In this document: positions 1 to 64,000 of the stretch, piece after piece
How the letters are laid out: each line of letters starts with the position of its first letter
Numbering within the stretch: position 1 is the stretch's first letter
Assembly: GCA_965208105.1 (NCBI GenBank)
Contig: OZ242318.1
Span: forward strand, 4,032,001 to 4,096,000
Direction: 5' to 3'
Source: Candidatus Latescibacterota bacterium
GTDB taxonomy: Bacteria > Latescibacterota > UBA2968 > UBA8231
DNA length: 64,000 bases
Translations under genes and position numbers: made by a program
Notes under the pieces: generated by a model
Databases searched by the model: none
What the model saw: the letters and a program-made list of their open reading frames with translations, nothing else
What the model was told of the DNA's origin: nothing

Positions 1-1834
1 CATGGATGCTGAAATCCGTGCCGAGCTTGTACCATTCCTTCTTGAGCTCATCGGGGCTGAGGCGATCGGTGCCTGATTTGTCGAGATACTTTCTCGCCAC
101 GTTCAAGCGCCGCTCGGCCAGGGAGCCCACGTCAACTGAAATTTTGAAGGAAAAGAGGTCGTTGAGGGGATTTTCGGCGTAGTAGACTTTTATGCCGGGA
201 CGCAACTCTCTGATCTCGTAGTCGCGGCCGGGAACAACGAAAACAGGCTCGATTTCCTGGTAGGGCATGCGGATGAGGGAATCGAAGAATGCCGACTGCC
301 GGGCGGGATCGATCTCGATTTTGTCGAGTGGCGGCTTTTCGATGTCGGGCAGGTCGGGCTTTCCGTCGCGGCGGTAGCCGGCGACGTAACCATCGCCGAA
401 GTATCTTCTGGCGGCGAGGACGATGTCCTGCTTCTCGAGTTTTTCCATGCGTTGCAGCGCCCCAACGGCATGTTTCCAATCCTCGTGCGAGAGGAAGGCA
501 TCGCGCATGAGGCCGACCCGGGAATCATTGCCTTCGAGCTTTTTCTTCTGATTCTTCTTGAAGTCGGTGATGATGGCCGGGATGATCCAGTCGTCGAACC
601 GCCCTTCTTTGATGAGCTCGATCTGCTCGATCAAGAGCTCTTCGACTTCCCCCAAGCTCTGGCCTTCCTTGGGAACCCCCCACAAGTACTGGGCGCCGTA
701 GTCGTTGTGTAACCACGGGTAGGAACCGGCCTGGCGAACCTTTTGCCGCTGGTTGAGGTTGAGGTTGATGAGCCCGGCCACGGAATTGTCCAGGATCATG
801 TCGAGGACCTGCAGGGTCTCGGCGTCCTTGTCATTCCCCGGCGCGGTGCGGAAGGCCAGAAGAACGTATTCCTCTCCTTCGTAGAACACCTCCACCCGCT
901 CCACCTGCTCGATTCTGTCTTCGTTCCACCTTCTTTCCCCGGGCAATTCTCCCTCTCTCCAGATGGAGAACTCGGCGTCGATGAGATCGATGGTCTTCTC
1001 GATGTCGATGTCGCCGGAGATGAGAATGGCCATGTTGTTGGGAACATAGTAGCTGCGGTAAAACTCGTACATTCTCTCCAGGGAGGGGTTTTTGAGGTGC
1101 TCGACCGAGCCCAGGGTAGCGTTCCTGTAGGGATGGACCTTGTAAAGTCGTTCGGCCACGGCCGTGCGAATCACCCTCCCCTTGTTGTCCATGGACCGGT
1201 TCTTTTCCTCGTAGACGGTTTCCAACTCGGTTTGAAACAGTCGGAAGACCGGGTTGGAGAAGCGCTCGGCCTCGATTCTTGCCCACTGGGCCAGGCGGTT
1301 TGCCGGAAGGTCCACCTTGTAGACGGTTTCCTCCTTCCAGGTGTGGGCATTGAGACCTTTGGCGCCCATGGCGGCGTAGAGTCTGTCGATCTCGTTGGGG
1401 ATGGCGTATTCGGCCGCGAGCTGGGCTTCCGCATTGATCAAGCTGTAGATCTCCCGGCGTTTTTCGGGATCGCTCTGGGCATAATGTTCTTCGTAGAGGG
1501 CGACGATGCGGTCCAGGTGCGGCCTTTCGCGCTCGTAGTCCAGGACGCCGAGATTGTCCGTGCCCTTGAAAAGCATGTGCTCCAGGTAATGGGCGATGCC
1601 GGTGGCTTCCGGCGGGTCGTGTTTGCTTCCGGCGCGGACGGCGATTTCGGCGTAGAAACGCGGCTCCTCGCGGTTTTCGCTGAGGTATGCGAGGAGACCG
1701 TTGTCGAGTTCGAATATGTGGACCTGCATGGGATCGGCCGGGTCCGGGCCCTGCACCAGTCTGTAGTCGGCATTGAGGGGCAGGGCGCATATCAGCAGGA
1801 AAAGTGAATAACAGGAAATCCAGCAGTCTTTCAT
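1..1834 (-). CDS. M16 family (insulinase/pitrilysin-like) zinc protease, secreted; runs off the window start
   Basis: Manual translation from ATG at 1834 gives MKDCWISCYSLFLLICALPLNA (signal-like), LDNGL, and GSKHDP...GIAHYLEHMLFKG with the inverted HxxEH zinc motif. Absent from the ORF track because it is partial. Confidence 0.9.
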   Translation of the reverse strand, partial: MKDCWISCYSLFLLICALPLNADYRLVQGPDPADPMQVHIFELDNGLLAYLSENREEPRFYAEIAVRAGSKHDPPEATGIAHYLEHMLFKGTDNLGVLDYERERPHLDRIVALYEEHYAQSDPEKRREIYSLINAEAQLAAEYAIPNEIDRLYAAMGAKGLNAHTWKEETVYKVDLPANRLAQWARIEAERFSNPVFRLFQTELETVYEEKNRSMDNKGRVIRTAVAERLYKVHPYRNATLGSVEHLKNPSLERMYEFYRSYYVPNNMAILISGDIDIEKTIDLIDAEFSIWREGELPGERRWNEDRIEQVERVEVFYEGEEYVLLAFRTAPGNDKDAETLQVLDMILDNSVAGLINLNLNQRQKVRQAGSYPWLHNDYGAQYLWGVPKEGQSLGEVEELLIEQIELIKEGRFDDWIIPAIITDFKKNQKKKLEGNDSRVGLMRDAFLSHEDWKHAVGALQRMEKLEKQDIVLAARRYFGDGYVAGYRRDGKPDLPDIEKPPLDKIEIDPARQSAFFDSLIRMPYQEIEPVFVVPGRDYEIRELRPGIKVYYAENPLNDLFSFKISVDVGSLAERRLNVARKYLDKSGTDRLSPDELKKEWYKLGTDFSIH

Positions 1835-2185
1835 GGAAAAAGTCCTTTGGAGTCGGGCAGAGGGTCCGTAGGGCGCCTGGTTGCAGGGGTGCCTCGAGAA
1901 ATGAAAAAGAAGGGAACAAGGATGTCAAATTTTCAGCGGGTCCGGACCTCGGAGGCGTGCACGGTGACATTTTCCGCGGCATGGGGAGAGAATCGGTCCG
2001 GCCGGATTCATCCACCGCGGCGGAAGATGGAGCGGGAGATAACTGGTTCAGTCGAATCGGCAGCCCCGGGTCCTTGCCCCTGCGAGGAGAGATTCTGCAA
2101 CCGGCACGGAATTTGATTGACCAGAGGGGTCAGGACCTCATCGGAATGGAGTTCGGCCGGGTTTCAAGTTCGGAGGTGTAACAGG

Positions 2186-2941
2186 ATGTTCACACTAGGG
2201 AATAATGTGAGGCGGCTGGGGGCGGCTCTGCTGGATTTCGTCTACCCTCTGCACTGTCAGGGATGCGAGAGGCCACTGGAACCATCGGACGTGGATCTTT
2301 GCACGAGGTGCTGGATGGAAATTCTCAGCGCGGCCAGCGGCTCCGGCACGCACTGTAGCCGTTGTGGCTGCCCGCTGGAAAACTCCGAGGCTTCATGTGG
2401 CCATTGCGCCGAATGGGAGCCGGAATTTGAGCGCGCGCTGATACTCGGGCCTTTCGAAGGGGCTCTGCAGCGCGCCGTTCACGCGAGCAAGTTCAAACAG
2501 CAGAGAAAGTTGGGGCGGGAATTGGGACGCCGCCTGGGACAGTCGGCCGCGCTGATCCGGGAATTGCGGCAGGTGGATTTGCTGGTCCCCGTACCCCTGC
2601 ACCCGGCGCGGCAGCGGGAGCGGGGCTACAACCAGAGCCTGTGCATCGCCCAGGGCCTGGGGGAGGTCCTGGACCTGCCCGTGCGCGACAGGCTGCTGCT
2701 GCGCCGGCTCAATACGCGGCAACAGGCCAAACTGGACTCGGAAGCCAGGCGCCGGAACCTGTGCGGTGCATTCGAGGTTATCGAGGAATTGCCTCCCCAT
2801 GAGTGTATCGGGGTCGTAGACGACGTGATCACCTCCGGATCGACCCTCAATGCGTGTGCACGGGCCCTCAACCTCGCTGGCGCCCACCGCATCCGGGCCA
2901 TCGCCCTGGCCAGCCCTCCTCGAGCTCAGGGGAATAGATAG
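2186..2941 (+). CDS. comF: ComF family protein (double zinc ribbon + phosphoribosyltransferase)
   Basis: Four CxxC pairs, VPVPLH, ERGYNQ, and the PRPP-binding loop VVDDVITSGST. Start uncertain (track start 2117). Confidence 0.85.
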   Translation: MFTLGNNVRRLGAALLDFVYPLHCQGCERPLEPSDVDLCTRCWMEILSAASGSGTHCSRCGCPLENSEASCGHCAEWEPEFERALILGPFEGALQRAVHASKFKQQRKLGRELGRRLGQSAALIRELRQVDLLVPVPLHPARQRERGYNQSLCIAQGLGEVLDLPVRDRLLLRRLNTRQQAKLDSEARRRNLCGAFEVIEELPPHECIGVVDDVITSGSTLNACARALNLAGAHRIRAIALASPPRAQGNR

Positions 2942-2977
2942 GTCTGCCGACAACTCTGCCAACCAGGTTCCATTCAC

Positions 2978-3006
2978 TTGATCTAATTTACGCCTCACAT
3001 TAAGTT
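2978..3006 (+). promoter_or_regulatory. Putative sigma70 promoter of the pfk-pgk-tpi-secG operon
   Basis: TTGATC-N17-TAAGTT in the AT-rich intergenic region, about 75 nt upstream of pfk. Confidence 0.45.
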
Positions 3007-3080
3007 TATGTCTCAATATCCTCATTGAATACAAGCGAGACTCCGCAAAGCGTTCCCAGGGCAAGGGAACATGGCAAGGA

Positions 3081-4142
3081 ATGGACCGTATGAACAAAAT
3101 GACTGTCGGCATCTTGACCGGAGGCGGGGACTGTCCCGGGTTGAACGCCGTGATCCGCGCGGCTGTGCGCAAAGGCATCGTGGTCTACGGAGACCGCTTC
3201 AGGGGGGTGCTGAAGGGCTGGAAGGGGATGATGGAGGGCTTGTGGGAGCCATTGGGGTTGGAGGAGATTTCCGGGATTTTGCCCAAGGGTGGAACGATCC
3301 TTGGAACTTCCCGGACCAATCCCTTCAAGGACCCGGATGGCGGAGATATCGTCGTGGAGAACATGAAGCGCATGAAGCTGGACGCCCTGATCGCCATCGG
3401 CGGTGACGATACCCTCAACGTGGCGCACAAGTTGGACGCCATGGGGATGCCCGTGGTAGGAGTGCCCAAGACCATCGACAACGATATCAACCAGACGGAT
3501 TACACCTTTGGCTTCGATACGGCCGTCAATATCGTCACCGAAGCCATCGACCGCATTCATACCACGGCCGAGTCACACAACCGGGTAATGATAATCGAGG
3601 TGATGGGCCGTCACAGCGGGTGGATTGCCACCTACGCCGGCATAGCCGGCGGTGCCGATATGCTGCTCATTCCCGAGCAGCAGTACTCGGTCGATGAGAT
3701 AGTCGGCAGCATCAAGAAGCGCCACAAGCGCGGCAAGGATTTCAGCATCGTCGTTGTGGCCGAGGGTGTCGAGATCGACCTGGCCGGCGAGGGAGAGAAG
3801 AAGTCGGTGGTTTCCGAAACCATAACGGACGAATTCGGCAATGTGAAATTGGGCGGGGTGGGCCACCTCGTAGCCACGGAAATCGAAGAACGCACCGGTT
3901 ACGAGACCCGGGTGACGGTCCTGGGCCATCTGCAGCGCGGAGGTACTCCCTCCGCTTTCGACAGAGTCCTGGGGACGCGCTTCGGCATTGCCGCAATCGA
4001 CCTCGTGCATCGCCAGGACTACGGCAAGATGGTAAGTCTGCAGGGCAACGAGGTCGTCGCCGTTCCGATAGGTGATGCCATCGGGGATCTGAAGATGGTG
4101 AGCGACGATCTTTTCGATATAGCCACGGTATTTTTCGGATGA
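3081..4142 (+). CDS. pfkA: 6-phosphofructokinase (PfkA family, group III; signature of PPi dependence)
   Basis: GGGDCPGLN, GGTILGTSR, GGDDT, PKTIDND, EVMGR, LGHLQRGG. Confidence 0.95.
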   Translation: MDRMNKMTVGILTGGGDCPGLNAVIRAAVRKGIVVYGDRFRGVLKGWKGMMEGLWEPLGLEEISGILPKGGTILGTSRTNPFKDPDGGDIVVENMKRMKLDALIAIGGDDTLNVAHKLDAMGMPVVGVPKTIDNDINQTDYTFGFDTAVNIVTEAIDRIHTTAESHNRVMIIEVMGRHSGWIATYAGIAGGADMLLIPEQQYSVDEIVGSIKKRHKRGKDFSIVVVAEGVEIDLAGEGEKKSVVSETITDEFGNVKLGGVGHLVATEIEERTGYETRVTVLGHLQRGGTPSAFDRVLGTRFGIAAIDLVHRQDYGKMVSLQGNEVVAVPIGDAIGDLKMVSDDLFDIATVFFG

Positions 4143-4154
4143 AAAGGTGAGAAA

Positions 4155-5354
4155 ATAGCCAGGCATACCGTCAGAGACGTCGATGTGGCCGGCAGGAAGG
4201 TGCTGGTGCGGGTGGACTTCAACGTGCCGCTGACCGACGGGGGAAAGGTCCTGGACGATACCCGCCTGCAAGCCTCCCTTGGCACCTTGAAGTTTTTGCT
4301 GGAACGTGGTGCCGCCCTCATTCTGATGTCGCACCTGGGACGCCCCAGGGGCAGAAGGGTAGCCCACATGTCGTTGCGGCCGGTGGCCGCCCGCCTGGGC
4401 CGCATGCTGGGCCGCCCCGTGCAACTGGCGGAGGACTGCGTCGGCCCCGATGTGGAGCGACGGGCCCGGGCCCTCGAACCCGGGCAGATTCTCCTTCTTG
4501 AAAATGTGCGGTTCCATCCTGAAGAGGAGGCCAACGATCCCCGGTTTGCCGGCCGGCTGGCGGCTTTGGGCGAGATCTACATCAACGATGCCTTTGGTGC
4601 GGCACACCGCGCCCACGCTTCCACGGAAGGAATCGCCCACCATCTTCCCGTGGCTGTGAGCGGGTTGTTGATGGAGAAGGAGATCCATTACCTGGATGAG
4701 GTCGTGAAGTCGCCGCGGAGGCCGTTGGTGGCCATCCTGGGCGGCGCCAAAGTGTCGAGCAAGATCAAGGTCATAGAAAACCTCCTTGGATTGGTGGATG
4801 AGCTGCTCATCGGCGGAGCAATGTCCTACACCTTTCTGAAGGCCACTGGATCGGAGGTGGGCGTCTCACTTCTGGAGGAGGATCAAATCGGGACCGCCGG
4901 ACAGTTGCTCAGGGAGGCGGCGGCCAAAGGGGTAGAGATGCTCTTGCCCCTGGATTACGTGGTGGCATCCAGCTTCTCGGCGACCGCTTCGACCCGGGTG
5001 GTAGAGCGAACCGCCATACCACCCGGCTGGCAAGGTATGGATATCGGCGCCAGGTCCTGCCAACTCTACGCCGCCAGGATCAGGGCTGCTCGGACAGTGG
5101 TTTGGAATGGACCCATGGGCGTGTTCGAGATGGCGCCCTTTGCCGCGGGAACGAGGGCGATAGCAAAGGCTCTGGCCGCGGCTGCGGACCAGGGATCGAC
5201 CGCGATCCTTGGCGGCGGAGACACGGCGGCGGCTGTCTCCCAGGTGGGTTTGGGGCACAAGATGACCCACATCTCCACCGGCGGAGGAGCCGCCCTTGAG
5301 TGCATGGGTGGCGGGGTCCTGCCCGGGGTGGCGGCGCTGTCGGAGGGGATGTGA
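4155..5354 (+). CDS. pgk: Phosphoglycerate kinase (start probably ATA at 4155; first canonical start is GTG 4185)
   Basis: VRVDFNVP, LLENVRF, NDAFGAAHRAHAS, GGAKVSSK, WNGPMGVFE, GGGDT, STGGGA. Confidence 0.95.
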   Translation: MARHTVRDVDVAGRKVLVRVDFNVPLTDGGKVLDDTRLQASLGTLKFLLERGAALILMSHLGRPRGRRVAHMSLRPVAARLGRMLGRPVQLAEDCVGPDVERRARALEPGQILLLENVRFHPEEEANDPRFAGRLAALGEIYINDAFGAAHRAHASTEGIAHHLPVAVSGLLMEKEIHYLDEVVKSPRRPLVAILGGAKVSSKIKVIENLLGLVDELLIGGAMSYTFLKATGSEVGVSLLEEDQIGTAGQLLREAAAKGVEMLLPLDYVVASSFSATASTRVVERTAIPPGWQGMDIGARSCQLYAARIRAARTVVWNGPMGVFEMAPFAAGTRAIAKALAAAADQGSTAILGGGDTAAAVSQVGLGHKMTHISTGGGAALECMGGGVLPGVAALSEGM

Positions 5355-5357
5355 ACC

Positions 5358-6116
5358 ATGCGCAGACCAATAGTTGCTGCAAATTGGAAAATGCACAACA
5401 CACCGGTGCGCGCCGGAGAATTAGCCGCCGGGCTCAGACCTCTGGTTTCCCCTTTGTGCGCGGACCGGGAGGTGGTCCTGTGCCCGCCGTTTACAAGCCT
5501 GCAGGCCGTGCGCGCTGCTCTGCAGGGCAGTCCCATTGCCTTGGGGGCACAGAACATGCACTGGGCGACGGAAGGGGCATATACCGGAGAGGTGTCGGCG
5601 GAGATGATCTTGACCAGTGGATGCACTTACGTTATATTAGGCCACTCCGAGCGCCGCCAGTATTTCGGCGAGACTTGCGCAACGGTCAACCGCAAGGTTA
5701 TCGCTGCTTTCCAAGCCGGTTTGACCCCTATAGTCTGCGTTGGCGAGAGCCTTGAACAACGCAACTCGGGGCTAATGGAGGATGTGGTGCTGGGGCAAGC
5801 CGAAGCGGCACTGAAGGGCGTTTCTGCAGAGGATGCCCGCAGGCTGGTGTTGGCCTACGAGCCTTTATGGGCGATTGGGACGGGCGAGACTGCCACCGCC
5901 GCGCAAGCGGAGGCTGCTCACACCTCGATTCGCGCCTTCCTGGCCGCGGCCTTTGCAGCAGAGGTTGCCGCGCAGGTCCGCATCCTTTACGGCGGCAGTG
6001 TGAAGCCCGAAAATGCGGCGGATCTCTTTTCCCGCGAAGAAATCGACGGCGGCCTGATCGGAGGCGCATCACTGAGGGCAAAGGATTTCACTGCAATCGC
6101 AGGAGCTACAGTCTAG
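5358..6116 (+). CDS. tpiA: Triosephosphate isomerase
   Basis: NWKM, GHSERR, AYEPLWAIGTG, YGGSV, GGASL. Confidence 0.97.
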   Translation: MRRPIVAANWKMHNTPVRAGELAAGLRPLVSPLCADREVVLCPPFTSLQAVRAALQGSPIALGAQNMHWATEGAYTGEVSAEMILTSGCTYVILGHSERRQYFGETCATVNRKVIAAFQAGLTPIVCVGESLEQRNSGLMEDVVLGQAEAALKGVSAEDARRLVLAYEPLWAIGTGETATAAQAEAAHTSIRAFLAAAFAAEVAAQVRILYGGSVKPENAADLFSREEIDGGLIGGASLRAKDFTAIAGATV

Positions 6117-6117
6117 C

Positions 6118-6513
6118 ATGGTGGTATTTCTGACCATTTTTCACGTCTTAATCTGCCTCCTTCTGGTCGCGGCCGTTCTGATGCAGTCGGGAAAGGGAGG
6201 CGGGCTCGCCGGTTCCATTGGCGGCGGCCTGAGTTCTACTTCAGTGCTGGGCGGCCGCTCGGCTTCCACCTTCCTCACCAAGGCCACGGCGGTACTGGCG
6301 ACTGCGTTCATGTTGATCTGTATCGTTCAGGCAATCACCTACGACACCTCGGGCGAGATGCCCACTTCTGCTAGTGAGCGCATGCTGGAGGAAGGTGGCT
6401 CACCCATGGAGCCGGCGGCGTTGTTCAACGAAACCGACGGGCTCCCCTTGAGGGAGTCGGGTCAAGAGGAAACGAACTCGGGCCAGAGTTCGGAGGCCGA
6501 ACAAGCACCCTGA
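6118..6513 (+). CDS. secG: Preprotein translocase subunit SecG
   Basis: Two TM segments with VLMQSGKGGGL...GG...FLTKAT; conserved position after tpiA and before tRNA-Leu. Confidence 0.92.
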   Translation: MVVFLTIFHVLICLLLVAAVLMQSGKGGGLAGSIGGGLSSTSVLGGRSASTFLTKATAVLATAFMLICIVQAITYDTSGEMPTSASERMLEEGGSPMEPAALFNETDGLPLRESGQEETNSGQSSEAEQAP

Positions 6514-6532
6514 GAATCTTTCACTCCTTACT

Positions 6533-6617
6533 GCCGAAGTGGTGAAACTGGTAGACACGCTGTCTTGAGGGGGCAGTGCCTCCGGGCGTCGGGGTTCGAG
6601 TCCCCGCTTCGGCACCA
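6533..6617 (+). tRNA. tRNA-Leu(GAG)
   Basis: Acceptor stem GCCGAAG/CTTCGGC plus ACCA; D-arm GGTGAAACTGGTAGACAC; anticodon loop TTGAGGG; long variable arm; T-loop GGTTCGAGTCC. Confidence 0.97.
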
Positions 6618-6750
6618 TTTTTCTTTTTCCCAATTATTCCCCCAGCATTTAAGTAAAGTCCCCTTCCGACAGCCTGGGCGAGCGAGGCTTTTGTTCAGGG
6701 GGCGGTCTTTTCCCTGCCGTATCCATGCAGTACCATGAGATGGCTGAAGG

Positions 6751-6963
6751 TCAGCAGTTTCTTTGCAGTATGCCCTCCAGTTCTTCGACAATCTCTTTAT
6801 AGGTCCGATGGGCATTTGGGGCTGGGAGGTAGAAGACGATCTCATGTTCCAGGCTGTCCCCGTCCTGGGCGTAATAAGTCACTTTCGCCATTATTGATTT
6901 CAATTTCTTGACATAGAATGATTCGACCTTGGTTTTGGTCGGCAAGAACTCGAATTTAGCCAT
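6751..6963 (-). CDS. Small hypothetical protein (70 aa)
   Basis: ATG-started ORF with protein-like composition in the AT-richer islet downstream of the tRNA; no family recognised. Confidence 0.4.
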   Translation of the reverse strand: MAKFEFLPTKTKVESFYVKKLKSIMAKVTYYAQDGDSLEHEIVFYLPAPNAHRTYKEIVEELEGILQRNC

Positions 6964-6979
6964 TAGGTTTTCTTCGATT

Positions 6980-7162
6980 TCAGGAGCTGCCTGTCGAAGT
7001 TAAATTTTCTTCAATCCTATCCGGAGTCATTGGAATCTGCTCTTCAGTGGTGAATTCCTTGTCCGGCAAAATCTTCTCCATCCAAATTGTAGCCCCTTGA
7101 AACCCGGCGCTAGTCTTCCCACCAAGAAGACTGTCCTCACGCGCCGTTCCATGTAGTTTCAA
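6980..7162 (-). CDS. Small hypothetical protein or gene fragment (60 aa)
   Basis: Co-oriented and closely spaced with the neighbouring small ORFs; no motif. Confidence 0.25.
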   Translation of the reverse strand: MKLHGTAREDSLLGGKTSAGFQGATIWMEKILPDKEFTTEEQIPMTPDRIEENLTSTGSS

Positions 7163-7189
7163 GGGGCTCTAAATTTTAAACTATCTGGA

Positions 7190-7402
7190 TCAGTTGGAGG
7201 TTTCTTGAGAGGAAGCCATGGGCTCCAGGTCCTTCTTTTTTCGGGGGAACCCGCGTTTCCACTCTCTAATGGATGCGAGTATCCCGGTAAATCCGCCGAA
7301 ACACAATACCAGGAGGAAAAGAAGAATCGCCGCCACCACGATCAGCAGAATAGCGGCGAGGAAATCCCAGAAGGCGGATTCTGGTATGGGCACCCCAGTC
7401 AT
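7190..7402 (-). CDS. Small single-pass membrane protein (70 aa)
   Basis: Long hydrophobic stretch (FLAAILLIVVAAILLFLLVLCFGG) followed by a basic tail; AGGGGA upstream of the ATG. Confidence 0.4.
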   Translation of the reverse strand: MTGVPIPESAFWDFLAAILLIVVAAILLFLLVLCFGGFTGILASIREWKRGFPRKKKDLEPMASSQETSN

Positions 7403-7569
7403 GCTTCCAATCCCCTGTTAAACATTTATTTCCCTTGGGCACGCCTGCTGGACCCAGCCCAATGGGGAAATTAGAATCCTCCTCCCTACCTCTGGTTCTC
7501 CACTCAAATCCTGAGACCCGCGGCCCGGTCCCCAACAGAGAGACCGAGCCAACTTCCCCGTGCAGGTCC

Positions 7570-7815
7570 CAGGAACAAAATCATCCAGGTCGAAAATCCA
7601 GAGTAATCGGCCATGGCAAAGGAATCGCCAATTCTATTCTTCGGTAACCGGCCGGACCAAAGCGGGTATTGCCGCTGTCGAAGGCATCCCGGAACGGGAA
7701 GAAATCCTCCAAGTTAAAAATGCCATCGTCATTGAAGTCGATCTCCGCTGTGGAGTTGGGACAGGAGTTTCGTGGATTTCAGTATTGGCGGTTTGATTGT
7801 CTTGAACGAATTCAT
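7570..7815 (-). pseudogene. Degraded dockerin/EF-hand-repeat protein fragment
   Basis: Minus strand reads EIDFNDDGIFNLEDFFPFRDAFD...RF..G..RIE, then in shifted frames GDSFAMADY and IFDLDDFV. Frameshifts and stops break the frame. Confidence 0.5.
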
Positions 7816-8308
7816 CCGCGTTTCCCTTTGTTCAGTGTATAATATAGAACATTAAAGTGAAAATAAATTGAAGATTTGCCTTTGTTTGGTGATATTTCAG
7901 TGGAAAATTATTCGGCCATCTGCTTTTTTCGAATCCAAGGCAACTCGGAAGACGCTAACGGACAAAACAAACCACACCTTCCGGGGGCGCCGTGGAGAAT
8001 GCTACCAGCGCTATGCTGGGCCTAGTCGGGGTGGAACTTGGACCGCGACCGCACCAGAGATCTGACGGCCGGAGAAGATCATCTCCAAGTAGTTGTGTGG
8101 GGTGTATGCTCCCTATTCCTCTGAACAACCTAAAGGTGAAAAACCGGTGAGATTTATTTTTATTTGGTGGTGTTTTGGCGTACATTGGTTCCGCTGCCTA
8201 TTTTGTTGTGTCCGGTTCAAGTGAGGGGAGGCCAAGTCTGCCTCAAAATCTCCTTCAGGTGATGGGACTCCCGAGAGAGGCTGATCCCCGAAAACCAGGA
8301 GAAGGGAA

Positions 8309-10699
8309 TTGAGATCGGCTGAGGAACTCCAACGAGAAAACGGCGCGTTGCGGGAGCGCCTGGCCCGATTGATCGAGGTCAGCCTGCGCATCAACGAAAG
8401 CCTTGGTTTCGAAACGGTGGTGCAGGGCGTTCTGGACTCCACCCGATCGCTGACGGGGGCCCGGTATGGGGTGATTAGGATGGTCGACGATTCGGGACAG
8501 ACGGAGAGCTTCCTTTCCTCGGGGATGACCGCGGAGGAGGCGGGTCGACTGTGGGGCCAGCCCGACGGAATGCGCCTTTTCGACTACCTCGGCAGCCTTT
8601 CCGCCCCGCTTCGGCTGCGGGACCTTTTGGGCCATCTCTCCTCCAAGGGCTTTCCCGGCCTTTCACTGCCCGAGGAGGCGGGCTCGGAGGTCCCATATCT
8701 CGCCGCGCCGATACTCCACCAAAGCAGGCGAGTGGGAAACATCTTTCTGGCCGGCAAGCAAGGGGGAGAAGAATTCATCCAGGAAGATGAGGAGACTCTG
8801 GTCCTGTTCGCTTCGCAGGCCGCGCTGGTTTTGTCCAACGCCCGCAGATACCGCGACGAGCAGCGGGCCCGCACCGATCTGGAGACCCTGATCGACACCT
8901 CTCCGGTGGGCGTGATCGTCTGGGACGCGAGGACGGGAGTTCCGGTTTCGTTCAACCGGGAAGCCCGAAGGATCGCCGACGGTTTGCGCAATCCGGAGCA
9001 ATCGCCCGAGGAATTCCTCCAGGTCCTGACCTTTCGGCGAGGAGACGGCCGGGAAGTCTCCCTGGAACAGGTCTCCTTAGCCCAGGCGCTGAGCGAATGC
9101 GAGACGGTGCGGGTCGAGGAGATCGTCCTGCGGGTGCCCGACGGACGGTCGGTCACGGTTCTGCTCAATGCGACGCCGATCCGCTCGGAGGAGAACGGGG
9201 AGGTGGAGTCGGTGGTGATGACCCTGCAGGACATGACCTCTCTGATGGAGGTGGAACGGCTGCGGGCCGAGTTTCTCGCGATGGTGAGCCACGAGTTGCG
9301 CGCCCCTCTGACCTCCATCAAGGGATCCACGGCCACGGTGTTGGGCGACACCTCCGCCCTGAGCGTCGCCGAGATGGTTCAGTTCTTTCGCATCATCAAC
9401 CATCAGGCCGACCACATGAGCAGCCTGATCAAGGACCTGTTGGACCTTGCCCGCATCGGGAACGGCGCCTTGCAGGTCAATCCCGAGCCGGCTTCCGTGG
9501 ACAGCCTGGTGGACCAGGCCCGCAACACCTTCTTGAGCGGGGGCACATCGGGCGACGTTCGCATAGAGTTGGCGGCCGACCTTCCCCGGGTGATGGCCGA
9601 CCGGGGGCGTATCGTCCAGGTTTTGGGAAACTTGCTGTCCAACGCCTTCCGTCATTCTCCTAAATGGGGGTCACCCATCCTGGTATCGGCGGTATTGGAG
9701 GAGTTTTACGTGGCGATATCCGTTACGGACCGGGGCCGGGGAGTTTCAGCCGAGCAGCTGCCGCACCTGTTCCGGAAGTTTCCCCGCCTGGACGGGGAAG
9801 ACGGGGAGGGGAAAGGGGGGAAGGGCCTGGGCCTGGCCATCTGCAAAGGCATCGTGGAGTCCCACGGGGGCCGAATCTGGGCCGAAAGCGAAGGGGAGGG
9901 CCGGGGGACGCGCATCACCTTCACCCTCCCCACCGTCGAGGAGGCCGCAATGGCCGCTTCGGCGGCATCGGAGCCGGGCTTCGCCCGCCCTCAGCAGAGC
10001 GGAAAGAAGCCAGCCCCCATCCTGGTGGTGGACGACGACCCGCAGACCCTGCTGAGCGTTCGGGGCGCCTTGTCGAAGGCCGGCTACGTAACTATTGCAA
10101 CGGGAGATCCGGCGGAGGTGCCCCGCCTCCTGAAGGAGCACCGCCCCAACCTGGTGTTGCTGGACCTCGTTCTTCCGGAGGTCGACGGCATCGAGCTGAT
10201 GCGGGAGATTTTCGAAATGGCCGCCGTTCCGGTCCTCTTCCTTTCCGCTTATGGCCAGGACGAGGTGATTGCCCGGGCCTTCGACGCCGGGGCGGCCGAC
10301 TACGTGGTCAAGCCCTTCTCGCCGACCGAATTGACCGCCCGAATCCGGGCAATCCTGCGCCGGGGGGCCGCACCCTTCCGAGCCGAGCCGTCCGAACCCT
10401 GTGTACTGGGAGATTTGACCATCGACTACGTGGACCGGAGGGTGACCGTGGGTGGACGGCGGGTGCGATTGACCGACACCGAGTACCGGCTGCTGGTGGA
10501 GCTTTCGGTCCATCTGGGAAGGGTAGTGACCTACGAGGAGCTCCTGGAGCGGGTCTGGGGTGGGAAGACCCTGGGCGACCTGCGGCCGCTGCGCTCCACG
10601 GTGAAGAGCATCCGCCGCAAGCTGGGGGATGGCGCAAAGACCCCCGCCTACCTCTTCAACGAGTCTCGCGTCGGCTATCGCCTGGGAAGCGTGGAATAG
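8309..10699 (+). CDS. Cytoplasmic hybrid sensor kinase/response regulator (GAF-PAS-HisKA-HATPase-REC-OmpR wHTH)
   Basis: GAF end (EDEETLVLFASQAA), H-box SHELRAPLTSI, N-box NLLSNA, DRGRG, GKGLGL, REC VVDDD/LLD/KP, and C-terminal LTDTEYRLL...IRRKLG...RVGYRL. Confidence 0.9.
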   Translation: MRSAEELQRENGALRERLARLIEVSLRINESLGFETVVQGVLDSTRSLTGARYGVIRMVDDSGQTESFLSSGMTAEEAGRLWGQPDGMRLFDYLGSLSAPLRLRDLLGHLSSKGFPGLSLPEEAGSEVPYLAAPILHQSRRVGNIFLAGKQGGEEFIQEDEETLVLFASQAALVLSNARRYRDEQRARTDLETLIDTSPVGVIVWDARTGVPVSFNREARRIADGLRNPEQSPEEFLQVLTFRRGDGREVSLEQVSLAQALSECETVRVEEIVLRVPDGRSVTVLLNATPIRSEENGEVESVVMTLQDMTSLMEVERLRAEFLAMVSHELRAPLTSIKGSTATVLGDTSALSVAEMVQFFRIINHQADHMSSLIKDLLDLARIGNGALQVNPEPASVDSLVDQARNTFLSGGTSGDVRIELAADLPRVMADRGRIVQVLGNLLSNAFRHSPKWGSPILVSAVLEEFYVAISVTDRGRGVSAEQLPHLFRKFPRLDGEDGEGKGGKGLGLAICKGIVESHGGRIWAESEGEGRGTRITFTLPTVEEAAMAASAASEPGFARPQQSGKKPAPILVVDDDPQTLLSVRGALSKAGYVTIATGDPAEVPRLLKEHRPNLVLLDLVLPEVDGIELMREIFEMAAVPVLFLSAYGQDEVIARAFDAGAADYVVKPFSPTELTARIRAILRRGAAPFRAEPSEPCVLGDLTIDYVDRRVTVGGRRVRLTDTEYRLLVELSVHLGRVVTYEELLERVWGGKTLGDLRPLRSTVKSIRRKLGDGAKTPAYLFNESRVGYRLGSVE

Positions 10700-10738
10700 G
10701 AAAAGTTCCGGGTCGTGCAGGTGGGAGAGACGGCCACG

Positions 10739-11689
10739 TCAGTATCCACAGCGCTCAGCGGCCCTGAAGAACGGTTCGGAGACGGCGGAGGCGCCGTGAT
10801 AGGTCATATCGCTGGCCATGTAGTGGACGCAGATAAGGCGGGCCCCGTTCTCCATTGCGACAACCATTCCGTCCTCTATGTCACGGGGGTCCTCCATCGA
10901 GCCGCTGCCCACTACCCTGCCGAGGCAGACACCGCGCTGTGAAGCGGCGCGGAACAGATCGTTGATGGCGTCTTCGATCTCGGGGATGTCTCCTTCCCGG
11001 AGGATGGCGTCGAACGGGCCGACGAAGCCACAGGCTTTGTTCCTGCCCTGGGCGGCCATCAGATCCAGGATGCGGTCGCGCAAACCCAGGTCGAGGATAT
11101 ACTCGGCCGTCTCGAACTGGATCCAGCCCTGGGTCTCGGTTTCGGTGCTGCGAAGAGAACCGGGGGTGAACATCATGGTGCGGTCGCCGGTGCGGACCGG
11201 GTAGCCTCCGCGGTCCTCCGCCCCGGCCTGTCCGGGGATGGGAAAATTTATGGCGCGGAAATAGCTCTCGGCTTCTTCGTAGGTTGTTCCATATGGCCGC
11301 ATTGTAGCGCGCGCTCCCAACTGAAAGGCATCGCCGTGCTGGCTGCGCGCTTCGCGGTGCAGGCGCTGAATGGGCAGCAGCCCCAGACTCGCCTCGGCGA
11401 AGTTTTGTTCCCTTCCGTACCACCCCTCCCACTGCCCGTGCTCTCCGTCGTTGACAATCCAGGTGAATCCCGCCTTCGCCCATGCGTGGGCTTCACTCCG
11501 GCGGAATCCGTGCCAGGGTATGTCGTTGAAGATCCCGAGAAGCGGCGGGATATCTGCAAAGGACTCGGCACGGTCCAGAATTTCCTTCAGGGAATTGCGG
11601 GCGGGATTCAGGGCATGGGCATGGGCGCGGCGGGCGAACTCCTCGGCCTTCAACGGCCGGTTTCCCCCGATCGCTTCAATGGCATTCAC
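10739..11689 (-). CDS. HpcH/HpaI aldolase family protein
   Basis: DGEHG, QFET and FVGPFD motifs. GTG start at 11689 with GGAGG SD overlaps the upstream stop (GTGA). Confidence 0.7.
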   Translation of the reverse strand: MNAIEAIGGNRPLKAEEFARRAHAHALNPARNSLKEILDRAESFADIPPLLGIFNDIPWHGFRRSEAHAWAKAGFTWIVNDGEHGQWEGWYGREQNFAEASLGLLPIQRLHREARSQHGDAFQLGARATMRPYGTTYEEAESYFRAINFPIPGQAGAEDRGGYPVRTGDRTMMFTPGSLRSTETETQGWIQFETAEYILDLGLRDRILDLMAAQGRNKACGFVGPFDAILREGDIPEIEDAINDLFRAASQRGVCLGRVVGSGSMEDPRDIEDGMVVAMENGARLICVHYMASDMTYHGASAVSEPFFRAAERCGY

Positions 11690-12423
11690 GTATTTTCCTC
11701 CGTCGTTTTTTCCCCCATGGGATGCGGGCACTGCTTGCGTAGAATGCACGAGTTACAAAGAGGCTTGGCCTTGCAGAATGTGGTGGCGTGTTTTACCAGC
11801 AGGGCGTGGTATTCGTTGAAAAGGACAGGGTCGGCAGGCAGTGCCTGAACAAACCGGGACTGCAACTCTGCATTGCTTATGGATAGGTCGACAAGACCCA
11901 GGCGGGCACAGATCCTCCGCGTGTAGGAGTCCACCACGAAAGTCGGGTATTGGGCGGCGTAGAGCAGGATGGAGTCTGCGGTCTCCGGCCCGATTCCATT
12001 CAGGGCGAGCAGTTCCTGGCGCAATGCTTCCAGCGGGCGTTTGAGCAGGGAGGCGGTATCGCCATGGTGCTCCAGAATGTATTGCGAAATCAGATGAAGC
12101 CTGCGCGCTTTTTGGTTGAAGTACCCCGCGGGCCGTATGAGCCGTGCCAGCTCTGCTCGGTCCAGGTTGGACAGGGGAACCAGGTCCAGCACCTGCCGCG
12201 AGCAAAGTGCGTGGAGGGCCTGCTCGACGTTGTGCCAGGCCGTGTTCTGGGTGAGGACGGCGCCGACGACGATCTCCCATTGCTCGCGGGAGCTCAGGGA
12301 CCGCGTGCCCTCTCCCGGATAGTAGCGCGGCCGGGTCTCACCCGACGGCGTAGTCGGCCACCAGCCCTGGGGGCCGAAATACTGGTAGAGTCTGTCGTAA
12401 AGAAGGCGCAATGGCTGTTGCAC
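11686..12423 (-). CDS. HhH-GPD endonuclease III-related DNA glycosylase
   Basis: GPQGWWP, GAVLTQNTAW, HhH GIGPETADSILLYA, FVVDSYTRR, C-terminal Cys cluster (FCKAKPLCNSC..C). Start inferred at GTG 12423. Confidence 0.88.
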   Translation of the reverse strand: MQQPLRLLYDRLYQYFGPQGWWPTTPSGETRPRYYPGEGTRSLSSREQWEIVVGAVLTQNTAWHNVEQALHALCSRQVLDLVPLSNLDRAELARLIRPAGYFNQKARRLHLISQYILEHHGDTASLLKRPLEALRQELLALNGIGPETADSILLYAAQYPTFVVDSYTRRICARLGLVDLSISNAELQSRFVQALPADPVLFNEYHALLVKHATTFCKAKPLCNSCILRKQCPHPMGEKTTEENT

Positions 12424-12612
12424 GGGTCCGTCCGGCTGCCGGAAATTTCCAGAGGTTGAGAAGATGGGCCAATGGGAGCGAAGGGGCAAGAATGGGGATT
12501 CCCGGACCGGGCATTCGGGCTGGATGGGGGAGATCGCAATACTTAGATTCACCGGCACCTGAGCCGAAGGGCGGAACCACCCTGGACCTTCCAAAAAACT
12601 GGAGAATCCCAA

Positions 12613-13749
12613 ATGACATCGAGAAAGACCTATCGCGCCGCTGCCATCGGCCGCACCGGCGGCGGCGGATATGGGCACGGGTTGCACAAAGCGTTCCGGG
12701 AACTGGATAACGTCGAGTTCGTGGCTCTCGCCGACGAGGACGAAGGGGGCCGTTGCGAGGCCCGGGAGGAAACGGGGGTGCCGAAGGCCTACTCGGACTA
12801 CCGGGAAATGCTGCGCCGGGAGCGCCCCGATATCGTCAGCGTGGGACCGCGCTGGACGGACTGTCATCTCGAGATGGTCCTGGCCTCCCTCGAGACGGGG
12901 GCGCACGTGTACTGCGAAAAGCCCATGACCGCCGACCTGGAGGAGGGCGACCAGATTGTCAGCATGGCCGCCGCCGCGGGCAGGAAGGTGGCCGTAGCGC
13001 ATCAGGGCGTCTACCTGGGCGGCACGCGCAGGGTGAAGCAGGTGTTGGAGGAAGGCCGCATCGGCCGTCTGCAGGCCATCTACGCCCATGGCAAGCAGGA
13101 CTCGCGCGGCGGCGGGGAGGACATGATCGTCCTGGGCACCCATCTCTTCAATACCATGCGGTTCTTCGCCGGCGACGTCGCCTGGATGTCAGCCCATGTA
13201 ACCGTCGGCGGCCGGGCTATCGAACCTGGCGACGTCCGGGACCCCACAGAGCCCGTGGGCCCCGTTGCCGGCGATTGCGTCAACAGCTACTTCGCCTTCG
13301 AGAATGGCGTGTCGGGTTTTTTCGATTCGCGCAGGGATCAGCCCGGCCGCGGCAGGAACTTCGGCATGGAGATCGTCGGGAGCGAGGGGCGCATCGCCCT
13401 CAAGGGCGGCAGCGGCAGCGACATCATGATCTATCCCTACCCGGCTTTCGAGGCATCTTCCAGGGAGCAGGAATGGCAGGCGCTCGATGGAGTGCAGCAG
13501 CAGGACCTGCAGGCTGACGGCAACACCGCGGCCGTCGCCGATTTGATCGAGGCCATCGAAACAGACCGGGAGCCCGTCTCCAGCGCCCGCAGCGCGGTTG
13601 CCGCCCTGGAAATGATTCTGGGGTCTTACGAAGCGCAGATCACCGGGGGTCGGGTGGCGCTCCCCATGCAGCGGCGCCATCCTTTGATCGCCTGGAAGGA
13701 AGGATTCTATGACCGCCGGGGCGGTCCCGCACGAGATCATACCCAGTAA
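12613..13749 (+). CDS. Gfo/Idh/MocA family oxidoreductase
   Basis: N-terminal Rossmann fold, HVYCEKP, GTH. Confidence 0.9.
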   Translation: MTSRKTYRAAAIGRTGGGGYGHGLHKAFRELDNVEFVALADEDEGGRCEAREETGVPKAYSDYREMLRRERPDIVSVGPRWTDCHLEMVLASLETGAHVYCEKPMTADLEEGDQIVSMAAAAGRKVAVAHQGVYLGGTRRVKQVLEEGRIGRLQAIYAHGKQDSRGGGEDMIVLGTHLFNTMRFFAGDVAWMSAHVTVGGRAIEPGDVRDPTEPVGPVAGDCVNSYFAFENGVSGFFDSRRDQPGRGRNFGMEIVGSEGRIALKGGSGSDIMIYPYPAFEASSREQEWQALDGVQQQDLQADGNTAAVADLIEAIETDREPVSSARSAVAALEMILGSYEAQITGGRVALPMQRRHPLIAWKEGFYDRRGGPARDHTQ

Positions 13750-15148
13750 CAATCTGCCTCCGCCGCAGTACCGGGATTTGCCCGAGCCCCCTTCTTCATG
13801 GAGGCGGCTGGTGGGGCCCAGCATTCTGCTCCTGGGACTATCCATCGGCAGTGGAGAGTTCGTGCTTTGGCCCTACATCACCTACAAGTTCGGGTTCGTG
13901 GTGTTCTGGGCATGCATGGTCGGGGTTACGACCCAGTTTTTCATAAACATGGAGATCGAGCGCTGGACCCTGGCCACCGGGGAGACGGCGGTGACCGGGT
14001 TCTGCCGGCTTTGGAAGCACTGGGCCTGGATCTTCCTGCTGTGCAACGTGATTCCCTGGATGTGGCCAGGCTGGGCTTCGGGAGCGGCCACCTTGTTCAC
14101 CTGGGAGGTCGGCGGCGGGGAGACGGTGCGGGTGGTCTTCGCCGTGGGCAGCCTGATCGCGGTGGGCCTTGCCCTGTCCCTGGGACCGGTGGTCTACAAC
14201 ACGGTCGAGCGCATCCAGATGGTCCTCGTCACCGTGGTGCTCCTCTTCCTGCTGGTCATTTTTTTCCTGGTTGTAGAACCGGGCCACATCATCGATATGG
14301 TCAAAGGGATAGCCTCGGTAGGGCACATTCCCGCGGACATGGAGCTGCCGCTGCTCCTGGGAGCTATTGCATTCGCCGGGGCTGGGGGCACGATGAATCT
14401 GGCTCAAAGCGGGTTTGTCCGCGACAAGGGATATGCCATGGGACGCTACGTCGGCCGGCTCACCAGCCCCCTGACGGGCAAGGAGGAGCCTGTTGCCGAC
14501 GTCGGATTCCACTTCGAGCTCAGCGAAGAGAACATGAGCCGCTGGCAGGGCTGGTGGAAGGCGGCCAACCGGGAGCACTTTGTCTCCTTCTATCTGCTCT
14601 CGGCACTTTCCCTCATGATGCTCGCGCTGATTTCCTACAGCGTGGCTCGACAGACGCCCGGCCTCGAAAGCGGACTGGGTTTCATCCGCGCCGAGGGCGA
14701 ATTCATGAACCAGCACTACGGGGCGGTGGTGCAACACCTGTTTCACTGGATGGGAATCGTAATCCTGCTGACAACCGAGTTGGGATTGCTCGACGCCTGC
14801 GCGCGGATCTCCACCGACATAATCAAGGTCAACTGGTTGCGCGACAGCCCCCGCTGGAGCGAAAGCCGGATATACTTCGCGGCCCTGTGGGCGCAGATCG
14901 CCTTTGGCTGCCTGATCATGCTGACTGACTTCAATCAGCCGCTGGTCCTGTTGGTTTTCAGCGCTTCGCTCAACGGCGGAGTGATGCTGCTCTATGCCGT
15001 GCTGCTGCTGTGGATGAACAACAGGGTCCTGCACAACAAGCTGGCCATGCACAAAGTCCGCTTCGTGGTTCTCGTGTGGGCCTGCTCGTTCTTCGGCTAT
15101 TTCACCATAGTCACGCTGAAAAACCAATTGCCCAGATTGTGGCAATAA
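13709..15148 (+). CDS. Nramp/APC-superfamily-like membrane transporter
   Basis: GPSILLLGLSIGSGE..WP, N.EI.RWTLATGE, GA.AFAGAGG; about 11 hydrophobic segments. Confidence 0.7.
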   Translation: MTAGAVPHEIIPSNNLPPPQYRDLPEPPSSWRRLVGPSILLLGLSIGSGEFVLWPYITYKFGFVVFWACMVGVTTQFFINMEIERWTLATGETAVTGFCRLWKHWAWIFLLCNVIPWMWPGWASGAATLFTWEVGGGETVRVVFAVGSLIAVGLALSLGPVVYNTVERIQMVLVTVVLLFLLVIFFLVVEPGHIIDMVKGIASVGHIPADMELPLLLGAIAFAGAGGTMNLAQSGFVRDKGYAMGRYVGRLTSPLTGKEEPVADVGFHFELSEENMSRWQGWWKAANREHFVSFYLLSALSLMMLALISYSVARQTPGLESGLGFIRAEGEFMNQHYGAVVQHLFHWMGIVILLTTELGLLDACARISTDIIKVNWLRDSPRWSESRIYFAALWAQIAFGCLIMLTDFNQPLVLLVFSASLNGGVMLLYAVLLLWMNNRVLHNKLAMHKVRFVVLVWACSFFGYFTIVTLKNQLPRLWQ

Positions 15149-15163
15149 GGAGGGAAGATTCTC

Positions 15164-16180
15164 ATGGGACTCAGAATGGGCTTTGCGCTCGTGGTGATCG
15201 GGGCACACGCTTTTGTCTCTCTCGGCTGCCAGAGCGCAGCCCTGCGCTCGGCCAAGCTCTACCAGCAGCAGGGGAATTGGGAGCTCGCCCTGGAGCAGCT
15301 AAAGCTCGCCGTGGCTGAAAATCCCCAGGACCATGAAGCCCATTTCCTCCTGGGGGAAGCCCATGCCCGCACAGGCGATTACGAAAATATGAACGCGGCT
15401 TTCGACAGGGCCCTGGAGCTGAGCGCCCGCTGGCAGGAGAAGGTGAAAAATGAGAGAAGACGGGTCTGGGTGGAGCACTACAACAGGGGAATCACCGCCC
15501 TGCAGGAGGAGGACTTCGCGGCCGCGTCGATGGAATACGAGAAAGCCACCGTCATCGATCCCACCGAACCGGATGCATTCAACAATCTGGCCTTCGCCTA
15601 CTTCAAGATGGACAGGATGGACGATTGCATCGCCGCCTACCTGAAGGCGCTGGAACTCACCCCGGAGAACACGGAGCTTCTGACCAATATTGGTATTTTC
15701 TACTCCAACAAGGGAGAGTTCGACGAGGCGGTCGCCTACCTCGAGCGGGGGTTGAACCTGGGCGGGGAGACCGCGAATCTGCTCAGGACCCTGGGCGACG
15801 CCTATGCCGGCCTTGAGAAAAATGACCAGGCGCTGGGGGTCTACGCCAGGGCCATGGAGCTGAATCCCGACGATCCCCGCCTGCTGGTCCGCGTGGGCAG
15901 GACACACTGGATCTCAGGTGACTACGATCAGGCCGAGAAATACTACACCCGCGCCCTGAACCTGGACCCCGATGATACCGAGACCCTCTACGACCTGGCC
16001 GCGACCTATGTCAAGATGGAAAAGATGGAGGACGCCCGCCCTGTGCTCGAGAAGCTGGTCGAGATGGACCCTGGGAACGGAGATGGCTGGTATTGGCTGG
16101 GTTACGTCTATGCCCACCTGGATATGGCCGAGGAGAGCGAGGGCGCCTTTGCAAAGGCCGAGAAGCTGAAAGCCCGGTAG
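15164..16180 (+). CDS. Tetratricopeptide-repeat lipoprotein
   Basis: Lipobox-like SLGC; many 34-aa TPR units (A..LG..Y...A..L.P). Confidence 0.88.
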   Translation: MGLRMGFALVVIGAHAFVSLGCQSAALRSAKLYQQQGNWELALEQLKLAVAENPQDHEAHFLLGEAHARTGDYENMNAAFDRALELSARWQEKVKNERRRVWVEHYNRGITALQEEDFAAASMEYEKATVIDPTEPDAFNNLAFAYFKMDRMDDCIAAYLKALELTPENTELLTNIGIFYSNKGEFDEAVAYLERGLNLGGETANLLRTLGDAYAGLEKNDQALGVYARAMELNPDDPRLLVRVGRTHWISGDYDQAEKYYTRALNLDPDDTETLYDLAATYVKMEKMEDARPVLEKLVEMDPGNGDGWYWLGYVYAHLDMAEESEGAFAKAEKLKAR

Positions 16181-16187
16181 TCCCCTC

Positions 16188-17183
16188 TCAACCCTTCAAC
16201 AGCCGCCGGGCCGCTTCCCTGCCCCTGACCCCGCAGCGTACCAGCTGGTTGGAAAATCCTTCCACCGTGAAATAGGAGACCAGATCGCCTCCGAAGCCGC
16301 GCTTGAAAAGGGCTATGGAGGGAATGTTGGCGCCGCCGAAATCGAATTTTCCACAAGTGGTTTGGGCCAGGAAGCGCCAGTAGAGCAGGGAGGCTGAGCC
16401 GGAGGAAGCATAGGCGGGATTCTGACCGGCGACCCAGGCGTAGGCCGTGTCGAAGCCCTTGACGAAGACGACGATGGAGGCCGCTTCGCCGGCGGCAGAC
16501 TCCACCACGAAGGCCTCGGCCAGATTCTTCCCGAGAACGCCCTGGGCGAATCGCTCGACCAGGGCCGGGTCCACGGGCGCCTTCTCGTCCTGCCGGGCGT
16601 AGACCGAGGTGTATTGACGCCGGAGCAGATCCATATCGTCGGTTGCACGAAAATGGAACCCCGCCCTCTCCGCCTTCCGAATCACGGTTCGCGTCCGGCG
16701 TTCCAGGCGTTCCCAGATGCTGTCGAGATCGGGGAAGGACAGTTGGTAGGTATAGCGCACGCCTGCCTCCCAGCCCGCCCAGGTGAAAGGCCGCACATCC
16801 TGGATGGACGGGGCGTGAATCAGGCGGACGTGGCCGTAGCTGCGGGTCAGGTGGTCTGCCAGAACCCGCGCGGCGCGGTTCCACTCGGCTTCAACTTTTG
16901 CAGGTCCCTTGCTCGGAACGGGGGCGCAAAGCAGGCCTCCATGGGGGCTGAGCACGGGTGTGCTCAGCTGCCTTATGCGGCCGCGGCGGTTTTCCAGTCC
17001 GGAGATTCCTGCAATCAGCCGGCCGTTCTTGTAGCAGCCGTAGCAGCGCACCTCGCCTCCCGCCGCATCCTGAGCGCAGTCGAGCCAGGAGCGGGTGGAA
17101 AAAATGGAGCCTCCTGCCAGGCGGACAAAACCATCCCAGGCGGCGGAATCTGTTACTTCAAGAATTTCGTAGGAGTCGGACAT
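16188..17183 (-). CDS. GNAT family (FemAB-like) acetyltransferase
   Basis: WDGFV...GSIFS..WL, RTVIRKAE, LLYW, FDFGGAN..IA.FKRGFGG. Confidence 0.8.
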   Translation of the reverse strand: MSDSYEILEVTDSAAWDGFVRLAGGSIFSTRSWLDCAQDAAGGEVRCYGCYKNGRLIAGISGLENRRGRIRQLSTPVLSPHGGLLCAPVPSKGPAKVEAEWNRAARVLADHLTRSYGHVRLIHAPSIQDVRPFTWAGWEAGVRYTYQLSFPDLDSIWERLERRTRTVIRKAERAGFHFRATDDMDLLRRQYTSVYARQDEKAPVDPALVERFAQGVLGKNLAEAFVVESAAGEAASIVVFVKGFDTAYAWVAGQNPAYASSGSASLLYWRFLAQTTCGKFDFGGANIPSIALFKRGFGGDLVSYFTVEGFSNQLVRCGVRGREAARRLLKG

Positions 17184-17405
17184 GGTGGGCGGAACCTGTA
17201 AGGCGAGCGCGCGCAGGTCCAGCGGATCTCCCTCGCGGCGGCCGGCACATTGGATTTCACCTTGATATAACCATAGTCAATTCGCATTTCAAGCGCATTC
17301 CCGGCGCCTCCGAATCAAGGCCGAATGCGCATCCCGGACCCCAAGCCCGCGAATTGCACTCCGCTGCAACACGCCGCGAGGCCAGGCCCGACCTTGTATT
17401 GTCTA

Positions 17406-17434
17406 TTGACATCTTCTGATTCAACTCCTATATT
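17406..17434 (+). promoter_or_regulatory. Sigma70 promoter of the ilvC-leu operon
   Basis: TTGACA-N17-TATATT, near consensus. Confidence 0.65.
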
Positions 17435-17486
17435 ATCAAAGCCGAATAACAATCATAACTACTTGACGTTTTTAGAGTTGTCTCTT

Positions 17487-17710
17487 ATGCAGGCGAAGCG
17501 GACAGGCACCTTTCAACCCATTCCCCCGGAGATTCTCCGCGTCCGCCTCTCGGAACTTCCGCACATCTTGCCTCTTGGATTGGCACTGCCGCTAATCATC
17601 CTTCTTACCCTGGTTTTGCTCAGCTAGGGCTTCGTTTCATTTTCTTTCAGCGCACAACTCAAGAATGCAAACGAAGCCTCTGAAGAAACTTCAAAGGCCG
17701 CGGGCTGATT
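17487..17710 (+). promoter_or_regulatory. Putative Leu/Ile/Val leader peptide (17487-17627) and attenuator
   Basis: 46-codon ORF ending ILPLGLALPLIILLTLVLLS*, followed by overlapping alternative stems 17628-17637/17669-17678 and 17676-17698. Confidence 0.6.
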
Positions 17711-17764
17711 TTGCCAATGCCATTTCTCAAATCACCATTCTAAACGACAGGAGATAGACCTGCC

Positions 17765-18757
17765 ATGCAGATGTACTATGACGACGACGCCAATCTGGAA
17801 CTTCTCGGCGATAAAACCGTGGCGGTTATCGGCTACGGCAGCCAAGGCCACGCCCACGCGCTGAACCTGAAGGAAAGCGGCGTCCGCGTGGTTGTGGGTC
17901 TCCGCCAGGGCAGCTCCAGCCGTGAGGACGCAGAGAAGGAGGGACTGGAGGTTTTGGATATTGCAGCAGCGGCAGCTGAGGGCGACATCGTCATGATTCT
18001 TATAAACGATGAGGTCCAACGCCGGGTCTACGAGGCGGATATCAAGCCCCACCTCAAAGCCGGCGACGCGCTGGCCTTTGCTCACGGATTCAACATTCAT
18101 TTTCAGCAGATCGTGCCGCCGGCCAATGTGGACGTGTTCATGGTGGCCCCCAAGGGACCGGGCCACCTGGTGCGGCGGGTCTACGAGCAGGGAGGTGGAG
18201 TGCCTGCGCTGCTGGCGGTATACCAGGACGCCAGCGGAAGGGCGCACGAGGTCGGTCTGGCCTATGCAAAAGGCATCGGCGCGGGCAGGGCCGGCGTGAT
18301 AGCGACCACCTTTCGCGAGGAGACGGAGACCGACCTCTTCGGCGAGCAGGCCGTCCTCTGCGGTGGCGTCAGCGAGCTGATACACGCCGGATTCGACACC
18401 CTGGTGGATGCGGGGTACCAGCCTGAAATCGCCTATTTCGAGTGTCTCCACGAGGTCAAGCTGATCGTCGATCTGATCTACGAGGGGGGTATCGCCAATA
18501 TGCGCTCCTCCATTTCGGACACCGCCGAGTTCGGCGACCTCACTCGCGGCAAGCGGATCATTACAGATGAGACACGGCAGGCCATGAAGGCAATTCTGGA
18601 TGAGGTCCAGACCGGGCAATTCGCCAGGGAATGGCTGCAGGAAAACGAGGTGGGTCGCCCGGTCTACAACGCGCGCAAGCGGCAGGACCAGGAGCACCTT
18701 GTCGAAGAGGTCGGCGCAAAGCTGCGCGGCATGATGAGCTGGCTGGACAAGCGGTAA
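17765..18757 (+). CDS. ilvC: Ketol-acid reductoisomerase
   Basis: [53 protein letters not shown]. Confidence 0.97.
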
Positions 18758-18789
18758 CATCGGGATTCTCGAGAAAGGGGGTGAGACAG

Positions 18790-18906
18790 ATGGAACCTGG
18801 CCTCAATGACGCCCAGGAAAAGAACGAACTCGAGCTTAGCCGGCAGGTGGAACTGCATGCCGGAGGGTTCCATCTGCCCGTGGATTTTCCAGTCCGGCGC
18901 CAGTGA
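18790..18906 (+). CDS. Possible 38-aa small protein between ilvC and leuA
   Basis: AAGGGGGTGAG SD-like sequence before the ATG; ORF fills the intergenic gap; no homology recognised. Confidence 0.3.
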   Translation: MEPGLNDAQEKNELELSRQVELHAGGFHLPVDFPVRRQ

Positions 18907-18917
18907 GAGAACGACCA

Positions 18918-20462
18918 ATGACTGCGACAACGGAGAAAGACAGGGTCATCATTTTCGACACCACCCTGCGCGATGCCGAGCAGACCCCGGGAGCTTCCTT
19001 GACGGTCAGGGAAAAGCTGGAAGTAGCCCAGCAACTGGCACGGCTGCAGGTCGATGTAATCGAAGCAGGATTCCCGGTGTCGTCCAACGAGGACTTCGAA
19101 GCAGTGCGCCGAATCGGCCAGGAGGTCGAAGGTCCGGTAATCTGCGGCCTTGCCCGCGCCGTGCCAAAGGATGTGGAGCGCGCCGGCGCCGCCCTCGGGG
19201 ACGCGCCAAGGCCCAGGATCCACACCTTTATCGGCACATCGGATATTCACCTGGCGGGGCAACTGCGCAAGGGCAGGGAAGAGGTGCTGAAGATGGCTGT
19301 GGCGGCTGTAGAGCAGGCCAGATCCTACTGCGGAGACGTTGAGTTTTCGCCCATGGACGCCGCCCGCACCGAGCCCGGATACCTCAACGAGATCATCGAG
19401 GCGACGATTGCCGCGGGAGCGATGACAATCAATATCCCGGATACGGTCGGCTATGCCGTTCCCGAGGAGTTCGGGGGTCTGATAGCCCAGATTCTCGCCC
19501 GCGTTCCCGACAGCAGCGAGGCCGTCATCAGCGTTCACTGCCACGACGATCTGGGCATGGCGGTCGTCAACACCCTGGCCGCCATCAAGAACGGGGCGCG
19601 TCAAGCCGAGTGCACCATCAACGGCCTCGGTGAGAGGGCGGGCAATGCGGCGCTCGAGGAAATCGTCATGGCCCTCAGGACGCGCCAGGATTACTTCGGT
19701 TTCGACACGGCCGTGATCACCGAGGAAATCGTACCCACCAGCCGGCTCGTGAGTCGCCTGATGGGGATCCCCGTGCAACCGAACAAGGCCATCGTCGGGA
19801 CCAACGCCTTTGCCCACAGCTCGGGAATCCACCAGGACGGGGTGCTCAAGGAGCGCAGTACCTTCGAGATCATGGAGCCGAAGGACGTTGGGCTGGAGGA
19901 CACCGAGATCGTGCTGACGGCGCGCTCGGGCCGCGCCGCCCTGCGCCATCGGCTGAAGGTTCTGGGTTACGAACTTGAGCAGGAGGAGCTGGACAGGGTC
20001 TACGATACCTTCCTGGCTCTGGCCGACAAGAAAAAGGAGATCTTCGACGAGGATCTGATCGAGATCGTCGGCGGCTCGGAGGAGGCAGCCGCTTACTTCG
20101 AGCTCCAGTATCTGCATTCGGTCAGCGGCACCGGCACGGTGCCCTCGGCAACGGTGCGCATGCGCATCGGGGAAGAGACGGTCCAGCAATCTTCCTGGGG
20201 AGACGGTCCGGTGGATGCGGCCTATGCCGCCATTGGCGTGGCCTGCGGCACCGATGCCCGCCTGGACGACTACGCCATCCGCGCCATCACCTCCGGCAGT
20301 CAGGCGCTGGGAGAGGTGACGGTTCACCTGTCGCAAAACGGGGAGAAGGCCAGGGGACGGGGTGTTTCAACCGATGTCATCGAGGCCAGCGCCAGAGCTT
20401 ACGTAGACGCGCTGAACCGCCTGGCCGCCAAGAGTACCAAGGAAGCACATCAGACCGTGTAG
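18918..20462 (+). CDS. leuA: 2-isopropylmalate synthase
   Basis: FDTTLRDAEQ, HCHDDLG, GERAGNA, HSSGIHQDG, regulatory domain GDGPVDA. Confidence 0.95.
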   Translation: MTATTEKDRVIIFDTTLRDAEQTPGASLTVREKLEVAQQLARLQVDVIEAGFPVSSNEDFEAVRRIGQEVEGPVICGLARAVPKDVERAGAALGDAPRPRIHTFIGTSDIHLAGQLRKGREEVLKMAVAAVEQARSYCGDVEFSPMDAARTEPGYLNEIIEATIAAGAMTINIPDTVGYAVPEEFGGLIAQILARVPDSSEAVISVHCHDDLGMAVVNTLAAIKNGARQAECTINGLGERAGNAALEEIVMALRTRQDYFGFDTAVITEEIVPTSRLVSRLMGIPVQPNKAIVGTNAFAHSSGIHQDGVLKERSTFEIMEPKDVGLEDTEIVLTARSGRAALRHRLKVLGYELEQEELDRVYDTFLALADKKKEIFDEDLIEIVGGSEEAAAYFELQYLHSVSGTGTVPSATVRMRIGEETVQQSSWGDGPVDAAYAAIGVACGTDARLDDYAIRAITSGSQALGEVTVHLSQNGEKARGRGVSTDVIEASARAYVDALNRLAAKSTKEAHQTV

Positions 20463-20474
20463 AGGAGATTGGAG

Positions 20475-21872
20475 ATGGGAAGAACCCTATTGCAGAAGGT
20501 CTGGGAGGCGCATACCGTGCGCCAGTTGCCCTCGGGGCAGACCCAGTTGTTCGTCGGCCTCCATCTGGTTCACGAGGTGACCAGTCCCCAGGCCTTTGAA
20601 ATGCTGCGGGATCGCGGCCTCACCGTGCGCTTTCCCGAGCGGACCTTCGCTACGGTGGATCACATCGTGCCCACAGACCTTACCCGCCGGCCATTTGACG
20701 ACGACCTGGCCGAGGAGATGATGGACGCGATAGAGAAAAACGCGGCCGAGTTCGAGGTCCCGCTCTTCAACGTCGGAGACCAGCGTCAGGGGGTGGTTCA
20801 CGTTATCGGTCCGGAGCTGGGACTGACACAGCCGGGGATGACCATTGCCTGCGGCGACAGCCACACTTCGACGCACGGAGCCTTCGGCGCGGTTGCATTC
20901 GGGATCGGCACCAGCCAGGTCCGCGACGTGCTCGCCACCCAGTGTCTGGCCATGGATCCCCTCAAGGTGCGGCGGATCGAGATCGGCGGCAACTTGAGCG
21001 CGGGGGTCTACGCCAAGGACGTCATCCTGCACATTATCGGGCGCCTGGGGGTGAAGGGGGGCGTGGGCTACGGCTACGAGTACGGCGGCCGGGTCATCGA
21101 GGCCCTGACCATGGAGGAGCGGATGACCGTGTGCAACATGTCCATCGAGGGCGGTGCCCGGGTCGGCTACGTGAATCCGGACCGGACGACCTTCGAATAC
21201 CTCAGGGGGCGTCCCCACTCGCCGAGGGAGTTCGAGGAGGCGGTAGCCTGGTGGAAAGGCATGGCCTCGGACCTGGACGCCGAGTACGACGACGTGGTGC
21301 GCCTGAAAGGGGAGGACATAGGCCCTACCGTCACCTGGGGGATCACCCCGGGCCAGTCGGTTGGCGTCGACCATGCCCTTCCCTCCCTCTCGGCCTTTAC
21401 CGAAGCCGATCGCTCCGGCGTCGAGGAGGCCCTGTCCTATATGGATTTCGAGCCCGGCCAGAAGATCGCCGGAACCAGGGTGGACGTCGCGTTCATCGGC
21501 TCGTGTACCAACGGCCGGCTCTCCGACCTGCGCGAGGCAGCCAGGGTCGTCCGAGGGCGCAAGGTCGCTCCCTGGGTCAGGGCTCTCGTGGTGCCCGGCT
21601 CACAGCAGGTACGGGCGGCCGCAGAGGCCGAAGGTCTGCACGAGCTCTTCTCGGAGGCGGGGTTCCAGTGGCGGGACGCCGGATGCTCGATGTGCCTGGC
21701 GATGAACCCAGACAAACTGCAGGGCCGCGAGCTCTGCGCCTCGTCGTCCAACCGCAACTTCAAGGGCCGCCAGGGCAGTCCAACCGGCCGCACCCTGCTG
21801 ATGAGTCCGGCGATGGTCGCCGCCGCGGCGGTGACCGGCGAGGTGGCGGACGTGCGCGAGCTGGTGGAGTAG
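20475..21872 (+). CDS. leuC: 3-isopropylmalate dehydratase large subunit
   Basis: [48 protein letters not shown]. Confidence 0.97.
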
Positions 21873-21954
21873 AGGGCGGTCGCCTGGCTTCGTTCGCAGC
21901 GGGCCGTCAGGAAAGCGCCGGTCAGCAAGACCAGACAACGGCCAGTGAATAGCA

Positions 21955-22989
21955 ATGCACCACGTCGATGAATTGCCTGCCTTTCCCGAGGGGTGGTATT
22001 TCGTAGCCACCCGGGAGAACATCCTCCGAGAGAAACTGATCGGGAAGAGATGGCTGGGTGAGGAAATCGTCGCCTGGTGCGACGAGGCGGGCCGCGTCTG
22101 CGTGGCGGACGCGGTATGTCCGCACCTGGGCTCCTACCTGGGGCCGGAGGTGGGCGGCCAGGTATGCGAGGGTCGCCTGGTCTGTCCGTTCCACGGGTTC
22201 GAGTTCGATACGACCGGCCAATGCGTCGCGACTCCGAATGCACCGGCGCCCAGAGCCGCTAAACTGAAGGTATACGAGACCAGGGTTATCCTGGGCCTGG
22301 TCTTCGCCTGGTTCGGGAGCGGAGGCCGGCCCCCACATTGGGAGCTTCCAGGCGCCCCGCCCACCGGCGAGGAGTGGGGCGGGATGGGATACCGGACCCT
22401 GCGGTTCCGCGGCCATCCCCAGGAAACAGCAGAGAATTCGGTGGACCTGGGACACCTGCGCTACGTACACGGCTACGACAATGTGAACCCGGTGGGCTCG
22501 GTAACGGTGGAAGGTGCCTACCTGAGGAGTTGCTTCGACTTCAAACGCGTTCGCAGGATCCTGGGTGTAAAGGACCTCGTGTACGAAATTTCGGCCGTGA
22601 CCCACGTCCATGGACTGGGCTACTCTTTCGTCGAAATCCACGAGAAGACCATCGGTATGAATGCCAGGCTGTGGGTGCTTCCCACACCGGTTGACGGCAC
22701 CCTCCTCGACTTTGTCCTGGTAAGCCAGATGCGGGAAATCCCCAGGCCCCGCAGGTTCATCACGGGTCTGGGGTTCGTTCCCGGGAAGCTGCGCCAGAAA
22801 TTGATGAATCACATTATGCTTTCACAGCAAAAGCGGGATGTGCTGCAGGATGTGGTGATCTGGGAACGGAAGCGGTATCGGACTCCCCCCCGGCTGTGTG
22901 CGGCCGACGGCCCCATAGGGAAGTACCGCCGCTATTGCCGGCAGTTCTATTCCGAACGCTCCGAAGACCCGCCGGAGGCAGCCGACTAG
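21955..22989 (+). CDS. Rieske oxygenase, Neverland/DAF-36 (sterol 7-desaturase) or KshA-like
   Basis: FPEGWY, Rieske CPH...CPFH, non-heme iron ENSVDLGH...H, C-terminal D..IW..K.Y..PP.L...DGPI..YRR...QFY. Confidence 0.85.
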   Translation: MHHVDELPAFPEGWYFVATRENILREKLIGKRWLGEEIVAWCDEAGRVCVADAVCPHLGSYLGPEVGGQVCEGRLVCPFHGFEFDTTGQCVATPNAPAPRAAKLKVYETRVILGLVFAWFGSGGRPPHWELPGAPPTGEEWGGMGYRTLRFRGHPQETAENSVDLGHLRYVHGYDNVNPVGSVTVEGAYLRSCFDFKRVRRILGVKDLVYEISAVTHVHGLGYSFVEIHEKTIGMNARLWVLPTPVDGTLLDFVLVSQMREIPRPRRFITGLGFVPGKLRQKLMNHIMLSQQKRDVLQDVVIWERKRYRTPPRLCAADGPIGKYRRYCRQFYSERSEDPPEAAD

Positions 22990-23081
22990 GCCGCAGACGG
23001 GAAGGCCGGGAGGAAAGCCGCGGCAAATCGCCATTATCGGCGGGGGCGTATCAGGGCTTGGGCCGCGTGAGCCCCGAACCA

Positions 23082-24125
23082 TCACCCGGCCTGAAGAGGC
23101 TTACGAGCCAGGAAACAGTACAGCGGCGTAAAGATACCCGCCTTGCCACCCGCGATATAAGCCTCCGCGGTCCGGTCCAGGAGTCGGACGACTTCCGCGG
23201 AGCCCTTCGGAAAGAGCCGCAGTACTTCAGCCAGCTTCAATCCTGCGATGACCGCTTTACGGCCCCACGGAAGCCTGTGCAAGGCGTTCCCAACCGTCCC
23301 ATGGCGACTCTCCATGGGTTGATACCAAGGTGTGGAGGGTCCTTCCTGGATGTCCCGGTCCATCCCTTCCATGACTTGGAATCCCGCGGCTTCGAGCGCG
23401 TGATTCACTTCCCCGAAGGTGGCGATTTCCTTCAGCGCAATGCCGTGCATGAGATCCTCCTCGATGGCCCGGTGCCGGTCGTCCTTCGGATCGAACTTGC
23501 CCGTCAGACACATTTCCTGCCCCCAGAACAGGGCACCGGGTTTCAGCACGCGGAATATCTCCTCGAAGGCGCGTTGCTTGTCCGGCGCATGGCACGTTGA
23601 CTCTATGGCATAACCCCCATCGAAAGTGTCGTCCTCGATGGCGCTCATGTCCATGAAGCTGCACCTCTCGAAATCGACCATGTGATCAAGCCCCGCCTCG
23701 GCGTTCAACCTTTTCGCCTCTTCCAACTGGATCTCATTGATGTTGATTCCCACGACCCTGACACCGGCCTCACGGACGACGCGGCGCATGGGGGCTCCGA
23801 CTCCACAACCAACGTCGACCACCGTCATACCCTGTTGCAGCTCCAACTTGGAAATCATCACCCGCTGATGCCGGACCTTGGACTCCTCCAGACTCTCATG
23901 AGGCGTGAGGGGCGCGAAGTGCAGGGACTGGCCCCAGCCCCACACCATGAACTTGCTGCAAAGGTCGTAATAGTCTTTCACTGTTTCCGAGTGATCGTAC
24001 CCGCCCGCGCCACCGGGCTCCAGCGCCGCCCGGTCGAGCCAGCCGTCGAAGTGCTGCACTCGACGTGCAACGCCCGATGCCCGGTACGCATCTCTCAGCT
24101 CTCTCGACAGTTTGCCCAGCCGCAT
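23082..24125 (-). CDS. Sterol 24-C-methyltransferase-like SAM-dependent methyltransferase (ERG6/SMT family)
   Basis: YYD...WGWGQSLHF, VDVGCGVGAP, YAIESTCHAP, LKPG, PWY, GG.AGIFTPLY..ARKP. Confidence 0.88.
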   Translation of the reverse strand: MRLGKLSRELRDAYRASGVARRVQHFDGWLDRAALEPGGAGGYDHSETVKDYYDLCSKFMVWGWGQSLHFAPLTPHESLEESKVRHQRVMISKLELQQGMTVVDVGCGVGAPMRRVVREAGVRVVGININEIQLEEAKRLNAEAGLDHMVDFERCSFMDMSAIEDDTFDGGYAIESTCHAPDKQRAFEEIFRVLKPGALFWGQEMCLTGKFDPKDDRHRAIEEDLMHGIALKEIATFGEVNHALEAAGFQVMEGMDRDIQEGPSTPWYQPMESRHGTVGNALHRLPWGRKAVIAGLKLAEVLRLFPKGSAEVVRLLDRTAEAYIAGGKAGIFTPLYCFLARKPLQAG

Positions 24126-24165
24126 TTCGTGGTGTTTCCCCCTGGCTCCACGGGGAGCCAAGTCG

Positions 24166-26199
24166 TCAGGCGGACAGCTCCCGCCGCTGCTCGGTGATGC
24201 GGAACTTCAGCTTCTTGCTCGGTTTCAGCGACGGAAACGGACTGAAACGGAGCTTGTGCTTGTACTTCGCCGGCGACACCTCAATCGTGAAGTAGTGCGC
24301 CAGCATCAGCAAGTTGGCCGCCAGGTGCAGCTCCATCCACCGGGTGCCGAGGCACTTGTGCGTGCCCAGCCCGTACGGGGCGTACCCGGGGTTGCGATGC
24401 TCATGGCGCGGCGGCAGGTAGCGGTCGATGTCGAACTTGTAGGGGTCGGGAAAGACCTCGCTCATGTAATGCGTTGCGGTCATGGCGATGTGGATCCGTT
24501 CCCCCATGGGCAGCTCGCAATTCTCGACCACGCAGGTATTCATCACGTTCCGAATGGAAAGGGAGACGATCGGGTACAGGCGCATGCACTCCATGAGGAA
24601 GCGGTGCGTCACGTCGATGTTGGCGGGGGTGAAGTCCTCTCTCTCGGGGTCGCCCTTGGCGAACAGGGCATCTGCTTCGGCCTGGATCCTGGCGTAGAGG
24701 TCGGGCTGCGACGCCATGGCGTAGATTACGAGGCTGAACATATCGCCGAGGTACACGCTGGCAATCAAGGCCGCGGAGAAGGCGAAGCGCAGGTTGGACT
24801 CCGGGAGAAACTGCGGGTCGCTCGCGTGCAGGCTGAGGTAATCGTCCACCAGGTCCCGCGGGCTGTCCGCCCGTTGGGCGGGGGTATGGACGCCCTGGAC
24901 CCGCTGCATCAGCGTGTCCAGGGCTTTCGCCCGGCGTCTCATGCCCGGGGTGTTCAGCGTGAATCTGGGCAGGAGCCTGGCCACGTGCACGCTGAGGGCC
25001 CGCAATTTGTAGGCCATCAGGTCGTCCATGAGGTCCTGGGTATCGACGCCGATGAACAGTGGCGAGAGCTGGGCGTTCACCATCGCCCTGCACATGGACG
25101 TGGCGCGGTAGGAGTCCCCGACCGTCAGGCTCGCAAGGTACTCGCGCCCCAGATTGTAGAGCTGGTCCAGCTGCCCTCCCAGCCTCCCGCCGGAATAGGC
25201 CGGCGACAGGGACTTGCGAAGCCGGAAGTGATCGGCGCCGTCCAGGGCGGGCAGGACGCCGGAGGCGCCGTAGACCTTCTCGAAGTCGCTGAAATAGTCC
25301 CTGGCTCTCAGGTACATGCGCCCGCGCTTGTGCACCCAGCGGTTCGCTTCGGGTCCGGCCAGGAAAACCATGGGTTTGGAGAAAGGAGGGCGGATCTGGA
25401 ACACCGGGCCGTACTCCTCCGCAAGGTTCCCGAAGAGCGCGTTCAGGTTGCCGTCTCGAACATGCGGGTTCAGCAGCAGCCTGGACAGCGAAACCGTCGG
25501 AATCTTCCTGGCAAGGGCAGGGCGTTGAAGGGCCGGGCCGGCGAGGTTCTGAGAGACCGCAGCGGCCAGGGAGCGGCCGATCAGGTCCATCCTGCAGATG
25601 AACTCGATGCGCTCCTCCGCCTCGTCGTCGAGCTGGAATATGAAACGGAATACGTCGCAGGTATTGACGAGGCAGATGATGATGACATCTCTCGGATCGG
25701 GAATCTCGTCGGTGAAGATGACCCTGCTGATACGGGTCCTTATGAACTGGCCCTCAGTGCCCTCCTCCGACGTTCCGGACAGTTCCCCATGCCGGACGGC
25801 AGGAGCCAGTGTCCAGAATTCGCCGTCGTGGTATTCCAGGATGTTCAGGCCAACCAGGCGGTCCAGAACCGAATCGATGATCGACTCCGCACGGGGAGCG
25901 AGCCGTTCGATCCAGTACTGGGCGTTGTGTTGCCTTGGTGCGTCCGCGATTTCCTTGAGGATGGGGTCCAGGGCGGGGTTGCCGGTTTCTGTCGCGTCCA
26001 CGAGGAACAGGGACTCCATGTCCGTGTCGATGCGGGATCTGAGCGAAAGCTCCGCGAGCACGGCGCCGGCCACGGCGCAGTTCAGGTGCCAGCCGGGTAC
26101 CTGGTGAAAGTAGCCGGTCTCCTCGTTGAGGAGCATCAGGATGAGTTCTTGAGTCAAAGTCAGCGGTTGGGTCGTCAAATCCTCGGTAGTATCAGCCAT
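24166..26199 (-). CDS. GPP34/GOLPH3-family domain fused to cytochrome P450
   Basis: N-terminal LTL.QEL.L.LL....G...AGAVLAELSL..RID...D.T.TG.P.LD; C-terminal ECMR (ExxR), FDIDRY and heme motif YGLGTHKCLG. ATG 26199 has a GGAGG SD. Confidence 0.85.
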   Translation of the reverse strand: MADTTEDLTTQPLTLTQELILMLLNEETGYFHQVPGWHLNCAVAGAVLAELSLRSRIDTDMESLFLVDATETGNPALDPILKEIADAPRQHNAQYWIERLAPRAESIIDSVLDRLVGLNILEYHDGEFWTLAPAVRHGELSGTSEEGTEGQFIRTRISRVIFTDEIPDPRDVIIICLVNTCDVFRFIFQLDDEAEERIEFICRMDLIGRSLAAAVSQNLAGPALQRPALARKIPTVSLSRLLLNPHVRDGNLNALFGNLAEEYGPVFQIRPPFSKPMVFLAGPEANRWVHKRGRMYLRARDYFSDFEKVYGASGVLPALDGADHFRLRKSLSPAYSGGRLGGQLDQLYNLGREYLASLTVGDSYRATSMCRAMVNAQLSPLFIGVDTQDLMDDLMAYKLRALSVHVARLLPRFTLNTPGMRRRAKALDTLMQRVQGVHTPAQRADSPRDLVDDYLSLHASDPQFLPESNLRFAFSAALIASVYLGDMFSLVIYAMASQPDLYARIQAEADALFAKGDPEREDFTPANIDVTHRFLMECMRLYPIVSLSIRNVMNTCVVENCELPMGERIHIAMTATHYMSEVFPDPYKFDIDRYLPPRHEHRNPGYAPYGLGTHKCLGTRWMELHLAANLLMLAHYFTIEVSPAKYKHKLRFSPFPSLKPSKKLKFRITEQRRELSA

Positions 26200-26230
26200 C
26201 GGTTTCTGCCTCCCTGCATCATGAAGTGCA

Positions 26231-29200
26231 TTACGCGGTACCGGCGCCGGAACGGCGCCGCGAAGCAATCAGACGCAGATGGATGGTGTAAAGCGCGGGA
26301 ACGACCATCATAAGTATAGCCGTGGTAATGAGAATGCCGCAACCGAGCGAGGCGGCGAAGGGGATCAGGAACTGGGCCTGGATGGCGCGTTCCAGAATAA
26401 GGGGCGTGAAGCCGAGGAACGTGGTCAGGGAAGTGAGCATGATCGGACGAAAGCGCCCCTTGGCGCCCTCCACGATCGCCTTCCTTGCCGAGGCGCCTTC
26501 CCCGATTTTCTGATCGATGAAATCGATCATGACCAGGGAATCGTTCACGACCACCCCACTCAGGCCGAAGATACCCATGAAGGATACGGCACTCAGGGCT
26601 ACTCCCAGGACCCAGTGACCCAGGATCACTCCGATGAACCCGAAGGGGATGACGGCCATGATGATGAACGGCTTGGTATAGGATCGGAGGGGGATGGCCA
26701 GAAGGGCAAAGATCATGATCAGGGCAATCGCGAACCCGCGGTACAGCGCATCCAGGGATTCGAGCTGCTGCTGTTGTTCCCCTCCGAAGCTGTATGTCAG
26801 GTCCGGGTGCAGGGCGGTCAGATCCGCGAGGATCGAATTGGCCAGGATGTCGTTGGCTGCGTCGCCTGAAATCACCGAAGCATCCACGTCCGCAGTGACC
26901 GTGACGACGCGCTGGCCGTCCTTGCGTCGAATGGCCGGCGGCGACACTCCCGGGTTCAGGGAGGCCACACTCATGACCGGGACCTCGGCCCCGCCCGGCG
27001 TGCGGACCAGATAGCTTTCGACATCGGTGATCGAATCCCGCTCGTCTTCGGGCAGGCGCACGTAGACCCGGACCTCTTCCCGGCCGCGCTGCACCCGAAC
27101 GGCCTCTGCGCCGAAGAACGCCGCCCGCGCCTGCCCCGCCAGCTCCTCGAGCGTCAGGCCGAGGGTTCGCGCTTCCGGCCGCAGCTCCAGTTGCACCTCC
27201 GGGATGCCCGGGGCGTGGTCCGAACGTATGTCGTAGACGCCTCCCACCCCGCGGAGTCCATCGACCACGGAGTCTGCAATCCGGGCAAGGCGCTCCGGGT
27301 CCGGATGCGACAACACGGCCTCCACCGGGTTGCCCAGGTCGAAGACCTCGCCGCTGAATGTGATGCCGCGTACGTAGGGCAGCACGCCCACTTCCTCCCG
27401 CCATGCCTGCACGACCTCTCCGGTGGAGATTTCTCTCTGTTGGGCGCCCAGAAGTTTGAACTCGATGGTGGCGATGTTGGCTTGCGGATTGAGGGTCGGC
27501 TCCGGATTGAGCCCGCCCTCGAGTCTCGATCCCTGTCCGACGGTCACCGTTACGCCGGTCAGCAGCGGTGGCGCGTCCCCGGGCCGGCCGCGCGAGAGTC
27601 GTTCGATGACCCGGTGGCCTGCGGCCTCCAGTTCCTGCGCCACCTCGTACGTCCTCGGAGCGGTCGCCCCGTCGGGCATCTCCAGGACGACCGTCGCGAT
27701 ATCCCCCTCCACGTCAGCGGCCAGCGTGGTAGGAACGATCCCCGCGGGCAACAGGGAGATGCTCAGCACGAGCATTCCCACGGCCGCCGCCATGGTCACC
27801 CCGGGCTGGTCGGTGGCGAACCGCAGGGCGCGGTCCAGAGGCCCTTGCACGAACCTGTTCAGCAGCGCGTCAACGCGCCCCTGGAGCCGCGCGAAGAACC
27901 GGTCGAAGGCATTGGCCGGCACCCACTCCGGGCCGTGCAGGTGGGAAAGGTGGTTGGGCAGCACCAGCAGCGATTCGACCAGGGAAACCAGCAGCATGGC
28001 GATCATGATGATCGGCAGGGCCCGCCATACGTCACCGACGCCACCCGGGATGAACAGCAACGGGACGAAGGCCACTACCGACGTGAGGACTGCGAACGTC
28101 AACGGCACCTTGATCCGCCGCACGCCGCGGATCGCGGCCGTGACCCCTGGTGTTCCCCGCTTGCGTTCGTATCGAATGTGCTCGGCCACGACGATGGCGT
28201 CGTCGACGACGATCCCTATGGCGAGGACGAAGGAGAACAGGCTGATGGTGTTGATCGCCACGTCGAATGCCATCATGATGGCGAGGGCGCCGATACCCGA
28301 AACGGCGAGGCCCACGGCGACCCAGAGCGCGAGTCTTATTTCAAGGAACAGGCTGAGTGCGATCAGCACCAGCAACAGGCCCAGGATCCCGTTCTTGAGG
28401 AGAAGATCGGCGCGTTCCTCATAGACCTGGGATTCGTCGTTCCACATGGTGACGCCCACGCCGTCCGGCAGGGCCGGGATCACCTCCTCCGCCAGGTGCT
28501 CGCGGACGGTGGTGGCCACGTCCATCACCTGCTCGCCTTCGGCCCGGTAGACCTCGACGAAGACGGCGGGATGGTTCTGATGCCGGACGATCAGGTCGGC
28601 TTCCTGGAAACCGTCGCGGACCTCGGCGATATCTCCAAGGCGCAGGACCGTGCCGTCACGGCCGCTGAGAAGGACGATCTCCTCGAAGTCCTGCTGGTCG
28701 TAGTTCTGGCCGAGGGTGCGGACCCTCACCTGGGATTCCCGGGTATCGATGCTGCCAGCGGACAGTTCCAGGGAACTCCGGCGAATCGTGTGGGCGATGT
28801 CGGTGAGCGTGAGTCCGAGGGCTCTCAGCCGGTGCAGGGGAACCTCGATGGAGATCTCGTATCTCCGGACACCGCTGACCTCGACCTGGGAGACGGAGGG
28901 AAGCGTGGTGAGGTCGTCCTCGATCTGGTAGGCCAGTTCCTTCAGCGCGCGCTCGGAGACGTCGCCGTAAACGATGAGCCGCATCATGCTCTGGCGGTTG
29001 GTCATCTCCCGGAACCGCGGACGTTCGGCGCCGGCCGGGAAGAACTGTATGCGATTGACAGCAGATTCGATATCATCCAGCGCCCGTGCCATGTCCGTAT
29101 CGAAATCCATTTGAACCCGCACGGAGGCCATGCCCGGGGCTGCTACGGACTTGACAGCCTTCACGTCATCCAGCCCGCTGACCTGGTCCTCGATCTTGAC

Positions 29201-29425
29201 GACGATCGACTCCTCGATCTCCTCCGGTGTGGCGCCGGGATAGGCCATCGAGACTTCGATATGGTAGAAAGGGGTGGTGGGCCAGGCTTCCCGCTCGATA
29301 CTGGTCAGCGACACCAGCCCTGCGGCGATGATGGCCCACATCAGCAGATTGGCGGCTACGCCATTCCCTGCCATGTAGGCGATGGGGCCGGCTGGTTCGC
29401 TGTGATTGCCGTTGTCTGTACTCAT
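26231..29425 (-). CDS. RND efflux transporter permease subunit (AcrB/AcrD/AcrF family)
   Basis: 1064 aa; YPGATPEEIE, GIVVDDAIVV.E, GVVVNDSLV, RFRPIMLTSLTT. Confidence 0.93.
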   Translation of the reverse strand: MSTDNGNHSEPAGPIAYMAGNGVAANLLMWAIIAAGLVSLTSIEREAWPTTPFYHIEVSMAYPGATPEEIEESIVVKIEDQVSGLDDVKAVKSVAAPGMASVRVQMDFDTDMARALDDIESAVNRIQFFPAGAERPRFREMTNRQSMMRLIVYGDVSERALKELAYQIEDDLTTLPSVSQVEVSGVRRYEISIEVPLHRLRALGLTLTDIAHTIRRSSLELSAGSIDTRESQVRVRTLGQNYDQQDFEEIVLLSGRDGTVLRLGDIAEVRDGFQEADLIVRHQNHPAVFVEVYRAEGEQVMDVATTVREHLAEEVIPALPDGVGVTMWNDESQVYEERADLLLKNGILGLLLVLIALSLFLEIRLALWVAVGLAVSGIGALAIMMAFDVAINTISLFSFVLAIGIVVDDAIVVAEHIRYERKRGTPGVTAAIRGVRRIKVPLTFAVLTSVVAFVPLLFIPGGVGDVWRALPIIMIAMLLVSLVESLLVLPNHLSHLHGPEWVPANAFDRFFARLQGRVDALLNRFVQGPLDRALRFATDQPGVTMAAAVGMLVLSISLLPAGIVPTTLAADVEGDIATVVLEMPDGATAPRTYEVAQELEAAGHRVIERLSRGRPGDAPPLLTGVTVTVGQGSRLEGGLNPEPTLNPQANIATIEFKLLGAQQREISTGEVVQAWREEVGVLPYVRGITFSGEVFDLGNPVEAVLSHPDPERLARIADSVVDGLRGVGGVYDIRSDHAPGIPEVQLELRPEARTLGLTLEELAGQARAAFFGAEAVRVQRGREEVRVYVRLPEDERDSITDVESYLVRTPGGAEVPVMSVASLNPGVSPPAIRRKDGQRVVTVTADVDASVISGDAANDILANSILADLTALHPDLTYSFGGEQQQQLESLDALYRGFAIALIMIFALLAIPLRSYTKPFIIMAVIPFGFIGVILGHWVLGVALSAVSFMGIFGLSGVVVNDSLVMIDFIDQKIGEGASARKAIVEGAKGRFRPIMLTSLTTFLGFTPLILERAIQAQFLIPFAASLGCGILITTAILMMVVPALYTIHLRLIASRRRSGAGTA

Positions 29426-30636
29426 GGTGTGGAGTCGATTTCTGTCTGGACCCGCATGCCTTCGGTGGCAAACAGGATCCCACCGGTGATCACCGCCCCG
29501 CCGCTTTCGAGATTACCGGTCACGATTACCCGATCGTCGGCGCGCTGCAGCACCCGTACCGGAACGATACTCACCGCCCCGGCTTCATCCACCAGCCATA
29601 CCACGTTCCCCGGGCGCAATGCTGCTCGAGGCACCTTGAAGTAGCTGTCCAGTGCAACGCCTTCGATCTCCACCTCCACGAAGGCGCCCACCAGCAACGG
29701 CGGGATGCCGCCGGAGCCACCGGAACGGGCCGCCGGGCCGCTAGCGGAAAACGGGTTCGGAACGCGCACGATCACGTCGATGGTGCGGGTTTGCTGGTCG
29801 AGGGATGCCTCGGCCCGGTCGACGTAGCCATCCCGGGCATGACTCCCGCCGCCGTATCGGGTGACCACCCGGGCTGCCACGCGCCGGTCCCCATCGCCGG
29901 GCTTGAGTTCCCAAAGCCCCGGGATCAGGTCGGCGTCGGCATCGGACAAGGGCACGACCACTTCGACGGCATCCGCGGCGAAAAGTTTCCCGACCGGCTG
30001 GCCGGAGGTGACGATTCGTCCCACTTCGGCGGATTCTTCGCGCACGAAGCCGGCGAAGGGGACGGTTACCCTGGTTCTGTGAAGGGCGAGATTGGCCTCG
30101 GCGAGGCGGGCTTCTTCGCGCTTCAGCGCGGCACGGGCGGCCTTTAACTGGGGCTCCCTCAGCGTGAGGGGACTGGCTGGTGGCGGAGAATCCCCACCCT
30201 CATGCCGCTGGGAGTAGAGCTCGTACTGATCGCGGGCGATGGCCGCTCGTTCCTCCTCTTCGAGCAGGGCCACACGTCGTGCGGCGAGATTGGCCTCGGC
30301 CTCCATCACCCGGTAGCGATAGTCCGCCTCTTCGATGCGAAAAACCGCCTGGCCCGCCTCCACCCGGCCGCCGCTCTGGAATCCCGGATCCACCCAGACG
30401 ATTTTGCCGCCCACTTGCGGTGCGACATCGATCTCGGCGCCTGGCCTTACGGTTCCGGCCCCGGATACGGGTATGGGGCCGGAACCGGCGCTGACCAGAC
30501 CGGTCTGCGCGAACGGCGTTTGGGGCGGCGGATCGGTGCGGGCCGGCTCGGGGGCCAGCGAGACCAGAAAAGCCGCCAGGGCCGCGGAGACCACGATAAT
30601 GGCGCCGGCTAAAATAAAGCTGAGAATGCGGGACAT
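29422..30636 (-). CDS. RND periplasmic adaptor (membrane fusion protein)
   Basis: N-terminal TM, lipoyl halves (PQVGGKI; VPFAGFV), coiled coil, VPRAAL. Confidence 0.92.
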   Translation of the reverse strand: MSRILSFILAGAIIVVSAALAAFLVSLAPEPARTDPPPQTPFAQTGLVSAGSGPIPVSGAGTVRPGAEIDVAPQVGGKIVWVDPGFQSGGRVEAGQAVFRIEEADYRYRVMEAEANLAARRVALLEEEERAAIARDQYELYSQRHEGGDSPPPASPLTLREPQLKAARAALKREEARLAEANLALHRTRVTVPFAGFVREESAEVGRIVTSGQPVGKLFAADAVEVVVPLSDADADLIPGLWELKPGDGDRRVAARVVTRYGGGSHARDGYVDRAEASLDQQTRTIDVIVRVPNPFSASGPAARSGGSGGIPPLLVGAFVEVEIEGVALDSYFKVPRAALRPGNVVWLVDEAGAVSIVPVRVLQRADDRVIVTGNLESGGAVITGGILFATEGMRVQTEIDSTP

Positions 30637-30642
30637 GGCGAT

Positions 30643-32187
30643 TTACTCCGTGGAGGTCGGAAGAAACTGGGTGGGGGCGGCGTTGTCCTGCCGGACGGAC
30701 CTTCTGTCGTGGGCCGTCCACGAGCCTCCCAGGGCCCGGTGCAGTGCAAGGCGGGCGAAACCCAGGTCGCGGTTTGCCGCCGCCTGCACCGATTGCGCGA
30801 TCAGGAAGGATTGCGAGGCTTCGAGGAAAGCCTCGTAATCCCCCACTCCCGCAGCATAGCGAAGCTCCTGAAGGTCGGATTCAGCTTTGGCTTCCCGCGC
30901 GATTGAAGCCAGCAGGGAATGACGGCGCCGGCTGGCCTCCAGTCCTGTGAGAGCGGTCTCAACCTCGTTGACCGCGGTCACCACCGAACGTCCGAAGGCC
31001 GCCGCCGTTTCGTTCAGCCTGGCTTCTGCGAGTGCCACGTTGCCGCGCAGCCGCCCACCCTGGAATACCGGCCCGAGCAGGTTCATGCTGAGGTTTCGGA
31101 ACCACTGATCCGGGTCGAACCACTCGCCCGAGTCGGTGCTCTGGAGGCCAATGGAACCTTGCAGGGACAATCTTGGGAGCAGATCCGCGCGGCGGGCGCC
31201 AACGGTGAATCTGGCAGCTGTCACCCGCTGCCATGCCGCGCCGACGTCGGGCCGCTGCACCAGGAGATCGGCCGGGATACCAGTGGGGACAGGCTGGAGA
31301 ACGGAAGATGCAGCCAGGGAACTGGGAAGCGAATCTGCGATGTGTTGGCGGTGACCTCCCATAAGCACCCAGAGCCGCCCTTCGGCATCCGCCCGCAGAG
31401 ATTCGACCTGCGGCAGCCTGGCCTGGGCGTCGCGCAGGCCCCGGCGCGCCAGACGCAGACCGCGCGCATCGATGAGCCCGCGATCGTAGCGAGATTCGGC
31501 CAGCGACTCCAGCTGTTGAAAGATCTCCACGATTTTCTCTGCGAGTCTCTGTTGATGGCGCAGGCTTACGATCTCCAGGTAAGTCCGCACGGTTTCGGCC
31601 ATCACCCCCATTCGGGCATTCAGGTAGTCCCACTCCGAGGCCAGCCGTGCCGCTCCAGCCGCGGCGGCGTCGTTGCGATTGCGGCCCCAGAAGTCGAGTT
31701 CGTAGGCGAATTCCACGTCGGCGTTGTAGGCAGTCAGGCCGAGCCGGTCGGGAAGAACGATGCCGGATGCGCTTTCGGAGTCCGAACCCAACCCCAATTC
31801 GTCCAGTTGCGCTCCGATTCCTGCATTCGTTGGCGCATTGAAGTCGTTGACGCCGACAGTCGACTGAATCGACGGAAACGCCGGAGCTTTGGCGATGCGT
31901 TCCCTCGCCCTGGCCTGATTGACCCGGGCGACCGCCTCGTCCAGGTCGAAGTTCGAAAATATCACCTCCTCGATTACCTGGTCGAGGACTGGGTCGGCGA
32001 ATGTTTTCCACCACTCCAGTGGTTCGTAGGCCCCGTCGATTTTACTGCCGGCAAACTCGTCGGGTAGTCCCGCAACCGGATCGAGGACCGGAGAGTTTCG
32101 GCCTGGTGCGAGAGAGCAGGCGGAGACGAGATAGCCGGCGATGGCGGGTAACAGCAACGCCGGGAGATAGTTCCATCGAACCTTCAT
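30643..32187 (-). other. RND outer-membrane factor lipoprotein (NodT/OprM family)
   Basis: Lipobox LVSAC, WWKTF.DP.L, YELDFWGR, P.DLL.QRPD, ALGGSW. Start at ATG 32187. Confidence 0.92.
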
Positions 32188-32345
32188 CAACCATCCTCGT
32201 GGACTTGATCGACCACTGCGTCGCAGTGGTGGTGGAGGGGGCAGGCGCTCCAGGGGTCGGCTTGGCAGCTGTTTCAGGAGCGGGACGGTCATCAAGTCAC
32301 ATGCGCATGGTTCCATTGCAAGCTGAACTGTTCAGGGGTAGTATC

Positions 32346-32374
32346 AAGATAAAATAACTGTTTTCAGATCACAA
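32346..32374 (-). promoter_or_regulatory. Putative sigma70 promoter for the OMF-MFP-RND-P450-SMT operon
   Basis: Minus strand TTGTGA-N17-TATCTT in an AT-rich patch about 160 nt upstream of the OMF start. Confidence 0.4.
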
Positions 32375-32948
32375 TCGTTGCGTAGATGCACAAATGAAAC
32401 CAAATTGGCAATGCGCCTCCGAACAACAGAATTTGCCTCGGGGTAAAGATCGGGAGTCAGGCCTGGCCCGGCTGTTAAGCTGGACAGAGGAGAAAGAAGA
32501 ACCAGGCGGTCGAAATCGAAGCCCGAGGGATGTCCCAAAATTTTGGAAAACGTGAAAATTTCCTTCAAATAAAGCTGACACCATGATATTTTCCCCCTTG
32601 TCCGAGCCGGTGTCAGGTGCGGCTGATTACCAGGAGTTTGCCGGGGCAGCCGCTGCGAAGGTTGGCGGATCGGCACCGGGAAGCCGGCTCCCGCCGGGTC
32701 CTATGGGATGTCCGCGAAGGGGATGGCGGAACCCGGGGACCGGGGTCTTTTCGACCGCCTGGATTTTCCCCGTGGGGTACAGTCCCGGCCTCTTCTCTTT
32801 CTCAAGTGATCAGGAACTCTGTCGCATTCGAGTTTGGCACAACCTTTTATCCGACCTGGCAGTTCCCGGATTGGACGGCAGACCACCGGGAGGTCATATC
32901 GACCGTCGCCGGGTGCAGGTGTTACCCGAATTCGCCTAGGAGGGCGAC

Positions 32949-34211
32949 ATGAAATCTTCATTGACACTCACTTTCACCTTCGCATCTACTCTGGTCCTGG
33001 GCTCCTGCTCCGACCGCGATCCTGTTTCTCCGCGGTTCGAAGCCGGTCCCCTCGGTGCGGTTGAGATTGGCAAGGATGAGGGGGTGCAGATTCGTTCGTT
33101 GCTCTCCCAGACCATCGTTCCCTCCCTTGGGACGGCTTCGCGTTACAGCATCGAGCTGGCGGTTCGCGACTTCGGCGGCATCCACGGGCGTGAAATCGAT
33201 CTGGGAGACCCCGTTGATGCCATGTGCTCGCCGGAGGGCGGCAGCGCCGGCGCCGAGCGGATCACCGGCGAAGCCCGGGTGCTGGGAGTGATCGGCACGA
33301 ACTGCTCGGCCGCGGCGGTTGCGGCTTCGCCCCTTGTCAGCGCGGCGGGCCTGGTGATGATCTCGCCATCCAATACCTCGCCCGCACTAACTTCCGATCT
33401 CGCCGGCAACGCCAATTCCGACTACCATCCCGGCTATTTTCGCGTTTCCATCAACGATCTCTACCAGGCCCGCGCCGTGGCCGATTTCGCCTACTCGGAG
33501 CTGGGGCTGCGCCGCATGGCCGCAGTCGACGACGGCGACCCTTACACCGCGGGGCTGGTGAGCGCCTTCGGCGATGCCTTCCGCGGTCTCGGTGGTGAGA
33601 TCGCGGCCACCGCCCGGATCGATAAGGGGGAAACTGTCATGACCTCCGTACTTTCGCAATTCGCGGAAGCCGGCCCCGACGGCATCTTCTTCCCCCTGTT
33701 CGACCGGGAGGGCACCCCCTTCGCGGCGCAGACCCGGGAGTTCGATGGCCTGGAAGGAGTGACCCTCATCACCGGGGCGGCCCTGTTCGTTTCCGAGTTC
33801 CTCGCCACCCCGCAGTCCGCGGGAATCTACTTTGCGGGGCCGGAGACCGATCTGGGGTCCAACGTCAATGCTGCAACCGGGAAGCAGGTGGAGGAGGTGC
33901 TCGCAGCATACATGGCCGCTCACGGTGGGTCTCCGGGCACTCCGTACTGGGCCCATTCCTACGACTCCACCACCCTGCTTCTGAGTGCCATCCGATCCGT
34001 TGCCGTGGTGGAAGGCGGGAAGATGTATGTGGATCGAGCCGAGCTGCGACGGGAAGTCGGAGCCACCGAGGGCTTCCAGGGCCTCCTGGGCGTTCTCTCA
34101 TGCGATGATTTCGGCGACTGCGGCACCGGGCGCATCAACATATATCACCACCCGGACCCGGAGGTAACCGACCCGGCGCAGTTGCCGGTGGTGTACCGGT
34201 TCGCCCCCTGA
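32949..34211 (+). CDS. Branched-chain amino acid ABC-type substrate-binding lipoprotein (LivJ/LivK-like), orphan
   Basis: Lipobox LGSC, VIGTNCS, MISPSNTSPALT, YFRV; AGGAGG SD; no adjacent permease or ATPase genes. Confidence 0.85.
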   Translation: MKSSLTLTFTFASTLVLGSCSDRDPVSPRFEAGPLGAVEIGKDEGVQIRSLLSQTIVPSLGTASRYSIELAVRDFGGIHGREIDLGDPVDAMCSPEGGSAGAERITGEARVLGVIGTNCSAAAVAASPLVSAAGLVMISPSNTSPALTSDLAGNANSDYHPGYFRVSINDLYQARAVADFAYSELGLRRMAAVDDGDPYTAGLVSAFGDAFRGLGGEIAATARIDKGETVMTSVLSQFAEAGPDGIFFPLFDREGTPFAAQTREFDGLEGVTLITGAALFVSEFLATPQSAGIYFAGPETDLGSNVNAATGKQVEEVLAAYMAAHGGSPGTPYWAHSYDSTTLLLSAIRSVAVVEGGKMYVDRAELRREVGATEGFQGLLGVLSCDDFGDCGTGRINIYHHPDPEVTDPAQLPVVYRFAP

Positions 34212-34563
34212 TGGTTTGCCAGGGTCCGCTTCCGCATGAGGAGTGCGGGGCGCATTCGGATGGCCGATGATTCCTGACTCACCCTGCCTGTGGCCGGCTC
34301 ATGGGAATCCACCCTTGTCGAGATTCCCAACTCCCCGTCCGACAGGTTCCGGGGTGCCCGCGGTCCGCAGGGGACCGGGGCCGGCAGGACACCGGTGGAA
34401 TGTCTCGGGATGAAAATGGAATCCCCTCCGCCGAGGCATTCCAGCCTGAGGTATTGCGCTCGCTTTCGGACTTGACCAATTTGGGCCTGGCCACCCTTCC
34501 GGGAAGAAAGCCTGTTCCAGCTGACGGTGGTCAGACCTCCCTGGCTGACTCAGGAATTCGAAG

Positions 34564-35703
34564 ATGGCGGAAAAGGCGGGAGAATCCGGCCGCAAGGATG
34601 TGAACTCCGACGGGATTGCAGGGCACCGCGGTCTGCAAGCCTTGCGCGGGGTGGTCCTGCTGCTGGCGGTGGTTCTGCACGCCTCCTCCTTCCTGATTCC
34701 TTTCTTCGGCTTCTGGCCGGTGACCCACCCCTACGCCTGGGAGAGGGGACTCTCCGCCAACATCTACGTTTACATCCTCAGCGCCATCAACGGGTTCGCG
34801 ATGCCCCTGTTTTTCGTGCTCAGCGGGTTCTTCACCGCCTCTCGATGGCAGCACAGGGGACTGCGGGAAATCGCCATGGACGGGATCGAGCTTCTGGTCC
34901 TGCCCTTGCTGATCGGGATGTTCACCATCGTTCCACTCACGCACTGGGCTTTTGCGGGGTTCGACCTTAAATCCTTCACCTGGCCCGAACATTTCTATCA
35001 TCTCTGGATATTCTGGTATCAGTTGTTGATGGTGGCATGGTTCGCCCTGGTTGCAAGGATGGGTTTGCGCTTCCGCCATCGCCTGTGGTGGCTGCTCCTC
35101 CTGCTGCCGGCGGTGCCCCAGTACTTCATGGGACAGACCCTTGGTGCCGACTTCCCGGGGGAGATCATGCCCGCACCCGCCATCCTCGCCTATTTCCTGA
35201 TTTGCTTTCTCCTGGGTGTGTTTCTTCACCAGCGGGGCATTGAAGTTCGGCGGTGGTGGACGGCAGGGTTGCCCCTGGGGCTTCTGGTCATCATGCCTAT
35301 GGCCCTGGCCATTCTGTATGCGGGCAGCTTCGGCGTCATTGACCCGGATGAACCGTGGGTGCCTTTCTCGGCGGCAGCCTTGCAAGTGGTCTATGCCTGG
35401 CTCGCGTGTTTCGGGATGATGGGACTGTTCCGCTGGATTGCGGACCGCGATCGCCCCTGGTCGCGTTATGTGGCGGATGCCGCCCTTTGGATATACTTTG
35501 GACATCTGCCCCTGGTGATTTGGGGACAGACCCTGGCGGTGGAATGGTCTGTCGATCCCCACCTGGCCTTCGCGCTGATCATCCTCCTGGTGACCGGGGT
35601 TCTGGTCCTGGCCTACGCGGGGGGCATCCGCCGTATCTGGTTCGGGAACTTCCCTGCAGCAGCCACAGTCTGCCCATCCCCACCCGAAAACCCTTCCCGG
35701 TGA
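34564..35703 (+). CDS. Acyltransferase family 3 (OpgC/MdoC-like) membrane protein
   Basis: LRGV..LL.VVLH, MPLFFVLSGFF, HLWI, ADAALWIY..HLP; multiple TM segments. Confidence 0.85.
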   Translation: MAEKAGESGRKDVNSDGIAGHRGLQALRGVVLLLAVVLHASSFLIPFFGFWPVTHPYAWERGLSANIYVYILSAINGFAMPLFFVLSGFFTASRWQHRGLREIAMDGIELLVLPLLIGMFTIVPLTHWAFAGFDLKSFTWPEHFYHLWIFWYQLLMVAWFALVARMGLRFRHRLWWLLLLLPAVPQYFMGQTLGADFPGEIMPAPAILAYFLICFLLGVFLHQRGIEVRRWWTAGLPLGLLVIMPMALAILYAGSFGVIDPDEPWVPFSAAALQVVYAWLACFGMMGLFRWIADRDRPWSRYVADAALWIYFGHLPLVIWGQTLAVEWSVDPHLAFALIILLVTGVLVLAYAGGIRRIWFGNFPAAATVCPSPPENPSR

Positions 35704-35743
35704 GGAAGCGCTGCGCCTCCGAAGCCCGTATTGGAGACCTCGA

Positions 35744-37477
35744 TTGACATCCGCCCACTCTAAGGCCGACATCCGCTACCAACCGGACGATCCCTGTCCG
35801 CCATTGCTGGCCCTGATGGTGGGAGTCCAGGGAATCATGATCGTCCTGGCACCGACGGTGTTGATAGTGGCCATTACTCTCCTGGCGGCCGGCCAGGACG
35901 AACGCCTGATGCCATGGGCGGTCTTCTGCGCCCTGATCATCACCGGTGCAGCCACCGTCTTGCAGGCGGCGAGAATCGGACGGCTGGGCGGCGGGCACCT
36001 GCTCATTACGGGAGTGACACCCAACTTCATCGCGGTTTCGGTCCTGGCTCTGGAGGAGGGCGGTCCGGCCATGCTGGCGAGCCTCGTAGTCGTTTCCTCT
36101 CTCCTCTACCTTGCGGTTGCGGCGTGGCTGCCGTTGTTGCGGCGCATCATTACCCCGGTCGTCTCCGGCACCGTGCTCATGCTGATCGCGGCCATGGTCC
36201 TGCCCATCGCATTCGACCGGCTGGTGGAAGTACCCGAAGGAGCACCTGTGTCCGCGGGTCCGGGCGTGGCCGCGGTGACCCTGCTCGTATCGACGATGAT
36301 GATGCTGCGGGCACCCCGGACCTGGCGGCCCTGGTCGCTGCTGATCGGGATTTTCGCTGGCTGCCTGGCCGCGGTGCCGTTCGGATTATACGACTTCAGC
36401 CTCCTCGAGGCTGCTCCCTGGAGCGGAGTCCCCGACAGCGTGTTCCCGGGACTGGAACTGAAGCCGACACCGGGATTCTGGGCCCTCCTGCCCATGTTTC
36501 TGATCGTGATCCTGGTGCAATCGATCAAGAACATCAGCGACGGCATGGTCGCCCAGCAGGCGGCGAGGATAAGGCCCGGAGCCACTGATTTCCGCCTGAT
36601 TCAGGGATCGATCTACGCCAATGGGGCGGGCATCCTCATGTCGGGCCTTGCGGGGACGCCTCCGACGACCTCCTACTCCTCCCTCACCGCCTCACTCATC
36701 AATCTGACCGGAGTTGCCGCCCGCCGCGTCGGGTATGCCATGGGGGGAATTCTGGTGGCACTGGCCTTCTTTCCCAAAGTGACCGGTGTGCTTCTGGCCA
36801 TTCCCAGCCCGGTCATGGGGGCCTTCCTGCTGATCGCGCTCGGCTTGTTCTTCGTAGAAGGGATCCAGACCCTTGCGCGGGCGGGCCTGGATCCGCAGAA
36901 GGCCATCGTGGCGGGGCTGGCGTTCTCGGTCGGCCTGGGCATGAATCACCATAACATTCTGGAGGAAATCCTGGGCAGTCCCTGGGGAACGTTGCTCGGC
37001 AACGGCATGACCATGGGAACGGTGACGGCGATCGCCCTTACCGCTTTCATGGAACTGACCAAACCCAGGAGCCGGCGCCTGGAGGTGAGCCTGATGTTAT
37101 CCGACCTTTCCCGGATCGACGCCTTTCTCCAGGAAGTTGCCGGCCGGGTGGGCTGGGATTCAACCGCGACCGAGCGCCTGCGCTCCGCGGGAGAGGAGAC
37201 CCTCGTGAGTTTGCTGCAGCCGGGGGACGAGTACCCGGCGGGCGAGGCCCCGCGTCTGATCGTTGTGGCGCGCCCCGAGGGAGGGGCCGTGGAGATGGAA
37301 TTCATGGCGGTTTTCGAGGAGGAGAACCTGGAGGACCGCCTTGCCTGCCTGGACGAGCAGAGCGAAACCGTCGACGAGAGGGAGCTGTCGTTCCGCCTTT
37401 TGAGGCACTACGCTTCCTCGGTGCGGCACCAGAAGTATCACGGCCTGGACATCGTTACGGTTCAGGTGACCAGGTAG
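35744..37477 (+). CDS. NCS2/NAT (xanthine/uracil permease-like) transporter with C-terminal degenerate HATPase/RsbW-like domain (SupE-like)
   Basis: TVLQ, ITPVVSGTVLMLI, FFPK...L..IP.PV.G; extra soluble C-terminal domain of about 135 aa. Confidence 0.8.
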   Translation: MTSAHSKADIRYQPDDPCPPLLALMVGVQGIMIVLAPTVLIVAITLLAAGQDERLMPWAVFCALIITGAATVLQAARIGRLGGGHLLITGVTPNFIAVSVLALEEGGPAMLASLVVVSSLLYLAVAAWLPLLRRIITPVVSGTVLMLIAAMVLPIAFDRLVEVPEGAPVSAGPGVAAVTLLVSTMMMLRAPRTWRPWSLLIGIFAGCLAAVPFGLYDFSLLEAAPWSGVPDSVFPGLELKPTPGFWALLPMFLIVILVQSIKNISDGMVAQQAARIRPGATDFRLIQGSIYANGAGILMSGLAGTPPTTSYSSLTASLINLTGVAARRVGYAMGGILVALAFFPKVTGVLLAIPSPVMGAFLLIALGLFFVEGIQTLARAGLDPQKAIVAGLAFSVGLGMNHHNILEEILGSPWGTLLGNGMTMGTVTAIALTAFMELTKPRSRRLEVSLMLSDLSRIDAFLQEVAGRVGWDSTATERLRSAGEETLVSLLQPGDEYPAGEAPRLIVVARPEGGAVEMEFMAVFEEENLEDRLACLDEQSETVDERELSFRLLRHYASSVRHQKYHGLDIVTVQVTR

Positions 37478-37489
37478 GGGAATGGTGGG

Positions 37490-38401
37490 TCAGGCCCGCG
37501 CGGCCTGGTCGATGAAGTCGCGCATCAAGTTCACGCACTCCTCCGGTTGTTCCAGTTGCAGGAGGTGCGTCGTTTCCGGCAGGAAATCGTAGTCAACGGT
37601 CAGGATGTGACTGAGGTCCAGGGTCGGCAGGTACGAGAACGGCAAGGTGGGATCTGCGCCGATGACCTTGATCGGGCAACGTAAGGCCGCAAAATCCACC
37701 AGCACGGCAAATGGGGCGGCGTAATCCACGATCTGCGCCTCGTATTCACGCGGACAGCGCAGTTCATAACCTTGACCATCCTCGCATTCGCGCAGGGTGG
37801 TCCTGGCTACGAGGTCGAAGACCCCGGGCACGGCGCGCTGGAAGGTCGGAATGTAGGGGAGAATATCGGTAAACTCCTCCATGGTGCGGAATCGAGGAGT
37901 GCGCCGCCGGGTCATTGCCGCCAACCGCTCGGCCGCCGCATCGAATTCTTCATAGCTGGCACCGCGCTTGCACAGGGGCGGATCGAACAGAACGTAGGCC
38001 GAGAATCCGCTGCCTTTGGCCGGTGACAGGAGCGTCGTCAGCGCCGAGACCGAGTGAAACACCCCTACTCTCGGTTTTTCCCCGTAGTTGCGGTCGATAG
38101 CTTCGAGAATAATGGCGTGGTCCCTGACGAATGTGGGAACGTTGTGGTTTTGCGGGGGGCTGACGGCATTCCATCCGTGGTTGCGGAGATCGTAAATTAT
38201 CAGGTCGTAATCCTCGGTAAGGAGAGACCAGAAAGGGTAGTAGAGGTCAATGGCGAGACCGTTTCCGTGACTCAAAAGAAGACGCGGACCCTCCGGATTC
38301 CCATGACGCCGCAAAGTAATGATGGTGTCGTCGTCCACCTGGACGTCGCTGGTGGAAAAAGGCTCGGGAATTTCCCACTCGGTTTCTCGAGTCGTCTTCA
38401 A
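37490..38401 (-). CDS. Alpha/beta hydrolase (SupD-like)
   Basis: HGNG, YDLRNHG, atypical nucleophile elbow FHSVS, C-terminal THLL.LEQP; TTG start overlaps the PPTase stop. Confidence 0.85.
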   Translation of the reverse strand: MKTTRETEWEIPEPFSTSDVQVDDDTIITLRRHGNPEGPRLLLSHGNGLAIDLYYPFWSLLTEDYDLIIYDLRNHGWNAVSPPQNHNVPTFVRDHAIILEAIDRNYGEKPRVGVFHSVSALTTLLSPAKGSGFSAYVLFDPPLCKRGASYEEFDAAAERLAAMTRRRTPRFRTMEEFTDILPYIPTFQRAVPGVFDLVARTTLRECEDGQGYELRCPREYEAQIVDYAAPFAVLVDFAALRCPIKVIGADPTLPFSYLPTLDLSHILTVDYDFLPETTHLLQLEQPEECVNLMRDFIDQAARA

Positions 38402-39114
38402 GGTGAGTCCGGGTCCAGTTCATGGGCAAGGGCGGCGGCAAAACGTTCGTTGCCGAGAGTTTGCAGCCGCCACCTGACCGCAGGAAGGTGAGGAAACTGG
38501 AATACGGCGGTCCTGGTGCCGCGGCGCATGGCAGGCGGGATTTCGAACCCGGACATGTCTTGAGAGAGCCCGGTTCCCAACGCCTTGATGAGCGCTTCCT
38601 TCAGTGTCCAGAAATAATAAAACATGTGAAGCTTGCGGCTTTCGCTCGCCCCTTCCAGTTCGGCTTTTTCACGGGGACCCAGAGTGGTCCCGATCAATTC
38701 ATCGAGATGGGACCTGGAGCCGCGCTCCTCCACGTCCACACCCAGCCGTCCTGCCTCCGCCAGGGCAACCAAGCCATGTCTTCCGCTGTGGCTGAGGTTG
38801 AAGCTGATGGAAGCCGTCCTTCCCTGCACTACCGCGTAGGGCTTTCCGTGATCGGAGGCAGCGAAGGCCAGCTCTTCGTTGCTGCACCCCAGTCGCCGGC
38901 AAAGGATGGCGCGGAGCGCCCCACGACACAAGGCAAATCGACGGCGGGCACCGTCGTGCCGGTAGCGTCTCCAGCGCGCCTTCTCTTCCTCGTCCAGCCA
39001 CCTCCAGGCATGAGCCTCGCGGAGGCCGTGAGCGCACAAGTCGACGTGCAGGATCTTGGCGCCGCCGATTTCGCGGAAGGGAGCCCACCAGCAATCGCCG
39101 CCGGAACCAGGCAT
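38398..39114 (-). CDS. 4'-phosphopantetheinyl transferase, Sfp-type (SupC-like)
   Basis: HGKP, FNLSHS, LGVDVE, WTLKEALIKALGTGL. Confidence 0.95.
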   Translation of the reverse strand: MPGSGGDCWWAPFREIGGAKILHVDLCAHGLREAHAWRWLDEEEKARWRRYRHDGARRRFALCRGALRAILCRRLGCSNEELAFAASDHGKPYAVVQGRTASISFNLSHSGRHGLVALAEAGRLGVDVEERGSRSHLDELIGTTLGPREKAELEGASESRKLHMFYYFWTLKEALIKALGTGLSQDMSGFEIPPAMRRGTRTAVFQFPHLPAVRWRLQTLGNERFAAALAHELDPDSP

Positions 39115-39133
39115 ATGTCAGAGCACTACCTCT

Positions 39134-39191
39134 TCAAATAAAACCGGCGGCTTCCCAGGCAATGAGTGGCTGCCTGGGAAGCCGCCGGTTT
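39134..39191 (-). terminator. Intrinsic terminator or stabilising stem-loop after the free ACP
   Basis: Perfect 21-bp inverted repeat 39141-39161/39171-39191 with a 9-nt loop; minus strand ends in TTTTATTT. Confidence 0.8.
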
Positions 39192-39220
39192 CCGTTGCGG
39201 TGGATGCCCCGTCCCAGGGT

Positions 39221-39466
39221 TTAACCTGCCTGGGAATCGATGAGCTCAACCACTTCCTGGACGCTTTTGAGCTGCGTGCAGTGTTCGACAGTGAAGGTAA
39301 CGTTGAACTCCTGAGATACCAATTTAGCGAACGCAACGAGATCCGTGGAGGGAACCCCTGCCTCTACGAGGCTGAAATTCAGATCCTGGGGCACATCTAT
39401 TGGCTTCCCGTCTACCTCGATGTTTTCGTCGATGAGCTTTCTGAGGCGGTCTCCGGTTGAGGACAT
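39221..39466 (-). CDS. Free-standing acyl carrier protein (SupB-like)
   Basis: 81-aa acidic helical protein between PKS and PPTase; SLVEAGVPSTDLV aligns to LGxDSL; EF.V; SV.EVVELI. Confidence 0.8.
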   Translation of the reverse strand: MSSTGDRLRKLIDENIEVDGKPIDVPQDLNFSLVEAGVPSTDLVAFAKLVSQEFNVTFTVEHCTQLKSVQEVVELIDSQAG

Positions 39467-39568
39467 TTTCATTTTCCTTTCTAAATGGTGGAAGAAAATA
39501 AATGGTGGTAGAAAATATGGCTCCAAAAAAAAGACAGAATGACAAAATAGCAAAAGGGCCCTGATGCG

Positions 39569-42500
39569 TCAACCCTCCGTACTCGAATCCGCCCCCGCCT
39601 CGATCCAGTGGCGGCGCCGCTGAAACGGATAGCCCGGCAGCGAGACCCGGCGCCGCGTCTCTCCGGCGAACAACCCTGCGAAGGAAATCGCCATTCCAGC
39701 CTGGTACGCTTGCGCAACCGATGCGACGAAGCCGTCGCCCCACTGACAGTCCGGCCGCAGGCTGGACAGCACGACCGGCGTCTCGACAGCGTCGGCGGAC
39801 TGGGTCCGGGAGCGGGCGACCATCGGCCCCAACACCGCTTCCGGGGCGATTTCCACGATGGCCTGCACGCCCAGCTCGGCCAGGGTTTCAAGGCATTGGC
39901 CAAACGCCATCGACTCACGCGCCTGCCGCTGCCAGTACGCATCGTCGGGCGCATCCTCTTCCTTTATCACCCGTCCCGACACACTGCTCACCAGGGGGAT
40001 GGATGGCGGCGCAACCGCGATCCTTTCCAGTGGGTGCTTTGCGTTCCGGGTCCCTGCCAACCGCAACCCTTCCTCCAGGGAGAACAACCCCGCTGCCTGC
40101 GCTGCCGCGACCTCCCCAACGCCCTGCCCGACCACCGCGCCAGGCCGAATCCCCACGCTCGCCCACAGCGCGGTAAGGGCGCACTCCAGCGCGTACAGAG
40201 CTGGCTGAGTCCACTCCGGGTCGTCAAGAGCTCCCTCCGTTCCTGCCCGGCCGAACATTACCTCCAGAAGCGAAGCGCCTCGATCTTCCCGCAGTTGAGC
40301 GTCGCAGCGATCGAGCACCGCCCGGGCCACCGGCTCGCTTTCGTAGAGGTCCTGACCCACGCCGACCCACTGGCTGCCCTCTCCGCCGTAGGCGAACGCC
40401 ACCTTGGTGGGCGGTTGCGGCTGCGGCCGCTCATCCGCCTCCGCGATGGTCTTCAGTCCGTCGCGCAGCGACTCGACATCGCGGAACACCACGCTGGCGC
40501 GGCAATCGAAATGACTGCGTCCCATGCCCGCAGTCCACGCCATGTCCGCCAGCACGGTTTCCGCGGTCCCCGCATCGGCAAGCTCTTCAGCGCGCTCTTC
40601 GAGCCAGGACAGATAAGCCCCGGCCAATGCCCGCAGGGCGCCCTCCGCCTTGCCCGACAGGGGCAGCACCCGCGTTCCCCGCCCCCGGAACTCTTCCTCT
40701 GACAGCGTCAGGTCCGCCATCGGCTCCGGCAGGGAAACGGTTATTTCTCGCGCAGTGCCCCTGGGCAGGAACCCGTCACTCGATTCGACTCCGGTCTCTT
40801 CTCCGTATCCCTCCACAACGACGTGGGAGTTCGTGCCCGAAATCCCGAAGGCACTCACCCCCGCGCGCGGCGGTCGTCCGTTGTTGCTCGGCCAGTCCGT
40901 CACGGCGGCCACCACCCGCACCGGAAGCTGGTCCCAGTCCAGGTGCGGGTTCGGGTCGCGGAAGTGCAGGTTGGGCGGAATTACTCCCCGCTTCATGGCC
41001 AGCACGGTCTTGATCAGGCTCGCAACCCCGGCGGCCGGCTCCAGGTGGCCGATGTTGGTCTTCACCGAGCCGATCAAAAGCGGACGGTCCGCTTCCCGGT
41101 CCCTGCCGTATACCGCGGCCTCGGCCTGCACCTCGATCGGGTCGCCAAAGCCCGACCCGGAACCGTGGGCTTCCAGGTAATCCACTTCCTCCGGGGCAAC
41201 GCCCCCCCGCTTCAGCGCCTCCTCGATCACCCGCTCCTGCGCCGGACCGTTCGGCACCGTGGGTCCGGCGCTCGCCCCGTTCTGGTTGACCGCCGACCCG
41301 AGAATCACCCCCCAGATGCGGTCGCCGTCGGCCTCTGCCTCGCTCAATCGCTTAAGAACGATCATTCCGCAGCCTTCACTCCGCACGAAGCCGTCGGCAG
41401 CGGCATCGAAGGCCCTGCACCTTCCGCTCGCCGACAACATTCCCAACTCTGCCATCTCCCGGGTCAAATCAGGCGACAGAACCGCCTGTGCGCCTCCTAC
41501 CAGGGCCATGTCCACTTCGCCCTGCTGCAACGCGGAGACGGCATAGTGCACCGCCACCAGTGATGAGGCGCAGTTGAGCTCAACCGGTATCGTGGGCCCT
41601 TCCAGACCCAGGGCGAAGGAAACCCGTCCGACGGTCATGCTCCCCGCGGTACCCAGGTAGCTGACCCCGTAGTCGCCGCCGGCCATTAAGTCCCGGTACT
41701 CGCTGGTGGAAATGCCGGCGTATATCCCGGTCCGGCTGCCCCGCAACCGGTCCGGGTCAATCCCCGCATCCTCGAGGGCCTGCCAGCTCGTCTCCAGCAG
41801 CATCCGCTGCCGTGGATCCATCAGGCGCGCCTCGATCGGGGCGATCCGAAAGAACCTCGAGTCGAATTGCTCGAGCCCTTCCACGAACCCGCCCTGGCGG
41901 TATGCGGCGTAATCGGCGGGAAGATCCTCGGCGAGATCGGCCCAGGACCCGGAATCTCCGCGTCCGTCCGTCACCGCGTCTGCGCCAGCTTCGAGCTGGT
42001 GCCAGAATGCCGGGAGGTCCGGTGCGCCGGGGAACCGGCACGCCATGCCTACGATGGCGATGCCGTCCTCCTCGCCATGCACCGTCGGTCGGGGCTCCGG
42101 CTGAGGTTGAATCTGAGGGGCGGGGGCACTGCCGGTCTCGCCCAGTTCCCCGGCCAGATGCCGCGCGAGAGCGGCGATATCCGGGTAGTCGAACACAACG
42201 GTGTTGGGGACTACGTATTCCTCGGAAAACGCCCGGTTCAGGCGGTTGCGCAACTCTACCGCCATCAGCGAATCCATTCCCAGATCGAAGAATCCCACGG
42301 TCGGCTCCGGCTCAGTCGGAAGCCTCAGCACCGCCTGCACCTCCTGCTGCAGGAAAGTGGCGAGCAGCTCCTCGCGTGCCGGTGCTTCCCGCAAGCGGGA
42401 CAGAAGGTCCTCTGACGAGGCCGGGGAGGCTTCGTCGTCCGAGGCGACGGACAGCAGGTCCTCCAAAAATGGAGGACGGTCTTCCACTGCCTCTTCGAAC

Positions 42501-45500
42501 ACCGACCAGTCCATCGCCATTACCACGGAAGCCGTGGAATCCTGGCGCACCAGTTGGTCGAATGCCTGCAGGCCCTGCTGCGGGGTGAACCAGCGGCCTC
42601 CCAGTGCTGATCGTTGCCGGTCGATTCGATCCCGTTGTTCGGCGGCTTCGCCAATCTCCGACCATGCCCCCCAGGCGATAGCCTGTCCGGGAAGTCCCTG
42701 CGCACGGCGGTGGCCGGCTAGTTGATCCAGGAAGGCATTGGCTGCAGCGTGGTTCGCCTGGCCCGGATTGCCCATGACCCCGACTCGGCTCGAAAAGAGG
42801 ATGAAGAGATCCAGATCGCGATCCTCTGTGGCCCGGTGGAGATGCCATGCGCCCAGAATCTTCGGCCAGAGCACCGTTTCGAATCGCTCCCAACTCTGGT
42901 TGGAAAGCGCGCCGTCCGACAGCACGCCCACACTGTGGATAACTCCCCCAAGGGGCGGCAGCGTCGCATCAATCCGCGTCAACATCTGGTCAATGGCGGC
43001 GGTGTCGGTCACATCCGCGAGTTCCACCTGAACCGTCAGGCCGCGCTCGCGCAGATGGCCGATGGCCTCCTCGGCCTCGGCATCCGGAGGCCGGCGCCCA
43101 TTCAGCACGATTACACCTGCTCCGTGGTCGGCCAGCCAGCCGGCTACGGCGCATCCGATCCCGCCCAGACCACCGGTCACCAGATAAGTCCGGTCCTGTC
43201 TCAACCTCCCCTTCAAAAGCGGCGTCGGAGTCACGACGATTTTCCCGAGGTGCCGGGCAGATCGCATGAAGCTCAACGCGGCCCCTGCCTCGGCCAGTGG
43301 CCACCTGCTGTGAATGATCGGTTTCAGCTCTCCGGCCGAAAGGCGCTCCATTACCTCCCGGAGAACCCTTCCTACCCACGCCGGCTCGGTTTTTTTCAGG
43401 ACATCCAGTTCGAGGATGGCGTAGGCCACATCCGGACGCACCGCCGCCATCTCCTCCTCGCTCAGGATGTCCCTCCGGGCCATCTCGACGAACCTGCCGC
43501 CCTGTCTGAGGCAGGACAGACTGGCGTCGATGAAGCCCTCTCCCGTAAGGCTGTTGAGCACCACGTCCACGCCCGCGCCTCCGGTTGCTTCGAGGATTTC
43601 CGTGCCGAAGGCTGTATTGCGGCTGTCGAATATGTGCTCCACCCCCAATGACCGGAGATAGGCCTGCTTCGGGGCGCTCGCGGTGGCGAAGACTTCAGCT
43701 CCAGCGGCCTGCACCAGCTGAATTGCCGCCAGCCCGACGCCGCCGGCGCCTGCGTGAATCAGCACCCGCTCACCGGCCTCCAGTCCAGAAAGCTCGAAGG
43801 AAAGCGCCGCGGAAACGAATGCGCTTGGCACCGTGGCCAGTCCGGAGACCGAGAATCCCGACGGCGCGGGCGCCACCAACTCTTCCCTTGTGATCATTTG
43901 CGGCCCGAAGGCGCCGAACCCCAACCCGACCACAGGGTCGCCTGCGGAGACGGTTGACACCTCGGACCCCACCTCGAGGATGTGGCCGCACATCTCCCTG
44001 CCCAGCAGGCCCTCTTCGATGAATCCGAGAGACCGAAACACGTCCCAGAAGTTGAGCCCGGCCGCCTCGACCGCTACGCGAACTTCCCTCGGTTCGAGGG
44101 CAGGCGCAGGCAGCGGGTGGACATAAGGTCTGTCGAACACCCCTGCCGGGTCCGGAGCCAGCACCCAGTCAGGCTCCTCGGGAAGGGACAGCCGCTCCGC
44201 TTCGGCCCCCGAACGGACAAGGCGCGCCACCCGACGGCTACCCGACCGATAGGCGATGTGATTCTCGGCATCAGGATAAAGGAGTTCCCTGACCAGGTCC
44301 GGTGCCGGCGCCATCTCGCCGGGGTCCAGATCGATCATCTTCGGCTGCAGGTGCGCCGCTTCCCGGGCAATGGCCTTGCCGAAGCCCCAGAGCGTTGCCC
44401 CGGCGAGTTCCCCGCCGCGCTCCCGCTCCAGCAGCTGTGCGCCCCGCGTGATCATCCAGACGCCGTTGGCAGGGACAGCATCGGAGTCGATGACTCCCTG
44501 CACCAGAGCCAGAGCGCTGGCTCCAGCCCGCCTTACGTCCTCCGCCATTTCCCCGGTCGTGGCCTGTGCCCCGTGACCGTCCAGTCCCGCGAGATGCACA
44601 ACCCCGCTGAGTGGCAGGTCGTCGGGCAGACTGGTCACGAGTGATTGCCAGGACTCGCGCCGATTCATTTCCACGGCGGTCCTGAAAACACCGGGGCCGC
44701 CCGCAACCGGCCCCTTTTCTTCCGGCGCATCGCTGCTTGCCAGCACCACGGCCTGGTTCCGCGCCGCCAGATCGGTTGCCAGCTTTTCCGCCAGCCCTCC
44801 CTGGTCACCTGCCAGGACCCACACACCTGTGGGCTCCGCAACTTCCGCCGGGCCCTGGGCTACGATCACACCTTTGTCCGGCGTCCGCGAGGGGTCCGAT
44901 TCATCCGGCCCCAGGACTTCCACCGCCTCGAAACCCGCGTTGCCGAGTGCCTGGCGCCACACCGCGGGACTCGCCAGGGCGTGGTGGGGGCGGTAGTCGT
45001 CGGCGAATCGCCACCAGCCGTCCAACTGGCCGAAGGTGAGGTCCATCCAGCCCAGACCGCTCAGGTTCTCCAGCGCCACCAGCTGTCCCGATGGCGCGAG
45101 AAGGTCGCGGCAGTGCCCCAGGGTCTCTTCCAGGTAGCGCGTCGCGTGCAGCACGTTGGACGCGATCAGCAGGTCGTAACCATGGGAGTCGAAACCCTGG
45201 GAGATCGGATCCTTCTCGATATCCAGCGGACGGTACTCGATGCAGCCGCCGCCGTCGCCGAAGCGCGCCTCCGCTTCGGCAAAGAAGCCCGCGGAGATAT
45301 CCGTGTAGACGTAGTCGAACTGTCCTTCAGGAAGCTCCGGAAGCACGGAGGCAGTCGCAGATCCTGTCCCCGCCCCGACCTCGATCACCCTGAGCCGGCG
45401 GCCCGCGGGCAAGGAGGCCACCAGCGCCCTCACCGCTTCTGCCAGCATCCGGTTTGCCGCGCGCGCCACCGGCGCCTTCAGATAGAGATCTGCCGCCGTC

Positions 45501-48500
45501 GGTTCTCCGCTGCTGAACAGCAGGGTCAGGGGATCCGCGCCGCCGCGCAGCACCTCGGCCAGCGCGCGGCCGGAGCGCCGGAACAGCCCGATCTCGGTAA
45601 GGCCGTGGGGGTGCCGGTCGGCCATCCGCGAGGCGAACTCCTCGAGATCGCCAGGCATTTCACCCGGCAGCGGATCCTCGGGTCCCACGGCTACCGTGAA
45701 CCCGGTGTCTGTCTCCTTCACCACGCCGGACCTGGCGAGCATCTCGAAGAGCCGCCGGAAGAGGCGCTCGTGCTCGGAGAGGACATTCAACTGGCTGCGC
45801 AACTCCTCCGGGTCCACGGTCTCGCCCGCCCGGCGCTGCCAGCCCAGTTCTTCCAGCGTCGCCAGCGCGCGGGACCGCGACCAGCGCTCTAGGTCCTCCA
45901 GCAGGGCGTCCCGGTCCCCGGGGTCGACTCCCGCGTCGGTAAGGTAGCCGGCGAACAACTGCGAGCCTTCCGCGACCGCCGCGGGGCTCGGGAAGAAGTC
46001 CGCAGGTGTTATCCCGGATGGAAGGTCGCGCTCGCGCCACACCACCTCGTATAGCAGGTCCTTCACCCCCTGGACTGCCGACAGGAGCGCCTCCCGCGTT
46101 GCCCGCTTCACCGAGTACCCACTGATGCCACCCAGCGGACCCCCGTTCGGGTCGTAGAATTTCAGCTCTCCGCTCAGCACTTCAGGCGGCTCACCCGGAG
46201 TCGCTTCTGCGTCGCGGGACGCCGCGCTCAGGCGCACGTGGCAGATGACCCGATCGGGCAGCCGACCCGCCAGCCACAGCCGTTCCCAGCCGAACGGCAG
46301 ATAGGTGGCTCCACCTTCGGTCCCCGCCAGGTTGCGCGCCACGCCGAAGACCTGGAAGCACCCGTCCAGCACCAGCGGATGGAAATCAAGCCCGTGCCTG
46401 GTCAGAGATTCGGGCAGTGACACCTCCCCCAACGCCTCACCAGGGCTGGACCAGGCCTTCTCGAGCGTGCGAAAGAAGGGGCCGAGATCGACCCCGGTAC
46501 TGGCCCTGTGGCGGTAGTAGCCCGCCAGGTCCACCGGCGACAGGCCGGACTTCAGATTTTCCAGGTCGATCCTCCCACCGGCTTCCACTGCCGGGGAACC
46601 CGATGCCATGCTACCTTCCACATGTACCATCCATTCCCCTTCACTTCCCTTGCTGAAGATCTGAACAGCGGGCGACGACGCCTGCTCGGAAGCGTCGACC
46701 ACGACCTGCATCTTCCGGCCTTCTTCACTCGTCCCGTCCTCCTCCTCGAAGACCAGGGGGTTGTGCAACTGCATGTTTTCTACGACCACTGGCCCGACTC
46801 CTTCGACGGTGGCGGCCGATGCGGCCATGGCCCCGTAGAGGGCGCCCGGCGCCACGACTCTGCCGAACACCCGGTGGTCGTTCATCCACACCGGATCAGA
46901 GGGGAACACCTCCGTCTCGAAGGTAATCTCGCCGCGGGCGGATTCGTGCCGAAGGCCCAACAGGGGATGGCCGGAACCACGCTTCGGCCCCTTGGGCGCC
47001 TCGACCCAATGGCGTTCGCGCTGGAAAGGATAGCCCGGCAGCGAGATCCGTCGCCTCGTTTCTCCCGCGAATAGTCCCCCGAAACGAATTGGGAGCCCCG
47101 CCTGGTAGGCCTCCCCCACCGCCCCCACGAAACCGTCCCCGCTTTCGGACTCAGTTTCATCGCCCGATGGCGGGCTGAGGCTCGACAGCACCACCGGTGC
47201 GGGCGTACTTGGCGACCCCGGCCAGGAGGAGGCCGCCATGGGAGCCAGCACTGACCGGGGGCCGATCTCCAGAACCACGTCTACCCCGAGGCCCCCCAAG
47301 GTTTCGACCCCCTGGGCGAATGCCACCGGCTCCCGGGCATGCCGCCTCCAGTAGGTTCCGTCCTGCGCCTGGCCCGGTTCCACCGCCCTGCCCGTCAGAT
47401 TGCTGACCACGGTAAGGGAGGGAGGCTGGATCGCCATGCCTTCGAGGGAGGATTCCAGTTCGTCCAGGATGGGCTCGACCAGCACGCTGTGGAACGCCCT
47501 GGTCGTATTCAGACGCCTGACCCGCACTCCCTCCTGTTCGAATCGATTCGAGATCGCTTCAATGTCCACAATCGGGCCGCTTACCACCTGGTGGGTTCCA
47601 TTGTAACCCGAGATGCTCAGCCCGGCGTCGGAGGAGGCCGCGTTTACCGCTTCCACCGCGGATGCCACCAGCTCCGGCGAAGCGAAGACCGCTGCCATTC
47701 CACCCTCTCCCATCTGCGACATCAGCGTTCCCCGGACGGCGGCGAAGCGCATCCCGTCCTCGAGGCTGAGCACCCCTGCCGTCTGGGCCGCGGCCAGTTC
47801 ACCGATGCTGTGTCCGACGACCACGTCGGGCCGGATACCGAGGCTCGACCAGAGCGCCGTCAGGGCGCACTCCAGGGCGTAGAGGGCCGGCTGCTCCCAC
47901 TCCGTTTGGCCGAGCTCCCCTTCCCCCCCAGGGCGGCCGAACATCACGTCCAGCAGCGAGGTCCCTCTTTCACGGAGAAGGACTGCCTCGCAGCGGTCCA
48001 GGACCGCGCGCACCACCGGTTCGCTTTCATAGAGGCTCCGTCCCATGCCTACCCATTGGCTCCCCTGGCCCGTATATACAAACGCGACCTTGGATGGTGA
48101 CTGGGCGGCAGGTCCCCGGCCTGACTCTGCAAGTGCGCTCAGGCCCTGGCGCAGCGACGCTGAATCGCTGAATACGACGCCTGCACGGTGGGCAAAATGA
48201 CTGCGTCCCACACCCGCCGTCCACGCCATGTCCGCAAGCAGTGCTTCTCCTTGGGAGGCGGTTTCCCCAGCCTGTTCGTCGAGCCATGCAAGGTATCGCC
48301 CTCCCAAATCCCGCAGCGCCGCTTCGGATTTCCCCGACAGTGGAAGAAGACGGGTCCGCCGGGGCTGGACCTCCCCCTCCGGCAGGGGCAGATCCGCCAT
48401 GGTCGCCGGTACCGCAATCGCCACCGGCTGCGCCGGGCCCATGGCCCATCCATCATCGACGGGCGTCCCGTTGGAGCCTCTGTACTCCTCCACTACAAGG

Positions 48501-49831
48501 TGGGCGTTGGTCCCGGATATCCCGAAGGAATTCACTCCAGCTGCCCGCGGCCGTCCGCCGCGGGGCGGCAAGTCCATCATGTCCGATGTCACCTTCAATG
48601 GCAACCGGTCCCAGTCGAGGCTCGGGTCGGGATCCCGAAAGTGGAGATGTTGGGGAATCACACCCCGCTTCAGCACCAGTGCCGCCTTAATCAGCCCGGC
48701 CACGCCTGCAGCCGACTCCAAATGGCCGATGTTGGTTTTCACCGAGCCGATCAGCAGGGGCTTGTCCGGTTCGCGTCCCCTTCCATAGACCGTGGTCACG
48801 GCGTTGACCTCGATCGGATCGCCCACCGTCGTACCGGTCCCGTGCGCCTCCAGGTAATCCACTTCCGACGGCGGGATTCCCGCCTGCGACAGCGCCGCTT
48901 CCATCACCTGTTCCAGCGCCGGGGCGTTGGGGACCGTCAGTCCGGTACTGGCCCCGCCGTTGTTCACCGCCGCGCCCCGGATCACCGCCCAGATCCGGTC
49001 GCCGTCCGCCTCCGCCTCTTCCAGCCGCTTCAGGATCACGATCCCGCACCCCTCACCCCGCACGTAACCGTTCGCGGAAGCGTCGAAGGTCTTGCACTGC
49101 CCATCCGGAGACAGCATCATCGCATCCGCGCGCAGTTCGTAGATGAGACCATTCAGGAGGACCTGTACGCCGCCTGCGATGGCCAGATCCGCCTTGCCCT
49201 GCTGAAGGTCCGCTACCGCGTCATGGACCGACACCAGGGAAGACGCGCAGGCGGCGTCCACCGCCTTCGCCGGTCCCATGAGACCCATGACGAAAGAGAC
49301 CCGGCCGCTGGCACCGTTGAGGTTGGTGCCGCTGAGGGCGTAGAGGCACCCGGCCGCCTCCGAGGGCTTGCTCGACTCCAGAACAAGCATGCGGTACTCG
49401 TCGTTGCTGATGCCTGTGTAGACGCCGGTAAGGCTTCCTCTCAGTCCCTCGGGATCGATCCCCGCGTCCTCGAGAGCTTGCCAACTCGTCTCCAGCATGA
49501 GCCGCTGTTGCGGATCCAGAAGTTGCGCCTCGACCGGCGAGATCCGGAAAAACTCCGCGTCAAACAGGTCGACGTCGTCGACGAGGGCGCCGTAACGGCA
49601 ACATTCGCTCTGCACCGTGCCTTCGGGAAATAGCTGGCCCCAGCGCCCGTCTCCGGAGCCTGGAACGCCTTCCTTGACCGCGTTCCCGCCGGCCTCGAGC
49701 AAGCGCCAGAAGGACGCGAGGTCCTCGGCGCCGGGGAAGCGGCAGGCCATTCCCACGATGGCTATCGGATGGTTGGGTGGGACTGGCCTTTTCCCGGAAG
49801 AGCTGGATGGTTGCCTGGGATCGGTTTGCAT
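39569..49831 (-). CDS. Type I PKS/FAS, sup-type (SupA-like): KS-AT-DH-cMT-ER-KR-ACP-KS-AT0
   Basis: KS1 DAACASS/HGTGT/GHLE; AT GHSIG/RAFHS; DH HRVFGRVVAP; MT EVGAGTG; ER HAGAGGVG; KR GGLGGIG; ACP GMDSL; KS2 ELNCASS; terminal AT with GQG in place of GHS. Confidence 0.93.
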   Translation of the reverse strand: MQTDPRQPSSSSGKRPVPPNHPIAIVGMACRFPGAEDLASFWRLLEAGGNAVKEGVPGSGDGRWGQLFPEGTVQSECCRYGALVDDVDLFDAEFFRISPVEAQLLDPQQRLMLETSWQALEDAGIDPEGLRGSLTGVYTGISNDEYRMLVLESSKPSEAAGCLYALSGTNLNGASGRVSFVMGLMGPAKAVDAACASSLVSVHDAVADLQQGKADLAIAGGVQVLLNGLIYELRADAMMLSPDGQCKTFDASANGYVRGEGCGIVILKRLEEAEADGDRIWAVIRGAAVNNGGASTGLTVPNAPALEQVMEAALSQAGIPPSEVDYLEAHGTGTTVGDPIEVNAVTTVYGRGREPDKPLLIGSVKTNIGHLESAAGVAGLIKAALVLKRGVIPQHLHFRDPDPSLDWDRLPLKVTSDMMDLPPRGGRPRAAGVNSFGISGTNAHLVVEEYRGSNGTPVDDGWAMGPAQPVAIAVPATMADLPLPEGEVQPRRTRLLPLSGKSEAALRDLGGRYLAWLDEQAGETASQGEALLADMAWTAGVGRSHFAHRAGVVFSDSASLRQGLSALAESGRGPAAQSPSKVAFVYTGQGSQWVGMGRSLYESEPVVRAVLDRCEAVLLRERGTSLLDVMFGRPGGEGELGQTEWEQPALYALECALTALWSSLGIRPDVVVGHSIGELAAAQTAGVLSLEDGMRFAAVRGTLMSQMGEGGMAAVFASPELVASAVEAVNAASSDAGLSISGYNGTHQVVSGPIVDIEAISNRFEQEGVRVRRLNTTRAFHSVLVEPILDELESSLEGMAIQPPSLTVVSNLTGRAVEPGQAQDGTYWRRHAREPVAFAQGVETLGGLGVDVVLEIGPRSVLAPMAASSWPGSPSTPAPVVLSSLSPPSGDETESESGDGFVGAVGEAYQAGLPIRFGGLFAGETRRRISLPGYPFQRERHWVEAPKGPKRGSGHPLLGLRHESARGEITFETEVFPSDPVWMNDHRVFGRVVAPGALYGAMAASAATVEGVGPVVVENMQLHNPLVFEEEDGTSEEGRKMQVVVDASEQASSPAVQIFSKGSEGEWMVHVEGSMASGSPAVEAGGRIDLENLKSGLSPVDLAGYYRHRASTGVDLGPFFRTLEKAWSSPGEALGEVSLPESLTRHGLDFHPLVLDGCFQVFGVARNLAGTEGGATYLPFGWERLWLAGRLPDRVICHVRLSAASRDAEATPGEPPEVLSGELKFYDPNGGPLGGISGYSVKRATREALLSAVQGVKDLLYEVVWRERDLPSGITPADFFPSPAAVAEGSQLFAGYLTDAGVDPGDRDALLEDLERWSRSRALATLEELGWQRRAGETVDPEELRSQLNVLSEHERLFRRLFEMLARSGVVKETDTGFTVAVGPEDPLPGEMPGDLEEFASRMADRHPHGLTEIGLFRRSGRALAEVLRGGADPLTLLFSSGEPTAADLYLKAPVARAANRMLAEAVRALVASLPAGRRLRVIEVGAGTGSATASVLPELPEGQFDYVYTDISAGFFAEAEARFGDGGGCIEYRPLDIEKDPISQGFDSHGYDLLIASNVLHATRYLEETLGHCRDLLAPSGQLVALENLSGLGWMDLTFGQLDGWWRFADDYRPHHALASPAVWRQALGNAGFEAVEVLGPDESDPSRTPDKGVIVAQGPAEVAEPTGVWVLAGDQGGLAEKLATDLAARNQAVVLASSDAPEEKGPVAGGPGVFRTAVEMNRRESWQSLVTSLPDDLPLSGVVHLAGLDGHGAQATTGEMAEDVRRAGASALALVQGVIDSDAVPANGVWMITRGAQLLERERGGELAGATLWGFGKAIAREAAHLQPKMIDLDPGEMAPAPDLVRELLYPDAENHIAYRSGSRRVARLVRSGAEAERLSLPEEPDWVLAPDPAGVFDRPYVHPLPAPALEPREVRVAVEAAGLNFWDVFRSLGFIEEGLLGREMCGHILEVGSEVSTVSAGDPVVGLGFGAFGPQMITREELVAPAPSGFSVSGLATVPSAFVSAALSFELSGLEAGERVLIHAGAGGVGLAAIQLVQAAGAEVFATASAPKQAYLRSLGVEHIFDSRNTAFGTEILEATGGAGVDVVLNSLTGEGFIDASLSCLRQGGRFVEMARRDILSEEEMAAVRPDVAYAILELDVLKKTEPAWVGRVLREVMERLSAGELKPIIHSRWPLAEAGAALSFMRSARHLGKIVVTPTPLLKGRLRQDRTYLVTGGLGGIGCAVAGWLADHGAGVIVLNGRRPPDAEAEEAIGHLRERGLTVQVELADVTDTAAIDQMLTRIDATLPPLGGVIHSVGVLSDGALSNQSWERFETVLWPKILGAWHLHRATEDRDLDLFILFSSRVGVMGNPGQANHAAANAFLDQLAGHRRAQGLPGQAIAWGAWSEIGEAAEQRDRIDRQRSALGGRWFTPQQGLQAFDQLVRQDSTASVVMAMDWSVFEEAVEDRPPFLEDLLSVASDDEASPASSEDLLSRLREAPAREELLATFLQQEVQAVLRLPTEPEPTVGFFDLGMDSLMAVELRNRLNRAFSEEYVVPNTVVFDYPDIAALARHLAGELGETGSAPAPQIQPQPEPRPTVHGEEDGIAIVGMACRFPGAPDLPAFWHQLEAGADAVTDGRGDSGSWADLAEDLPADYAAYRQGGFVEGLEQFDSRFFRIAPIEARLMDPRQRMLLETSWQALEDAGIDPDRLRGSRTGIYAGISTSEYRDLMAGGDYGVSYLGTAGSMTVGRVSFALGLEGPTIPVELNCASSLVAVHYAVSALQQGEVDMALVGGAQAVLSPDLTREMAELGMLSASGRCRAFDAAADGFVRSEGCGMIVLKRLSEAEADGDRIWGVILGSAVNQNGASAGPTVPNGPAQERVIEEALKRGGVAPEEVDYLEAHGSGSGFGDPIEVQAEAAVYGRDREADRPLLIGSVKTNIGHLEPAAGVASLIKTVLAMKRGVIPPNLHFRDPNPHLDWDQLPVRVVAAVTDWPSNNGRPPRAGVSAFGISGTNSHVVVEGYGEETGVESSDGFLPRGTAREITVSLPEPMADLTLSEEEFRGRGTRVLPLSGKAEGALRALAGAYLSWLEERAEELADAGTAETVLADMAWTAGMGRSHFDCRASVVFRDVESLRDGLKTIAEADERPQPQPPTKVAFAYGGEGSQWVGVGQDLYESEPVARAVLDRCDAQLREDRGASLLEVMFGRAGTEGALDDPEWTQPALYALECALTALWASVGIRPGAVVGQGVGEVAAAQAAGLFSLEEGLRLAGTRNAKHPLERIAVAPPSIPLVSSVSGRVIKEEDAPDDAYWQRQARESMAFGQCLETLAELGVQAIVEIAPEAVLGPMVARSRTQSADAVETPVVLSSLRPDCQWGDGFVASVAQAYQAGMAISFAGLFAGETRRRVSLPGYPFQRRRHWIEAGADSSTEG

Positions 49832-49893
49832 GATCTTTCCTCGTGCTCATCATTCAAGGCATTTTATTTTCCTCGCATCTCGCATAACAAAAA

Positions 49894-49948
49894 ATAATTA
49901 CAAAAGGGTGGGAACGCAGTGATATAATTACAGGCGGGCGGGAACGCA
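49894..49948. repeat. Tandem imperfect direct repeat with 30-bp period upstream of the PKS
   Basis: ATAATTACAAAAGGGTGGGAACGCA (49894-49918) vs ATAATTACAGGCGGGCGGGAACGCA (49924-49948), 21/25 identical. Confidence 0.75.
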
Positions 49949-50154
49949 TGGGGAATCCGTAATTTGGTGAAGAAACCCGCGGGTAGGCTTGGAAGGACCC
50001 GACGGGGTTGATCCAAGATAGAAGGGCCGGCATAATGGACGGCACTGAAACGGGGATCGCCGGTGGGCAGCCTATCGGGGTCGTGGGGGCCCACGTCTGC
50101 ACTGCCATGACCGTGGCTGAGTTCGGGGAAGGGGATCCCCGGAAACCCGGGGGA

Positions 50155-52767
50155 CTATTTCAGCAGCATAATCCCCATGGAGCGCTTGCCCTGGGCGGTG
50201 CTCAGGAGGGCCTGGTAGCGCCCGCTGGCCAGGGGTCGTCCCGCCTGGTCGGTTCCGTCCCAGGCGATTTCATAGACGCCGGGGAGTCTGTGGCCCTGGT
50301 CGATTACTCTGATCAACTGGCCGAGGCTGTTGTGGATGCTCAGACTCACCGGTCCCGGGGCCCCCAGTCGGAAGGGGATGGCCGTATGCAGATTGAAGGG
50401 ATTGGGATGATTGGGCAGAAGGATGAGCCGGCCGGCGTGCTCGGGCTCGGGGGCTACTGCCGTGGGCCAGCCCTCTGAGGTGGAGAGGATGTGATTATCG
50501 GCCAGGTGGACCTGGGTCAGCCGAGCTGCCCCGTGTGGTGTCCCGGCCTCCGGGTAGAAGCGCAGCAGCTCGCCCGCCCCGCGGGCGGGACGCGCCCCGG
50601 CAAAGGCCACTCGGGTGCCGCCGTCCAGGTGGCGGTAGTCCAGCAGGAATTCCGCCAGGTCGCGGCCCAATTCGACCCGGCCGCGGGCTCCCTCCAGCAT
50701 CAGGCGGCCTGAAGGGGCGGCTGAACGCTCGGCCATCCACACGGCCAGATAGCCAGGATGGGCCCTCAGGGCAAGCCGGGGAACGGGGGAAACTCCCTTG
50801 GTCCCCGGCCTGGGCGCAATTTGGGGATGGTTGTCTGCCTCGTCCTCCTGGACCGGGAATCGGCGGATCAGGCCAACCCGATGCTGGAGGATGAGAGAGG
50901 CGTCCAGGGGAGAGATGCTTCCGCCGGCGGAATCGAAGGCGCGGGCGTCGACGTTGGCGGCCAGTGAATCGAGACCGGTCAGGAAGGGCTCCAGCACGTG
51001 GGACAGGACCTGGGCGGCGTCGAAGGTCTGCAGCCGGCGGTTGCCGTCGGCGTCGCCGAAGAGGCCGACGATGGTTGTGGCAGCGGTTCGCGCCTCCGGG
51101 ACACCGGTCAGGGTGAGGGCGTCCTCGTAGCGCACTTCGACCCGGTCGCTGCGGGCGACGGCCAGGACGCCCTCCGACGCAGTCGGAGCCAATGGCAGCC
51201 GACCTGCAAACCGGCTGTCGTCGACGCCCGCCTCCTGCAACCTTACCAGGAGGGGACTCCCGGCGGCGTTGCGCCGGGCTTCCACGTCCACCTGCTCGCG
51301 CACCGTGGGATCCAGGTTGAGGTCAGGGTCGGTCACCAGAATCCGCAGGGTATCGCCCGGTTCGGCTGCGAAGGTGGCGGCCAGGCGGCCATCCTCGCCC
51401 CCTACCGCTAGCGAAACGCAGTGCAGCGACACACCTCCAGCCGCGTCCAGCGAATCGTCGTAGCAGGCGTTTACCGAGCTCCCCTGCCCCACTTCGATCA
51501 GTCCGTTCCCGGGCACGGGAGTTCCGCGGACGGTACTGAAGGTGCCCCGAAACAGCCCGGTCCCGGCGTCGATCTCGACCAGGTTCACCAGCTCGCTGTC
51601 GCCCCCGCCTTCAAGGCGTACCGTCAGCAGGTCGGAAGACCCGGGGTCCCGGTCCTCGTCGGCGTCCCGGGCTATCAGGATCAACCCCGTCCCGGGGAAG
51701 AGGAGCAGTGGATCGGCTTCCAGGGTGCCGGTGACGCCCGTCCACCGAAGTTTCCCATCGGTCTTGGAGACCTCCGGGGTGCCGTCGTTGAGCTGGGCGT
51801 GGGTCAGATAGAGAGGGGCCGTGGTGACCCGTCGGAGGTCCGCGGCGTCGAAGGAGAGGAGCACCAGGGTTCCGTCCTCCGCCAGCGGGTCCCCCGTGGA
51901 GGCCAGGCCGATTTTGAGGGTATTGAAGTCGGTTCCCACCACCCTGTTCTCTTGGAGGATCCAGCCGGAGGTCATATCGGTGCGGGCAACCGCCGCCGGG
52001 GCGGCGGTCAACAGGTCGGGGTGATAGGCGACGAAGAGCTCGACGGCGACAATGCCCTGGCCCGCGACCCCGGTCAGCCGCACGGGAAGATCAATGCGCG
52101 CCCCGTGGGACACCGTCGTATCGGGAAGGATGAGCCGGGGTCCCGAGAAAGGAGGCGGACCGCTCCCCGGCGCGGAGGCCGAGGCGACCCCGGGGGTGGG
52201 GTTCTCCTGTGGGGTGAAATCGGCAAGGTTGTCGTCGCTGTCGGCCCCATCGGCCGTCCGTGACAGGCTCCAGCCAGCGTTCACCTGAGGCGCGGGGTTC
52301 CCTTCGCCGGAGTTATGCTGCCCGGCATCTCCGTACTGGAGGGCGTCCACGATCTGGTCCTGGGGGTCGCGCAACTGGATCGCGTCGGGGCCGTTCTGCC
52401 AGTCCACGTTGGCCGTAAGGTCGCGGTGGGTCAGGGCCGCCCCGGTGGAATTTTCATGGGCCACGACCAGGACGCCGTCGGCTGGAATCGTCGCCCCGTC
52501 CAGAGGGATGGTGCGGTAAGTCTCCCCGCTGTTGCCGTTGACGCCGACCAGGCTCCAGCCGTCGAGAGCCATCCCGGGCTGGCCGGTGATCTCGGTGAAG
52601 GCTTCCTCGGCATCGCTGCCGGATCCGTCGTAGAGCACCTCCTGAATGAGCGGCCCCGATGCGGTCTCGCCCCCGGCCGGGTGGGCGGTGCAAAGGGTCA
52701 AGGCCAGGAGAATCCCCTGGAGAAAGGAAACCTGGAGAGAGGGAAAAACCTCGGTGCGTGTCGTCAT
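50155..52767 (-). CDS. Secreted or surface protein: lamin-tail domain, cohesin, Ig-like repeats, dockerin-like, FlgD/T9SS-like C-terminal domain
   Basis: Signal-like N-terminus; IQEVLYD...QNGPDAIQL..VDALQYG; LPV.L....GIVAVEL..AY.PDLL...GTL..LSF; GDADGN....FDA; NHPNPFN...GQLIR...WDGTD..G..LASG.Y. Confidence 0.8.
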   Translation of the reverse strand: MTTRTEVFPSLQVSFLQGILLALTLCTAHPAGGETASGPLIQEVLYDGSGSDAEEAFTEITGQPGMALDGWSLVGVNGNSGETYRTIPLDGATIPADGVLVVAHENSTGAALTHRDLTANVDWQNGPDAIQLRDPQDQIVDALQYGDAGQHNSGEGNPAPQVNAGWSLSRTADGADSDDNLADFTPQENPTPGVASASAPGSGPPPFSGPRLILPDTTVSHGARIDLPVRLTGVAGQGIVAVELFVAYHPDLLTAAPAAVARTDMTSGWILQENRVVGTDFNTLKIGLASTGDPLAEDGTLVLLSFDAADLRRVTTAPLYLTHAQLNDGTPEVSKTDGKLRWTGVTGTLEADPLLLFPGTGLILIARDADEDRDPGSSDLLTVRLEGGGDSELVNLVEIDAGTGLFRGTFSTVRGTPVPGNGLIEVGQGSSVNACYDDSLDAAGGVSLHCVSLAVGGEDGRLAATFAAEPGDTLRILVTDPDLNLDPTVREQVDVEARRNAAGSPLLVRLQEAGVDDSRFAGRLPLAPTASEGVLAVARSDRVEVRYEDALTLTGVPEARTAATTIVGLFGDADGNRRLQTFDAAQVLSHVLEPFLTGLDSLAANVDARAFDSAGGSISPLDASLILQHRVGLIRRFPVQEDEADNHPQIAPRPGTKGVSPVPRLALRAHPGYLAVWMAERSAAPSGRLMLEGARGRVELGRDLAEFLLDYRHLDGGTRVAFAGARPARGAGELLRFYPEAGTPHGAARLTQVHLADNHILSTSEGWPTAVAPEPEHAGRLILLPNHPNPFNLHTAIPFRLGAPGPVSLSIHNSLGQLIRVIDQGHRLPGVYEIAWDGTDQAGRPLASGRYQALLSTAQGKRSMGIMLLK

Positions 52768-53305
52768 CGCCGGATCGCCTTTGAAATGGGAGAAATTCAA
52801 GGACCCTGGGGCGTCCTGCTTCAAGGCACAAACCGTGCCAGGGTACCTTCCAGGGTTTTCCGGATGTGGGTCAATCCCTTGGCCAACAAAAGGATGGGCG
52901 GGGAGGTGGACAGCAGATAAGGACATGCCGACTGTCACCGAAGCGGAGCACCAGGTGGTGACATTAGGAGACATGCCCCGGGTTGTCGATATTGGGTCCT
53001 GGCCCGGGTCCGGGACTGCCTGGAAGCTGGTGAGGGGAGGGCGGCGGGGCAATTCCTGCCTGTTCCCTGCTGGGCTCGCAGGCTGACCGCAAAGGATTGT
53101 TAGACACCTGGCGGGAAACAACCTATTTTTTCAGAGTCCGGGTGGGCAGGGGAACTACCCTGCCTCAGGAGGCCCGAAAGGTCTCTCTGCGCCGCAGCCT
53201 GGGCACATGCGGGGCCTGAGCTGTGAGGAAGTCCGAGGAAAATTGCTGCCCGGTCGAGGCAAGGCCGAAAACCTTCCTCGACGATAATGCCCATGGAGGA
53301 AAGCT

Positions 53306-53908
53306 TTGGAAAACGGGAGCGTCATAACATCCGTCCGCGGCCGCGGCGTGGTGGTGCGCGGGGCCGACATAGATACCGACCGCATCGTCCCCGCCCGCTT
53401 TCTGCGCACAGTGACCTTTGAGGACCTGGGTGCCCACGCCTTCGCGGACGAGCGCGCCGGAGGCCGCCATCCCTTCGACCAGGCGCGCTTTAAGGGGGCG
53501 TCCATCCTTCTGGCCAACGCCAATTTCGGCTGTGGTTCGTCGCGCGAACACGCCCCGCAGGCGCTTATGCGATGGGGTATCAGGGGTTTCGTCGCCGAGT
53601 CATTCGCCGAGATTTTTCAGGGCAACTGCATAGCCCTGGGGCTGCCCTGCGTGCGCCTGGAGGCCGGGGACATGCAGGGGCTGATGGCCGCCGTGGAGGA
53701 CCATCCGGAGCAGGAGCTGGTGGTCGACCTCGAAGGCCGCAGGGTGCGCTGGTCCGGGAGTGAAGCCGCGGCCGGGATTGGCGACGGCGCTCGCGAGCAG
53801 TTTCTCAGGGGAAGCTGGGACTCCCTGGGCCAGCTGTTGGCCGCTTCCGATCAGATCGAGGGCGCCGCCTCGAAGCTGCCCTACCTCGCGGGGTTCCGCA
53901 GGAGCTGA
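53306..53908 (+). CDS. leuD: 3-isopropylmalate dehydratase small subunit
   Basis: DIDTDRIVPARFL, NFGCGSSREHAP, SFAEIF.GN; TTG start with GGAGG SD. Confidence 0.96.
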   Translation: MENGSVITSVRGRGVVVRGADIDTDRIVPARFLRTVTFEDLGAHAFADERAGGRHPFDQARFKGASILLANANFGCGSSREHAPQALMRWGIRGFVAESFAEIFQGNCIALGLPCVRLEAGDMQGLMAAVEDHPEQELVVDLEGRRVRWSGSEAAAGIGDGAREQFLRGSWDSLGQLLAASDQIEGAASKLPYLAGFRRS

Positions 53909-53978
53909 TGCTGTGGAGAACGGTAAGATGGAGGACGCAGGATCACCAATTGGAACGAACAAGGACGGAGGAAAGTAA

Positions 53979-55037
53979 TTGCACAAAATCGCCGTACTAC
54001 CAGGAGACGGAACCGGCCCCGAGGTGGTGGCCGAAGGGCTGAAGGCACTAGATGCCGTCGCCCGCAAGACGAATTTCAAGTACGAGACCGCCAATTTCGA
54101 TTTCGGCGGCGACCGCTATCTGCGCACTGGCGAGGTTCTGCCCGATTCGGCCGTGGATGAGTTCAGGGGCTTCGACACCATCTACCTGGGGGCGATCGGC
54201 CATCCCGGGGTCAAGCCCGGCATCCTCGAAAAGGGAATTTTGCTGCGCCTGCGCTTCGAGCTGGACCAGTACATCAATCTGCGTCCGGTCAAGCTCTATC
54301 CCAACGTGGACACTCCCCTCAAGGACAAGGGACCCGAGGACATCGACTTCGTGGTGGTGCGCGAGAACACGGAGGGGATCTACACCGGCTCCGGCGGCTT
54401 CCACAAGAAGGGCACTCCGGACGAGGTCGCGGTCCAGGAGTCCATCAATACCCGGAAGGGGGTGGAGCGCTGCGTGCGCTACGCTTTCGACTACACCAGG
54501 AATCGCAACCGCAAGAAGACCCTGACCCTTTGCGGCAAGACCAACGTGCTTACTTTCGCCTTCGATCTGTGGGAGCGCACGTTCAACGAGGTGGGCGAGG
54601 CCGACTACGGGGATATCGACCGGGACTACGCCCACGTGGATGCCATCTGCATGTGGATGGTAAAGAACCCCGAGTGGTTCGACGTGATCGTCACCGACAA
54701 TATCTTTGGCGATATAATCACCGACCTGGGCGCGATGATCCAGGGAGGGATGGGGATTGCCGCGGGAGGCAATATCAATCCCGAGGGTGTTTCCATGTTC
54801 GAGCCCATCGGCGGCTCGGCCCCCAAATACACCGGAAAGAACGTCATCAATCCCATGGCGGCAATCGCCGCCTGCCAGCTTCTGCTGGACGTCCTCGGCG
54901 AGGCCGAGGGGGCGAGGATCCTCGAAGATGCCATCGTTTCCGTCCTGGGCAGGTTGGAGGATATGGGCGCAGGCAGGATGGGATTTTCCACCACGGAGGT
55001 GGGGGATATGGTGGCCCAGGCGGTGGCCGACGCCTAG
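53979..55037 (+). CDS. leuB: 3-isopropylmalate dehydrogenase
   Basis: PGDGTGPEV, NLRP, VRENTEG.Y, NIFGDIITD, FEP.GGSAP. Confidence 0.93.
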   Translation: MHKIAVLPGDGTGPEVVAEGLKALDAVARKTNFKYETANFDFGGDRYLRTGEVLPDSAVDEFRGFDTIYLGAIGHPGVKPGILEKGILLRLRFELDQYINLRPVKLYPNVDTPLKDKGPEDIDFVVVRENTEGIYTGSGGFHKKGTPDEVAVQESINTRKGVERCVRYAFDYTRNRNRKKTLTLCGKTNVLTFAFDLWERTFNEVGEADYGDIDRDYAHVDAICMWMVKNPEWFDVIVTDNIFGDIITDLGAMIQGGMGIAAGGNINPEGVSMFEPIGGSAPKYTGKNVINPMAAIAACQLLLDVLGEAEGARILEDAIVSVLGRLEDMGAGRMGFSTTEVGDMVAQAVADA

Positions 55038-55047
55038 GTCGATGGCG

Positions 55048-56655
<1,608 letters not shown>

Positions 56656-56660
56656 AGACC

Positions 56661-57860
56661 GTGAAAGTACTCGAAGGCGGAGGGGTCACATCCCCGAGTG
56701 GATACCTGGCGGCGGGAATCCGCACCGGGGTCAAGGAGTCCGGCGGCAGGGATCTGGCGCTGGTGTACTCCACGCGGCCGGCGCATGCCGCCGCGGTCTA
56801 CACCACCAACAAGGTCCAGGGAGCTCCGATCGCCGTCGACCGCGAGCATCTTGCCGACGGCAGGGCGCGGGCGGTCATCCTCAACAGCGGCGTCGCCAAT
56901 GTCTGCAACGGAGACCAGGGCCTGGAACACGCCAGGCGGATGTGTGCCTTGACGGCGAGCGAGCTCGGCCTGCATACGGAGGAGGTGCTGGTTTGCTCCA
57001 CCGGGCTGATAGGGGTGCCGCTTCCCATCGACAAGATCGAAGCGGGCATCCCGAGGATCGCGGCAGCCTTGTCCCCCGAAGGCGGGGCGGAGGCCGCCGC
57101 GGCGATCATGACCACGGACACGGTTGCCAAGAGTTGCGCCGTCGAGGTCGAGCTGGAGTCGGGCGGGGCGGTTGTAGGGGCGATGGCCAAGGGCGCCGCA
57201 ATGATCGCCCCCGACATGGCCACCATGTTGTCGGTGGTGACCACGGACGCGGCCGTGCCCCAAGGGCAGCTGCAGGAAATGCTGTCGCGGGCGGTACGTC
57301 CCACCTTCAACTGCGTCACCGTCGACGGGGACATGAGCACCAGCGACACCGTGATTTTGATGGCCAACGGCGAAAGCCCGGAGGAGAGGCTGGGTCCCCG
57401 GGACTCCGAGCGCCTCTACGAGGGAATCGAGTACGCCTGCCGGCAGATGGCCCGGGCCATCGCCGGGGACGCCGAGGGCTCGTCCAAGCTGATCGCCATT
57501 GTGGTGCGCGGCGCCGCCTCCGAGGTCGAGGCGAGGCGGGTCGGCCTGTCGGTGGCCAACTCGAACCTGGTCAAGACCGCCGCCTTCGGCAACGATCCCA
57601 ACTGGGGGCGCATCCTCTGCGCCATGGGGTACTCCGGGGTCGACTTCGATCCGGATAGGGCGCGGGTATCCCTGTGCGGTACCGGGATCTACGCTGACGG
57701 CTCCGGTCTCGACTTCGACGCCGGCAAGCTGAGCGCGGACATGGACGCGGACGAGATGGCCATCGAAATCGACCTGGCGATGGGTGCGGCGTCCGCCCAG
57801 ATCTTCACCAGCGATCTCACCTACGAGTACGTGCGCCTGAACGCGGAGTACACCACCTGA
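56661..57860 (+). CDS. argJ: Ornithine acetyltransferase / amino-acid N-acetyltransferase ArgJ
   Basis: STGLIG, IMTTDT, AKG..MI.PDMATML, VDGDMSTSD, LVKTA.FG.DPNWGRI, DLT.EYV.LNAEY.T. Confidence 0.95.
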   Translation: MKVLEGGGVTSPSGYLAAGIRTGVKESGGRDLALVYSTRPAHAAAVYTTNKVQGAPIAVDREHLADGRARAVILNSGVANVCNGDQGLEHARRMCALTASELGLHTEEVLVCSTGLIGVPLPIDKIEAGIPRIAAALSPEGGAEAAAAIMTTDTVAKSCAVEVELESGGAVVGAMAKGAAMIAPDMATMLSVVTTDAAVPQGQLQEMLSRAVRPTFNCVTVDGDMSTSDTVILMANGESPEERLGPRDSERLYEGIEYACRQMARAIAGDAEGSSKLIAIVVRGAASEVEARRVGLSVANSNLVKTAAFGNDPNWGRILCAMGYSGVDFDPDRARVSLCGTGIYADGSGLDFDAGKLSADMDADEMAIEIDLAMGAASAQIFTSDLTYEYVRLNAEYTT

Positions 57861-57876
57861 ATTTCCCCGCTCCATC

Positions 57877-59073
57877 ATGTCTCTCTCCAAAACCGTACAG
57901 AGGATACAGGATTCGGTGACCATGGCGGTCGCCGCCAAGGCCGCGGCCATGCAGCGCGACGGCGCGGACGTGATCTCCCTGGCGGCAGGTGAGCCCGACT
58001 TCGACACTCCCCGAAACATCAAGGACGCGGCGGTGCGCGCCATCCGGGAGGGTTTCACCAAGTACGTGGCGCCGGGGTCGGGAATGATTCAGCTCAAGGA
58101 GGCGATTTGCACCAAGTTCAGAGAGGATAACGGGCTCGAATACGGCACCGAGCAGATCATCGTCAACAGCGGTGTCAAACACTCCCTCTTCCTGGCTGTC
58201 CTTGCCCTGCTCGATCCGGGGGACGAGGTGATCGTCCCTGCGCCATACTGGGTCACCTACAAGGAACAGCCGCGGCTGGTGGGAGCTGAGCCGGTGATCG
58301 TTCCAACCCGGGCCGAGAACGGACTCAAGCTCACGGCCGCTGAACTGCGCCGGGCGATCACTCCCAGGACGCGGATGCTGATCCTGTGCAGTCCCGCCAA
58401 TCCCAGCGGCGCCGTCTACTCCAGGGAGGAGCTGGGGCGACTGGCCGAAGTGGCCGTGGAGCACGAGCTCCATGTTCTGAGCGACGAGATCTACGAGAAG
58501 CTGATCTACGACGGAGCCAGGCACCACTCCATAGCGGCACTGGGAAGCGAGATCAAGGATCTCACCATCGTGACCAATGGGGTCTCCAAGGCCTATGCCA
58601 TGACGGGTTGGCGCATTGGCTATGCGGGGGCCAGAAAAGAGATCATCGCGGCGATGTACAAGCTCCAGAGCCAGGAACTGACCCACCCCTCGTCCATCTC
58701 CCAGCGCGCTGCAATCGAGGCCTTGACAGGCCCCCAGGACTTTCTGCCCGAAATGGTGTCCGCCTTCGACTCCCGCCGGCGCTTCATGGCCGAGCGCCTC
58801 AATGCCATGCCGGGAGTGAAGTGCCCCATGCCTCAGGGCACTTTCTACGCCTTCCCCGACGTTTCGGGGACCTTTGGACGGGCTGCCGGGCCCTGGAGGA
58901 TCGCCGACTCTGTGAGCCTTTGCGAGTACCTGCTCCATCGGGCAATGGTTGCCTGCGTACCCGGCGCGGGATTCGGCACGGGTGAGCACCTGCGTCTCTC
59001 ATACGCCACCGCCATGGAGGATATCGAGAAGGCCATGGATCGAATGGCAGAGGCGCTGGGCGAGCTCGGCTGA
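57877..59073 (+). CDS. Aspartate aminotransferase-like class I/II PLP-dependent aminotransferase
   Basis: GEPDF.TP, PANPSG, SDEIY, SKAYAMTGWRIGY, LRLSYA. Confidence 0.93.
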   Translation: MSLSKTVQRIQDSVTMAVAAKAAAMQRDGADVISLAAGEPDFDTPRNIKDAAVRAIREGFTKYVAPGSGMIQLKEAICTKFREDNGLEYGTEQIIVNSGVKHSLFLAVLALLDPGDEVIVPAPYWVTYKEQPRLVGAEPVIVPTRAENGLKLTAAELRRAITPRTRMLILCSPANPSGAVYSREELGRLAEVAVEHELHVLSDEIYEKLIYDGARHHSIAALGSEIKDLTIVTNGVSKAYAMTGWRIGYAGARKEIIAAMYKLQSQELTHPSSISQRAAIEALTGPQDFLPEMVSAFDSRRRFMAERLNAMPGVKCPMPQGTFYAFPDVSGTFGRAAGPWRIADSVSLCEYLLHRAMVACVPGAGFGTGEHLRLSYATAMEDIEKAMDRMAEALGELG

Positions 59074-59171
59074 TGAAGAGTGGCAACCCCGGAAGGGATG
59101 AACAGGCCGGCCTCCATCGGTGTCTATGAGCCTGTAGCACAAATACCGAAAAATACCGAAGGATCGGAAGA

Positions 59172-60140
59172 ATGAACGCCAACGAAGCCTTCCATCTCGA
59201 CTTCGAGCGGCCCATCGTCGAGTTGGAGAAGAAAATCGAGGAAATCCACAACCAGACGAGCCAGGTGGACGGTCTCGACTTGAGCAAGGAATTGCAGGGT
59301 CTGGAAGAAAAGGTCGAGAAGATGCGCCGGGAGATCTACTCCGACCTTACTCCCTGGCAGCGGGTGCAGATCTCCCGCCATCCGCATCGTCCCTACGCCC
59401 TAGATTACATCGATCGCTGCCTGACCGACTTCACCGAGCTCCACGGCGACCGCACATACGGCGACGATCCGTCCGTGGTGGGAGGACCGGCGAGGCTGGA
59501 TGGAGAGCCGGTCATGGTCATCGGCATGCAAAGTGGACGCAACATGGAGGAGCGCCAGCGCCGCAACTTTGGCATGCCGCACCCGGAGGGATATCGCAAG
59601 GCGTTGCGCCTCATGAAGATGGCGGCCAAATTCAAGCGCCCGGTGCTGAATCTCGTCGATACCTCGGGTGCCTATCCCGGCATAGAGGCCGAGGAGCGCG
59701 GCCAGGCCGAGGCCATCGCCAGGAATCTGTTCGAGATGTCCCACCTGCCGGTCCCCATTGTCGTCGCGATCATCGGCCAGGGCGCCAGCGGCGGGGCGCT
59801 GGGAACAGCCGTTGGGGACCGCATCCTGATGATGGAGAACGCCTGGTACTGCGTGATCGCCCCGGAGAGTTGTTCCACCATTCTCTTCAAGACCCGTGAC
59901 CGCAAGGAAGAGGCAACGGATGCTCTCAAGCTGACCGCTGTGGACCTGGAGAAGCAGGGCATCATCGACCGCATCGTTCCCGAGCCGTTCGGAGGAGCCC
60001 ATCGCGACTACGACGAGGCTGCCGCCAGCCTGAAGAGCCATGTGCGGGAAGCGCTGGCCGAGCTGCGTCCGCTTCCCCCGGACGAACTCGTACGGCAGCG
60101 CATCGGGAAATTCGCCGCCATGAGCAAGTGGAAAGACTGA
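59172..60140 (+). CDS. accA: Acetyl-CoA carboxylase carboxyltransferase subunit alpha
   Basis: [58 protein letters not shown]. Confidence 0.97.
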
Positions 60141-60167
60141 AAATCGGCCCGGGTCGGGAAAAAATGG

Positions 60168-60200
60168 AAAGCCCCCATCCGCCATGGACAGGGGGCTTTT
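60168..60200. terminator. Probable bidirectional intrinsic terminator after accA
   Basis: AAAGCCCCC (60168-60176) and GGGGGCTTT (60191-60199) inverted repeat with A/T tails between convergent genes. Confidence 0.7.
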
Positions 60201-60215
60201 CAGTTGGGGAAACTT

Positions 60216-60377
60216 GCGTCCCGCCGCAGAAATGTGTCGCCATTATTCCGCCGATCCATCCCGGCTCACGGCGTTGCCTTCACTCGCCGTACTCTACTGG
60301 TACGACTCGCTCAGGCGCCTTGTGAGCCTGGCGCCTCGGCGGCTCAATTTCGTCAACCTATCTCTGCGACGGGACAC
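60216..60377. mobile_element. MITE/REP-like non-autonomous element (162 bp)
   Basis: 18-bp imperfect terminal inverted repeats (15/18 identical) enclose a long internal hairpin; the right end abuts the TA of a stop codon. Confidence 0.55.
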
Positions 60378-61093
60378 TAGGATCGCTTGATGCGGTCTAT
60401 GAGGCGTTCCAAACGGTCGAAGGCCACCCGGATCATATCCTCGTCCCAATCTCCGTCGACGTTGATCCTGACAATATTCTGCACTGCATCGAGATAGGCT
60501 TTCTGTGCTTCTGACAGGCTTTTGGGAGTATTGGCGGAAGCCTTGCTCTGCTGTGCCGGTACGCGGGAGTGCCTGCTCTCGCGCACCGGTTCGGCGGCCG
60601 GCTGTGGAGCAGCGGGTTTTACGTCCAGCTCGCTGAAATCAGCCTCGGTGAGCAGGTACTTGAAGAACATCTTCATCTTGTTTGCCGAGTCCTTGCCCAT
60701 GTCAGTCTGCTGGCGAAAGAAATCGACGATTTCGCCGTCGGCCATGGAGCCGTTGCTCCCCTGCCACTTCTCCAGTAGTTCCGGATAGAGATCCTGGAGT
60801 ATTTCGGCCACGGCCGATTTGCGATCCTTTTGGGAGGCCAGGCGCTGCAGGCGCTCGGTGGGCCGCTGGTCCCGGTCTATCAGCTGCATGGCCTGAATTC
60901 CGCGCAGAAAGCGGTGGATCATCGAGGGAGTGCGGATGATGGCCCGGACATAGTCGCGGTCGATGAGTTCCGGAGTCTTGCTTTCGAGGCGCAGGATGAA
61001 TTTTTCGAACTGGGCCTTGGTGATGTAGGGATACCAGGTTTTCCCCTGTTTCCCCTGCCCATTTTCCTTGGCCCCGGAGTTTTCCTCTGTCAT
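60377..61093 (-). CDS. DUF5343-like hypothetical protein
   Basis: YPY.....F..FI..L....P..ID..Y...LID....PT..L...IL..LY..L pattern recalled for DUF5343; GGAGA SD. Confidence 0.55.
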   Translation of the reverse strand: MTEENSGAKENGQGKQGKTWYPYITKAQFEKFILRLESKTPELIDRDYVRAIIRTPSMIHRFLRGIQAMQLIDRDQRPTERLQRLASQKDRKSAVAEILQDLYPELLEKWQGSNGSMADGEIVDFFRQQTDMGKDSANKMKMFFKYLLTEADFSELDVKPAAPQPAAEPVRESRHSRVPAQQSKASANTPKSLSEAQKAYLDAVQNIVRINVDGDWDEDMIRVAFDRLERLIDRIKRS

Positions 61094-61178
61094 TTATTGT
61101 TCTCCATATCTGATTTGAAGGGTAGAGCGAAAGAAGCCCCGAGGACAGAGCGCTGAACGCTGTGAAGGGGGCACCGGA

Positions 61179-61535
61179 TCAATCCTCGGGGAAGTCGACC
61201 GTTACCGTAGTATGTATGCCTCCGCGCACGTTGAAGTCTCCCACCACCCTCATTCGGCGTGGTGCGCAGGCGGCCACCAGGTCGGAGAGAATCTTGTTGG
61301 CGGCTGCTTCGTGGAAGATGCCTTCCTGGCGATAGGACCACAGGTAGAGCTTGAGGGATTTGAGCTCAATGCAGAGCTGGTCGGGTACGTAGCTCAGGTG
61401 AATGGTGCCGAAGTCCGGCTGGCCGGTTTTCGGACATACCGTGGTGAACTCCGGGCATTCCATTTCTATGGTGTAGTCCCTTTCGGGCTGGGGATTTGGA
61501 AAGGTATCGAGCTTCTTGCTGGGTTCTGCCGCCAT
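61179..61535 (-). CDS. queF: NADPH-dependent 7-cyano-7-deazaguanine reductase (type I)
   Basis: [32 protein letters not shown]. Confidence 0.95.
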
Positions 61536-61611
61536 GATAGATATGTAGAAAGGTAGGGGGTTTTCTTGGCGGATCAAGCTTTTATTCCGCCGGCCCGGGA
61601 GGTCCCTCTCC

Positions 61612-62283
61612 TTACCCGGCGCGGGATGCGGGATCCTCGATCCCGGCGGCGCGAAATCCTCTGCGCCGCAGAATGCAGCTGTGACAGCGGCCACAGGCCG
61701 TTTCTTCGTTCTGGTAGCAGGACCAGGTAAGGTGCAGCGGGGCGGACAGTTCGACGCCGCGTTGAATGATGGCGGCTTTGTCGAAGGCAAGCAATGGAGT
61801 CCTCACCTGGACCGGTACCTGGGATCGAGCGCAGGCCGCGATCATCCGGTTGTAGGCGTCGAAAAATTCCCCGCGGCAGTCGGGATAGGTCGTCTCCGCT
61901 TCGTGAGCCCCGATGAAAACGGCACGGGCGCCCGCGGCCTCCGCCCACGCCACCCCTATCCCCAGGATATTGGCGTTGCGAAAGGGAACGTAGGTGGATG
62001 GGTTGCTCTCCCGCAGGGAAATCTCGCCTTCGGGCACGGGGATGCTGCGGTCGATCAGACTGGAAGTGCCAATCTGCTTCATGTAGGAAACATCCACGAC
62101 CATGCGCCGGTCGACCCTGTAGTGGGAGGCGATTTCCGCGAAGGCGCGCAATTCGCGGCGCTCGGTGCGCTGGCGATAGTTGATGTGGAGAAACGCCAGT
62201 TCGTGCTCGAGGGCAGCCAAAGCAGCGGTAACGCAACTGTCGAGCCCGCCGCTGACCAGGACGACGGCAAGGGGAAGAGACAC
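61612..62283 (-). CDS. queC: 7-cyano-7-deazaguanine synthase
   Basis: [23 protein letters not shown]...CGRCHSC..R; GTG start with GAGGT SD. Confidence 0.95.
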
Positions 62284-62516
62284 TTGGACACCTCGGAACG
62301 GAATCAGACAGGGGAGCGGAGGATATTGCAAGCCAAATTGCCCCGAAACCTTAAAAAGGGCGCGGGCAGGTATCAAGTCAACCCTGCTGGAAGGGCCTGG
62401 ATGGAACCGGAATCCTCCTATTGCGCGACCTCCAGGTGGGATGGATATTTATCGGACTCTTGAGAAACAAGGCCCGATGCCTTTGCCAACAGGCGCCGGG
62501 CCGAGGAGACCTCCAT

Positions 62517-64000
62517 ATGCAGAGTAGGGGTCGGGTTGTCATTATCGGGGCCGGAATCGCGGGCACGAGCGTGGCCTTCCGCCTGGCGCAGCGAGGCTGG
62601 AAGGATATCGTCGTGGTCGACAAGGGACCCCTGTTCAGGACCGGGGGCTCGACCTCCCACGCTCCGGGGCTCGTCTTCCAGGTCAACTTCTCAAGGATGA
62701 TGTCCGTGTTCGCCCGAGAGACGACGCGGATTTACGGCAGTCTGAATCCAGCGGTCGGTGAACGCCTGTGGTCCGCGGTCGGAGGGCTGGAGGTGGCATG
62801 GACCCCGGAGCGCTTGGAGGATCTCAAACGAAAGGTCGGGGCCGGGAGGGCGTGGGGTGTGGAGACCTGCCTTCTGGGTCCGGGCGAGACCCGCGGGAAG
62901 GTCCCGCTGCTGTCCGCGGCCATCCATGGCGCGATGTACACCCCGGGGGACGGGGTCGCGCGCGCATGGAAGCTGGCCGCCGCAATGGGCAGGCGGGCCG
63001 GTGAATGCGGGGCCGCGACGTTTCACGGAAACACCACCGTCACCGGGATCGACGTGGTCAAGGGGCAGGTCAGGGCGGTGCGCACCTCCAGGGGCGTCAT
63101 TCGCACCGACACCGTGGTCTGCGCGGCGGGGATTTGGGGAAGGCTCATCGGCCGGATGGCGGGCGTTGAGCTGCCCCTGGCGGTCTTGCGGCACCAGTAC
63201 GCGGTTACCGCCCCGCTGCCGCAGTTGCCCGCCGGCATCGGTGATTTCCGGGATCCCGTAATCCGCCACCAGGACCGCGCCGCCTACTTCCGCCAGCACC
63301 ACCGCTCCTACATCATAGGCTCCTACGACCACGAACCGATGCTGGTCGACCCGGCTGACATCGGATCGCCGCATTGTGCGCAGGAGATGCCTTCGATGAT
63401 GCCGTGGTCGGATTCGGCCTTTCGCAGGGGGATGATCGCGGCCGGAGAGCTTCTGCCCGCGCTGCGGGAGGTGGAGCTGGACCGCAAGGTCAACGGCATG
63501 TTCATCTTCACCCCGGACGGCATGCCCGTCCTCGGAGAAGCGCCACACCTAAGGGGCTTCTGGGCCGCGGAGGCTGTGTGGATCACCCACGCCGGCGGTG
63601 TGGGCCGGGCGTTGGCGGATTGGATGGTGGACGGCGATCCGGGAATGGATCTGTGGGAGGCGGACATCTGCCGATTTCATCCGCACCAGATGACTCGCGC
63701 CTACATTTCCAGGCGCGGGGCCAGGCAGTACCGCCAGGTCTACGATATCGTCCACCCGCAGCAGCAGATGGAGGAGCCGCGCCGCCTGCGCCTACTTCCA
63801 TGCCATCAGCGCTACGAGGAACTGGGAGCCCGCTTCTTCGAAAATGCCGGATGGGAGCGCCCGCAGTGGTTCGAAGCCAACGCCGCGCTGTTGCAGGGCT
63901 CGGCCTCTCCAAACCACCAGCGCGGCGGTTGGGAGGGACGGTTCTGGTCGGCCGTCATCGGGGCCGAGCACCGGGCCGTGCGCGAGCGGGTCGGCCTGTT
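62517..64000 (+). CDS. GcvT-family FAD-dependent oxidoreductase (dimethylglycine/sarcosine dehydrogenase-like); runs off the window end
   Basis: Manual translation: MQSRGRVVIIGAGIAG...GGSTSHAPGLVFQ...FTPDGMP.LGE...GFWAAEAVWITH..GWERPQWF; GAGGAG SD. Absent from the track because it is partial. Confidence 0.9.
   Translation, partial: MQSRGRVVIIGAGIAGTSVAFRLAQRGWKDIVVVDKGPLFRTGGSTSHAPGLVFQVNFSRMMSVFARETTRIYGSLNPAVGERLWSAVGGLEVAWTPERLEDLKRKVGAGRAWGVETCLLGPGETRGKVPLLSAAIHGAMYTPGDGVARAWKLAAAMGRRAGECGAATFHGNTTVTGIDVVKGQVRAVRTSRGVIRTDTVVCAAGIWGRLIGRMAGVELPLAVLRHQYAVTAPLPQLPAGIGDFRDPVIRHQDRAAYFRQHHRSYIIGSYDHEPMLVDPADIGSPHCAQEMPSMMPWSDSAFRRGMIAAGELLPALREVELDRKVNGMFIFTPDGMPVLGEAPHLRGFWAAEAVWITHAGGVGRALADWMVDGDPGMDLWEADICRFHPHQMTRAYISRRGARQYRQVYDIVHPQQQMEEPRRLRLLPCHQRYEELGARFFENAGWERPQWFEANAALLQGSASPNHQRGGWEGRFWSAVIGAEHRAVRERVGL

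Follow-up and report, generated by a model that had tools for sequence, protein, structure and literature searches.

A GPP34–cytochrome P450 fusion in a Latescibacterota genome and its putative sterol-tailoring gene cassette

The closest described relatives of the protein studied here were published in January 2025 as 'GPP34_L', a family of sponge-symbiont proteins in which a GPP34 domain is joined to a cytochrome P450 (Ferreira et al., Microbiome 2025, PMC11706023). As reported there, 656 of the 663 long GPP34 forms have this architecture and are monophyletic; the family occurs in 92.6% of symbiotic Latescibacterota (n=27) and 92.6% of Gemmatimonadota (n=54), is expressed in sponge metatranscriptomes and has sponge symbionts as its sole reported source. 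Other fusion partners named for GPP34 in the same paper are a Rieske domain and an ABC ATPase. In eukaryotes the fold is that of GOLPH3 and Vps74. The PI4P pocket of GOLPH3 is reported to consist of W81, R90, R171 and R174 (Wood 2009, PMC2806290), and an acidic face of the protein to bind membrane proteins by their short basic tails (bioRxiv 10.1101/2025.06.26.661719). Sponge symbionts are also described as carrying sterol gene clusters: those with a sterol methyltransferase (SMT; Brown et al. 2023, PMC10070321), the ERG24-CYP51-LSS 'CSGs' (Kelly et al. 2022, PMC9531527) and msb (PMC7074536). At least 15 of 24 metagenomic bacterial SMTs are reported to have alkylated sterol side chains in vitro (12 of 14 environmental enzymes and 3 propylating symbiont enzymes; PMC10070321).

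We analysed a window of 64,000 nucleotides from a Candidatus Latescibacterota genome (contig OZ242318.1) that encodes such a fusion next to an SMT homologue. The protein belongs to GPP34_L as published, so the first-pass annotation of this DNA, which had offered the fusion as a functional clue for bacterial GPP34 domains, pointed to an architecture already in print. The new part, which we have not found in print, is the link between the fusion and sterol chemistry: neither literature searches nor the text of PMC11706023, PMC10070321 and bioRxiv 10.64898/2025.12.19.695621 gave it, and supplements may name the neighbours differently. The words sterol, methyltransferase, lipid, efflux and RND have no occurrence in the main text of PMC11706023 (its Fig. 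S11 and Data Set S1 may show flanking genes), and P450, GPP34 and Rieske are absent from that of Brown 2023 (PMC10070321), whose Supplementary Data 1 may list neighbours.

The fusion protein and its two domains

The fusion gene and its parts are as follows.

24166..26199, minus strand: GPP34–P450 fusion gene of the GPP34_L family, 677 aa plus stop (ORF translation, Pfam, homologues)
25552..26157, minus strand: GPP34/GOLPH3-fold domain, aa 15–216, acidic (Pfam, AF2 model and Foldseek)
24169..25488, minus strand: cytochrome P450 domain, about aa 238–677, basic, pI 9.2 (Pfam p450, AF2 model, Foldseek, phmmer)
24742..24762, minus strand: atypical I-helix stretch A480–D486 (ASVYLGD), without the acid-alcohol pair (alignment columns)
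24580..24591, minus strand: ExxR motif ECMR, E537–R540, with E537 and R540 invariant (translation)
24352..24354, minus strand: codon of the haem-ligand Cys616 in YGLGTHKCLG (translation; invariant column)

The minus-strand reading frame is unbroken, and its longest form (24166..26268) begins at a TTG. We favour ATG 26199, which gives 677 aa, as the start because a Shine-Dalgarno-like GGGAGG lies 8–13 nt 5' of it and because of the lengths of the homologues, which are 673–686 aa in 119 of the 120 best listed (the remaining record, of 664 aa, is labelled partial). Both Pfam domains are present in all 120 of these best listed homologues, so the fusion is not an assembly artefact: the reading frame encodes a real two-domain protein, in which a GOLPH3-fold N-domain is covalently linked to a complete P450. 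Many further full-length fused proteins of 650–690 aa were found in a 50%-identity library, with identity as low as 26%, and a search profile made from an 11-row alignment found at least 524 stretches in species-representative genomes that code for a relative. At 80 related loci in other genomes, 593–654 residues align as one piece.

The first-pass annotation had described one continuous frame at 24166–26199, ending at the ATG that we favour, with an N-terminal GPP34 domain and a full P450 carrying ECMR and YGLGTHKCLG, its Cys codon at 24352–24354. The translation, the two Pfam profiles (both above cut-off) and the match of the N-domain model to GOLPH3/Vps74 all agree with that description. 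It had also named homologues that are always separate genes, with the fusion a sequencing error, as grounds for abandoning the fusion; what we found instead was a fusion conserved in the best 120 listed homologues and among the 524 or more relatives.

The N-terminal domain matches almost the whole Pfam GPP34 profile (PF05719, aa 15–216, profile positions 1–199 of 201, E 6.1e-31, 108.5 bits against a cut-off of 29.1). When an AF2 model of this domain alone (pLDDT 80) was compared with the PDB using Foldseek, all eight matches with E≤0.001 were GOLPH3 or Vps74 (E 4e-8 to 2e-5, TM 0.50–0.67), and a profile alignment to 3kn1 gave E 2.8e-5. GOLPH3 W81, R90, R171 and R174 align to W37, A44, E105 and I108, the R171/R174 part at low posterior probability; only W81 is retained (as W37, in the window's clade) and three of the four pocket residues are missing. 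Among 42 fused proteins the R90 column is basic in none. The R171 column is acidic in 28 and basic in none, and the R174 column, which holds Ile in the window's protein, is Arg or Lys in 22, both columns lying in the low-confidence second half of the alignment. The domain has a pI of 4.4 and a net charge of −22, and the tip of its beta-hairpin, HDGE, is polar. Because the pocket residues are lost and because of this pI and charge, anchoring of the GPP34 domain to PI4P or anionic membranes in the manner of GOLPH3 appears unlikely from sequence, and in that form the membrane anchor proposed in the first-pass annotation is not supported.

Two other roles for this region were rejected. The invariant and ≥90%-conserved columns of the family alignment include no Cys in the N-domain, which argues against a metal or FeS site there. 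A signal peptide or N-terminal anchor is likewise disfavoured, as mean hydropathy is 0.26 over the first 25 aa and the 19-aa windows with the highest hydrophobicity fall in core helices.

The second domain scores well above the cut-off for Pfam p450 (PF00067, E 1.9e-33, 116.4 bits against 22.8), and C616 is invariant in all 42 aligned fused proteins. An AF2 model of the whole two-domain protein had a pLDDT of 89.1 and a pTM of 0.85. Foldseek matches of the P450 part were CYP184A1, P450 BM3 and Methylococcus CYP51 (target TM about 0.8, identity 14–21%), the best phmmer match among solved P450s was CYP51 (aa 417–651, E 9e-18), and the ESM Atlas returned only generic 'cytochrome P450' clusters for this part. 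P450s usually have an acid-alcohol pair in the I-helix, (A/G)Gx(D/E)T, for oxygen activation. In 10 of the 42 fused proteins, including the window's, there is a one-residue I-helix gap and the D/E-T pair is missing, while most of the others have AG(L/I)DT. Membership of CYP51 goes with more than 40% identity (the nomenclature rule) and a His-Thr signature in the I-helix; we rejected a CYP51 identity on the 21% identity to Methylococcus CYP51, the partial phmmer match and the deviant I-helix. We saw no ferredoxin or reductase partner adjoining the fusion gene.

Neighbouring genes and genome context

The genes around the fusion, with a polyketide synthase (PKS) further along the window, are as follows.

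21955..22989, plus strand: Rieske [2Fe-2S] oxygenase with a KshA-type catalytic domain (Pfam Rieske and KshA_C), convergent with the SMT gene
23082..24161, minus strand: SMT homologue (Methyltransf_11 and Sterol_MT_C), 4 nt 3' of the P450 stop
26231..29425, minus strand: AcrB-type RND permease (Pfam ACR_tran, E 4e-161), directly upstream of the fusion gene
29422..30636, minus strand: membrane-fusion (HlyD-type) subunit, MFP (Pfam HlyD_3), with a 4-nt overlap with the RND gene
30643..32316, minus strand: outer-membrane efflux protein, OMF (Pfam OEP, E 6e-41), first gene of the apparent operon
39569–49831: type I PKS, which we take to be of the kind found in sponge symbionts

The OMF, MFP, RND, P450 and SMT genes follow one another in the same direction on the minus strand, and no gap or overlap between them exceeds 31 nt. 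The SMT protein, whose true start is perhaps an internal ATG at 24125, scores 66.2 bits for Methyltransf_11 and 58.6 bits for Sterol_MT_C (cut-off 21.7), and its gene is the sole Sterol_MT_C match in the window's genome. Its residues 74–82, WGWGQSLHF, resemble SMT region I. The nearest solved relatives of the Rieske protein are 3-ketosteroid 9alpha-hydroxylases (E 2e-22). Identity with SdmA, a bacterial C-4 sterol demethylase, was rejected for this gene, which scored 29.2 bits with NF052579 against a cut-off of 600 and is closer to KshA. RNA-library contigs from two studies cover parts of the SMT and fusion genes at 90–97% likeness, and one of 524 nt bridges the junction of the two (23682–24206); they are a weak hint of expression, as such libraries can contain DNA and the contigs are from relatives, and stretches without cover carry no weight.

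We counted these neighbours at the best 80 of at least 524 related loci, which carry nine submitter phylum labels, with thresholds of at least 55% identity and at least 50% coverage. An SMT orthologue was found at 60 of the 80, in 52 of these within 400 nt of the P450 gene; a Rieske gene was found at 59, and one or the other at 69. Transporters of the RND superfamily occurred at 61 loci, 21 of them with an orthologue of the window's type (72–94% identity) and 40 with another, MMPL/Patched-SSD, RND transporter, which bears Sterol-sensing and Patched domains; versions in Chloroflexota have this MMPL/SSD type. All three, SMT, Rieske and transporter, were present together at 44 of 80, and at these thresholds neither SMT nor Rieske lay within 10 kb at 11 of 80, two of these 11 loci being short. 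The sterol idea of the first-pass annotation fits the neighbours (SMT, KshA-like Rieske and RND), and the context is kept at most of the best 80 loci. Of its interpretation as a whole, the GPP34 fold, the conserved fusion and the sterol setting stood, while the novelty of the clue did not and the GOLPH3-style anchor looked unlikely.

Distant fused paralogues in the same phylum (33–38% identity) have a sulfotransferase as neighbour, not an SMT, at 13 of 17 loci, which would be in keeping with a broader role of the family in lipid tailoring. SMT, Rieske gene, MMPL/SSD transporter and FAD oxidase were each found at 0 of these 17, and an RND gene at one. With SMT or Rieske at none of the 17, the sterol link is therefore restricted to the window's clade. 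Records of the related loci have titles like those of sponge MAGs. Sequencing runs containing 26–37% of the stretch's words are labelled as coral-reef, sponge, marine or plain metagenome, or with a coded organism name.

The window's genome is a single contig of 4.85 Mb, 93.9% complete, in which SQHop_cyclase_C, SQHop_cyclase_N and squalene epoxidase had no match; lacking cyclase and epoxidase, it was rejected as a site of de novo sterol or hopanoid synthesis. We then looked across 168 species genomes of the phylum, which are kin, so that co-occurrence counts overstate independence. The fused homologue was present in 49 and Sterol_MT_C in 30; 28 of those 30 had the fusion, with the two genes adjacent in 24 of the 28. 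A cyclase was found in only 3 of the 168 and in none of the 49 fusion carriers. Among 50 carrier genomes from other phyla, 23 were without a cyclase and 27 had one, so an endogenous substrate is possible in the latter; in carrier genomes with a cyclase, that gene is at a great distance from the cassette.

What the cassette may do

We infer the chemistry and function of the cassette from its gene neighbourhood. In the reading that we prefer, to which we assign a rough probability of 0.5, a mobile cassette tailors and transports host-derived sterols, and GPP34 serves as a targeting or adaptor domain that does not use PI4P. The fusion P450 would be the oxidative enzyme of a horizontally mobile set of genes handling a sterol-type lipid, as the conserved gene order suggests, and its partners would be a C-24-type sterol methyltransferase, a KshA-like Rieske oxygenase and an RND-superfamily transporter, of the AcrB/MFP/OMF kind in the window and of the MMPL/sterol-sensing-domain kind in Chloroflexota. 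Because the genome has neither squalene/oxidosqualene cyclase nor squalene epoxidase, the substrate would be taken from outside the cell, and gene content makes sponge-host sterols the most plausible source. Against uptake of host sterols counts the tripartite AcrB-type pump, which exports rather than imports. The deviant I-helix may point to an atypical P450 reaction; one example would be a desaturation supplying the olefin on which the methyltransferase acts. The most speculative step, modelled on the acidic face of GOLPH3, is that the strongly acidic GPP34 surface might tether the soluble P450 to a membrane protein, for instance the transporter, by contacting that protein's basic segments on the cytoplasmic side; or else GPP34 may pack against the basic P450 domain and hold the enzyme near a membrane-embedded substrate.

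In a variant built on the first-pass annotation, the cassette works on sterols as above but GPP34 itself binds membrane or lipid, either replacing a P450 anchor or handing substrate to the haem, and we regard this as rather unlikely. Other partners reported for GPP34 (PMC11706023), the Rieske domain and the ABC ATPase, also act at the inner membrane face. A fixed placement of the two domains is suggested by the pTM of 0.85 of their joint model, and eukaryotic sterol P450s are membrane-anchored while bacterial ones are soluble, both of which would suit such a role. A charge of −22, however, argues against electrostatic contact with anionic bacterial membranes, the HDGE tip is not hydrophobic and the PI4P pocket is not kept. 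GOLPH3 is not known to have a lipid cavity, which also counts against lipid binding by GPP34.

It is improbable, in our judgement, that the cassette acts not on host sterols but on a linear isoprenoid of the cell's own making, such as squalene, or that it detoxifies membrane-active sponge metabolites by oxidising, methylating and pumping them out. SMT-like triterpene methyltransferases of Botryococcus act on squalene. A squalene-synthase-like gene is present in the window's genome (best NCBIfam model TIGR01559, below its cut-off), so a linear triterpene substrate is possible, and epoxidase and cyclase are absent; the AcrB/MFP/OMF pump is an exporter, and the paralogues adjoin sulfotransferases, a conjugating enzyme class. 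The squalene-synthase-like gene, however, was found in family f1 (35 of 75 genomes, one of them from the same genus but lacking the cassette) and with the same query in 0 of 22 genomes of family f3 and 1 of 31 of family f4, where the fusion is present in 13 and 14 genomes; on this distribution it tracks lineage, not the cassette. Steroid-ring hydroxylases are the closest relatives of the Rieske partner, and the sterol side-chain alkylation reported in vitro for at least 15 of 24 metagenomic bacterial SMTs (PMC10070321) also weighs against this explanation.

Ferreira et al. (2025) proposed that GPP34 proteins are secreted effectors that bind host PI4P and block phagosome maturation, which the P450 would somehow support. 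Such a role would suit a family reported only from sponge symbionts and expressed there (PMC11706023), and an N-domain with the fold of a eukaryotic PI4P effector, with W81 retained (W37) in the window's clade; runs that contain part of the stretch include some labelled as sponge, coral-reef and marine metagenome. We consider it quite improbable for this protein, with three of four pocket residues lost, an R90 column basic in 0 of 42, a charge of −22 on the N-domain and no hydrophobic N-terminal segment found in the hydropathy scan. A haem enzyme would moreover need electron donors outside the bacterium, and the gene sits in tight translational spacing between those of an RND pump and an SMT, a link that is conserved; the sterol, lipid and RND context is not weighed in the main text of PMC11706023. 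As for an assembly or frameshift artefact joining two genes, it is refuted by two-domain proteins of 664–686 aa in the best 120 listed homologues, from many independent assemblies, by the one-piece alignments at 80 loci and by full-length fusions down to 26% identity.

A wider form of the host-sterol reading, which we hold only tentatively and think doubtful, is that sponge symbionts of at least nine submitter phylum labels share the cassette horizontally, that bacteria which make no sterols remodel those of the host and pass them on, and that GPP34 is an adaptor ancestral to the role of GOLPH3. If so, the unusual side-chain-alkylated sterols of sponges, including precursors of the disputed biomarker 24-isopropylcholestane, could be joint host-bacterial products. 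Prokaryotic GPP34 would serve to recruit lipid enzymes to the transport machinery of the membrane, an adaptor role out of which that of GOLPH3 in the Golgi could have arisen, and the sulfotransferase-paired sister subfamilies would serve sulfated lipids likewise. Should the sterol link hold, it would provide the first concrete functional setting for bacterial GPP34 domains and a testable enzymatic model in place of a speculative phagocytosis-effector model, and the long-running dispute over who makes the alkylated sponge sterols that are used as the oldest animal biomarkers would gain a further route, in which symbionts tailor sterols of the host. The fusion, the SMT and the Rieske oxygenase make up a set of three genes open to direct expression and assay.

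Comparison with known systems

GPP34_L as described in the main text of PMC11706023 has the same two-domain architecture but is read there as a PI4P-binding secreted effector; the SMT, Rieske and RND neighbours, the missing cyclase and the pocket residues are all unmentioned in that text. GOLPH3 and Vps74 (PDB 3kn1, 9qpq, 2zih, 2zii, 4tu3) share the fold and are the sole significant structural matches of the N-domain, at 16–18% identity, and the ten residues before R171 are absent here. The client-binding face of GOLPH3 is acidic, as is the window's N-domain with its net charge of −22, but here the hairpin has a polar tip, an enzyme is attached to the domain and the protein belongs to a bacterium, which has no Golgi.

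CYP51, including the CYP51-ferredoxin of Methylococcus capsulatus (6mcw, 7jj1), is among the top structural matches of the P450 part (target TM 0.82), and both stand in a sterol-related setting. Identity is 21%, however, the I-helix here has neither the acid-alcohol nor the His-Thr pair, and GPP34, unlike ferredoxin, is not a redox domain; CYP51 acts on 14-methyl sterols, whereas the window's genome has no cyclase to supply one. P450 BM3 and CYP51-ferredoxin are, like the present protein, P450s covalently joined to a helper domain, but known P450 fusions add electron-transfer domains and GPP34 here is without a cofactor motif.

The sterol clusters of sponge symbionts, as far as their published descriptions go, resemble the cassette in an SMT with Methyltransf_11 and Sterol_MT_C, in Rieske oxygenases, in their spread over many symbiont phyla and in signs of horizontal transfer. 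They have been read as serving de novo synthesis, with an oxidosqualene cyclase, CYP51 and a sterol reductase, and the cassette contains none of these three; unlike them, the window-type cassette occurs in cyclase-free genomes.

A fused gene and its neighbours

The longest uninterrupted minus-strand ORF at the fusion gene runs over 24166..26268 and opens with TTG. We placed the start at the ATG at 26199, which has GGGAGG 8-13 nt on its 5' side and yields a 677-aa protein of the same length as its homologues (673-686 aa in 119 of the 120 listed; the remaining one, of 664 aa, is labelled partial). The first-pass annotation had described a single continuous ORF at 24166-26199 joining a GPP34 domain to a cytochrome P450, and translation and Pfam searches bear this out: GPP34 is matched by residues 15-216 over almost the entire profile (E 6.1e-31, 108.5 bits), and p450 with E 1.9e-33. 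The P450 signatures named there are likewise present, the ExxR motif as ECMR (E537-R540) and the haem loop as YGLGTHKCLG with C616 (codon 24352-24354); C616, E537 and R540 are invariant among 42 aligned fused proteins. AlphaFold2 produced a confident model of the whole protein (pLDDT 89.1, pTM 0.85) and reached a pLDDT of 80 for residues 1-240 alone. The expected GOLPH3-like fold of the N-domain was found when the latter model was compared with the PDB by Foldseek, all eight significant matches being GOLPH3 or Vps74 (E 4e-8 to 2e-5, TM 0.50-0.67, 16-18% identity). A single-sequence comparison of the N-domain with GOLPH3 is weak (E 0.03), and a profile built from the N-domains gives E 2.8e-5.

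An artefactual fusion is ruled out by the homologues: both Pfam domains are present in all 120 best homologues listed, and the 384 relatives (E<=1e-30) in a library clustered at 50% identity include many full-length fused proteins of 650-690 aa, with identity down to 26%. Scanning one genome per prokaryotic species yielded 524 stretches encoding a relative, the best 80 of which are 67-94% identical and bear the labels of nine phyla. The fusion is thus genuine but not new, since the same architecture is already in print as ‘GPP34_L’ (Ferreira et al., Microbiome 2025, PMC11706023). In that paper it makes up 656 of 663 long GPP34 proteins, is monophyletic and found only in sponge symbionts, occurs in 92.6% each of the symbiotic Latescibacterota (n=27) and the symbiotic Gemmatimonadota (n=54), and is expressed in sponge metatranscriptomes.

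In the window, the fusion belongs to five minus-strand genes with gaps or overlaps of at most 31 nt, followed by a convergent Rieske gene.

Genes around the fusion, in minus-strand order
30643-32316, minus: outer-membrane factor, first in the order
29422-30636, minus: membrane-fusion protein, after the outer-membrane factor
26231-29425, minus: AcrB-type RND permease, directly upstream of the fusion gene
24166-26199, minus: GPP34-P450 fusion gene (Pfam GPP34 and p450)
23082-24161, minus: SMT-type methyltransferase (Pfam Methyltransf_11 and Sterol_MT_C), downstream of the fusion gene
21955-22989, convergent with the methyltransferase: Rieske oxygenase (Pfam KshA_C domain)

The P450 stop lies just 4 nt away from the methyltransferase ORF, which is the sole gene in the genome combining Methyltransf_11 and Sterol_MT_C. 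The closest solved relatives of the Rieske protein are 3-ketosteroid 9alpha-hydroxylases (E 2e-22); assignment as SdmA was rejected on its score (29 bits; cut-off 600). Elsewhere in the window, 39569-49831 (minus strand) encodes a 3420-aa type I polyketide synthase (KS-AT-DH-MT-ER-KR-ACP, then a second KS), which appears to resemble the polyketide synthases for methyl-branched fatty acids typical of sponge symbionts.

Conservation of the cassette

Gene context was surveyed by running tblastn with the proteins of the window against 80 related loci, each extended by as much as 10 kb per side (at least 55% identity and at least 50% coverage). ORF clustering brought up the MMPL transporter and the FAD protein, which were annotated afterwards.

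Partner genes near the fusion among 80 related loci
SMT: 60/80 (in 52 of those 60, <=400 nt from the P450 gene)
Rieske: 59/80
SMT or Rieske: 69/80
SMT and Rieske: 50/80
AcrB-type RND: 21/80
MMPL/Patched/sterol-sensing-domain RND: 40/80
FAD amine-oxidase-like protein: 39/80
Any RND-superfamily transporter: 61/80
SMT, Rieske and transporter: 44/80
Neither SMT nor Rieske: 11/80 (two of them short)

The MMPL/Patched/sterol-sensing-domain transporter (~830 aa) and the FAD amine-oxidase-like protein (~460 aa) stand in place of the AcrB-type pump in the cassettes of these 40 and 39 loci, as at L049:13501-16053 and L043:15753-17603 (Dehalococcoidia and Nitrospirales records). Partner proteins are 57-94% identical between loci of differing phylum labels. 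A FastTree phylogeny was built from the 82 ORFs that cluster with the fusion, namely those of the 80 loci, that of the window, and a stray ORF on a long branch. To account for the nine phylum labels, which are the submitters' own and may come from mixed bins, this tree needs 12 changes where 8 is the minimum, and the branches are short. The pattern is consistent with a small number of transfers between phyla and vertical descent thereafter. The conserved gene context supports the sterol or lipid role suggested in the first-pass annotation, and discussion of this context was not found in the literature searched; the main text of PMC11706023 nowhere uses sterol, lipid, methyltransferase, sulfotransferase, efflux or RND.

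The sterol link is limited to the window's clade. Further fused paralogues, 33-38% identical, are frequent in genomes of the phylum, and SMT, the Rieske gene, the MMPL/SSD transporter and the FAD oxidase are found at none of 17 distant paralogue loci, an RND gene at one. A Sulfotransferase_3 protein is encoded nearby at 13 of the 17 (L088-L104; e.g. L102:12014-13438), which suggests a hydroxylate-then-sulfate pairing, and some carry an inositol-monophosphatase/CysQ-type (Inositol_P) gene. Because partner genes differ between the window's clade and the paralogue loci, the family appears to be divided into subfamilies that pair with different enzymes for tailoring lipids or small molecules.

Possible source of a proposed sterol substrate

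The window's genome is a single contig of 4.85 Mb and 93.9% complete. Searching it for the two squalene/oxidosqualene-cyclase domains and for squalene epoxidase gave no match. The fusion is the only intact P450 in this genome; the other trace, at G000:C1:2117356-2117559 (L002), is a 107-aa fragment covering profile positions 381-448 with two in-frame stops. Among 168 species genomes of the phylum, 49, from 3 of 14 families, encode a fused homologue (E<=1e-80), and a same-genus genome has none at that cut-off. Sterol_MT_C was found in 30 genomes; 28 of these also have the fusion, with the two genes adjacent by coordinates in 24. A cyclase is present in 3/168 genomes; the 49 fusion carriers all lack one. 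Sterol_MT_C and a cyclase occur together in a single genome of the phylum (G092, same class), which lacks the fusion and, unlike cassette carriers, may produce sterols de novo.

Fifty carrier genomes were drawn from the 80 related loci, across all phylum labels and including some labelled like the window's own phylum; 27 have a cyclase, distant from the cassette, and 23 have none. Five other-phylum carriers (G011, G015, G020, G024, G044) encode ORFs of 1217-1315 aa whose match to a cyclase domain is weaker (E about 1e-51 to 1e-55). These ORFs may be fusions of squalene epoxidase and oxidosqualene cyclase, a gene type that PMC10070321 and PMC7074536 mention; G011 has one ~3 kb beyond the cassette locus. 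A squalene-synthase-like gene (SQS_PSY) in the window's genome, at G000:C1:4575931-4577028 (L006:1369-2469), has squalene synthase as its best NCBIfam model, below cut-off. The gene tracks lineage, not the cassette: in family f1 it is present in 35 of 75 genomes, among them the same-genus genome that lacks the cassette, and the query recovered it from 0/22 and 1/31 genomes of the two other carrier families.

Most likely, the fusion P450 would oxidatively tailor an exogenous, probably host-derived sterol, working within a mobile tailoring-and-transport cassette; we infer all of this chemistry.

The two domains compared with known proteins

The P450 domain is remote from all solved P450s. By sequence it comes closest to Methylococcus CYP51 (E about 1e-17, residues 417-651), and its top structural matches are CYP184A1, BM3 and Methylococcus CYP51, at 14-21% identity. 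The I-helix reads ASV-YLGD, with a one-residue gap, in the window's clade (10 of 42 rows), and AG(L/I)DT is the majority form among more distant fused relatives. Some P450s of unusual chemistry are known to lack the acid-alcohol pair, and the atypical I-helix sequence is a hint that this may hold here.

The same genome encodes a stand-alone GPP34 protein (G000:C1:3350823-3351422; L004:1489-2145) of 218 aa, 38% identical to the fused N-domain, with a response-regulator/SpoIIE gene downstream and no P450 nearby.

PMC11706023 proposes that GPP34_L proteins are secreted effectors which bind PI4P and keep phagosomes from maturing, and the first-pass annotation had suggested that the domain may replace a membrane anchor or present lipid substrate to the P450. 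In GOLPH3, the PI4P pocket is formed by W81, R90, R171 and R174 (Wood et al., 2009, PMC2806290). A profile alignment with full-length GOLPH3, whose second half has low posterior probability, pairs these with W37, A44, E105 and I108, and the ten-residue segment ahead of R171 is missing from the fused N-domain. Among the 42 fused proteins, the R90 column holds A, V, S, G or T and the R171 column Asp/Glu in 28, neither being basic in any; the R174 column is Arg/Lys in 22 (Ile in the window's protein), and the W81 column Trp in 13 and Arg in 14. The N-domain of the window's protein is strongly acidic (pI 4.37, charge -22; family medians 4.74 and -12), its P450 domain is basic (pI 9.2), and it has no hydrophobic N-terminus. 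Neither pocket residues nor charge support a GOLPH3-like PI4P or membrane-anchor mechanism, and the published effector model looks unlikely for this protein. GOLPH3 also has an acidic face, which binds membrane proteins by their short basic tails on the cytoplasmic side (bioRxiv 10.1101/2025.06.26.661719), and by analogy with that face we speculate that the GPP34 domain might serve as an adaptor.
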